From assembly GCA_964419615.1 (NCBI GenBank), contig CAYQPU010000018.1, forward strand, positions 1 to 31,674: a DNA stretch of 31,674 nucleotides, given 5' to 3'. Source of the DNA: an uncultured Methanosarcinales archaeon. Its GTDB lineage: Archaea > Nanobdellota > Nanobdellia > Woesearchaeales > JAGVZT01. Below the pieces are notes generated by a model. That model was given only the letters and a program-made list of their open reading frames with translations, had not been told where the DNA came from and did no database searches. Each line of letters opens with the position of its first letter. Position 1 is the first letter of the stretch. Shown piece after piece: positions 1-31,674 of this stretch. The position numbers and the translations under genes were made by a program.

Positions 1-13
1 AAACTTGGTTGCC

Positions 14-859
14 TTAAATATCAACCATCAAAGGATCATCTTTTACAAACTCAGCCTTTAATCCTAATTTCTTAAAATAATCACACATAGCAATCATTGA
101 AAACTTTTCAGTTGAGTAATGAGTTCCGCCTATCACACTTACTTTGTTTACTTTTAATAATTCATGTGCATCTTTTGAATAATCATTACAATTAGTAATG
201 CCACTAACAAACACATTAGCACCTGACTTAACAATCGCATCTGTATCTTCTGTCAAACCGCCTCCTGCAATTACAGCAACCTTTCCATTTAATTCCTCAT
301 CACCATAAGGATAAACTCTAACTTTGTGACCAACAGCACTCTCAAATTTATCTTTTAATTCAGTTAATGTTTTACATTCAGTCTTACAAAACAAACCTGC
401 CATAGCACCGTGATATGGAGCAAAGGTATCAAACGGTTTTAAATCAAGAGCCTTTGCCAACATACCACTAGTAGAAAACTCACCAAAATCATCAAGTGGA
501 ACATGCAAACAATAAACACTTATTTTATTCTCTTTTAATTTCTTAATCAATTCAGGTTCCATATTCTTAAAAATATCTGGAGCCTTATCAAGTCGCCAAT
601 CCATAGGGTGATGCACAAATAGCAGAGCATTTTTTACTCCTTTATCCAAAACTGCTCTTATTACCTTATCATTTGCAAAAACAGCTGTAAAAACCTGCTC
701 AATCTCCTCAGTATGATCACACACTAATCCCATTGCTCTTTGCTTAAAATTCTCCGTGAGAAACTCACCAATAGGCTGCATCATCTCAACCCACATATCT
801 TCCATATTAGGTTTAATAAAATCAGTATCCAATTTATTAAATAATTCTTTAGCTTTCAT
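14..859 (-). CDS. NIF3-family (Nif3-like dinuclear metal centre / GTP cyclohydrolase I type 2 homolog) protein
   Basis: 281 aa. LFVHHP, CLHVPLD, VAVIAGGG and the C-terminal GGTHYSTE motif are NIF3 hallmarks. Confidence 0.85.
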   Translation of the reverse strand: MKAKELFNKLDTDFIKPNMEDMWVEMMQPIGEFLTENFKQRAMGLVCDHTEEIEQVFTAVFANDKVIRAVLDKGVKNALLFVHHPMDWRLDKAPDIFKNMEPELIKKLKENKISVYCLHVPLDDFGEFSTSGMLAKALDLKPFDTFAPYHGAMAGLFCKTECKTLTELKDKFESAVGHKVRVYPYGDEELNGKVAVIAGGGLTEDTDAIVKSGANVFVSGITNCNDYSKDAHELLKVNKVSVIGGTHYSTEKFSMIAMCDYFKKLGLKAEFVKDDPLMVDI

Positions 860-891
860 AAAACAACTAGAATCAGTTCAGCTAATAAATT

Positions 892-1680
892 TTATGAATT
901 TGTCATGGTTTCAAGACAAGCACTCAATCCCCTATAATCCCTAGGGATATGAATATCTGGCTCCAATCCTTCTGGAATCATTTGTTTCTTTGATACATAT
1001 ATCCCGACAAGTTCATCATCAGGTACAAGTTCCCTTGCCGTCTTGATAGGATCAGTAAGAGCCTCTTCATCTCCAATCAACACAACACCTCCTTCGATGT
1101 CCCTAAGGTAATCTTCTAAGAACTTGACTTTCATTCTATTGTGAATATAACCTGTGTGCATGTCGCTTCCTAATTCACTAGCAAAAGCACAAGTAAACTC
1201 CTTAATATTTCTTGTAAGTATAGAAGTATGAGCATTCAGTAAATACCCATAAAAATCTTTAACACCTTTATACATTGCCTTTTCTAATTGGCCTCCAACT
1301 AGTTGCTCAATTCTGTCTAATTCTTCAGGATTATCTTCAATAAATTCAGCATTATAATCAAGCCAAGATTCTTCCAAAGCAAGCTGCAAAGGATAATCAT
1401 TCTCAATATCTGAAACCTTATCAAGGGAATCTCTAATAAATGCCCAAGATACTCTACCTACAGATCTAAAACCCCATCTATAAAAACTTGGATCCAAAAC
1501 CTTTGTTCCCTTCTTCCAAAACATCAGGTCAAAAAATGGTTTTTTGAACACCAAACAATCAGCAAGAGTATAATCTAGGTCTGCAACAACGTGTTGTGCA
1601 GTAACAATTCTGTTAAGCGTTTGTTCTAGATCACCATTATGACCTACCCATGATCCCCTAATTGGTTCAATATACTCCAT
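892..1680 (-). CDS. HAD-superfamily-like protein, substrate unknown
   Basis: 262 aa. Motif I-like VVADLDYTL (DxDxT) near the N-terminus and motif IV-like VVLIGDEE near the C-terminus. TATA-like tract about 25 nt upstream. Confidence 0.55.
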   Translation of the reverse strand: MEYIEPIRGSWVGHNGDLEQTLNRIVTAQHVVADLDYTLADCLVFKKPFFDLMFWKKGTKVLDPSFYRWGFRSVGRVSWAFIRDSLDKVSDIENDYPLQLALEESWLDYNAEFIEDNPEELDRIEQLVGGQLEKAMYKGVKDFYGYLLNAHTSILTRNIKEFTCAFASELGSDMHTGYIHNRMKVKFLEDYLRDIEGGVVLIGDEEALTDPIKTARELVPDDELVGIYVSKKQMIPEGLEPDIHIPRDYRGLSACLETMTNS

Positions 1681-1725
1681 TAAAATGGGGAATCTAAATT
1701 GATTTATATATATTGAGATATTAGT

Positions 1726-2465
1726 TTAAAAACAAAACACAGGATACCTACTAAGAGATTTATTTCCAGCTACAAGTATTTGCTGGATAGGCTCTTTATC
1801 ATGATACCAACTTGGTAATTTACTTGGATCAGATTCTCTGATAATTTTCACAAGTTTAGTACTAGCATTAAAAGGTTGATATCTACGCAATACAAGTTTA
1901 CTTTTTCCTTCTTTAAATGCATAATTAGGCTCCCCAACTAAGAGATCATCTCTTTTAACTAATGATTCATCTCCCCACTTAAGTCCAATCTTAAAAAACT
2001 GATCAAAATTGTCTGCAAGATTATCCTTACCTTCAATCTCAATATATTTAATGATTGAATCTAAGACATCATATGGCCCGAGTACATCTGTTCTAGAAAG
2101 TGTGGCTCTGGATTTTGAAGGGGTAAATCCTTCCATACCATAATTACCAAATAGAATCAGATGACCAACTCTGTTTTGTTCAGTTAGTAACATGATATAT
2201 GCTCTGACTCTATCTTGGCGCATCTCCCAATTAGAATTACCATTCAACAATTGACCGTACATCCATTGCGCATGTAAAAAAAAGCTTCACTATCTGAATT
2301 AATTTGATTCCATCCCAAAACTCTATTCAAATACCTTTTTGGAACTCCTGCCTGAGGATTTTTGGCTAAATTGTAGCCTTGAAGATTTCTCACTAAAAAA
2401 GAGGATACTTGACCCTCAAGAGACTCTAACAGATCAATATATTCAGAATCACTTTGAATTATCAT
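1726..2465 (-). CDS. Unknown gene split into two overlapping ORFs (2244-2465 and 1726-2262) at a T8 run; frameshifted gene, pseudogene or assembly error
   Basis: The downstream frame opens exactly at the T8 run (plus-strand A8, 2276-2283). One extra T joins the ORFs into about 246 aa. Only the upstream ORF has a TATA-like element. Confidence 0.6.
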
Positions 2466-2504
2466 ATGAAAAGAGAATATAAACTAATTTAAATACATTA
2501 TTTG

Positions 2505-2530
2505 AGAAAAATAAGTAAAAAAAGAAAGAA
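2505..2530 (-). terminator. Oligo-T tract, probable archaeal intrinsic terminator of the ubiB/phasin operon
   Basis: Minus strand reads TTCTTTCTTTTTTTACTTATTTTTCTC directly after the stop codon at 2533-2531. Confidence 0.55.
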
Positions 2531-2956
2531 TCAGCGTTTTTTTGCTCTTTTTTTAGTAGAAGGCTTTCTTTTAACTGGTTTTTTCCTTGCTACCTTCTTT
2601 TTCACAGGTTTCTTTTTAGAAACTTTCCTAGCCTTTTTCTTTACAGCCTTCTTTTTTGCTGGAGCAGAAACCATTCTTTCAAGCTCTGCAATCCTCTTGC
2701 TAAGCTTTGTTAACTCTTTTCTGGTTGCAGGACCAACAGTTTTTACAGCCTTCTTAGTATGCTTTTTTACAAGCTTTTCAACATTCTTCCTCTGCTTTGC
2801 AGATTCATCCATCATAGAACTAACTAATCTATCTCCTTCTTTTTTTGAGAGTTTGCCTTGCTTGACCATCTCATTTACAACCTTTTTGGCTGTATCTCTT
2901 GTCAATACCGCAGCACCAACTCCTAACATGAATATTTTACTTAATGTTTTTTTCAT
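2531..2956 (-). CDS. Phasin/PhaF-like protein with Lys-rich histone H1-like tail
   Basis: N-terminal LGVGAAVLTRDTAKKVVNEMVKQGKLSKKEG resembles the phasin-like family found beside UbiB kinases. C-terminal KKKAVKKKARKVSKKKPVKKK tail. GAGGTGA RBS overlaps the upstream stop. Confidence 0.7.
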   Translation of the reverse strand: MKKTLSKIFMLGVGAAVLTRDTAKKVVNEMVKQGKLSKKEGDRLVSSMMDESAKQRKNVEKLVKKHTKKAVKTVGPATRKELTKLSKRIAELERMVSAPAKKKAVKKKARKVSKKKPVKKKVARKKPVKRKPSTKKRAKKR

Positions 2957-2960
2957 TTAA

Positions 2961-4619
2961 TCACCTCAATTTTTTTGTACGAAAGTTAGATACAACCACG
3001 TAAAACAAAAGAGTGGTTGCTATTGATAAATACATAAACGAAAACAAAGGTACTCCCCAAACAACTCGCTCGCTATATGGAAGCACCATTGCAGCTCCAA
3101 TAACAAGTGAAACAATTATCAAACCAAAAACAAGATTAATTGTAGATCTGCTAATCTCTCTGGTTAACATCCCCATATCTTTTTGAATTAATTTAATTGT
3201 ATTATCAGCTGACTTAAATTCCATTAAAAACTCCTCTGATTTGTCAGGAAGATTCTTCATAAATCTCATAACTTTGTGCGAATAAGTATGTGTTTTTCTA
3301 AAAGCCTTTTTAGGGCTGAGTCTCTTTTTTTCAAGCTTTTTAACAAAAGGTTTTGCAGTTTCAAGTAAGTTAAAATTTGGATCAAGAATCTCACAGCTAC
3401 TCTCCAAAGTAACAATAGACTTGCACAGTAATATGAAATTCACAGGGAATCTAATTTTATACTCGCGAGCAATTGATAGTAAATTATGGAAAAGATCAGA
3501 TAAGTCCACATGTTTAATAGATGTACCTCTATACTCACTCAGGTGATCAACAAGATCTTCCTTTAAAGATTCCATATCAACAGGCTCAACAATAAAACCC
3601 ATATTGACCATGCACTCAGCAACCATATCAACATCTCCTCTGATTAAGGAAACAAACAAGTCTGCTGAATCTTCTTTTAGCTTTTCATCAAGAAAACCAT
3701 TGATGCCAAAATCAACAAGAGCAATTTTATTGTCCTTCAGCACAAATATATTAGCTGGATGTGGATCTGCATGGAAAAAACCATCTATGAATATTTGTTT
3801 TAAAAATGAGGTAACAAGATTGGTTGTAACTTTGTGCTTATTCAAACTGGTTTTTTTATTTTGAACATTTAAAAGTTCAGTTCCCTTGATAAGTTCAGTA
3901 GTCAAAACTTCATTGGTTGTATAATCCCAATAAACCTTTGGAATCTTTGTTGTCTTATCTTCCTTAAAACTACTATAAAACTTATCAATACTCTTTGCCT
4001 CTCTTACATAATCCATCTCTTTAATTGTATATTTTTGAAATTGTTTTACTATCTCAATAGGATCAACAAAAGATTGAGGAAAATGTTTTTTAACCAACTT
4101 AGCCAAGTAGAAAAGCAAATGGATGTCTGTATGAAATAACTCATTAACACCTGGTCTTTTAACCTTTACTGCAACTTCTTCTCCGCTCTTAAGTTTTGCA
4201 ATATGAACTTGACCAACAGAAGCTGCTGCAACTGGCCTGCTATTAAATTCCTTAAATAATTCTTTAACAGGTTTTCCAAGCTCTTTGTGAATAATTGCTT
4301 TTGCTTTTGAGCTTGGAAATGGTTTTACCTTATCCTGAAGTTTTGAAAATTCATTAGCATAATCTTTTGGAACCAAGTCTGGTCGTATGCTAAGCATCTG
4401 CCCAAGTTTAATAAAAGCTCCTCCCAATTCCTCAAAAGCTTTTCTTAACTTTTCAGGATTATCAGATTTCTTGAACTTGTGCTTTTTATTTTTCTTATGA
4501 AATGGAAGAATATGTGTTAATTTAATACCATGCAAAAGATAACCAAACTCATATTTAAACAAAACATTCACAATCTGTTTTAATCTACTAAAATCAGTTA
4601 CCTCTTTTTTTATGCGCAT
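2961..4619 (-). CDS. ubiB: UbiB/AarF/ABC1-family atypical protein kinase with C-terminal TM helices
   Basis: IKLGQ (KxGQ), AAASVGQVH, VAVKV, HADPHPANI and DFG motifs, plus two C-terminal hydrophobic segments. ATG at 4619 preferred over TTG at 4625. Confidence 0.9.
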   Translation of the reverse strand: MRIKKEVTDFSRLKQIVNVLFKYEFGYLLHGIKLTHILPFHKKNKKHKFKKSDNPEKLRKAFEELGGAFIKLGQMLSIRPDLVPKDYANEFSKLQDKVKPFPSSKAKAIIHKELGKPVKELFKEFNSRPVAAASVGQVHIAKLKSGEEVAVKVKRPGVNELFHTDIHLLFYLAKLVKKHFPQSFVDPIEIVKQFQKYTIKEMDYVREAKSIDKFYSSFKEDKTTKIPKVYWDYTTNEVLTTELIKGTELLNVQNKKTSLNKHKVTTNLVTSFLKQIFIDGFFHADPHPANIFVLKDNKIALVDFGINGFLDEKLKEDSADLFVSLIRGDVDMVAECMVNMGFIVEPVDMESLKEDLVDHLSEYRGTSIKHVDLSDLFHNLLSIAREYKIRFPVNFILLCKSIVTLESSCEILDPNFNLLETAKPFVKKLEKKRLSPKKAFRKTHTYSHKVMRFMKNLPDKSEEFLMEFKSADNTIKLIQKDMGMLTREISRSTINLVFGLIIVSLVIGAAMVLPYSERVVWGVPLFSFMYLSIATTLLFYVVVSNFRTKKLR

Positions 4620-4678
4620 TAACAAATCCTACAAGAATTCAATATATAAATTTATTGATTAATAGGACACACAAAGAA

Positions 4679-4830
4679 GGTTAGTGGCTCTGGGCCAGCT
4701 CGTTTGCCAGTTTGCTAACTAGTTTCTTAATTAAAAACAATATTACTTTTAAGATGGCAAACTGCTCTTTTCTTAATCTTACGACAATATAAGGCTCACT
4801 CACAAGAATTTGGCCTGGGAGCCACTAACC
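4679..4830 (+). ncRNA. Candidate structured ncRNA or 3' UTR element (about 152 nt)
   Basis: Perfect 12-bp terminal inverted repeat GGTTAGTGGCTC / GAGCCACTAACC, extended by GGGCCA/UGGCCU. Internal helices CAGUUUGCUA/UGGCAAACUG and UCUUAA/UUAAGA. G-U pairs favour the plus strand. Confidence 0.5.
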
Positions 4831-4849
4831 ATTATTAACAATAATAATC

Positions 4850-5527
4850 CTAATTAATAACAGTCCCTTCAAAATTCTTCCCTTCAATATATTTTTTTAG
4901 ATTAGAAATCTTTTTTCCGTTCATAATCACAACTTTAATCCCATTCTTCCTTGCACGCTTGCTTGCCACAGGATCAAAAGGAACATTCTTTCCTGGATCC
5001 CATTTGTCACCAGTAATTTTTAGAAAATCAGTCCAAGATATCTTATCAAGTGGTTTAGCATCCTTATTAAACCTAGGATCTTTGTCAAAAACATGATCAA
5101 TATTGGTTAAATTAATAACAGTCTTAATACCAAACTTTTTTGCCAATACAACAGCAGTGTTATCAGTACTTCTTCCTGGCTTCCAACCTGCAGCAATTAA
5201 AACATCCTCTTTAAACTTAATATCTGACCTTGGATTCTTAATCACTCTTTTATGAGCATGATCTCTGAAAATAGTTCTTAGCAAATGGGCATTTAATCTA
5301 GTGCTATGAATTCCAAGCCAGTCAATATCATCAGAATTAAGGTCAGAAACAGTTGATGCTGCATGTTGATATTTCCTGCAGATCTTACCTCCTCCAACAA
5401 CGATCACAAATTTATAACCCTTATCAATATAACTGACAATCAAGTCTCTAAACTTTTTAAGAAGTGAAATATCAATCTCTTCAGGAACAACAAGCGAACC
5501 TCCAAGAGATATAACAATCTTTTTCAC
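4850..5527 (-). CDS. pyrH: Uridylate kinase, archaeal type
   Basis: ISLGGS, VVGGGKICRKY, AGWKPGRSTD, TNIDHVFDKDP and PFDPVA motifs. Probable GTG start at 5527 behind a GGTGGT RBS. Confidence 0.93.
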   Translation of the reverse strand: MKKIVISLGGSLVVPEEIDISLLKKFRDLIVSYIDKGYKFVIVVGGGKICRKYQHAASTVSDLNSDDIDWLGIHSTRLNAHLLRTIFRDHAHKRVIKNPRSDIKFKEDVLIAAGWKPGRSTDNTAVVLAKKFGIKTVINLTNIDHVFDKDPRFNKDAKPLDKISWTDFLKITGDKWDPGKNVPFDPVASKRARKNGIKVVIMNGKKISNLKKYIEGKNFEGTVIN

Positions 5528-5528
5528 A

Positions 5529-5876
5529 TCAACCACCAATGCCAATCAAACTTACACCAATTAAAATAAACAAAATTCCTAGCCATTTGTAAACATTCAT
5601 CTTTTCCCCTAACATTCTTTCTGACAAAAAAGCAACCCAAATATAAGTTGTAGAAATTAATGGATATAAAATTGAAAGTTCTCCTCCACGTAAAGCAAGA
5701 ATATAAATCACAGTCCCAAAACCGTAAACCAAAACACCCCCAATAAGATATTTGTTTGTTAATAATGATTTTAATTTAAACTCTAAACTATCTGCAGCCT
5801 TTTTTAGCAAGATCCCACCATAAGCGCCAGCAAGGCAGCCAGTCAAAACCATTAGCACAGACAATAATTGTGTCAT
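5529..5876 (-). CDS. DMT-superfamily (EamA/ArnE-F-like) 4-TM half-transporter
   Basis: 115 aa, four hydrophobic helices, ELSILYPLISTTYIWV and LGEKMNVYKWLGILFILIGV. Confidence 0.85.
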   Translation of the reverse strand: MTQLLSVLMVLTGCLAGAYGGILLKKAADSLEFKLKSLLTNKYLIGGVLVYGFGTVIYILALRGGELSILYPLISTTYIWVAFLSERMLGEKMNVYKWLGILFILIGVSLIGIGG

Positions 5877-6232
5877 TTTTGACTCCCCACACCAATAAAG
5901 CTAACTCCTACTACAATTGCAGCTACACCAAACCATTTCATCTGATTCATTGTATCGGTTAAAAAGACCTTCGGAGCAGCTAAACTCACCCAAACATAAC
6001 TCAAAGCAATTAATGGATATAAAACTGAAATCTCTCCACCTCTAAACGAAATAACCATTAATGCAGCTGATATAATATATAAGAATCCACCAATAATAAG
6101 TGGCCAATTAGTCAAAAGCGCTAACAAATTGGGTTCTAGTCTTAAAGCAGCCATCTTATAAAGTATCTGAGCAACAGAAGTCAAGAACGTAAAAAAAATC
6201 ACAAGAGCAATTGCCCATGGTTTAGTTTTCAT
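5873..6232 (-). CDS. DMT-superfamily (EamA/ArnE-F-like) 4-TM half-transporter, partner of the next gene
   Basis: 119 aa, AQILYK in TM1, EISVLYPLIALSYVWV. ATGA stop/start overlap with the paralog. Confidence 0.85.
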   Translation of the reverse strand: MKTKPWAIALVIFFTFLTSVAQILYKMAALRLEPNLLALLTNWPLIIGGFLYIISAALMVISFRGGEISVLYPLIALSYVWVSLAAPKVFLTDTMNQMKWFGVAAIVVGVSFIGVGSQK

Positions 6233-6256
6233 AATAAATGTGAGTTGCTTGGAGGT

Positions 6257-6757
6257 TTAAAAAGATTGTGATTGTGAAGACCTAAATAAACAATAAGCTA
6301 TCGCTATCTCTCTTCCAACTTTTTTGCAGGTTTTATTATAATGCGCTACCCAATCATAATGCCTCCTGCTAATTATTCCGCTGGGATATTCTATGTGATC
6401 ACTTGGATATAGAATATTAATCTCTTGGTTCTTTACAACTGTCACCAGCTCTTTACCCATACTAGCATTACAGCAATAAACTAGGAGTTCATGACCCTTA
6501 TCATCAACTCTATCTTCAAGTTGGTCCTTTATTCTAGACCTAATCTCTAGCCCCAAATTGATGTCATCAATTGTTAAGGTTAACTTTGGTTTATCACCCC
6601 CCCTAAACTCACCACTCATACCCTCTGGTACAAAATCCATTACACCCATCAAGATATAATTGAAATGTCCAATCATATATTGCCGTTCTTTACTAATATA
6701 CACATCTTTTCTTTCTAAATAATTCCTGATTTTTTTTTGAATGTTTTTTAGTCTCAT
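6257..6757 (-). CDS. Hypothetical protein, paralog A (PEGxxG / YCC / HYxxTC)
   Basis: 166-aa ORF coupled to 6754-7200 by an ATGA overlap and sharing three motifs with it. Confidence 0.75.
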   Translation of the reverse strand: MRLKNIQKKIRNYLERKDVYISKERQYMIGHFNYILMGVMDFVPEGMSGEFRGGDKPKLTLTIDDINLGLEIRSRIKDQLEDRVDDKGHELLVYCCNASMGKELVTVVKNQEINILYPSDHIEYPSGIISRRHYDWVAHYNKTCKKVGREIAIAYCLFRSSQSQSF

Positions 6758-7200
6758 TTTGTGTGACTATTAACCCCACAATAATGGACATATGCATCTG
6801 CAACAAGATCCAACAAATCCACACATGTTTCATGGTAATGAGTAAAAGGATTTACATTTGGATTACACTCTGGTTTAAATGGGTGCTTTAAATATAACTG
6901 ATTTCCAAACATGCTTGCTACAGTAGAACTGTGCCAGTCAGTGTCCTCACAACAATAAAAAACACTTTTCCAACCTTCATCAATAGATCGAAGCTTTTCT
7001 ATTGCTTTTTTTCTAACAACAGGCATAACATTTTCATACAGATCCCTATTAAATGTTAACTCAAATCTATACTCCATTATGATCTCTGGATGTGTTGGAC
7101 TCATAATATTAACAATAAGCCCATTTAGTCCCTCTGGTAAATCCATCTTGCCAGTTGTCATTGATTCATAAAGCATTTTACTGATTTCTTGTTTGTCCAT
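6754..7200 (-). CDS. Hypothetical protein, paralog B (PEGxxG / YCC / HYxxTC)
   Basis: 148-aa ORF in a tightly packed run, with motifs shared with 6257-6757. Confidence 0.75.
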   Translation of the reverse strand: MDKQEISKMLYESMTTGKMDLPEGLNGLIVNIMSPTHPEIIMEYRFELTFNRDLYENVMPVVRKKAIEKLRSIDEGWKSVFYCCEDTDWHSSTVASMFGNQLYLKHPFKPECNPNVNPFTHYHETCVDLLDLVADAYVHYCGVNSHTK

Positions 7201-7206
7201 TTTAAA

Positions 7207-7542
7207 TTAATCCTCATGTATCCTATCAAACAATTCCTCTAATTGACCCATTTGAATAATTGAATCTTTATCATAAAAAACATAATCCGAATTAACCCAC
7301 ACATAACTATTTCCATACAAAATAACATGGGCGTGTTCATAACGTTCGTGTAATTTTATACAAATGTCAGCATTCCTTTCCCTACCTAAAGCAGCCAAAG
7401 GATCTGGAACTTTAACATCAGGATGTACCTCTGCCTCAGTATATTTGTCATCTTCTGGACCTTTGTAATACACCACATCTCCCATATTAAAAAACTCAGG
7501 TCCTAATCTTGGTGCAATATATTCTTCACTCATTTTCTTCAA
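7207..7542 (-). CDS. Hypothetical acidic protein
   Basis: 111-aa ORF (start may be the second Met at 7533), packed between neighbours with a 6-nt gap and a short overlap. Confidence 0.7.
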   Translation of the reverse strand: MKKMSEEYIAPRLGPEFFNMGDVVYYKGPEDDKYTEAEVHPDVKVPDPLAALGRERNADICIKLHERYEHAHVILYGNSYVWVNSDYVFYDKDSIIQMGQLEELFDRIHED

Positions 7543-7945
7543 ATCTCATTTCTAGTTCTTCATTATAAGCTAGTTCAAGTTTGCAATATTCTGTACTTAT
7601 TCTTGAATTTCCATCAAGTGCCAATAAAAATTTATGGGGGAATCTTGGATTACTAATCGCCATCATAAACCCAACAGGTGCACCATGCTTTACATTTAAT
7701 TTAACATCACATGTCTTGTGATCCAAACTACCCAAGCAAACCACTGAGCCTTCCATCTGAGATATACTTTCACCTCTTAAAACTTTTAAATAGTCAATTG
7801 CATGCTCTCCTGGTGCATATCTCATTACATGAAATTTCTTTCCTGCAGTGCTGGGAATAAAAGCAACAACACACTCTTTTTTAATCTCAGCTGCAGTTTC
7901 AACTTGTTCTCCTTGTGTAAGTAAGTAATCTATGGTTTTTTCCAT
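7526..7945 (-). CDS. Hypothetical protein
   Basis: First gene of the four-ORF run. ATG at 7945 lies about 30 nt below a TTTATAA box; TTG at 7966 is the alternative start. Confidence 0.7.
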   Translation of the reverse strand: MEKTIDYLLTQGEQVETAAEIKKECVVAFIPSTAGKKFHVMRYAPGEHAIDYLKVLRGESISQMEGSVVCLGSLDHKTCDVKLNVKHGAPVGFMMAISNPRFPHKFLLALDGNSRISTEYCKLELAYNEELEMRFEENE

Positions 7946-7974
7946 TTCTTTATTTGATAGTAACAAACAACAAC

Positions 7975-8005
7975 TTATAAATACTAGTAACTCCTCTGGG
8001 GAGTT
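7975..8005. promoter_or_regulatory. Shared TATA element plus AACTCC-N5-GGAGTT inverted repeat in the divergent promoter
   Basis: TTATAAAT at 7975-7982 is about 30 nt from both divergent starts. Inverted repeat at 7989-7994 / 8000-8005. Confidence 0.45.
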
Positions 8006-8008
8006 GTA

Positions 8009-8782
8009 ATGACATCATTAAGAGAAATAGGCTTAACAGAATATGAAGAAAAAATATACCTAACACTACTAAAGCAAGGCACTCTTACAGGTGGTCAAGT
8101 ATCAAAGTTATCTAAAGTACCGCATGGTAGAACATATGAAGTTTTAAACAACTTGGCTGAAAAAGGCTTTGTTTCCGTACTTCCAATTAAGCCAAAAATA
8201 TTCAAAGCAGTTGATCCAAAAATAGCAATTAACTCAACCATAAACAACCAGATTAATGATTTACATGAACTTGGAAAAATAATCCCTTCTCAACTTAAAG
8301 CATACAATCCCTTACCAAAAAGAAAAAAAAACGATCAGCACATCACAATTCTTGCTGGCAGAAAGAACATGATTAATATAATCATTAACAGCATTAATTG
8401 TGCACAAAAATACATAAAAACAATGTACACTTACGAGCTTGATCCACATGGTATGGTCAGAGTGCAAAATGAGGCTCTTAAGCGAGGTGTTAAAATCAAA
8501 CAAATCGCAACTAAACTTACAAGACAAGGCTTAAAATGGATGAGAAGAGACATTAAAAGAGGAATACAAGTTAGATACTATCCAGTTGAAGAACTAAGAT
8601 TTACAGTGCGTGATGGAACAACAAGCTTTCAAACAATGCTTAATCCCAGAAATCCAAAAGATAGGATAACTATACTTGCAGAAAGTCTAGAATTCACGCA
8701 AGCATTTGAGCATTACTTTGATGTATTATGGAAAAAATCCACAAAAATTGAGAATATCAAACAAAAAGATATTTTAATATGA
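8009..8782 (+). CDS. TrmB-family transcriptional regulator
   Basis: N-terminal wHTH LREIGLTEYEEKIYLTLLKQG...SKVPHGRTYEVLNNLAEKGFV and a C-terminal PLD-like effector domain ending FEHYFDVLWKKS. Confidence 0.9.
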   Translation: MTSLREIGLTEYEEKIYLTLLKQGTLTGGQVSKLSKVPHGRTYEVLNNLAEKGFVSVLPIKPKIFKAVDPKIAINSTINNQINDLHELGKIIPSQLKAYNPLPKRKKNDQHITILAGRKNMINIIINSINCAQKYIKTMYTYELDPHGMVRVQNEALKRGVKIKQIATKLTRQGLKWMRRDIKRGIQVRYYPVEELRFTVRDGTTSFQTMLNPRNPKDRITILAESLEFTQAFEHYFDVLWKKSTKIENIKQKDILI

Positions 8783-8813
8783 TGAGATTCAAACAACTAA
8801 AAGAGGGAGTGTA

Positions 8814-11399
8814 ATGAAATACTATAGCATAAAAACAAAAGAAGTTCTAAATCAATTAAAAAGTTCAACAGAAGGTTTATCAGAAAAGGAAGCTGAAAAA
8901 AGAATTGAAGAGTATGGTCCAAATCAGTTGGAAGAAAAAGACAAGATCAAACCATTAACAATATTTCTCAATCAATTCAAAAGCTTTGTAATTGGTATAT
9001 TATTTGCAGTAATGTTAATATCTGTATTTTTACATGAATGGCCAGAAGCAATTGCAGTAGGAGTCATACTTGTATTAAATGCAATACTCGGATTTATTCA
9101 AGAGTACAAGGCAGAAAAAGCAATTGAAGCTCTAAAAAACATGGCAACTCCAAAAGCCAAAGTAATCCGTGATGGTAAATTAGTCGAGGTTGAATCAAAG
9201 GATGTTGTACCTGGAGATCTAATATCAATTGACACAGGAGACAAAATACCTGCAGACGCAAGAATTATTGAGGCAATGAGTTTTGAAACTCAGGAAGCAG
9301 CATTAACAGGAGAATCCTTACCAGTCAAGAAAACACTTGATCCCTTACCAGAAAAAACAATTGTTGCTAACAGAACCAATATGATCTATGCTGGGACTAT
9401 CGTCACAAAAGGACATGCAAAAGCAATTGTTGTATCAACTGGTATGAAGACTGAATTTGGAAAAATTGCAGAAATGATTCAGGCAACTCCAGAAGAACCA
9501 ACTCACCTTCAAATCAAGCTAAAAGAACTGGGACATTCTCTTGGAATCATGACTATAGTCATATGTGCATTAATATTTGGGGTTGGAGTTTTAAAGGGAA
9601 ACGAGATTATTGAAATGCTAATTAATTCAATAGCTTTAGCAGTTGCAGCAATCCCGGAAGGTTTGCCAGCAGTTGTCACAATCTCACTAGCACTAGGTGT
9701 GCAGCGTATGGTTCGCAAAAACGCCCTGATTAGGAAGCTGCCTTCAGTTGAAACCTTGGGATCAACAACAGTCATCTGTACAGATAAAACCGGTACATTA
9801 ACCCATAATGAAATGACTGTGAAAAAAATCTTTGTAAACAACAAGATAGTCAATGTAACTGGTTCAGGATATGAACCAAAGGGAGAATTTAGTGAAGATC
9901 CAAAGGGCTTTGAACTGCTCTTAAAGATTGGCACCCTAAATAATGATGCAACCTTACAAGAGGGTAAAGTTGTTGGTGATCCAACAGAAGGTTGTCTAAT
10001 TGTAAGTGCTGCAAAAGCAGGTATTGACAAAGACAAACTTGTAAAACAAAACCCCAGAACTGATGAAATACCTTTTGATTCTGAAAGAAAACTAATGACA
10101 ACTATCCACAAAACAAAAAGTGGAAAAGTAGCATTCACAAAAGGAGCACCAGATATTATACTTCATTTGTGTAACAGAATCTTAATCAATGGAAAAATCC
10201 AAAGGTTAACAAACCCAATTAAAAAGAAAATTCTCAAACAAGAAGATGAATTTGCAGCAGAAGCACTAAGAGTATTAGGATTTGCTTATAATGATGTAAA
10301 AGGAAAAGTCAAGGAAAAAGATATGATCTTTGTTGGATTACAGGCAATGATTGATCCTCCAAGGCAAGAAGTAAAAGAATCAATCGCAAAGTGCAGAAAC
10401 GCAGGAATCAAAGTAGTAATGGTAACAGGAGACTACAAAATAACAGCCCAGGCAATAGCCAAGGAACTTGGAATTGAAGGTGTAGCAATAACTGGAGAAG
10501 AACTAGACAAGATCAAGAATTTTGAGAAACAAATAGATGATATTGGAATCTATGCAAGGGTCAATCCAGAGCATAAGATGAAGATCATTGAAGCCTTTAG
10601 AAAAAAAGGACATATTGTGGCCATGACTGGTGATGGTGTAAATGATGCACCAGCACTAAAAAGAGCTGACATTGGAATAGCAATGGGCATAACTGGAACA
10701 GATGTTGCAAAAGAAGCTTCAGATATAATCCTCACAGATGATAATTTTGCAAGCATTGTTAATGCAGTTGAAGAAGGAAGAGGTGTTTATGACAACATAA
10801 AAAAATCAGTCAAATACCTCTTAAGTTGTAATCTAGGTGAAGTTCTAACAATCTTTTTTGGGATAGCTGTAGGCCTTCCATCTCCTTTGCTAGCGCTGCA
10901 ATTATTACTAATGAACATATTTACAGACGGAGGTCCAGCTTTAGCTTTAGCTGTCGAACCAATTGAATCTGATATTATGGAAAGAAAACCAAGAAAAAAG
11001 AACGAGAAAATATTCTCAAAATCAATTTTCTTCAATATGATGTTGGTTGGTTTAATAATGTGTGTTGGAACATTGGGGATATTTTACTTTTACTTAAGCA
11101 AAAGCACAGCATATGCTCAAACAATGGCTTTCACAACGTTAGTAATGTTCCAAATGTTTCAGGTATTAAACTGCAGATCAGAAGATAAATCCTTATTCAA
11201 AAAAGGTCTAATAACAAACAAATTTTTGCTATTGGCAATCTTGGTTTCATTAGGTCTGCAGCTGGTAGTATTGTACACACCAGCATCAGTATTATTTGAG
11301 ACAGTACCAATAACAATAATGGATTGGGTATACTTAACCCTTGTATCATCATCTGTCTTTGTAATTGTAGAACTTGTCAAAGTCTTTAAGAAAAAATGA
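8814..11399 (+). CDS. P-type ATPase, P2A (Ca2+-transporting type)
   Basis: TGES, IPEGLP, DKTGTLT phosphorylation site, DPPR, TGD, GDGVNDAP. GGGAGTG RBS. Confidence 0.95.
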   Translation: MKYYSIKTKEVLNQLKSSTEGLSEKEAEKRIEEYGPNQLEEKDKIKPLTIFLNQFKSFVIGILFAVMLISVFLHEWPEAIAVGVILVLNAILGFIQEYKAEKAIEALKNMATPKAKVIRDGKLVEVESKDVVPGDLISIDTGDKIPADARIIEAMSFETQEAALTGESLPVKKTLDPLPEKTIVANRTNMIYAGTIVTKGHAKAIVVSTGMKTEFGKIAEMIQATPEEPTHLQIKLKELGHSLGIMTIVICALIFGVGVLKGNEIIEMLINSIALAVAAIPEGLPAVVTISLALGVQRMVRKNALIRKLPSVETLGSTTVICTDKTGTLTHNEMTVKKIFVNNKIVNVTGSGYEPKGEFSEDPKGFELLLKIGTLNNDATLQEGKVVGDPTEGCLIVSAAKAGIDKDKLVKQNPRTDEIPFDSERKLMTTIHKTKSGKVAFTKGAPDIILHLCNRILINGKIQRLTNPIKKKILKQEDEFAAEALRVLGFAYNDVKGKVKEKDMIFVGLQAMIDPPRQEVKESIAKCRNAGIKVVMVTGDYKITAQAIAKELGIEGVAITGEELDKIKNFEKQIDDIGIYARVNPEHKMKIIEAFRKKGHIVAMTGDGVNDAPALKRADIGIAMGITGTDVAKEASDIILTDDNFASIVNAVEEGRGVYDNIKKSVKYLLSCNLGEVLTIFFGIAVGLPSPLLALQLLLMNIFTDGGPALALAVEPIESDIMERKPRKKNEKIFSKSIFFNMMLVGLIMCVGTLGIFYFYLSKSTAYAQTMAFTTLVMFQMFQVLNCRSEDKSLFKKGLITNKFLLLAILVSLGLQLVVLYTPASVLFETVPITIMDWVYLTLVSSSVFVIVELVKVFKKK

Positions 11400-13342
11400 C
11401 TGAACTAAAAAGAGTAATAGGTACAGGGACAATATTAGCCCTATCTATTGGGTCAGTTATGGGCACAGGAATTTTTCTTGGTCCAGCTATTGGTGCAGGT
11501 ATAGCAGGAAATGCATCTATCATAGCCTGGATAGTGCTTTCACTAGTAGGTTTATACATAGCCTCCTGTTTTGGAGAACTTGTTGCAATGTTTCCCAAGG
11601 CAGGTGGAGTATATGAATTTGGAAAGCAAACATACGGAAGATTCTTCTCATTCATAATTGGATGGGTAGCCTGGCTGGTTGGAAATATCACTACTGTTGT
11701 GCTAATAGTCGCCGGAGTGGAATACCTTTTACCCGGAAACTTTAAAGTTTTAAAAATAATCATTAGCATTGTCTTTTTGCTCATCCTCAATTTAATTGCA
11801 TTATTAGGAATGAAAGAAAGCTCGTTTATGGTTATAACCTTTACCGTGATTAGTATATTAGTCATAATTGGAGTATTAATCCCTGGTTTTTTCTCAATTA
11901 ATCCTGGTAATTATATCCCATTTTTTGCCGGAAGCTTAACACCAATATTTGTAACTCTATTTTTTATTGCAGAAAGTTTCTTTGGATGGGAAGCTGCAAC
12001 ATACTTAGCAGAAGAAACAAAAAATCCAAAAAAAGTAATTCCAAAAGCTCTTTTGGTTTCCACAATCATTGTTGCATTAATGAGTGTTCTTTTGGCAGTA
12101 ACCATGCTGGGAGTAATTAAATGGGATGTGCTTGCAAAATCAGCAGCTCCATTAAGAGACTTTTCTCAAATTGCATTTGGTAACCTTGGGTTTACTAACA
12201 TAAAAAAAGTAATGGATGTAATCAGCATAGGTGTTTATTTAACTTTACTGGGATCAGCTGCTGGAAATATAATAACAATGCCTCGTTTATTATTGGCTTT
12301 GGCTAGAGATAAACTGTTCTTAAAACAATTTACAGAAATTCATCCAAAATTTTTTACACCTCACAAAGCAATAATTTTCCAATTCTTTGCATGTCTGCTA
12401 ATTTTGTTCATAGGATTTGGAAGTTACACCACACTCCTTAGTTTACTTGTACCTCTCGGTTTAGTAATGTATGCATCAGTATTACTAGCTATTCCCATAC
12501 TAAGATTTAGAAAACCTGAAATCAAAAGAGAATTCAAAGCTCCATTAGGAAAAATTGGACCATTGATAATTGTATTATTCTTCCTTACCATGGTTGTTAT
12601 GTGGGCGACAACACAGGAAGGTTCGGGTAGAATATTGGGACTTGGTGGTTCACTAGTTTTAATAGGATTACCATTGTACTTACTCATTGAACTTTACAAT
12701 GATCCGCAAATGATCACAGAAGTAAATGACGTTCTTGCATATCTAACACTATTTACTGAAAGAATAAACCTTCCTAAAACAGTTCAAAAAGAAATCTTTT
12801 CTTTGATTGGAGATGTTAAAGGAAAAGATGTGTTAGAATTCGGCTGTGGTGTAGGAACACTAACTACAAAATTAGCCAAAGCAGTTGGCCCTGCTGGAAC
12901 AGTTTATGCAACAAGCTTTTCACAAAATCACCTAAAAATCACTCAAAAAAGAACCCAACTTAAAGATTGGGATTGTCAGGAAACATTATTTGGAGATGTC
13001 AAGTACATCCACGACCTTGAACACACATCAAGAGTCCATCCAGATGTTGGAAAAGTTGATGTTGCAGTATCAGTTGGAACAATCGGTTATGTGCAAGAGG
13101 TTGAAAAAGTACTAAAAGAAATAAACCAATTAATGCCTCAAACTGGCAGAATTGTTTTTGTGGATTATGGAGATTTTTTCCATATATTACCCAATGTGGA
13201 CTGGTTATCAACAAATGACAAAATTGAAAGAGTATTTAGAAACTGCGGTTTTTCTGTTCAGGTTGAAAGAAAAAAAGGATTATTTTGGAATTACATTTTC
13301 ATATATGGAATGAAATTTGGAAAAGATGTTCCATTTATCTAA
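11396..13342 (+). CDS. APC-family amino acid permease fused to a class I SAM-dependent methyltransferase-like domain
   Basis: TM1 GSVMGTGIF and TM6 GWEAATYLAEETKNPKKVIPKA, about 12 TMs. C-terminal VLEFGCGVGTL and VLKEINQLMPQTGRIVFVD. ATGA overlap with the ATPase. Confidence 0.85.
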   Translation: MTELKRVIGTGTILALSIGSVMGTGIFLGPAIGAGIAGNASIIAWIVLSLVGLYIASCFGELVAMFPKAGGVYEFGKQTYGRFFSFIIGWVAWLVGNITTVVLIVAGVEYLLPGNFKVLKIIISIVFLLILNLIALLGMKESSFMVITFTVISILVIIGVLIPGFFSINPGNYIPFFAGSLTPIFVTLFFIAESFFGWEAATYLAEETKNPKKVIPKALLVSTIIVALMSVLLAVTMLGVIKWDVLAKSAAPLRDFSQIAFGNLGFTNIKKVMDVISIGVYLTLLGSAAGNIITMPRLLLALARDKLFLKQFTEIHPKFFTPHKAIIFQFFACLLILFIGFGSYTTLLSLLVPLGLVMYASVLLAIPILRFRKPEIKREFKAPLGKIGPLIIVLFFLTMVVMWATTQEGSGRILGLGGSLVLIGLPLYLLIELYNDPQMITEVNDVLAYLTLFTERINLPKTVQKEIFSLIGDVKGKDVLEFGCGVGTLTTKLAKAVGPAGTVYATSFSQNHLKITQKRTQLKDWDCQETLFGDVKYIHDLEHTSRVHPDVGKVDVAVSVGTIGYVQEVEKVLKEINQLMPQTGRIVFVDYGDFFHILPNVDWLSTNDKIERVFRNCGFSVQVERKKGLFWNYIFIYGMKFGKDVPFI

Positions 13343-13668
13343 GATTTTGCTCTTTTTTCTTTTTGTTCTCTAATAAATGGAAACCTCATATGCTTCCCAC
13401 AATTCTTACAAGTATAAGCAGCTTTACCGTCAGCCATTCTAACTGTGCAATTAACACCTTGCTTAAGATAACAATTACAGTGCTTACAAAACCTTTTTTT
13501 AAATTTATTTGGAATAACTACTTTATACTTCATAGCCAATTTCCTTGCCAGGCTAACATATCTATCTGAAAGTTTTGAATCTTCATGAAACATACCTTCT
13601 GCTTCTGAAAATAAAGTTTCAATCCGCTCAATAGCAATATGCTGCTGCTTTTTAGGCTTTTTACTCAT
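13339..13668 (-). CDS. rnp4: Ribonuclease P protein component 4 (Rpp21)
   Basis: IAIERIETLF...DRYVSLARKLAMKY, KKRFCKHC and CKNCG...RFP zinc ribbon. Confidence 0.93.
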   Translation of the reverse strand: MSKKPKKQQHIAIERIETLFSEAEGMFHEDSKLSDRYVSLARKLAMKYKVVIPNKFKKRFCKHCNCYLKQGVNCTVRMADGKAAYTCKNCGKHMRFPFIREQKEKRAKS

Positions 13669-13713
13669 AATAAATAAAAGAAAAAGAAATAATATAAATT
13701 ATTTTCTGTGTTT

Positions 13714-13848
13714 ACTTCAATAAAGCAGAAAGCCATCCTCTTTACTGGGTGGGCGAATGCTTTTTGAAGTCTGAAAATATGCGGAAATAGTGACTGTCGT
13801 AAAGCTCCCCACTTCATTGAGGAGATAGGGTTCCACTAGCATATTTTC
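13714..13848. ncRNA. Candidate structured ncRNA or UTR: two adjacent long hairpins
   Basis: Hairpin 1: ACTTCAA-T-AAAGCA / TGCTTT-TTGAAGT with a GAAA/GAA internal loop and GCCATCC/GGGTG-G-GC. Hairpin 2: GAAAATATGC / GCATATTTTC with an inner CTCCCCA/TGAGGAG arm. Confidence 0.5.
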
Positions 13849-13849
13849 T

Positions 13850-14146
13850 TTACGTTGTTGACAACAAATCATCATCTGGTTCTCTTGGTTGACAACAAGC
13901 TTGTCCAGGATGATCTTTGGCATCAGTAACTCCAATTATTCTGGATTCTGTTTCTGAATCGCATTCACTTTTCCATTGAGCACCTGGAAAATCTGTTTCA
14001 CAATCTCTTGAAGTATTAGAGCCAAACATATCTGTGAACCAACCCATTCTGCCAGTAAACACCATAATAAGGACAAACAACACTAATATGACAATAGCTG
14101 CAATCACAATCGTGTTTAAAGATAAACCTTGAGCTTTTTTTGACAT
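13850..14146 (-). CDS. Type IV pilin-like protein with class III signal peptide and small 4-Cys domain
   Basis: MSKKAQ-GLSLNTIVIAAIVILVLFVL, strong GAGGTGA RBS, C..QW...C...CC domain. Confidence 0.8.
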   Translation of the reverse strand: MSKKAQGLSLNTIVIAAIVILVLFVLIMVFTGRMGWFTDMFGSNTSRDCETDFPGAQWKSECDSETESRIIGVTDAKDHPGQACCQPREPDDDLLSTT

Positions 14147-14239
14147 GCAATCACCTCTTAATAAACAACAACAATTTTTATATTTAAATGTTTCTAATAC
14201 TTCCAGGTATAATGATCAATAAGACGGCCTGCTGAGCTA

Positions 14240-14515
14240 TTAACCTTTGCAACAAAGCATACCTTCAAACTCATCCTGATCTTTTAGCTTCAATGAGATC
14301 CTGCTTTGAGTTGGTTCACAAAACTCTTGCCACTGTCCATTAAAATATTCACACGATTCAATATTCTCTCTTCTAATCAAAGGCTTGCGATAAGTGGGTT
14401 TACTCAAAGCACTCTTTATATCATCAAGATACAGAAAGCCTATTGCCGCAGTCACGAAAACCAAAGTTAGTACAATGGCTGCAATCACAAGCTTGTCAAG
14501 ATCTGGCTCTTTCAT
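14240..14515 (-). CDS. Paralog of the pilin-like protein lacking the KKAQ processing motif
   Basis: LVIAAIVLTLVFV and CEYFNGQWQEFCEPTQSRI...GMLCC align with 13850-14146. Confidence 0.7.
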   Translation of the reverse strand: MKEPDLDKLVIAAIVLTLVFVTAAIGFLYLDDIKSALSKPTYRKPLIRRENIESCEYFNGQWQEFCEPTQSRISLKLKDQDEFEGMLCCKG

Positions 14516-14551
14516 TTTTTTTCTCTTAATATTTCAATCACAAATATTTTT

Positions 14552-16189
14552 CTATAGACTTTTCAATATGTTATTGAAATCAGTTTCTTTAGCTAAAAGT
14601 AATTTAAACTTAGGTAATTCTTTTAATCCAGGATTAACCTTTATACTATCAACATCCACAATCTCTTGTTTTGTTTTGTAATACAAAGTATTTGGTCTAA
14701 ATCCAGATTCTTTAAAACGCTTCTCCCAGGTTAAAACCTCAGATGCTGGTGCTGCAAAAAACCCACCCTGAATATCCAGTTTAATATCTGTCTTAAAAAA
14801 TCCATCCATATTATTGATTATTTTTCTATAGTATTTCTTTGCTTTTTTAATAAGTTTAATCAACTGCAAAGCATTAATTTCAGACAATTCATCTGGCGAA
14901 ACTATTTCAACCAGAGTGCTGTAAATCAGACTATTTTTTTCCTTCATCTCCTTAATCAAATTCTTAGCATACTCTTTTGATAGATCATTTTTTTCTTTTT
15001 TGTTAATATTACCATATTTTTCAAGAAGATGTCCAAATTGTTTGTTAATTGTCAAAGTAAACTCACTAAATCTGTACAATTGATTTTCAATCTCTTTTTG
15101 CACACTATTCTTACCAACAATTTTCAACAGATCCTTATTGGTATCCTTGAAAAAGAAAAAATTGTTTTTTGTCACTTCTTCAAGAGCAAAAACAAAAGCA
15201 TAACTTAGTTTATCATTTACCTTGTTGATATCAAAAGGAATATAATTAAGGCTTTGTGGAACAAAGGCAACTGTTGCTTTTGTTGAATGCAACTGAAAAG
15301 TGTTATTTGATCTAATCTCTCTATCTTTAATAATTTGTAAAGCCTCTTTCTTGCTGCAAGAAAAAACCACTAAATTTCCAGACGGAACAATAAGCTTTGG
15401 CTTATCTGTTTGCTCTAACAATAAACTAATATCATCCACAAGATGAATTTGAATTTCTTCAAGCCAATCAATTTCTTTAAAATAATTATCTTCTCTTATG
15501 ACCAATTTATTATGATAACCAATATTTCTTAAGAATCTGTTGTGAAACAAAAATTCTCTTCCAACAAGCATAAATAATTCTTTATACTGATCTTTGATAG
15601 ATTGTTTTTTTCCAAAAAACTTCATTTTTTTTAGGAAACTTCCTTTAAGATTATTGATGATCTTATTTTGTCTCTTCAAATTGGATTGTAATTCTTCTAA
15701 TTCTGAAAGAATCAAACTTATTGTCTCAATTTCAATTAGATTAATACCTTCAATCTGTTCCAGCATTAATCTAACATCATTTAATCCAATAATACCCATA
15801 TTCAAATACTGTTGGATTTCTCCTTGTATGCTTGGAACAAGATCAATTAACCCTTCAATTATTTTATTTGCTCTTTTATTATCAACAACATCTTGTTTCA
15901 AAATCCCTAGAAATCTCTTATCTAAAACCCTATTTGTTTTTAAAATAATTCTTTCATTAGATACAATATTTAATATCTGGTTGTTTATACTATAAAGCTT
16001 TGTTAAATCAGTTCTTGTGTTTTTAAACTTCCCTTCATTACACAAAGAGTGAATTTCCTCAACAAGATCCTTTTTTCTTGATTCTATACTTCGATCAAAG
16101 CTAAGCAGCTTATCTTCTGGTTTATTCTGCTGAATTTTTATATTAATATTCTTTAATCTATTAACCTCTTTTTCCAGCAAAGCTTTCAT
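14552..16189 (-). CDS. Hypothetical protein with N-terminal helical/coiled-coil region and globular C-terminal region
   Basis: 545-aa uninterrupted ORF, K/N/I/L-rich, visibly more AT-rich than its neighbours. Confidence 0.75.
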   Translation of the reverse strand: MKALLEKEVNRLKNINIKIQQNKPEDKLLSFDRSIESRKKDLVEEIHSLCNEGKFKNTRTDLTKLYSINNQILNIVSNERIILKTNRVLDKRFLGILKQDVVDNKRANKIIEGLIDLVPSIQGEIQQYLNMGIIGLNDVRLMLEQIEGINLIEIETISLILSELEELQSNLKRQNKIINNLKGSFLKKMKFFGKKQSIKDQYKELFMLVGREFLFHNRFLRNIGYHNKLVIREDNYFKEIDWLEEIQIHLVDDISLLLEQTDKPKLIVPSGNLVVFSCSKKEALQIIKDREIRSNNTFQLHSTKATVAFVPQSLNYIPFDINKVNDKLSYAFVFALEEVTKNNFFFFKDTNKDLLKIVGKNSVQKEIENQLYRFSEFTLTINKQFGHLLEKYGNINKKEKNDLSKEYAKNLIKEMKEKNSLIYSTLVEIVSPDELSEINALQLIKLIKKAKKYYRKIINNMDGFFKTDIKLDIQGGFFAAPASEVLTWEKRFKESGFRPNTLYYKTKQEIVDVDSIKVNPGLKELPKFKLLLAKETDFNNILKSL

Positions 16190-16302
16190 TAATGTATCCT
16201 GACATGTAATAGAATAAAAATGTTTCCATCAAATTTGGTTTGTACTATGAAAATTTAATTATTCCAAAAAAGATATAAACATCACAATAAAACACTCACA
16301 AT

Positions 16303-17061
16303 ATGGACCTAACTGATGTTCATGCCCACCTAGACTTCTTCCAAGACAAACTAGATGAAATAATTGCAAAAGCAAAGCAAGTAGGTGTGAAAAGAATAAT
16401 AACAAATGGTTTGAATCCAGAAACAAACAGAAAAGTACTGGAAATATCAAAAAAATACTCAATAGTAAAACCTGCACTTGGAATATATCCTGAAGATGCA
16501 ATTAAACTCGATTCAATTGAGATTGACAAAGAACTTGAATTTATTCAAAAAAATCAAAATGAAATTCTGGCACTTGGGGAAATTGGTTTAGATAACACAT
16601 ATCCAAACCCAGAAAAGCAAACAGAAGTTTTTATCAAACAACTGGAACTAGCTGAAAAACTAAACAAACCAGTTATTGTCCATTCTAGAAAAGCAGAGCG
16701 AGATATAATTGAAATATTAGAAACAAAAAAACAAAAAAAAGTGATCTTACACTGTTTTTGTGGTAAGCAAAGTTTGGTAAAACAAGCAAGAGACAAAGGT
16801 TTTTACTTTTCCATACCTCCAAATATAATAAGAAGTCAGCAATTCCAATTTTTGGCTAAGGAAGTTCCCCTAAATCAGTTGTTAACAGAAACAGATTCCC
16901 CAAATCTAAGCCCATACAAGGATAAAACAAACCAACCAGCATTTGTAATTGAATCTGTAAAAAAAATTGCCAAAATCAAAAACAAAAGCTTAACAGACAC
17001 AGCGCAAAAACTAATATCAAACTATATATATCTATTTGAAGATAATATACGAAAAATTTAA
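16303..17061 (+). CDS. tatD: TatD-family metal-dependent hydrolase/DNase
   Basis: DVHAHLD, GEIGLD, VHSRKA, ILHCF and LTETDSP motifs. Confidence 0.93.
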   Translation: MDLTDVHAHLDFFQDKLDEIIAKAKQVGVKRIITNGLNPETNRKVLEISKKYSIVKPALGIYPEDAIKLDSIEIDKELEFIQKNQNEILALGEIGLDNTYPNPEKQTEVFIKQLELAEKLNKPVIVHSRKAERDIIEILETKKQKKVILHCFCGKQSLVKQARDKGFYFSIPPNIIRSQQFQFLAKEVPLNQLLTETDSPNLSPYKDKTNQPAFVIESVKKIAKIKNKSLTDTAQKLISNYIYLFEDNIRKI

Positions 17062-17089
17062 ATAATGCTCCTTCCAAATTAGTATTATC

Positions 17090-17662
17090 ATGGCTGAGCC
17101 GTCCTACTTTAGAAACGTTATTGAATTTTTCAATGACTTTGGGCTTTATGATGTAATATTACCCTTCTTACTAATATTTACAATTACATTTGCAATCCTT
17201 GATAAGACAAGAGTTTTTGGAAGCGACAAAATTGGAGATAACACATATCCAAAAAAGAGTATCAATGCGGTTGTAGCATTTGTAATAGCATTTTTTGTTG
17301 TAGCATCAGCACATCTAGTAGAAGTTATCACCAAAGTTTCATCTCATGTAGTTATTTTGTTAATGGCATCAGTTTTCTTCTTGACATTAGTTGGATCATT
17401 TATGAAAGAAACAGAAGAAGGAGTTTTTTTACCAGAAGGCTGGCAAGCCCCATTTATGATTGTAATGCTTATTGGAATTGTATTAATATTTTTGAATGCA
17501 CTTGGTTGGCTTGATAAATCATATACTTGGATACAACAGTATTGGTCAAATGACTTTGTCTCAGCTGGATTTTTATTACTAATTATTGCAGGTGTAATGT
17601 GGTTAGTCATGAAAGATAAGAAAGGATCAGGTTCATCTAGTTCAAATGGAGGAGAGGATTAA
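17090..17662 (+). CDS. Multi-TM membrane protein, paralog 1 of 3
   Basis: DVILPFLLIFTITFAILDKTRVFG...INAVVAFVIAFFVV, about 5 TMs, Gly/Ser tail. Confidence 0.8.
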   Translation: MAEPSYFRNVIEFFNDFGLYDVILPFLLIFTITFAILDKTRVFGSDKIGDNTYPKKSINAVVAFVIAFFVVASAHLVEVITKVSSHVVILLMASVFFLTLVGSFMKETEEGVFLPEGWQAPFMIVMLIGIVLIFLNALGWLDKSYTWIQQYWSNDFVSAGFLLLIIAGVMWLVMKDKKGSGSSSSNGGED

Positions 17663-17663
17663 T

Positions 17664-18275
17664 ATGGCAATTAGAAATTTTACTGATGTTTTTTTAAGAT
17701 TAGAATCAATGGGATTAACAGATGTGCTGCTCCCATTTTTATTAATCTTTACAATAGTGTTTTCAGTTCTGCAAAGGGTACACATCTTTGGTGATCGAAG
17801 AAATATTAGTGGTATTGTGGCAGTAATTTTGGCACTGCTTGTGGTAATACCTCATGTGACAGGAGACTATCCTCCTAATGCTGATATTGTTGAAATAATG
17901 AACAAAGCAATACCTAATGTATCAATTTTCATTGTAGCAATAGTTATGTTGTTAATCATGATTGGTGTATTTGGAGTTAATGTAAACATTGCAGAATCAC
18001 CATTAGGTGGGGTAGTGGCTTTAGTTTCATTCTTAATTGTTGGAGCAATCTTTGCCAATAGTGCAGGATGGTTTGGAAACAGAAACTTGCCACCCTGGTT
18101 GTCTTTTTTAGGTGATGCTGACACGCAAGCTCTCATAATTGTATTACTATTCTTTGGTATTATTGTATGGTTCGTGACTAGTGAACCCAATGAAGGATCA
18201 AGTATTGGAGATGGATTAACAGGGATGTTAAGTTCCCTTGGTCAATCTATTCAAAGAAGAGGTAGAAATCCTTAA
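17664..18275 (+). CDS. Multi-TM membrane protein, paralog 2 of 3
   Basis: DVLLPFLLIFTIVFSVLQRVHIFG...ISGIVAVILALLVV. ATG at 17664 follows a GGAGGAGAGG RBS. Confidence 0.8.
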   Translation: MAIRNFTDVFLRLESMGLTDVLLPFLLIFTIVFSVLQRVHIFGDRRNISGIVAVILALLVVIPHVTGDYPPNADIVEIMNKAIPNVSIFIVAIVMLLIMIGVFGVNVNIAESPLGGVVALVSFLIVGAIFANSAGWFGNRNLPPWLSFLGDADTQALIIVLLFFGIIVWFVTSEPNEGSSIGDGLTGMLSSLGQSIQRRGRNP

Positions 18276-18277
18276 AG

Positions 18278-18871
18278 ATGGCGACAATATTTGATATAGG
18301 TTTGTTAGAATATTTCTCACCTATATTCACATTTATTTTCATTTTCGTTGCAATGTTTGGTATACTCCAAGTTGTCAAGATTTTTGGAGAAAAATCACAA
18401 AACCTTAATGCAATAATTGGTTTTTGTATTGCATTATTCCTAACATTTGCAGATAAACCAAGATTAATAGTTAATGGTATGATTCCTTGGTTTGCACTAA
18501 TGTTTGTATTTGGTCTATTTTTACTCACTGCAATGAGATTCATATTTGGTTCTGAAGCTGGAGATTCAATGCTTCTTTCCATGCTTGGTGGGAAGACAGG
18601 AGCAGGTTGGTGGGTTGGTGTTGGAGCAATCATCATCTTAATTGTGGGCATTAGTTCAGTAATCGGTGATCCACTGGCGGATTCGGGAGAAAACGCTACA
18701 ACAGATGCTAGTACAGGTAATAGTGATGGATCCTCAGGGAGTACAGCAACAGATGATTACAGAACAAACGTACTCAACACATTGTATCATCCAAAATTAT
18801 TAGGTGCTGTAGTCCTTTTACTAATTGCACTATTTGCAATATTGTTAATTACCAGAACAGCAAGAGTATAA
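18278..18871 (+). CDS. Multi-TM membrane protein, paralog 3 of 3 (most divergent)
   Basis: PIFTFIFIFVAMFGILQVVKIFGE...LNAIIGFCIALFL, with an S/T/G/D-rich loop before the last TM. Confidence 0.8.
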   Translation: MATIFDIGLLEYFSPIFTFIFIFVAMFGILQVVKIFGEKSQNLNAIIGFCIALFLTFADKPRLIVNGMIPWFALMFVFGLFLLTAMRFIFGSEAGDSMLLSMLGGKTGAGWWVGVGAIIILIVGISSVIGDPLADSGENATTDASTGNSDGSSGSTATDDYRTNVLNTLYHPKLLGAVVLLLIALFAILLITRTARV

Positions 18872-18886
18872 AAATTGAAAATCATC

Positions 18887-19504
18887 TTATACTTTCTTTA
18901 ACTTTTTTGCAACTCTATCCAACTCATTAACATTATCTGAAAACTTTGGTAACATATCTTTAAACACTTTATCCATTGCCTTTATTTGTGAGCCGACATC
19001 TCTTACATTCTTATCATACTCATCAACTCTTCCCAAAACAACCTTGTTAAGCGAATCAAAACTTTCCTTTAAATCACCAACTCTTTGTTCCATTGCACTA
19101 ATTCGTGCTTCAGCTCGATCTTTCCACTTAACAATCTTATTAACGCTTTGCAGCAGTTCATCCCATAATTCATCAATTATAGACTCAGCAATCTCCTCAA
19201 ATCTGTCCATATCATCAACAGGAACTTGTGAAGATCCACTAAAAGCAGGTGCAGGCTGCTGCTGTTGCTCAAATTGTTGAGGTGGCGGAAATGCTTGAGC
19301 AGGTTCTGGCACTGGTTCTATTGGTTGAGGTCCAGCATTTACCAAATCTGCTTGATTCATGGCATCAAATATTTGATTTGAGTTAAAACCATCTCTTTGC
19401 AGAGTCTGGATTATCTGGTTATCAGATAAACCTTGTTTTCTCATTGTACCAACTTGCTCAGTAGGCAAACCCTGATTAGAACTCTTTTTTCCACCAAACA
19501 CCAT
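18887..19504 (-). CDS. Cytoplasmic protein: small helical N-domain, P/Q-rich linker, long coiled coil
   Basis: MRKQGLSDNQIIQTLQRDGFNSNQIFDAM, then PEPAQAFPPPQQFEQQQQP, then heptad-rich C-terminus. Confidence 0.8.
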   Translation of the reverse strand: MVFGGKKSSNQGLPTEQVGTMRKQGLSDNQIIQTLQRDGFNSNQIFDAMNQADLVNAGPQPIEPVPEPAQAFPPPQQFEQQQQPAPAFSGSSQVPVDDMDRFEEIAESIIDELWDELLQSVNKIVKWKDRAEARISAMEQRVGDLKESFDSLNKVVLGRVDEYDKNVRDVGSQIKAMDKVFKDMLPKFSDNVNELDRVAKKLKKV

Positions 19505-19561
19505 TTTTAATGTCCTTTATATTGCACAATTTTTAAAAGTTTCGGAATTAATCCAATATAT

Positions 19562-19963
19562 TCATTTATCCAACATATCTTTTACAATCCTTTCAACTTG
19601 TTCTTGAGTTACAAATTTAACTGGTTGCCAATACCCCAAATATTTTTCCAAAGTCTTGATATCTTCTGTTCTTGCACATTTTTTTAACTCTGCAATCACC
19701 AACCCAACATTCTCATTAAGCTTTCCAATTGTATGCTTGAGTTCATCAATCTCTGACTTATTGGCTCTAAGTTCCTTATGAATTTTTTTGTGACTATCTA
19801 GCATATTCTCATCAGTTAATTGCATTTTCTGATGAAGAGTCTTGTATCTATCCTCAAGTAACCTAAGTCTGCGATTGGCTTCTGCAACCTGCCCGGCAAC
19901 CTCATTAATATTAGGTCCAGTTGGTTGTTGTTCTGTTTTATGAATCAAGGGGTTATTTTTCAT
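19562..19963 (-). CDS. Coiled-coil protein, divergent from the secretion ATPase
   Basis: 133 aa, heptad pattern, ends LEKYLGYWQPVKFVTQEQVERIV. Confidence 0.8.
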   Translation of the reverse strand: MKNNPLIHKTEQQPTGPNINEVAGQVAEANRRLRLLEDRYKTLHQKMQLTDENMLDSHKKIHKELRANKSEIDELKHTIGKLNENVGLVIAELKKCARTEDIKTLEKYLGYWQPVKFVTQEQVERIVKDMLDK

Positions 19964-20046
19964 TTGTTATGATCCCTCTAAGCGCGAGCAAAATTGGTTT
20001 TTTATTTTCCGTTATATTTTTATACATTGGAATATTTAATATTTTT

Positions 20047-20082
20047 AATACTCCAGATTTATATTAAATCTTTGTGAGTATT
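20047..20082. promoter_or_regulatory. Nested palindrome over a TATA-like element in the divergent promoter
   Basis: AATACTC-C-AGATTTA-TAT-TAAATCT-TTGT-GAGTATT, with outer TTGGAA (20027) / TTCCAA (20082-20087). Confidence 0.45.
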
Positions 20083-20105
20083 TCCAAGTGGTGTTGGTCA
20101 AAAAT

Positions 20106-22397
20106 ATGTCCACTAATAAAAACCAAGAAAGAGGTGTATTTAGTTCTCAAATAGTCCAAGAAGGAGAAGATAGAACTTTAAGAATTGATTGTTCAAAATG
20201 CACTTTTCTACCTTCAATAGAAGATAATCCTCTTGTGATGTCTAAAACAATTGAACTACTAGTTGAAAACAAAACTGTCACTAAAATCGTATTCTATCAA
20301 CAAAGAGACTTTGTTTATGAATTTGAACAAACAAGAATGTTGATGCAAATTGCAGGTGTGTATGATAAATTAGTAAGAGAAAAAAATCTTCTTGGTCACC
20401 AAAAATTGGGATTTTCTCAAGGTTATACCAAAGGATTTAATCAAAGATTTGCAGAAATTCATAATATTAATTACAACCTTGTCAAAAGTGATCCAATCGG
20501 AGCTTATGTTGAGCTAAAACGTCTTTTAAGAAGAGAAAAATCAGCATTAGAAGCTGAGATGGATCCAATATATGCTCAAAGTTTGGAAAGGTACATTGCT
20601 CTACTTGAATCAGTAATTGACATGCTAGGTGATATTACAATTATTAAACTAGCAAAACCATACCTTGCAGGATACCATCCTGGAGACAGATCAATATATG
20701 GTAGGATAATCAACCCAGTTATCAAGCCTGATTTTATGTTCACCAGGTTAATGGCTAAGTATCCTGCTGAAGCAGAAGAGCTAGCCACATACACATTTGG
20801 AAATTCTGAAGTCATGATCTTTCGACTTCCTGGTTCAATTCAATATCTATATCATCTTATCCCTCCAGAATTCCAATTATCTGAAGAAAAATATGAGATC
20901 CTTGATACAGCAAGATCAATTATTGCTGAACACAAACCAAAAAAATCAGAATTTATTGATCCAGAGAGAATGAGGGCTGTTTTTTACAACGTTGGTAAGG
21001 ATCTAATTGAAGAGTTAGTCACCAGTAGAAAATTAAGTTTAAGAAGCAAAGAAATTGATGAACTAACAAGGATCCTTGTAAGATACACTGTTGGATTTGG
21101 TTTAATCGAAGTACTCTTATCTGACCCAAAGGTTCAAGATATAACAATCAATTCTCCAATGGGAAGAACTCCTATATTTATTGTGCACCAAGACTTTGAT
21201 GATTGTGTAACAAACATAATTCCTTCAAGACCTGAAGCTGATTCATGGGCATCAAAGTTAAGAATGATCTCAGGAAGACCGCTTGATGAGGCTAATCCAA
21301 TACTTGACACTGAACTGGAACTTCCAAAAGCCAGGGCAAGAGTAGCTGTAATCTCTCCCCCGTTAAATCCGTCTGGTTTGGCATTTGCACTTCGAAGACA
21401 CAGAGACAAACCATGGACGCTGCCACTATTTATGCATAATGGAATGATAAGTCCTCTTGCAGCAGGAGTCTTAAGCTTCATTATTGACGGGTCAAGAACA
21501 ATGCTTGTTGCAGGAACCAGAAGCGCTGGAAAAACCTCTTTGCTTGGGTCATTAATGATAGAAATAATGAGAAAATATCGAATTATAACAATTGAAGATA
21601 CTCTGGAATTACCCTCTACTGCAATGAGAAAATTAGGCTATAATATTCAGCCAATGAAAGTTGCTAGTGCAATGACAAAATCAACATCAGAAGTCTCTGC
21701 AGATGAAGGAATAAGAACCACACTTAGAATGGGGGATTCATGCTTGATTGTAGGAGAAGTTAGAAGCACAGAAGCAGCAGCACTTTATGAAGCAATGAGA
21801 GTCGGTGCTTTAGCAAACGTTGTTGCAGGCACAATTCATGGCGACTCTCCATACGGTGTTTATGATAGAGTTGTAAATGATCTAAAAGTTCCAAAAACAA
21901 GTTTCAAAGCAACTGACGTTATTGTTGTAGCAAATCCAATTAAAAGTGCAGATGGTCTTCATAGATGGAGAAGAATTACACAAATTACAGAAGTTAGAAA
22001 GCATTGGGAAAATGACCCATTATTAGAACATGGTTTTGTGGATTTGTTAAAATATGATTCCAGAAGCGATCAATTAGAACCTACAAACGACTTAATCAAC
22101 GGTGAAAGTGAAGTTCTAAAATCTATAGCAGGAAATGTTAAAGAATGGGCTGGAAACTGGGATGCTGTTTGGGACAACATACTTCTAAGAGCTAATATCA
22201 AAAAAGCCTTGGTCGATTATGCTGAAAAATCCAAAAACTTTGCTCTCTTAGAAGCACCATTTGTAATAAAATCAAATGATGAATTTCATATGCTTTCAGA
22301 TACAGTAAAAGAAGAAGTAGGAACTATTGATAGTAAAATAATCTTTTCCAGGTGGAAAGACTGGTTAATTTCAGAAATAAAAAAACAGAATATCTAG
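20106..22397 (+). CDS. Type II/IV secretion ATPase (VirB11/TadA/CpaF/ArlI family) with long N-terminal extension
   Basis: Walker A GTRSAGKT, TIEDTLEL Asp box, LRMGDSCLIVGEVRS Walker B, TIHG His box, N-terminal CSKC. GTG at 20088 is the alternative start. Confidence 0.9.
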   Translation: MSTNKNQERGVFSSQIVQEGEDRTLRIDCSKCTFLPSIEDNPLVMSKTIELLVENKTVTKIVFYQQRDFVYEFEQTRMLMQIAGVYDKLVREKNLLGHQKLGFSQGYTKGFNQRFAEIHNINYNLVKSDPIGAYVELKRLLRREKSALEAEMDPIYAQSLERYIALLESVIDMLGDITIIKLAKPYLAGYHPGDRSIYGRIINPVIKPDFMFTRLMAKYPAEAEELATYTFGNSEVMIFRLPGSIQYLYHLIPPEFQLSEEKYEILDTARSIIAEHKPKKSEFIDPERMRAVFYNVGKDLIEELVTSRKLSLRSKEIDELTRILVRYTVGFGLIEVLLSDPKVQDITINSPMGRTPIFIVHQDFDDCVTNIIPSRPEADSWASKLRMISGRPLDEANPILDTELELPKARARVAVISPPLNPSGLAFALRRHRDKPWTLPLFMHNGMISPLAAGVLSFIIDGSRTMLVAGTRSAGKTSLLGSLMIEIMRKYRIITIEDTLELPSTAMRKLGYNIQPMKVASAMTKSTSEVSADEGIRTTLRMGDSCLIVGEVRSTEAAALYEAMRVGALANVVAGTIHGDSPYGVYDRVVNDLKVPKTSFKATDVIVVANPIKSADGLHRWRRITQITEVRKHWENDPLLEHGFVDLLKYDSRSDQLEPTNDLINGESEVLKSIAGNVKEWAGNWDAVWDNILLRANIKKALVDYAEKSKNFALLEAPFVIKSNDEFHMLSDTVKEEVGTIDSKIIFSRWKDWLISEIKKQNI

Positions 22398-22410
22398 TGA
22401 GCAGATTAAA

Positions 22411-23934
22411 ATGAGCAAAAAATCTCAAATAACTTACTTTATAATCATTGCAATAGTGGTTTTAATATTATTTTTATTTTTAGTATATTTTAGGGCTAAA
22501 TCACAAACACCTGATTCCACAGGTCCAAATGCAAACAAACCTTTTTTAGAAGAACCAATCATACTTTATGTTGAGTCATGTCTTACAAATTCAGTTGAAG
22601 AAGCTCTAGCAATTATGGGTATGCAGGGAGGTAGAATTTACGAACATCAGGTAAAAGGAACATCTGGATACCTCGGTCCTCCACTTAGAGATTATGCAAT
22701 AAGCATAATACCTTATGAATACAATGGAGTAATTCAAAATGTCAGTTATGGGATCTATGCAATACCACCTGTATCATCGGACTACCCTTATTTTGGAAAT
22801 TTAGATCCCAATAATAATTTTCAATTTGGTGTAAATGGACTTGCTCCATTATGTGATAATCAAGGGGCAAATGCATGGGATCTTTCTGAATCACAGTATT
22901 CTTGTGTACAATATGACTTAAGTGACAGCAAGCATTCAATTCAAGAATATGTGGAAAAATATGTGGAAACAGACATAGTGAAGTGTGCAAATTTTAGCCA
23001 ACTTGACTTGGATTATAATATTGAAACAAAAGATGTTAAGGCAACAATCTTGTTTGGAGACGAAGATGTTCATGCAACAGCTGAATTTGACATAATCCTA
23101 AAACATAGTGGAGAATCAATCACTAAAATCGAGAAATTTTCAAAAATCATTAAAATCAGATTTAAAAGAATTTATGAGTTAGCATATTTCCTAATTGAAG
23201 AAGAAAACTCAAATTTGTTCTTTAACATGTCAAATGAAGAAACACTCCAAAACCTGCAAAGATGTCCGAATAAAGACAAAATTCACTTTACTGAAAAATG
23301 TCTAAAACCTGATATGAGTGTAAAACTAATTAATGAACCATGTAAAACAAATTCCATGTGCACCCAGTCTGAAAACTCAGATATAATCTTTATCCAAGAC
23401 AACAAATCTCTTATCAAGAAAACACCATTTGTTTTTATGTTTGGTGTGAAAAACAGAGGACCAGCCATAGACTACATTGATGAAAGCATAGATCCATCAG
23501 CAAATTACTATTTTTACCTAAAAACAAATTATGGAGTATATCCTTCAGATATTTATTATCTGGCTAGCACAAACCAACCAGACAGTTTTTTTAACATTGC
23601 AGTTGATGCAGGTAAAACAATAACAGTGTATCCTAGAGCAGTAGATCCTGATGGAGATGACATAATATATAATTATCTTGGTTGGAAAACACCAACGCCG
23701 ATAGCTGATCAAAATGGAACTAAATACAAAGACATTCTTTCTGGAAAAAGTGATTCAACAGTATATGGTGGAGGAAGCCAAAATAAATGGGAAATGTCCA
23801 CAATGTACTCTAGAACCAAAAAAGATGCAACATTAAAAACAAATGCATCTGACTCAGGTTATCACTGGATTAGAATAGAAATTTCAGATGGTCAGTACTC
23901 CGATTATCAGGATATAGCTATTTTAACTGAGTAA
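22411..23934 (+). CDS. Large pilin-like protein with class III signal peptide and C-terminal Ig/cadherin-like segment
   Basis: MSKKSQ-ITYFIIIAIVVLILF, several Cys pairs, PRAVDPDGDDIIYNY and GYHWIRIEISDG. Confidence 0.75.
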   Translation: MSKKSQITYFIIIAIVVLILFLFLVYFRAKSQTPDSTGPNANKPFLEEPIILYVESCLTNSVEEALAIMGMQGGRIYEHQVKGTSGYLGPPLRDYAISIIPYEYNGVIQNVSYGIYAIPPVSSDYPYFGNLDPNNNFQFGVNGLAPLCDNQGANAWDLSESQYSCVQYDLSDSKHSIQEYVEKYVETDIVKCANFSQLDLDYNIETKDVKATILFGDEDVHATAEFDIILKHSGESITKIEKFSKIIKIRFKRIYELAYFLIEEENSNLFFNMSNEETLQNLQRCPNKDKIHFTEKCLKPDMSVKLINEPCKTNSMCTQSENSDIIFIQDNKSLIKKTPFVFMFGVKNRGPAIDYIDESIDPSANYYFYLKTNYGVYPSDIYYLASTNQPDSFFNIAVDAGKTITVYPRAVDPDGDDIIYNYLGWKTPTPIADQNGTKYKDILSGKSDSTVYGGGSQNKWEMSTMYSRTKKDATLKTNASDSGYHWIRIEISDGQYSDYQDIAILTE

Positions 23935-23963
23935 ATCTAGCAGTAAATATAGTTGAAGAATTC

Positions 23964-24863
23964 TCAATTCCAATGATAATGCAAATTGGAGAAGGTATCT
24001 TCTGCTTGATCTTTACCATCAACTCCAACAACAATTGATTTAATCTGGGGAAAACTTTTAATAAAAGAAATTGATTTCTCTAAATCAAATCCTTCAGGGC
24101 TCGTCAAGATTTTGTAGGCGGTTATTGGTTTTGTTGAGTCTTTAATTGTTTTGAGAGCTATATTAAAATTTGGAAAAACATAAGATCTGTTAATACACAA
24201 CCAACTTCCAGCTACATCTAATTTTCTAGCAGTTGGTAATGAAAGTCCACCACCTTCACACATTAATAAAGGTATAAAACTTAATTCCCTAGTACTCTGA
24301 ATTTCCTTTTCAATAATGTCTATTCTATTGTGTAAAACCAGTGAACTGATACCCAAATTTCCAACTAAACAGAAATCACAAAAATCTTTGAATTTAATAA
24401 GCTGAGATTTGTGTTCATTACTATCAAGTCTGAAATTAGCAATTTCTTTTGAAGAAAAAATATCATCAGAAACTCGTTCAAACCAATAGCATTTATCCTT
24501 AATTTTTTGATCTATTTTCAATGAAGCATAATTTGAAAGCTTTTTCAGGTTTTTTTGAATCCATAATGATTCATTACCAATATAATAACTCTTTTGCCAG
24601 GAAGGATTAGCAATACAAACAATATCTGGAAATTCCATTTTGAATTCTCTCAAAACTTTAATTAAAACTGGATGAGGGGACATACTGAATCCTCTCACTC
24701 CTTTGGAATAAGCAGTCGTTATAGCCTGTCTGTAATCAATTTCCCTTTCCTTATCGGAGTCGTATTTTTTACACTTATTAAACCATCCTGTAAAATGATC
24801 TTCCCCCATGATGACAGAAGGGTATAGTTTGTTTTCAATATCAATAAAGGGGAATTCTTTCAT
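23964..24863 (-). CDS. Hypothetical soluble protein, possibly a TIM-barrel (aldo/keto-reductase-like N-terminus)
   Basis: 299-aa ORF. PSVIMGEDHFTGW...AITTAYSKGVRGF and ending IKSIVVGVDGKDQAEDTF suggest a beta/alpha barrel. Fold call is weak. Confidence 0.6.
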   Translation of the reverse strand: MKEFPFIDIENKLYPSVIMGEDHFTGWFNKCKKYDSDKEREIDYRQAITTAYSKGVRGFSMSPHPVLIKVLREFKMEFPDIVCIANPSWQKSYYIGNESLWIQKNLKKLSNYASLKIDQKIKDKCYWFERVSDDIFSSKEIANFRLDSNEHKSQLIKFKDFCDFCLVGNLGISSLVLHNRIDIIEKEIQSTRELSFIPLLMCEGGGLSLPTARKLDVAGSWLCINRSYVFPNFNIALKTIKDSTKPITAYKILTSPEGFDLEKSISFIKSFPQIKSIVVGVDGKDQAEDTFSNLHYHWN

Positions 24864-25026
24864 AATTATTCCAAAAAAGTCTTTATTATTTAATAATATT
24901 GATGAAGAAAACTAAACCTTGTATCTCAATTATTTCACACTTTATATATCACAAAGCTTTAAAATTAGAAAATTTATTAAGTAACCTATATTAAAATAAT
25001 ATATAAAAATCAGAGATTGAGTTTTT

Positions 25027-28000
25027 ATGAAAAAAAAAGGGTATGTAGTAGGGCTAATTTTGCTAATTTTCATACTTTTGATTCAATTTGCACCAAATTC
25101 AACTGTTAAAGCTCAAAGCACAACTGGATGCTGTTCAAATCCTAGTACAACGATCTATGGTGCTTTCTATAACTCATACTGTTCAGACACAGAAGGCACA
25201 ACATTAAGTCAAAATGAATGTTGCCCTGCTGATGGAACCTATCACAATGAATCCGCAATATACCCTAAAAACCAGACAGATTGTCAATTAAACTATTGGA
25301 GAGATGGAGCTTGCGTTACCCTACTTCAATGCCAGGGCGGCTGTTGTTATGATAACACCACTGTTAACAAATGTGGTGAAAACACTCAATTTCAATGTTT
25401 GAATGCCAGTGAATCAAATCTGTGGGAACCAGGATATAATGTGGTTGACAGATTAAACAACAATCCTTGTTACAAAGATGAACTTGATTCATCAGGTTTT
25501 TACAAAGAAAAAATAGAAGAATGTCCAGATATTGATCCTTGTACTGGAAATGGCATAACAAAAGATGAATGCCTTGAAAAAAGTTATCAAAGTAACTCAT
25601 GCGTGTATTGCCCAGAGGCTGCAGCTTCAGGTGGAGGAAGCTGTTTTACAGAATGTAGCCATGGTTGTATGGCTTACTCAACAGACTTTGATGGAGATAA
25701 TATTTGTGATGCGGATTCTCAAAACTATGACATCTGTAGAACAGATGAACTAATCTGTGAAAGGCCTGTTTTAGAAGATTGTAGATGTGGAACAGAACTA
25801 GCTGAAAAAGATGAATATTGTTGTATGATCCGGAGCCAAGCTTATCCAACTCAAAACTCTTGTACTGGAGATTGTCATCCTGATTGCTATGTAAATTCAA
25901 CAATACTAAGCACAGAACAAGATTATGGCATCGATTTTGGTGGAGTGTACTCTTATTGTTACTGTGGTGGAACACTGGTTAATTTTGAAAATGAGGGTTT
26001 TTGTTGTGATTTTGGTAATGAATTTAATAATTATACAAACGAAAAATGTTATCAAATTGGTTCAGTAGAAGGAACTGTTACTGATCAAGATACAGCTGAT
26101 CCTATTCCAGGAGCACAAGTAAGTGTATCAGTAAAAACAACTGCAACAGATGATAGCGGTTATTATATGATTAAAGATATAATTGTAGGAAACCATGATT
26201 TGGAAGTTTCTTCAGTAAACTACAAAACAGCAACAAAAACAATTACACTAACAACAGATGGAGAAACAATAACCGAGAACTTCCCATTGGAACCAACAGT
26301 TCCAAGATGTGAAAATCCTTTTGTGACTCCACCTGACATCAACCCTTACTTAGAATGCAGTAATGAACTTGGCACACTAACTGTCAGATGGACTGATCCA
26401 TGTCCAGAAACAATAATGGGTTTTTATGTATACAGAAACACACACTTACAAGCATTTACCAAAAACACATTTTTCATTGATGACACATTTCCTTGGTCAA
26501 CCTCAGTCACATACAAAGTTGGAGTAATGTATGACTATGGCAAAACCTACAATTACACACTTCCTGTTTTCTTAACCGGAGATCCCACCTGTATTGACAA
26601 AGGTGGGCAAGAAATGTGTATTAATAACTCAAGATATGAATGTACTGGATGCTTTGCCTTGGGTCTAAGACAGAACTGCGGAGCAAGTACATGTGTTGGT
26701 CCAAGCAGTAATGGGAAAACTCTTTGTAAACCAGAAGCTTCATGTAAAGATTTTGGTGATCCATTTGGTGCATTCTACACTTCAGATCAATGTTTAGGTG
26801 TTCAACTCGATCCGCCATTTAGTGGATTTTATTCCAATCCTTGTTATTTTGATTATTCCCTAACTCCAATTGACTATTGTTATAGCTGTGCAGCTGACAC
26901 AACATGTTATGATTACAAAAGTAAAGCATCATGTGAAATTGATAACTGTGTGGTTGGAGGATCAGATAGGTGTCAGTATTTGGAAACAAATGCTGAATTA
27001 GGTAAAGGAATATGTTTTTCAGAAAATTCAGAAGTATCTGATTGTGGTCTGTGTAATGATCCTTTTATGGACTGTAGTGCACAGCAGTGTAGCATGCTTG
27101 GAAGCTGTTATCTTTCAGGATCGCAATGTGAAGGTTGTGATGGTACGGTAAGTTGTGAAGATTATGAAGATGAAGTTTCATGTACTGGTGGTCAAGAATT
27201 CCAAGTATTAAACCACCTTTGTGATGCATATAAAACAAGAACTTACTCAGAAGATGCTTGTGGTGTTGGTTATTGTCAATGGAGATCTAATCAGTGTATC
27301 AGAGCACCAGAAGCACCAACAGTTGGATTCAGTGAACCCGAAACAACAGCTCACTTTAGTCCACCTGGCCTAATGACAAACGGTACAAACATAACATTTA
27401 GTGTAGATCCTATTGAATCTATCACATATGCTTGTATTGATAAAGATGGATTATGCTGTCCAGATACAGAATTAAATCCTAAGCTAATGATATTGCCGGC
27501 AGGTTATTCTCTTGGTGAAGGATGGTATACCTTAAGTTATTATTCAAGAGACTTTTATGGAAACTATGAACCAGTCAATAAAGAAGCATTTTACTTTGAC
27601 GGACTTCCTCCTCAAATAAATATCAATTACACAGTTAGTAATGGTTCTGAGCTAAAATCAAATGTTGAAATTGACATTAGCTTAAATGAAATGGCACAGT
27701 GTAGGGAAAACATACTTCCTATGGATTATGATGATCCAAACACAATCCATGCCCAACAAGGCTTTTCCAGATTATTTAGAGCTAAGTACTTTGATTTATA
27801 TGATGGAACTCATCTGTATAACATAAGCTGCACCGATATGTCTGGAAATGAAGTAACAATTTATCAAAACATAAATATTGACAGATTAGCATTGATTTTT
27901 AATGAAGAACCAGTTGGTGGTGTATACACTGGTGGTCCTGTAACTTTCAGAGTAAAAACATCCAAACAAGCAAACTGTAGATACGCAAGAGAAATTAATG

Positions 28001-30990
28001 GAAAAATTGTTGGTAACTATCAAACCCTTCCAGAAAAGTCTCACGAAACTACTCCATTTGATCATTATATTTATGAAAAACTAATTACAGAAACAATATC
28101 TGATACTTTCTTTTATAATGTAAAGTGCGATCAAGTTAATGGAGATCTTGAAGACAATGCTAAACTGTACTTTAGCTATGATAACCTCGGACCTAGAACA
28201 AAGCTTGTGTACACTTGGAACGCTGGTCAGGAAGATTATGTCTCATCAAACTGGTATCCTGAAAATGCTGATTTTGACTTTTCTTGTGCTGATGAACCTG
28301 AATTATTAGGGTTTGGATGCAAGCAAACCAAATATTGTGTTGGAGATGATTGTACACCTGACTCAGTAGGTCTTTCTATTGTGGTGCCAGAATCAAGATA
28401 CTATTGTTACAGATCCGAAGACTTAGGTGGAAACCTCGGTGAAACAACTTGCAGTCACATAAAAATAGATAATACTGTTCCTACAAAACCAAAGGTAAAC
28501 GACACAAGCGAAGATCGCTATAATCCAGAACACACATTTAGACAAAATAAGTTAAGAGCATGGTTTAGTTCATATGACAACGAATCAGGAATTGACCATT
28601 ATGTTTATCAAATTGTATCTGATAAAGGAGATGTAGTTGTAAAATGGTCACAGACCAAAGAACATGAGGATTGGTTCTGGATAACTGATTCAAACTCCAA
28701 TTGGGTTGAAGATGAAAATGAAGATCCAATTCTACTAGAAAATAATACCAAATATTATATCAAAGTATTTGCAGTTGACAAAATAGGTAAAAAAAGTGCT
28801 AATGTAACCAGTGATGGTATAACTGTAGATACAAGCAAGGTTAAGGCAACTTGTACTGATGGAAAACTAAATGGAGATGAAACCAATGTTGACTGTGGAG
28901 GATCCTGTCCAGCCTGTTCCACAAAGCCAAAATACTGTGGAGATAATGAAGTAAACAGGGCAAGAGAAGAATGTGATGGTTCTGATCTTGAACTAAAAGC
29001 GTGTTCAGACTTTGATGATTATGATGAAGGAGTGGGTAGACTAAAATGTCATTCAGATTGTACATTTGATTTCTCAGGATGTTATCCAAATAATCCTAAA
29101 TGTGGAGACGGTGTTGTTAACAGAATAAAAGAAGATTGTGATAAGTTGGATCTTAAGGGATTAAACTGTCATGACTTTGGTTATGGTGGAGGAACCTTAA
29201 AATGTGATAGCAGCTGTGACTTTGACACAGGCAGTTGTACTTATCCCAAAAATGATGTATGTCAAGATGGAGATAAGAACAGAGAAGAAGAGTGTGACTC
29301 ACCAGACCTAGCAAACAAAGATTGTACTGATTTTGATGATTACCTTGGAGGAGACCTTGACTGTACTTCGGACTGTTTATTTGACACAACTGATTGTGAC
29401 GGTCTAGAAGATCCAAAATGTGGAGATGATGACATCAACCAAATAACTGAAGTCTGTGACAAAGATGATCTTGCAAACAGAGATTGCGAATACTTTGGCT
29501 ATGCTGAAGGAACTTTGTCATGTAAATCTAATTGTGAATTTGATTTTTCAGGATGTGTTATTGAGGAAATTGATTGTGACGATGACGATGATTGTGAATC
29601 TGATTTTTGCCATCCTGTAAGTAATATTTGTATGAGTCCATCCTGTTCAGACGGATTTGAAAACCAAGATGAGACTGATGTTGACTGTGGAGGAATCTGT
29701 TCAACCAAATGTGAAAAAGGAGAAGGATGTCGCAATGACTACGATTGTGAAGACCGTTATTGTAATCAAAGAACTGGAAAATGTGAAGGTGAACAAGGAG
29801 ATCACTGTCTAAATGGTAATTATGACCAAGTCACTGAAACTGATATTGACTGTGGTAAAGAATGTCCTGCATGCTCACCTGGAAAAATGTGTGAAGAAGA
29901 CTTGGACTGTGAAAGTGGAAAGTGTGAAAATAATGAATGTGCTGAACCAACTTGTTTTGATACTATAATGAACAGTCATGAATCAGACATTGATTGTGGG
30001 GGATTATGTCCAGGTTGTGATGAAGGAGAAAAATGTTTTACAGACACAGACTGTCTTTCAGGTAATTGTAAATCAAGCATTTGTTCCAAATCTGACGATG
30101 CAGATAATGATGGTTTACCTGATTGGTGGGAAGACCAGTACTGTAATGGAGATTGTGATCCATATGCAGATCCAGACAAAGATGGTCTAACTAATTTTAA
30201 TGAATTCATTAACAATGCAAATCCATTTAATGATGACACAGATGGTGATGGATATAAGGATGGAAAAGAAGTAGACAAAGGCTACCTTCCTGATGATCCA
30301 GACTCACATCCAAGAAGTAGTTTCTTATTGATATTTATCCTGTTCTTGCTTGCATTGGCAATCCTAGGATTAGTTGTTTATACATTAAAAAATAAGAAAA
30401 AACCAAAACCACCAAAACCAGTATCAAAACCACCAAAAACATTACCTCCTAAACCTTTAGGTAAACCTACCTCTGCAACAAAACTAGAACAAATAGCAAA
30501 ACCCCACATTAACCGAACAAAAGACAAATATGCAAAAAGAAGACATATGTTTAATGAATTTGGAAGCACTACACCAACACTTGATAAATTAATCCAGAAA
30601 CAAGGTAAGGGATATGATCTAACTGGTGATGTTTGGAATAGACTAAACACAATGAATGTTGTAGAAATGCAAAGAATGAACCTTTCTCCACAGCAAGTTC
30701 ATAATCAATTAGGCAAACTATATGGGAAAAAATTAAGTAAAGAATCCTTGAATGTTTTATCAAAACTAGTAGAATCTAATTATGTAACAAAAGATAACCT
30801 TGTTGCAGAGTTCTCAAAACTATCAAAAGAAGGTAAATTTAGTCTGGCTGTTCTAAAAAAAGTATTGTCAAGTATGAAAAAGAACAAGCACATTTCCAAA
30901 AAAGAATTAGATGCTCATCTTGGTAAACTGCATGAACAAAAAGTCATAACTAAGAATGATAAAGAGGATATTCTACATTATTTAAAATGA
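25027..30990 (+). CDS. Giant Cys-rich secreted, membrane-anchored surface protein (adhesin-like)
   Basis: Signal peptide (TVKA-Q), Cys-rich N-terminus, carboxypeptidase-regulatory-like domain (GTVTDQDTADPIPGAQV), Ig/FN3-like domains, Cys repeats, DxDxDG motifs, TM, PPKP linker, basic cytoplasmic tail. Confidence 0.9.
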   Translation: MKKKGYVVGLILLIFILLIQFAPNSTVKAQSTTGCCSNPSTTIYGAFYNSYCSDTEGTTLSQNECCPADGTYHNESAIYPKNQTDCQLNYWRDGACVTLLQCQGGCCYDNTTVNKCGENTQFQCLNASESNLWEPGYNVVDRLNNNPCYKDELDSSGFYKEKIEECPDIDPCTGNGITKDECLEKSYQSNSCVYCPEAAASGGGSCFTECSHGCMAYSTDFDGDNICDADSQNYDICRTDELICERPVLEDCRCGTELAEKDEYCCMIRSQAYPTQNSCTGDCHPDCYVNSTILSTEQDYGIDFGGVYSYCYCGGTLVNFENEGFCCDFGNEFNNYTNEKCYQIGSVEGTVTDQDTADPIPGAQVSVSVKTTATDDSGYYMIKDIIVGNHDLEVSSVNYKTATKTITLTTDGETITENFPLEPTVPRCENPFVTPPDINPYLECSNELGTLTVRWTDPCPETIMGFYVYRNTHLQAFTKNTFFIDDTFPWSTSVTYKVGVMYDYGKTYNYTLPVFLTGDPTCIDKGGQEMCINNSRYECTGCFALGLRQNCGASTCVGPSSNGKTLCKPEASCKDFGDPFGAFYTSDQCLGVQLDPPFSGFYSNPCYFDYSLTPIDYCYSCAADTTCYDYKSKASCEIDNCVVGGSDRCQYLETNAELGKGICFSENSEVSDCGLCNDPFMDCSAQQCSMLGSCYLSGSQCEGCDGTVSCEDYEDEVSCTGGQEFQVLNHLCDAYKTRTYSEDACGVGYCQWRSNQCIRAPEAPTVGFSEPETTAHFSPPGLMTNGTNITFSVDPIESITYACIDKDGLCCPDTELNPKLMILPAGYSLGEGWYTLSYYSRDFYGNYEPVNKEAFYFDGLPPQININYTVSNGSELKSNVEIDISLNEMAQCRENILPMDYDDPNTIHAQQGFSRLFRAKYFDLYDGTHLYNISCTDMSGNEVTIYQNINIDRLALIFNEEPVGGVYTGGPVTFRVKTSKQANCRYAREINGKIVGNYQTLPEKSHETTPFDHYIYEKLITETISDTFFYNVKCDQVNGDLEDNAKLYFSYDNLGPRTKLVYTWNAGQEDYVSSNWYPENADFDFSCADEPELLGFGCKQTKYCVGDDCTPDSVGLSIVVPESRYYCYRSEDLGGNLGETTCSHIKIDNTVPTKPKVNDTSEDRYNPEHTFRQNKLRAWFSSYDNESGIDHYVYQIVSDKGDVVVKWSQTKEHEDWFWITDSNSNWVEDENEDPILLENNTKYYIKVFAVDKIGKKSANVTSDGITVDTSKVKATCTDGKLNGDETNVDCGGSCPACSTKPKYCGDNEVNRAREECDGSDLELKACSDFDDYDEGVGRLKCHSDCTFDFSGCYPNNPKCGDGVVNRIKEDCDKLDLKGLNCHDFGYGGGTLKCDSSCDFDTGSCTYPKNDVCQDGDKNREEECDSPDLANKDCTDFDDYLGGDLDCTSDCLFDTTDCDGLEDPKCGDDDINQITEVCDKDDLANRDCEYFGYAEGTLSCKSNCEFDFSGCVIEEIDCDDDDDCESDFCHPVSNICMSPSCSDGFENQDETDVDCGGICSTKCEKGEGCRNDYDCEDRYCNQRTGKCEGEQGDHCLNGNYDQVTETDIDCGKECPACSPGKMCEEDLDCESGKCENNECAEPTCFDTIMNSHESDIDCGGLCPGCDEGEKCFTDTDCLSGNCKSSICSKSDDADNDGLPDWWEDQYCNGDCDPYADPDKDGLTNFNEFINNANPFNDDTDGDGYKDGKEVDKGYLPDDPDSHPRSSFLLIFILFLLALAILGLVVYTLKNKKKPKPPKPVSKPPKTLPPKPLGKPTSATKLEQIAKPHINRTKDKYAKRRHMFNEFGSTTPTLDKLIQKQGKGYDLTGDVWNRLNTMNVVEMQRMNLSPQQVHNQLGKLYGKKLSKESLNVLSKLVESNYVTKDNLVAEFSKLSKEGKFSLAVLKKVLSSMKKNKHISKKELDAHLGKLHEQKVITKNDKEDILHYLK
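28876..30018 (+). repeat. Four dispersed E[TS][ND][VI]DCGxxC motifs
   Basis: ETNVDCGGSC, ETDVDCGGIC, ETDIDCGKEC and ESDIDCGGLC. Confidence 0.85.
28936..29556 (+). repeat. Four tandem ~52-aa Cys repeats (CxDxxxN...ExCDxxDL...C..F....G.L.C...C.FD...C)
   Basis: Units begin CGDNEVN, CGDGVVN, CQDGDKN and CGDDDIN, alternating DFDDY and FGY types. Confidence 0.85.
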
Positions 30991-31013
30991 GGGACTTTAA
31001 AGGAAGATCCAGA

Positions 31014-31478
31014 ATGAAAAAAGCCCAGATTCAATCACAGGTGTTAGTATATGTATTAGCTCTTTTAATTGTAGGTCTTGTATTGATTTATGGATATCAA
31101 TCGATTCAAAAAATGAAAGCAAATGCACAAATTGCAGAATTTATCAAATTTCAGGATACTGTGAAAAAGTCTGTAAACAGCCTTAAGTATGATTATGGTT
31201 CTGTTAAAAAAAGAACCTTTTATGTTCCTGGTGATTACAGAGAAGTTTGTTTTGGAGTGCCAGGTCAGACATATCCAAGTACAGTAAATAAGTATCCCAT
31301 TATTAAAGACAGTTTGGTATCAGAGGCAGGAAGAAATGTATTTCTTTATCCAGATGGAATTGAATCTTTTAATGTAACAGATATTGTTGTTCAAGACAAT
31401 TTCAAATGCTATAATGTAGTTGGCGGAAAAATAACAGTAACTTTAGAAGGAATGGGAAGCAGGGTTAAAGTATCATAA
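31014..31478 (+). CDS. Pilin-like protein with class III signal peptide
   Basis: MKKAQ-IQSQVLVYVLALLIVGLVLIYGY. ATG at 31014 preferred over 30987. Confidence 0.8.
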   Translation: MKKAQIQSQVLVYVLALLIVGLVLIYGYQSIQKMKANAQIAEFIKFQDTVKKSVNSLKYDYGSVKKRTFYVPGDYREVCFGVPGQTYPSTVNKYPIIKDSLVSEAGRNVFLYPDGIESFNVTDIVVQDNFKCYNVVGGKITVTLEGMGSRVKVS

Positions 31479-31479
31479 A

Positions 31480-31674
31480 ATGTCAAAAAAAGGGGGAATA
31501 GAGGTCCAGTTTAATTGGATATTTGTTTTTATAGCAGGCGCTTTAATATTTACCCTAATTCTTGGTTTTGCAAACAGGCAAGCTAAATCTGCAGATCAAA
31601 GAATTGCAGCTCGACTTGTTAGGGACTTGAACACAGTTATAACCCAATCCTCTGTTTCAACAGGAAAATCGGAT
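31480..31674 (+). CDS. Pilin-like protein, truncated by the window end (not in the ORF track)
   Basis: Hand translation MSKKGG-IEVQFNWIFVFIAGALIFTLILGFANRQAKSADQ..., open to the end of the window. Confidence 0.75.
   Translation, partial: MSKKGGIEVQFNWIFVFIAGALIFTLILGFANRQAKSADQRIAARLVRDLNTVITQSSVSTGKSD

What the first reader, a model, noticed from the sequence alone, without database searches (positions are those of the whole stretch)
11396..13342. APC transporter fused to a possibly degenerate SAM-methyltransferase domain, coupled to a P2A ATPase
Seen: one uninterrupted ORF with about 12 TMs of an APC permease and a roughly 185-aa class I MTase fold (from about 12780). Motif I (EFGCGVG) is intact, but the end of strand 2 reads VYATSFS where the ribose-binding Asp/Glu normally sits. 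It overlaps the Ca2+-type ATPase stop (ATGA) downstream of trmB. Established: APC proteins often carry cytoplasmic regulatory domains (UspA, cNMP-binding, PTS-IIA); I do not know a characterised MTase fusion. Inference: a SAM/SAH-gated transporter, an import-and-methylate unit, or a pseudo-enzyme sensor within an ion-homeostasis operon.
Basis: partly seen in the sequence, partly recalled or inferred. Interest (0 to 1): 0.7.

Follow-up and report, generated by a model that had tools for sequence, protein, structure and literature searches.

The report
Archaeal amino-acid permease fused to methyltransferase
This is a real single gene, common in one order of tiny DPANN archaea, that joins an amino-acid carrier to a SAM-type methyltransferase domain; the "missing" Asp is a maintained lineage variant, not decay, and nobody has yet shown what the enzyme half does.

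Summary
ORF 11396-13342 (648 aa) is a 12-TM APC/LAT-like permease joined by a conserved helical linker to a class I methyltransferase (MTase) domain. Motif I reads EFGCGVG, strand 2 ends in VYATSFS, and the start overlaps the stop of a Ca2+-type P-type ATPase (ATGA).

The fusion is a large, unstudied family: 191 species genomes, about 60% of sampled genomes in the window's order. No unfused ortholog was seen, and this MTase subtype occurs almost only in the fusion.

Asp is the usual strand-2 residue (81% acidic). The window belongs to a clade of 13 species with Ser, Thr or His instead. The rest of the SAM pocket is kept, and dN/dS on the MTase half is as low as on the permease or lower. "Degenerate" is therefore not supported.

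The ATPase-permease operon recurs in about 10% of species at four or more places on the tree, but it is not a defining feature. A more frequent neighbour is a short Dph2-like gene.

Function remains unproven. I favour methylation of the cargo at the carrier's cytoplasmic mouth (about 0.4) over SAM/SAH gating (about 0.3). This scan had already noted the same family in other genomes.

The parts
8009..8782 (+). TrmB-family HTH transcription regulator, 31 nt upstream of the ATPase gene
   Evidence: PF01978 E 2.4e-21. Adjacent to the ATPase only in the window and its closest relative L016.
8814..11399 (+). P2A-type (LMCA1/PMR1/SERCA-like) cation P-type ATPase
   Evidence: TIGR01522 800.6 bits (cut-off 798.3) and TIGR01116 746 bits (cut-off 703). 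Best PDB match is LMCA1 9euq at 663 bits, then SPCA1. Ion specificity is inferred.
11396..11399 (+). ATGA overlap of the ATPase stop and the permease start
   Evidence: Read directly. Overlaps of 8-14 nt occur in L001/L016, L002/L017, L018, L055, L066 and L095.
11396..12700 (+). APC/LAT-like 12-TM amino-acid permease domain (residues 1-435)
   Evidence: PF13520 E 6e-50. Aligns end to end with xCT, LAT1/2, BasC, GkApcT and AdiC structures. TM1 GTG and TM6 FFGWE motifs are invariant. Model pLDDT is above 90.
12701..12805 (+). Conserved helical linker and N-terminal cap of the MTase domain (residues 436-470)
   Evidence: Strongly conserved...YYDPxMIxxVNDxLAYxTLLTERIxLPK.... pLDDT 81-94 in the full-length model.
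12806..13339 (+). Class I (Rossmann-fold) SAM-MTase core (residues 471-648)
   Evidence: Pfam Methyltransf_23/31/12/11/25. Domain model pLDDT 91.9. Z 17-20 to solved class I MTases, top hit 3dh0.
12836..12856 (+). Motif I, EFGCGVG (E481-G487)
   Evidence: G483 in 186 of 189 and G487 in 183 of 189 family members.
12914..12916 (+). Ser507 codon at the C-terminal end of strand 2, where the ribose-binding Asp/Glu usually sits
   Evidence: Family counts: D 148, E 6, S 20, H 7, N 6, T 1 of 189. The S/T/H clade of 13 species is shown on the tree.
12965..12985 (+). Loop insert with conserved Trp525 between helix B and strand 3
   Evidence: Present in the non-acidic clade and several other clades, absent from the large S485/D507 clade.
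13013..13015 (+). Asp540 after strand 3 (motif III; expected contact with the adenine)
   Evidence: IHDL read. D in 156 and E in 8 of 189. The role is inferred from the general MTase pattern (PMC1282579).
13339..13668 (-). RNase P protein subunit Rpr2/Rpp21, convergent, overlapping the fusion's stop by 4 nt
   Evidence: PF04032 E 1.5e-16. Conserved as a neighbour only in the three closest relatives.

Best explanation
The ORF is a working member of a large, uncharacterised family from one order of DPANN archaea (records labelled Woesearchaeota or Nanoarchaeota). A 12-TM LAT/APC-type amino-acid carrier is joined through a conserved helical linker to a cytoplasmic class I methyltransferase domain that occurs almost only in this fusion. 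Ser507 is a lineage-specific, selectively maintained replacement of the ancestral ribose-binding Asp in an otherwise intact pocket, so the domain most probably still binds SAM or SAH. The mechanism I favour is this: the domain sits at the cytoplasmic mouth of the carrier and methylates the incoming amino-acid-like or amine cargo, which traps or converts it as it enters. Shown: the architecture, its conservation, the purifying selection, the fold and the recurrent ATPase operon. Inferred: SAM binding, catalysis and the identity of the acceptor. The upstream Ca2+-type ATPase is co-transcribed here, but it is an optional partner and not part of the machine.
For: The fusion is real and ancient: 191 species genomes, and about 90 of 151 sampled genomes in the order carry this permease type, in ORFs of 620 aa or more wherever the contig allows. 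Even the members my MTase probe missed are fusions. The MTase subtype is specific to the fusion: nearly all of the 115 representative clusters at E below 1e-10 match at residues about 440-650 of proteins 600-700 aa long. Motif I, D540, D555 and many residues after strands 4 and 5 (S559, G561, Y565, Q567, F595, P599, N600, W603) are kept in 78-98% of 189 members; in class I MTases these regions line the catalytic pocket (PMC1282579). dN/dS for the MTase half against the permease half: 0.056 vs 0.073 (Ser507 pair), 0.101 vs 0.157 (His507 pair) and 0.03-0.05 vs 0.08-0.09 (Asp507 pairs). The closest solved relatives by sequence profile and by fold are small-molecule N-, O- and As-methyltransferases: PMT 5wp5 at E 8e-14, ArsM, 3dh0, Coq5, UbiG. 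The full-length model is confident across the linker (pLDDT 91, pTM 0.86), which suggests a fixed docking of the two halves. The motif II acidic residue is only 'partially conserved' among active Rossmann-fold MTases (PMC1282579).
Against: No assay, no ligand-bound model and no coordinates were available, so I could not check whether the SAM pocket faces the carrier's exit. Cytoplasmic tails on transporters are usually regulatory. No neighbouring gene suggests a use for a methylated product. Asp507 was lost at least 3 to 5 times, which an enzyme tolerates less easily than a sensor would. Between subfamilies the MTase half diverges much faster than the permease (21-26% vs 44-47% identity). The similarity to PMT and ArsM is generic and names no acceptor.
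Confidence: 0.4

Rival explanations
1. SAM/SAH-gated carrier. The MTase fold is a non-catalytic ligand sensor, and its SAM or SAH occupancy opens or closes the permease allosterically, for example as feedback on uptake of methionine or another methyl-cycle amino acid.
For: There is a precedent: SAMTOR is a class I MTase fold that acts as a SAM sensor, with one Asp binding both ribose hydroxyls (PMC10883374). The conserved linker and the confident full-length model fit allosteric coupling. Repeated change at position 507 (D to S/T/H/N), together with 485 S to G, could tune affinity. No metabolic partner genes occur nearby.
Against: Strong conservation extends well beyond the SAM-contact motifs into the regions that usually form the acceptor pocket. 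The genome makes and recycles SAM itself (MetK, SAHH and MetE are present), so nothing points to methionine as the cargo. No permease position shifts together with residue 507.
Confidence: 0.3
2. The tethered MTase acts on something other than the cargo. Anchoring at the membrane would place it next to a lipid head group, a membrane protein or a passing soluble protein.
For: The best sequence matches in the PDB are phosphoethanolamine N-methyltransferases. A CDP-alcohol phosphatidyltransferase gene lies near one homolog. A Dph2-like gene is the commonest neighbour.
Against: The PMT similarity is generic and covers mainly the SAM-binding half. The genome has a true Dph5 (TIGR00522, 291 bits), so no diphthamide step is missing. 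This MTase lineage is found almost only fused to this one permease lineage, which points to a joint function with the carrier.
Confidence: 0.12
3. Pseudo-enzyme. In the window's clade the domain no longer binds SAM and survives only as a structural or dimerisation module.
For: Ser replaces the ribose-binding Asp. A few very divergent short relatives also lack motif I (P0189, P0239).
Against: All replacements in the clade are H-bond-capable (S/T/H). Motif I is canonical here (GxGxG). D540 and D555 are kept. dN/dS is 0.056 and only a few positions shift together with 507. The acidic residue is only partially conserved among active MTases.
Confidence: 0.1
4. Artefactual fusion caused by a sequencing or assembly error or a missed stop codon.
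For: None found.
Against: The same single ORF occurs in 191 independent species genomes and hundreds of metagenome contigs, with no stop codons.
Confidence: 0.01

Closest known systems
LAT/SLC7-type and bacterial APC carriers with solved structures (xCT, LAT1/2, BasC, GkApcT, AdiC, ApcT)
   Same: A full-length 12-TM LeuT-fold match (E 1e-33 to 1e-19), with the TM1 G-T-G and TM6 F-G-W-E core motifs aligned to y+LAT1 SGWD and GkApcT IGFD.
   Different: None of these carries a methyltransferase domain. The cargo and the coupling mode (exchanger or symporter) of the archaeal protein are unknown. All NCBIfam equivalog scores fall far below their cut-offs.
Minimal class I small-molecule SAM-MTases (Aquifex 3dh0; PMT 5wp5; ArsM; Coq5/UbiG; ChlM)
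   Same: A seven-stranded Rossmann-type fold, Z 17-20 and rmsd 2.4-3.0 over 165-185 residues. Motif I is present, and so are the acidic residues after strands 3 and 4.
   Different: Only 11-21% identity and a flat hit list with no specific family. Ser replaces the Asp at the end of strand 2 in the window. The domain is fused to a membrane carrier and has family-specific motifs (RVHP, DFF...PNVxWL, RKKGLFWNY).
SAMTOR (metazoan SAM sensor)
   Same: A class I MTase fold used to read SAM levels, with an Asp binding the ribose hydroxyls (PMC10883374). It is a model for how the domain might work if it is regulatory.
   Different: No specific sequence relationship was tested or seen. SAMTOR is soluble and signals through GATOR1, not through a fused transporter.
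LMCA1 / PMR1 / SERCA P2A-type Ca2+-ATPases (the neighbouring gene)
   Same: Full-length match at 663 bits to LMCA1, and above the NCBIfam cut-offs for the PMR1 and SERCA types.
   Different: No known P2A ATPase is reported to work together with an APC carrier. The adjacency is present in only about 10% of species that carry the fusion.

Membership tests
APC superfamily amino-acid permease (Pfam AA_permease_2, LAT/APA-like) | Profile match above the curated threshold over the whole transporter core | tested here: met
   PF13520 170.8 bits (cut-off 27), residues 9-403 against profile positions 2-405 of 427.
APC superfamily amino-acid permease (Pfam AA_permease_2, LAT/APA-like) | 12-TM LeuT fold collinear with solved APC carriers, which places both termini in the cytoplasm | tested here: met
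   End-to-end alignments to xCT, LAT2, BasC and AdiC. The model shows helices throughout with pLDDT above 90. The cytoplasmic location of the C-terminus is inferred from those structures.
APC superfamily amino-acid permease (Pfam AA_permease_2, LAT/APA-like) | Unwound TM1 G-x-G and TM6 motifs that bind the alpha-amino and alpha-carboxyl groups | tested here: met
   G23-T24-G25 and F196-G197-W198-E199 are invariant or nearly so and align with the y+LAT1, GkApcT and ApcT TM6 motifs.
APC superfamily amino-acid permease (Pfam AA_permease_2, LAT/APA-like) | Membership of a named equivalog with known substrate | tested here: not met
   The best NCBIfam hit, TIGR00909, scores 190.9 against a cut-off of 556.8, and all equivalogs fall far below their cut-offs.
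Class I (Rossmann-fold) SAM-dependent methyltransferase | Profile matches above the curated thresholds | tested here: met
   Methyltransf_23 43.0, _31 38.9, _12 39.2, _11 36.4 and _25 34.0 bits, all above their cut-offs.
Class I (Rossmann-fold) SAM-dependent methyltransferase | Seven-stranded alpha/beta fold superposable on solved MTases | tested here: met
   Model pLDDT 91.9. VIA-align Z 20.0 to 3dh0 (rmsd 2.8, 179 residues aligned) and Z of 17 or more to about 40 other MTases. Foldseek E 9e-12.
Class I (Rossmann-fold) SAM-dependent methyltransferase | Motif I, E/D-x-G-x-G-x-G | tested here: met
   EFGCGVG at residues 481-487.
Class I (Rossmann-fold) SAM-dependent methyltransferase | Acidic residue at the C-terminal end of strand 2 (motif II) that binds the ribose hydroxyls | tested here: not met
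   Ser507 in the window, against D or E in 154 of 189 family members. The feature is only 'partially conserved' in the superfamily (PMC1282579), so its absence lowers the case for SAM binding but does not exclude it.
Class I (Rossmann-fold) SAM-dependent methyltransferase | Acidic residue after strand 3 (motif III) and acidic residue at the start of motif IV | tested here: met
   D540 (IHD) and D555. D or E at 540 in 164 of 189; D at 555 in 168 of 189.
Class I (Rossmann-fold) SAM-dependent methyltransferase | SAM binding and methyl transfer | not testable with these tools
   No ligand co-folding and no model coordinates were available. This needs ITC or DSF and an activity assay.
Phosphoethanolamine N-methyltransferase (closest PDB family by sequence) | Specific full-domain similarity, including the acceptor-site residues | tested here: inconclusive
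   Profile E 8e-14, but only over profile positions 7-128, the SAM-binding half. The fold Z of 17.5 is no better than for dozens of other MTases.
P2A-type Ca2+-ATPase (the neighbouring gene) | Equivalog-level profile score and a full-length match to a solved Ca2+ pump | tested here: met
   TIGR01522 800.6 bits (cut-off 798.3) and TIGR01116 746.1 bits (cut-off 703.4). LMCA1 663 bits over residues 5-860. Ion-site residues were not examined.

The most novel reading that the evidence does not exclude
The family carries out transport-coupled methylation: a carrier-tethered methyltransferase modifies an amino acid or amine as it emerges from the permease. This would be a group-translocation-like trapping step, or the product could be exported again in a precursor/product exchange. 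It would be a new kind of transporter-enzyme unit, widespread in DPANN archaea. The Ser/His507 clade would then be a natural variant with altered SAM handling.
Probability: 0.3. Interest if true: 0.8.

Novelty: new variant of a known kind. Interest (0 to 1): 0.5.

Why it matters
DPANN archaea have tiny genomes and depend on imported building blocks. This genome has only two APC-type permeases, and one of them is this fusion. The gene is kept in most sampled genomes of the order, always fused and under strong purifying selection, yet no member has been studied. If the methyltransferase acts on the cargo, it would be a new form of uptake coupled to chemical modification. If it senses SAM or SAH, it would be a prokaryotic counterpart of SAMTOR wired directly to a transporter. 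The natural Asp, Ser and His variants at the ribose-binding position provide a ready-made mutant series for testing either idea.

Tried and rejected
1. SAM importer for an organism unable to make SAM: rejected. The 99%-complete genome has a bacterial-type MetK, SAH hydrolase and a MetE-like methionine synthase.

2. Substitute for a missing diphthine synthase, prompted by the Dph2-like neighbour: rejected. A true Dph5 is present (TIGR00522, 291 bits).

3. Assigning the MTase to a specific characterised family: not possible. Foldseek, VIA-align and the profile-against-PDB search all give flat lists of generic small-molecule MTases, and the protein atlas gave only generic MTase clusters.

4. Functional hints from extra domains in the 830-860 aa members: none, apart from a DUF3108 match in one.

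5. A sister group with a different C-terminal domain: the apparent 770-850 aa open frames are ordinary fusions with a divergent MTase and an upstream stretch free of stops.

6. Bacterial occurrence: the 'LCP-89 bacterium' record sits within the archaeal clade and has archaeal-type neighbours, so it is probably misbinned.

7. Literature: no paper on an APC-MTase fusion in the held library.

8. The promoter and terminator scan was at chance level and is not suited to archaea.

Their sequences show that most begin inside TM12 or the linker, so they are fragments or split forms.


Full report
OBSERVATION. The window holds one uninterrupted ORF at 11396..13342 on the plus strand, 648 aa. Pfam places AA_permease_2 on residues 9-403 (E 6e-50). 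Five class I methyltransferase (MTase) families match residues about 473-609, all above their gathering scores. Motif I reads EFGCGVG (12836-12856) and strand 2 ends in VYATSFS (12902-12922). In both AlphaFold2 models Ser507 is the last residue of strand 2. That is the position where, in Rossmann-fold MTases, a partially conserved acidic residue hydrogen-bonds the ribose hydroxyls of SAM (PMC1282579; the SAMTOR example is in PMC10883374). The upstream ORF 8814..11399 is a P2A-type pump: it passes the TIGR01522 and TIGR01116 cut-offs, and its best solved relative is Listeria LMCA1 at 663 bits. Its stop overlaps the permease start as ATGA. The gene at 8009..8782 is a TrmB-family HTH regulator. 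An Rpr2/Rpp21 gene converges on the 3' end, which marks the organism as an archaeon.

HOW COMMON IS THE FUSION. A search of 5.8 billion proteins returned more than 120 full-length homologs at 52-85% identity. All have the same two-domain architecture, and nearly all named ones are labelled Woesearchaeota or Nanoarchaeota. Among GTDB species genomes, 191 encode a relative. With the window's MTase domain as probe (E at most 1e-15), 102 of 301 high-quality genomes sampled from the phylum matched, almost all in the window's order and in ORFs of 630-740 aa. With the permease part alone, 95 of 151 genomes in the order matched. Hits at 33% identity or more were in ORFs of 620 aa or longer, except where a contig end cut the gene. 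The only unfused hits were distant paralogs at 27-32% identity. Members that the MTase probe had missed proved to be fusions with a divergent MTase domain (21-26% identity, against 44-47% for the permease). The tallies include three unpublished genomes (G244, G360, G369). No individual claim rests on them, and removing them would change the counts by at most two. Conversely, a search of 1.84 billion representatives with the MTase domain alone found 115 clusters at E below 1e-10, and nearly all matched at residues about 440-650 of proteins 600-700 aa long. The short hits mostly begin inside TM12 or the linker, so they are fragments or split forms. The two halves are thus an old and essentially obligate pair. 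The window's genome (1.48 Mb, 99% complete) has a single copy and only one other APC-type permease.

IS THE MTASE DOMAIN DEGENERATE? Among 189 full-length members, position 507 is D in 148, E in 6, S in 20, H in 7, N in 6 and T in 1. On a tree of 79 species sequences, the non-acidic state needs 3 to 5 changes. The main one is a clade of 13 species, with Ser in 4 (including the window), Thr in 1 and His in 8. Every replacement there is a polar residue able to hydrogen-bond. Motif I is canonical in this clade (GxGxG, whereas the Asp clade mostly has GxSxG), and D540 after strand 3 and D555 at strand 4 are kept. Only a handful of positions shift together with 507: residue 485, a loop insert with a conserved Trp, and residue 534. 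No permease position does. Nei-Gojobori dN/dS for the linker-plus-MTase half against the permease half is:
- 0.056 vs 0.073 for the window and its closest relative (dS about 1.3, close to saturation);
- 0.101 vs 0.157 for a His507 pair (dS about 0.45);
- 0.03-0.05 vs 0.08-0.09 for three Asp507 pairs.
The domain is therefore under purifying selection at least as strong as the carrier, in every clade. This argues against a decaying pseudo-enzyme and for a tuned, still functional pocket. Whether that pocket binds SAM with Ser507 was not testable here.

STRUCTURE AND NEAREST RELATIVES. The domain model is confident (pLDDT 91.9, pTM 0.89) and has the canonical strand order. Foldseek and an exhaustive VIA-align search both return a flat list of class I small-molecule MTases: 3dh0 at Z 20.0, then YcgJ, OxaG, Coq5, RebM, PMT, UbiG, ChlM and ArsM, all at Z 17-19. 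A family profile searched against PDB sequences puts phosphoethanolamine N-methyltransferases first (E 8e-14), but only over the SAM-binding half. No specific acceptor can be read from this. The permease aligns end to end with xCT, LAT1/2, BasC, GkApcT and AdiC, and its TM1 (GTG) and TM6 (FFGWE) core motifs are invariant. By analogy with those 12-TM structures, the C-terminal domain is cytoplasmic. The full-length model has pLDDT 91 and pTM 0.86, with pLDDT 81-94 across the highly conserved linker (residues 431-470). This suggests a fixed docking of the two halves and not a loose tether.

THE ATPASE LINK AND OTHER NEIGHBOURS. Among 80 species loci, an orthologous ATPase (51-72% identity) lies directly upstream on the same strand in 8. 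These are the three closest relatives plus L021, L055, L066, L084 and L095. On the tree this needs at least 4 changes. The stop and start codons overlap by 8-14 nt in two separate clades: the window's own clade (L016, L017, L018) and the L055/L066/L095 clade. Four of five genomes without the adjacency carry the ATPase elsewhere. The operon is thus real and recurrent, either ancestral with repeated loss or repeatedly favoured, but it does not define the system. Calling it an ion-homeostasis unit goes beyond the evidence. The TrmB-like regulator and Rpr2 are neighbours only in the nearest relatives. The commonest neighbour is instead a short Dph2-like gene (213-236 aa) on the opposite strand upstream. 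It is within 5 kb in 37 of 80 loci, and I counted about 27 where it is the immediate divergent neighbour, on both sides of the tree. In the window's genome that gene lies on another contig.

HYPOTHESES TESTED AGAINST THE GENOME. A SAM importer is not needed, because MetK (bacterial type), SAH hydrolase and a MetE-like synthase are all present. A stand-in for diphthine synthase is not needed, because a true Dph5 is present. Members with extra C-terminal length carry no informative domain.

MOST LIKELY MECHANISM. The data fit a carrier with a rigidly attached, SAM-binding cytoplasmic domain. I favour catalysis on the cargo (about 0.4). Conservation reaches well beyond the SAM contacts into the loops after strands 4 and 5, which normally build the acceptor pocket (PMC1282579). 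The nearest relatives are small-molecule MTases. And the MTase lineage is bound to this one permease lineage. A SAM/SAH-gated carrier is nearly as likely (about 0.3). SAMTOR shows that the fold can serve as a sensor, transporter tails are usually regulatory, and repeated change at residue 507 would suit affinity tuning. Less likely are a membrane-anchored MTase acting on a lipid or protein (about 0.12) and a pure structural pseudo-enzyme (about 0.1). An artefactual fusion is excluded.

NOVELTY. Both domains are of known kinds, and transporter-enzyme fusions exist in general. I found no study of an APC-MTase fusion, and public records call these proteins only 'amino acid permease'. Earlier notes of this scan describe the same family in other genomes, and one follow-up reached the same 'real, conserved, unstudied' verdict. 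New in this report are the phylogenetic account of the Asp507 loss, the selection test, the measure of how obligate the fusion is, the quantified ATPase and Dph2 neighbourhoods, and the exclusion of the SAM-import and Dph5 ideas.

Noticed in passing
L003:5291-5932, L005:5231-5896, L006:5191-5883; own genome L008:1489-2184 (G000 contig C4): A short Dph2-like gene (213-236 aa, PF01866/TIGR00322, lacking roughly the first 70-90 model positions) lies upstream on the opposite strand from the fusion. It is within 5 kb in 37 of 80 species loci, and in about 27 it is the immediate divergent neighbour. In the window's genome it is unlinked, and a second N-terminal-like piece with internal stops lies on contig C1.
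   Followed up: partly
L099:86-2149, L100:1047-2912 (-), L101:1048-3099 (-): A divergent subgroup of the fusion. The permease is 44-47% identical to the window's, but the MTase domain only 21-26%. Motif I reads D-x-N/D-C-G-T-G and the strand-2 Asp is kept. Some members have an N-terminal extension of about 60 aa.
   Followed up: partly
genomes G242, G053, G064, G121, G287: Some genomes carry two copies of the fusion a few kb apart on one contig, as tandem paralogs.
   Followed up: no
window 17090-18871: Three consecutive same-strand ORFs of 190, 209 and 197 aa have no Pfam match. The same trio (191, 204 and 192 aa) is kept in the closest relative, L001.
   Followed up: no
window 14552-16189 (-): A 545-aa ORF with no Pfam match, conserved as a 544-aa gene in L001.
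   Followed up: no
window 25027-30990: A very long ORF (1987 aa) that I did not examine. A T2SSE-type ATPase gene (20088-22397) lies upstream.
   Followed up: no
L005 / L028 (NJBN01000005.1, bases 1-8566): A record labelled 'candidate division LCP-89 bacterium' carries the fusion at a contig end, next to a Dph2-like gene, and groups inside the archaeal clade. It is probably a misbinned or chimeric contig. Many MAGs labelled 'uncultured Methanosarcinales' also group with the Woesearchaeota-type sequences.
   Followed up: partly
own genome: L010 (G000 contig C32:6345-6764): This archaeal genome has a bacterial-type SAM synthetase (PF02773, E 3e-63), and the archaeal-type family PF01941 gave no match.
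   Followed up: no
window 13339-13342: The stop of the fusion gene and the stop of the convergent Rpr2 gene overlap by 4 nt.
   Followed up: no

Follow-up and report, generated by a model that had tools for sequence, protein, structure and literature searches.

A probable type IV filament assembly locus typical of the Nanoarchaeota, with its divergent platform protein encoded on a separate contig

Analysis of the complete 31,674-nucleotide contig C18 of genome G000 (hereafter the window) suggests that it probably encodes most of a type IV filament (T4F), pilus-like assembly system typical of the Nanoarchaeota lineage. The system is centered on a long secretion ATPase and a divergent platform protein, a pair that is nearly universal in this phylum. 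Most Nanoarchaeota (Woesearchaeales, Pacearchaeales-type lineages and Nanoarchaeum) have not been cultivated; they are believed to live attached to other cells, and we know of no account of their cell-contact machinery. In public records the platform, the membrane paralogs and the coiled-coil partners described below are listed as "hypothetical proteins".

The motor gene of the window codes for a member of the FlaI/TadA/GspE family (Table 1). The protein scores 55 bits against Pfam T2SSE (PF00437, cut-off 24.9), and NCBIfam FlaI/TadA models cover residues 304-710, FlaI being the top model with 128 bits against a model cut-off of 550. Its matches among PDB sequences were afGspE (102 bits), CpaF (86 bits) and FlaI (62 bits). 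Alignment revealed that the Walker A (GTRSAGKTS), Asp (ITIEDTLELP), Walker B (LIVGEVRS) and His (GTIHG) boxes are all intact. Compared with the two ordinary paralogs of the same genome, encoded on contigs C8 and C25 and 24-28% identical to it, the ATPase is ~250 aa longer, with ~230 additional residues at the N-terminus and ~90 at the C-terminus. The N-terminal extension is lineage-specific and conserved within the phylum. An original prediction made from the sequence of the window had counted about 250 extra N-terminal residues with a CxxC; the extension is real, whereas the single CxxC (CSKC) is not kept among orthologs, for which reason we dropped it as a zinc site. A lead from the ESM Atlas connecting the extension to PilB3_N, at a score of 0.78, was discarded as weak, with no support from hmmscan. 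Orthologs across the order align over their full length with 53-88% identity, and the N-domain was detected as a single copy in 295 of the 301 genomes sampled from the phylum, down to a genome size of 0.5 Mb. The ATPase reading frame closes with a TAG, a TGA coming right behind it, and the next ORF, which has a class-III-like N-terminus, starts 13 nt further at position 22411, exactly as predicted. Upstream, the divergent arrangement of the CC2-CC1 and ATPase transcription units is kept in relatives.

A T2SSF search of the contig returned no protein, in agreement with the initial failure to recognize a polytopic TadC/ArlJ/PilC protein in the window, from which two explanations had been offered: either the platform gene lies elsewhere, or three membrane proteins (the trio) and two coiled-coil proteins replace it. 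The first proved correct. In relatives, a polytopic gene of 720-755 aa abuts the ATPase gene, and an intact ortholog, 52-54% identical to the proteins of relatives, is encoded on contig C40 of the same genome. Both halves of the platform match the canonical TadB/C proteins of the genome itself by hhalign (N-half, 86.8%, E 4e-6; C-half, 65%, E 6e-5), and Pfam T2SSF gives sub-threshold matches in 7 of 41 members of the family (best 21.4 bits, cut-off 25.2). Moreover, residues 441-574 of its AlphaFold model align by VIA-align with the N-domain of PilC (2whn; Z 11.0, rmsd 2.4, 103/103 residues) and with EpsF (2vma; Z 10.9), and its top structural matches among 48,161 chains were 2whn, 2vma, the PilC model 3jc8, SpoIIIAB and TcpE. 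Because hhalign matches to both halves, sub-threshold Pfam matches and structural resemblance to PilC and EpsF converge, we identify the C40 protein, on sequence and modeled structure, as a very divergent fused double-T2SSF platform of the PilC/TadC type. Foldseek with the whole 711-aa model produced a weak top match to the same PilC model 3jc8 (E 0.07); a platform profile had no match among PDB sequences, and the N- and C-halves had no similarity to each other by hhalign.

The platform is 50-60% identical across an order. Of 38 genomes of relatives, 27 have its gene directly behind that of the ATPase and two more have one gene in between; it also adjoins the ATPase gene in 60 of 70 named Woesearchaeota loci, this linkage being lost in the closest kin, G000 to G005. 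We interpret the platform gene as displaced, and not missing, in this genus and its nearest kin. The presence of a platform on C40 makes its replacement by the trio and the coiled coils unnecessary, and we found no support for such a replacement. The idea that the ATPase acts without a TadC/PilC-type platform, with these proteins forming another base for an attachment or uptake apparatus, draws on the lack of a T2SSF gene in the contig and on the fact that the trio, which belongs to no known family, and the coiled coils are conserved neighbors of the ATPase. It is already largely refuted, and we consider it extremely improbable, given the intact ortholog of the ATPase-abutting platform in the same genome, the existence of relatives that hold trio, coiled coils and platform in one cluster, so that the trio is no substitute, and an hhalign comparison of trio and platform that revealed no relation (0.3%). 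Caution is warranted for DPANN archaea in general, in which calls of an "ATPase without platform" can reflect divergent T2SSF domains missed by Pfam together with local rearrangement.

Table 1. Coordinates of the features discussed, in the window unless a contig is given
Feature	Coordinates	Strand	Description
Pilin-like protein	13850-14146	-	98 aa, small; class III signal MSKKA/QGLSLNTIVIAAIV, MSKKA/QGLSLNTIVIAAIVILVLFVLI; Cys-containing head
Paralog of the 98-aa pilin-like protein	14240-14515	-	91 aa; common C...C...CC head pattern (translations)
Membrane paralog 1	17090-17662	+	190 aa, ~5 TM; N-terminal motif F.GVI.FF..IG.YDVVLPFLLVFTIVFAILEKT
Membrane paralog 2	17646-18275	+	209 aa; 17-nt overlap with paralog 1
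Membrane paralog 3	18278-18871	+	197 aa; starts 2 nt past paralog 2
CC1	18887-19504	-	205 aa, cytoplasmic; N-terminal helical domain, P/Q-rich linker, C-terminal helical/coiled-coil domain
CC2	19562-19963	-	133 aa, cytoplasmic coiled coil; conserved C-terminal W.P..FVT; divergent from ATPase
Divergent intergenic region	19964-20087	.	124 nt; common to CC2-CC1 and ATPase transcription units
Long FlaI/TadA/GspE-family secretion ATPase	20088-22397	+	769 aa
P507	22411-23934	+	507 aa, class-III-signal protein; MSKKS/QITYFIIIAIVVLILF (MSKKS/QITYF...)
Soluble protein	23964-24863	-	299 aa, no family; no homolog in other loci
Giant surface protein	25027-30990	+	1987 aa, Cys-rich (140 Cys), Asp-rich; candidate adhesin
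P163	30987-31478	+	163 aa, pilin-like; probable start 31014, MKKA/QIQSQVLVYVLALLIV
Class-III-signal gene	31480-31674	+	5' part, cut by contig end; MSKKGG/IEVQFNWIFVFIAGALIF
Platform	G000:C40:3077-5212	-	711 aa, intact; ortholog of the post-ATPase protein of relatives

Candidate substrates for such a machine are encoded in the window. A motif scan found K/R-G/A/S followed by a hydrophobic helix in the genes at 13850-14146, 22411, 31014 and 31480, this N-terminal motif being the whole basis of their classification as pilin-like, and the pilin-like proteins had no match in Pfam, which is one point against a pilus. The last three are those listed by the original prediction, which spoke of at least three pilin-like genes, and all have class-III-like N-termini. 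The 98-aa protein is, from its sequence, a candidate major pilin: its N-terminus is of the type found in the pilin-like genes lying between platform and A24 peptidase in G268 (L045:16939-17319) and in those that come after the platform in G138 and G206. P163 belongs to a family present in 37 of 41 relatives, mostly at scattered locations; in G004 and G016 its gene is at most ~3 kb from that of the ATPase, and in G000 and G001 it is farther away in the same cluster. The truncated last gene has its homolog in a 335-aa gene of G004 that is followed by two more pilin-like genes (L035:7426-8433, 8435-8893 and 8890-9342).

The A24 peptidase of the genome is encoded on contig C15 (G000:C15:25038-25379, 61.4 bits). 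In each of the C8 and C25 loci, a gene for a 502-527-aa ATPase precedes two single-T2SSF genes; these loci could be the ones serving the pilins, another point against assigning a pilus to the window. More compact genomes bring the components together. In G268 (0.46 Mb), the ATPase of the locus is the sole ATPase match at E≤1e-10, and the gene order is TM, TM; CC1, CC2; ATPase; platform; six class-III-signal genes; Peptidase_A24 (51.7 bits). G138 and G206, too, have clusters of class-III-signal genes just past the platform, according to the motif scan. In G031, G034 and G038, the sole ATPase-platform pair is of the long type, and the A24 peptidase is retained. Given that pilin-like genes and peptidase share the ATPase locus in G268, compact genomes of this kind offer candidate pilins for the ATPase clade that Makarova et al. 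(2016) left without cognate pilins in nanoarchaea (PMC4858521). In G090 (490,885 bp), the ATPase and platform genes are 115 kb apart and a search for an A24 peptidase found none; a pilin-independent role would fit this split pair equally well. We rejected a 433-aa gene downstream of the G090 ATPase as a platform, as its SGGFDS motif points to a ThiI-like PP-loop enzyme and the platform HMM does not match it.

These genomes bear on the possibility that the ATPase-platform pair is a repurposed T4F derivative that builds no ordinary pilus and acts as a phylum-wide housekeeping or symbiosis machine, for instance in the export or display of large surface proteins, in DNA or lipid uptake or in bridging one cell to another, and for which the trio and coiled coils would supply dedicated structural components. 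The near-universal, single-copy and very highly conserved ATPase, kept in genomes down to 0.5 Mb and in G090, is compatible with such a role, as are the gene for a giant anchored protein beside the ATPase in this lineage, the failure of Makarova et al. (2016, PMC4858521) to identify cognate pilins of this clade in nanoarchaea and the precedent of subsystem 4D, thought to be a repurposed T4F remnant (Sivabalasarma & Albers 2026, PMC13705601). For pilus machinery, conservation as high as that of the platform across an order is in fact unusual and may indicate a more central cellular function. Conversely, class-III-signal clusters stand directly behind the platform in G268, G138 and G206, in G268 along with the A24 peptidase, genomes having the long pair alone still keep the peptidase, and neither the ATPase motifs nor the two platform domains depart from what is usual in filament assembly. 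We regard repurposing as unlikely, and a type IV filament assembly system as the better account of the locus.

The functions of the genes upstream of the ATPase are less readily assigned. Paralogy of the three multi-TM ORFs (17090, 17646 and 18278), part of the original prediction, is borne out by BLAST (E 1e-14 to 1e-3) and by jackhmmer. The trio had no match in Pfam or NCBIfam, the AlphaFold model of paralog 1 (pLDDT 81) had no fold match (best Z 6.5), and the ESM Atlas returned solely unnamed Woesearchaeota/Nanobdellota clusters; a trio with no recognizable fold or family counts against a pilus. The two predicted coiled-coil proteins, CC1 and CC2, are present as described, have no TM segment and yield generic coiled-coil matches alone, which in a member-by-member comparison with Pfam were scattered over coiled-coil families. 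The small N-terminal helical domain of CC1 (motif QG.S.NQI.Q.LQ..G..S.QIFDA.NQA) matches DUF7626 under cut-off in 8 of 14 members, and FlaC_arch matches to the coiled coils (2 of 15 members, E 0.011) were considered noise.

Both sets of genes are recurrent neighbors of the ATPase. CC1 orthologs adjoin it in 13 of 15 loci of relatives examined by hand, and coiled coils lie upstream in 43 of 60 evaluable loci. At least two membrane paralogs are found upstream in 36 of these 60 loci, each time with the coiled coils, and not upstream in the remaining 24; a manual tally placed the trio on another contig in 21 of 57 genomes and 9-13 kb away in two more. Overall, trio and coiled coils co-localize in ~60-70% of the loci, and the loss of this neighborhood in ~40% of them is a further argument against the pilus. 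A cognate tadC just beyond the window or elsewhere that models well with the ATPase, combined with a trio showing no co-occurrence, had been named as an outcome contrary to the original prediction: a tadC-like gene is indeed present on C40, but the trio does co-localize with the ATPase gene in the 36 loci just mentioned. Because the ATPase and the trio family (297 of 301 genomes) are both near-universal in the phylum, their co-occurrence is uninformative and their link is one of gene neighborhood alone. The expectation that parts of this neighborhood are widespread but uncharacterized in DPANN archaea holds for the phylum Nanoarchaeota/Nanobdellota, and the best 80 loci of a scan of genome contigs were all of Woesearchaeota/Nanoarchaeota type.

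Inherited gene order might by itself explain why the trio and, with lower probability, the coiled coils accompany the ATPase; they would then be unrelated housekeeping neighbors, and the cassette formed by the giant protein and P507 an unrelated insertion. Linked or not, the trio family is near-universal; it is unlinked in ~40% of genomes and has no sequence or fold tie to T4F components, and the cassette occurs in nearest relatives only. We find this explanation possible yet rather doubtful: the order TM-TM-(TM), CC1-CC2, ATPase, platform recurs in several orders of the class, with ATPases only 52-62% identical to that of the window, the trio is never upstream without the coiled coils, and neighborhood conservation over such a range in small, rearranging genomes usually means functional coupling. 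We treat the trio, CC1 and CC2 as candidates for a defined, conserved set of five accessory genes. A bolder proposal, which we put forward only tentatively, is that they are genuine building blocks, forming a collar in the membrane and a cytoplasmic ring that docks on the ATPase extensions, of a Nanoarchaeota-specific T4F-derived machine that belongs to the core gene set and underlies host contact. If so, this would be a distinct, undescribed T4F architecture and not merely one more pilus locus.

In a type IV filament assembly system of this composition, the motor would be the hexamer-type FlaI/TadA-family ATPase with its phylum-specific N- and C-terminal extensions, and its membrane partner the fused double-T2SSF platform of ~710-750 aa, here encoded on C40. 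After cleavage by the C15 A24 peptidase, the candidate class-III-signal proteins (the 98-aa pilin, P163, P507 and the product of the truncated last gene) would be built into a filament on the cell surface. The giant Cys-rich membrane-anchored protein probably serves in this lineage as an adhesin that is carried by the filament or acts together with it. The coiled coils may represent a cytoplasmic scaffold or regulator docked on the ATPase extensions, and the trio may form a membrane scaffold around the platform.

Among described systems, 4F combines a secretion ATPase having a variable, often Cys-rich N-terminal domain with a TadC-like platform; its haloarchaeal locus encodes an intracellular coiled-coil component (arCOG07564), and its pilin families are arCOG02981 and arCOG10216 (PMC4858521; PMC13705601). 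Nanoarchaea carry an ATPase of the 4F clade without identifiable cognate pilins (Makarova et al. 2016, PMC4858521), and the supplementary tree of that study places the N. equitans clade-4 ATPase beside the Thermoplasmatales/Halobacteria 4F group. The G090 ATPase, 44% identical to that of the window, corresponds by position to N. equitans GI 41615211, two ATPase matches 218 kb apart corresponding to 246 gene identifiers. By this indirect, positional match to the published tree, the ATPase of the window probably belongs to archaeal clade 4/4F of Makarova et al. The long N-terminal part of the ATPase, the platform and the coiled-coil genes of the locus might be counterparts of those of 4F; on the other hand, the extension lacks Cys-rich character and a conserved CxxC, the platform escapes Pfam, and descriptions of 4F include no trio of polytopic paralogs.

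Resemblance to the archaellum (ArlI/FlaI and ArlJ/FlaJ) lies in FlaI being the top NCBIfam model, in an ArlJ-like fused two-T2SSF platform and in cytoplasmic coiled-coil accessories encoded beside the motor gene (ArlX or ArlCDE there, CC1/CC2 here). We rejected an archaellum because the ATPase scores far below the cut-off of the FlaI model and no archaellin was found in the whole genome (best Arch_flagellin match 13.3 bits, cut-off 29.5); ArlH, ArlF and ArlG are also absent from the locus. Epd/Tad-like system 1 follows the same core plan, with class III pilins and an A24 peptidase besides ATPase and platform, but differs by its separate TadB and TadC, its ~500-aa ATPase as opposed to 769 aa and one fused 711-aa platform here, and its accessory genes; the loci on C8 and C25 are of this system 1 type. 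As for bacterial PilB-PilC and GspE-GspF, crystal structures of PilC and EpsF overlay well with the platform in its second cytoplasmic domain (Z ~11, rmsd 2.4-2.9 Å), but identity is 13-16%, the archaeal system is a single-membrane one without PilMNOPQ, and its extensions and accessory genes are unrelated.

The remaining genes of the window have a narrower distribution. P507 occupies the slot of the platform in relatives and has orthologs solely within the genus. The 1987-aa protein contains an N-terminal signal (MKKKG/YVVGLILLIF) that is ambiguous between Sec and class III, a single CarboxypepD_reg domain (346-421), a TM segment (1766-1784) and a cytoplasmic tail of ~200 aa; its cysteine content, signal and TM segment agree with the anchored Cys-rich protein foreseen in the original prediction. 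Homologs exist in G001 (58% identity) and G004, each with a P163-type pilin-like gene after it, and the giant/P507 cassette as a whole is confined to the nearest relatives. The 299-aa soluble protein encoded between P507 and the giant protein is probably a passenger outside the machine. The pair of small pilin-like genes at 13850-14146 and 14240-14515 is an addition to the original prediction, and the second of them, as called, has an N-terminus without a clear K/R-G/A motif.

The locus in the window represents a variant of the archaeal type IV filament system that extends across the phylum and is poorly annotated; its accessory set comprises five conserved genes without family assignment: three multi-TM membrane paralogs (the trio) and two coiled-coil proteins (CC1 and CC2). 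The window covers in full contig C18 of a 1.48-Mb genome (G000) that is 99% complete. The trio, coiled coils, ATPase, pilin-like genes and Cys-rich giant protein listed in the original prediction are all present at their coordinates. The long ATPase matches T2SSE in Pfam (55 bits) and, through its core, the PDB entries for afGspE, CpaF and FlaI, while the NCBIfam FlaI/TadA models align at residues 304-710 only. The CxxC reported in its N-terminal extension is present but is not conserved among orthologs. Neither ESM Atlas, an AlphaFold model nor hhalign against the platform protein returned a fold or family match for the trio.

Features of the window (C18) and of contig C40 (locus L040) of the same genome
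Feature	Position	Strand	Remarks
Probable pilin gene, 98 aa	C18 13850-14146	-	N-terminus MSKKA/QGLSLNTIVIAAIV (MSKKA/QGLSLN...), class III signal
Probable pilin gene	C18 14240-14515	-	Paralog of the 98-aa gene
545-aa Lys/Glu/Asn-rich soluble protein	C18 14552-16189	-	Between the pilin-like genes and tatD; no Pfam match, no homolog among the other loci examined
Trio, three tandem paralogous multi-TM genes	C18 17090-17662, 17646-18275, 18278-18871		Paralog 1 at 17090
CC1, soluble coiled-coil-type protein	C18 18887-19504	-	
CC2, soluble coiled-coil-type protein	C18 19562-19963	-	
Secretion ATPase, 769 aa	C18 20088-22397		
507-aa protein	C18, start 13 nt past ATPase TAG-TGA		Class-III-like N-terminus
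299-aa gene	C18, after the 507-aa gene	opposite	Unrelated
1987-aa giant protein	C18		140 cysteines, signal sequence, TM segment at 1766-1784
Two more pilin-like genes	C18 31014 and 31480		Gene at 31480 truncated
Platform, 711 aa	C40 3077-5212	-	Intact, mid-contig
378-aa secreted protein	C40 5437-6573	+	Signal MKKILWLLIAILTIQTG, C-terminal TM anchor; divergent from platform
Toxin-antitoxin-like small gene pair	C40 6605-7185		After the 378-aa secreted-protein gene

No T2SSF protein was found in the window, and the observation that its ATPase has no neighbouring TadC is confirmed. Two explanations had been proposed, namely that the trio and coiled coils form an alternative base, or that the platform (the polytopic T2SSF-type, PilC/TadC protein paired with the ATPase) is encoded elsewhere. 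G000 encodes three T2SSE-type ATPases, the long one and two ordinary ones on contigs C8 and C25, each of the latter followed by two single-domain T2SSF genes in the "system 1"/Epd-like layout (PMC13705601). In relatives that have the long ATPase alone, the sole weak T2SSF signals come from a 720-755-aa ORF directly 3′ of it, and gene maps place this ORF against the ATPase in most of 15 relatives. A search with the relatives' platform identified an ortholog (52-54% identical) on the 10.6-kb contig C40 of G000. Against the profile of the canonical TadB/C of G000, the N-terminal half of the platform scored a probability of 86.8% (E 4e-6) and the C-terminal half 65% (E 6e-5), and Pfam T2SSF appeared below threshold in 7 of 41 family members. 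Structural comparison of the platform AlphaFold model (pLDDT 73) with 48,161 chains gave as best match the PilC N-domain 2whn (Z 11.0, rmsd 2.4 Å, 103/103 residues), with EpsF 2vma (Z 10.9), the PilC model 3jc8, SpoIIIAB and TcpE among the other top matches. One family member is named TadB in a JGI record, the other listed members being "hypothetical" or nameless. By profile, Pfam, structural and annotation evidence, the C40 protein is the platform; the reading that the gene lies elsewhere is supported, and that of a non-canonical machine devoid of a platform is not.

Linkage was tallied by coordinates in the 38 genomes carrying both genes (G000 and 37 relatives). In 27 of them the platform gene directly adjoins that of the ATPase, in 2 a single gene stands between them, and in 9 (G000 to G005, G014, G032 and G039) the two are unlinked. 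G000 to G005 represent the genus and the nearest family members, and G007, from the same family, has kept the adjacency. A second sample comprised the best 80 additional named loci of Woesearchaeota/Nanoarchaeota, among which 60 of the 70 evaluable ones have the platform next to the ATPase. Because adjacency prevails in both samples, the lack of a TadC next to the ATPase is genuine but derived, and it characterises the small clade around G000, not the machine as such. There, the slot left by the platform is taken up by the 507-aa protein together with the giant-protein cassette. The platform of G003 lies 6 kb upstream of the ATPase, past the trio, and in MAG795, a record from the same genus, platform and paralog 1 have locus tags 74 apart. 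A second platform paralog (30% identical), absent from G000, occurs at G002:C12:30621-32636(-), G014:C11:22597-24654(-), G004:C3:106080-108089(-) and G006:C105:2065-4083; in G002 and G014 it is convergent, right behind the ATPase, with the orthologous platform 12-19 kb away.

The N-terminal 304 residues of the ATPase were found in 295 of 301 genomes sampled from the phylum, nearly always in single copy, the long ATPase being kept in genomes down to 0.5 Mb, and the membrane-paralog profile in 297 of 301, mostly in 2-3 copies. The unpublished genomes G262 and G263 count towards both tallies, and G006 was among those covered by the 41-genome searches; none of the individual claims depends on these three, and hand tallies exclude G006 and G263. 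The module order TM-TM-(TM) / CC1 CC2 / ATPase / platform is met repeatedly among families of the Woesearchaeales and also, outside this order, in further orders of the class (G206, G138, G268), with only the trio missing in G267. Among the best 80 named loci, coiled coils lie upstream of the ATPase in 43 of 60 evaluable loci and at least two membrane paralogs in 36, always together with coiled coils, both being missing upstream in 17. By hand tally of 57 genomes, at most 7 kb separate paralog 1 from the ATPase in 34; paralog 1 is on the same contig 9-13 kb off in 2, and on a separate contig in 21, some of which reflect assembly breaks. Since all module parts are near-universal, co-occurrence is uninformative, and it is the conserved neighbourhood that suggests a functional link among them.

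There seem to be two alternative arrangements upstream of the long ATPase. Directly 5′ of it, loci without the divergent coiled-coil pair (L053, L055, L056, L064, L072, L073, L085, L086 and L091) carry a conserved RHH-like ORF of 44-51 aa (MKKPISATIDEELIKWI...YRNKSHLIEIAL); with L103, whose RHH-like ORF is unrelated to this family, the total is 10 of 19 such loci. Woesearchaeota-type loci at 59-68% identity (L050, L051, L054, L057 and others, P0132) were also found on contigs publicly titled "uncultured Methanosarcinales archaeon", "Armatimonadota bacterium" or "Dehalococcoidia bacterium", which are probably mislabelled or mis-binned.

According to Makarova et al. [quoted passage not shown] The single-contig genome G090 (490,885 bp) contains two ATPase matches 218 kb apart, a spacing consistent with the 246-gene gap between the two N. 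equitans GI numbers, from which we infer that the long ATPase (714 aa in G090) is the clade-4 gene. G090 also has two weak trio-family matches and no coiled-coil genes next to the ATPase (L047 and G090:C1:257003-258718). Neither the membrane trio nor the CC1-CC2 pair is described in the open-access text searched.

In G090 the platform homolog (611 aa) lies 115 kb from the ATPase, and no peptidase of the A24 class III signal (prepilin) family was found. Together with the very high sequence conservation of the machine, this keeps alive the alternative that the ATPase and platform do something besides, or instead of, ordinary pilus building. Weighing against it, and in favour of a pilus-type system, is the 0.46-Mb genome G268, in which the long ATPase is the sole ATPase match at E≤1e-10 and a single run comprises two membrane paralogs, CC1, CC2, ATPase, platform, six small genes of class-III-signal type (K/R-G, then a hydrophobic helix) and, with 51.7 bits in Pfam, a prepilin peptidase of the A24 family. 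Similar pilin-like clusters follow the platform in G138 and G206, and G031, G034 and G038 have retained the A24 peptidase although this ATPase-platform pair is the only one present.

As for the filament variant of G000 itself, its A24 peptidase is on contig C15, and no archaellin was found in the genome. The 98-aa window protein has the type of N-terminus found in G268 (RG/QGLSVNAII); it and its paralog, both small and Cys-containing, are probably pilins, and their genes lie 3 kb upstream of the trio, beyond the region originally delimited. The pilin-like family of the 163-aa protein P163 was found in 37 of 41 relatives, mostly scattered, in agreement with the remark that in Nanobdellati pilins are scattered while ATPase and platform are close together (PMC13705601). 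The giant Cys-rich protein is confined to the nearest relatives of G000. Because pilin-like genes follow its gene in G001 and G004 (P163, and three more in G004), we conjecture that it may be a pilus-associated adhesin. The truncated window gene is a homolog of the 335-aa gene of G004, whose cassette probably shows the gene content past the right end of the window. This cassette (L035, G004:C1, 42-9342) reads giant protein, P163, 335-aa, 152-aa and 150-aa, the last four genes having class-III-like N-termini.
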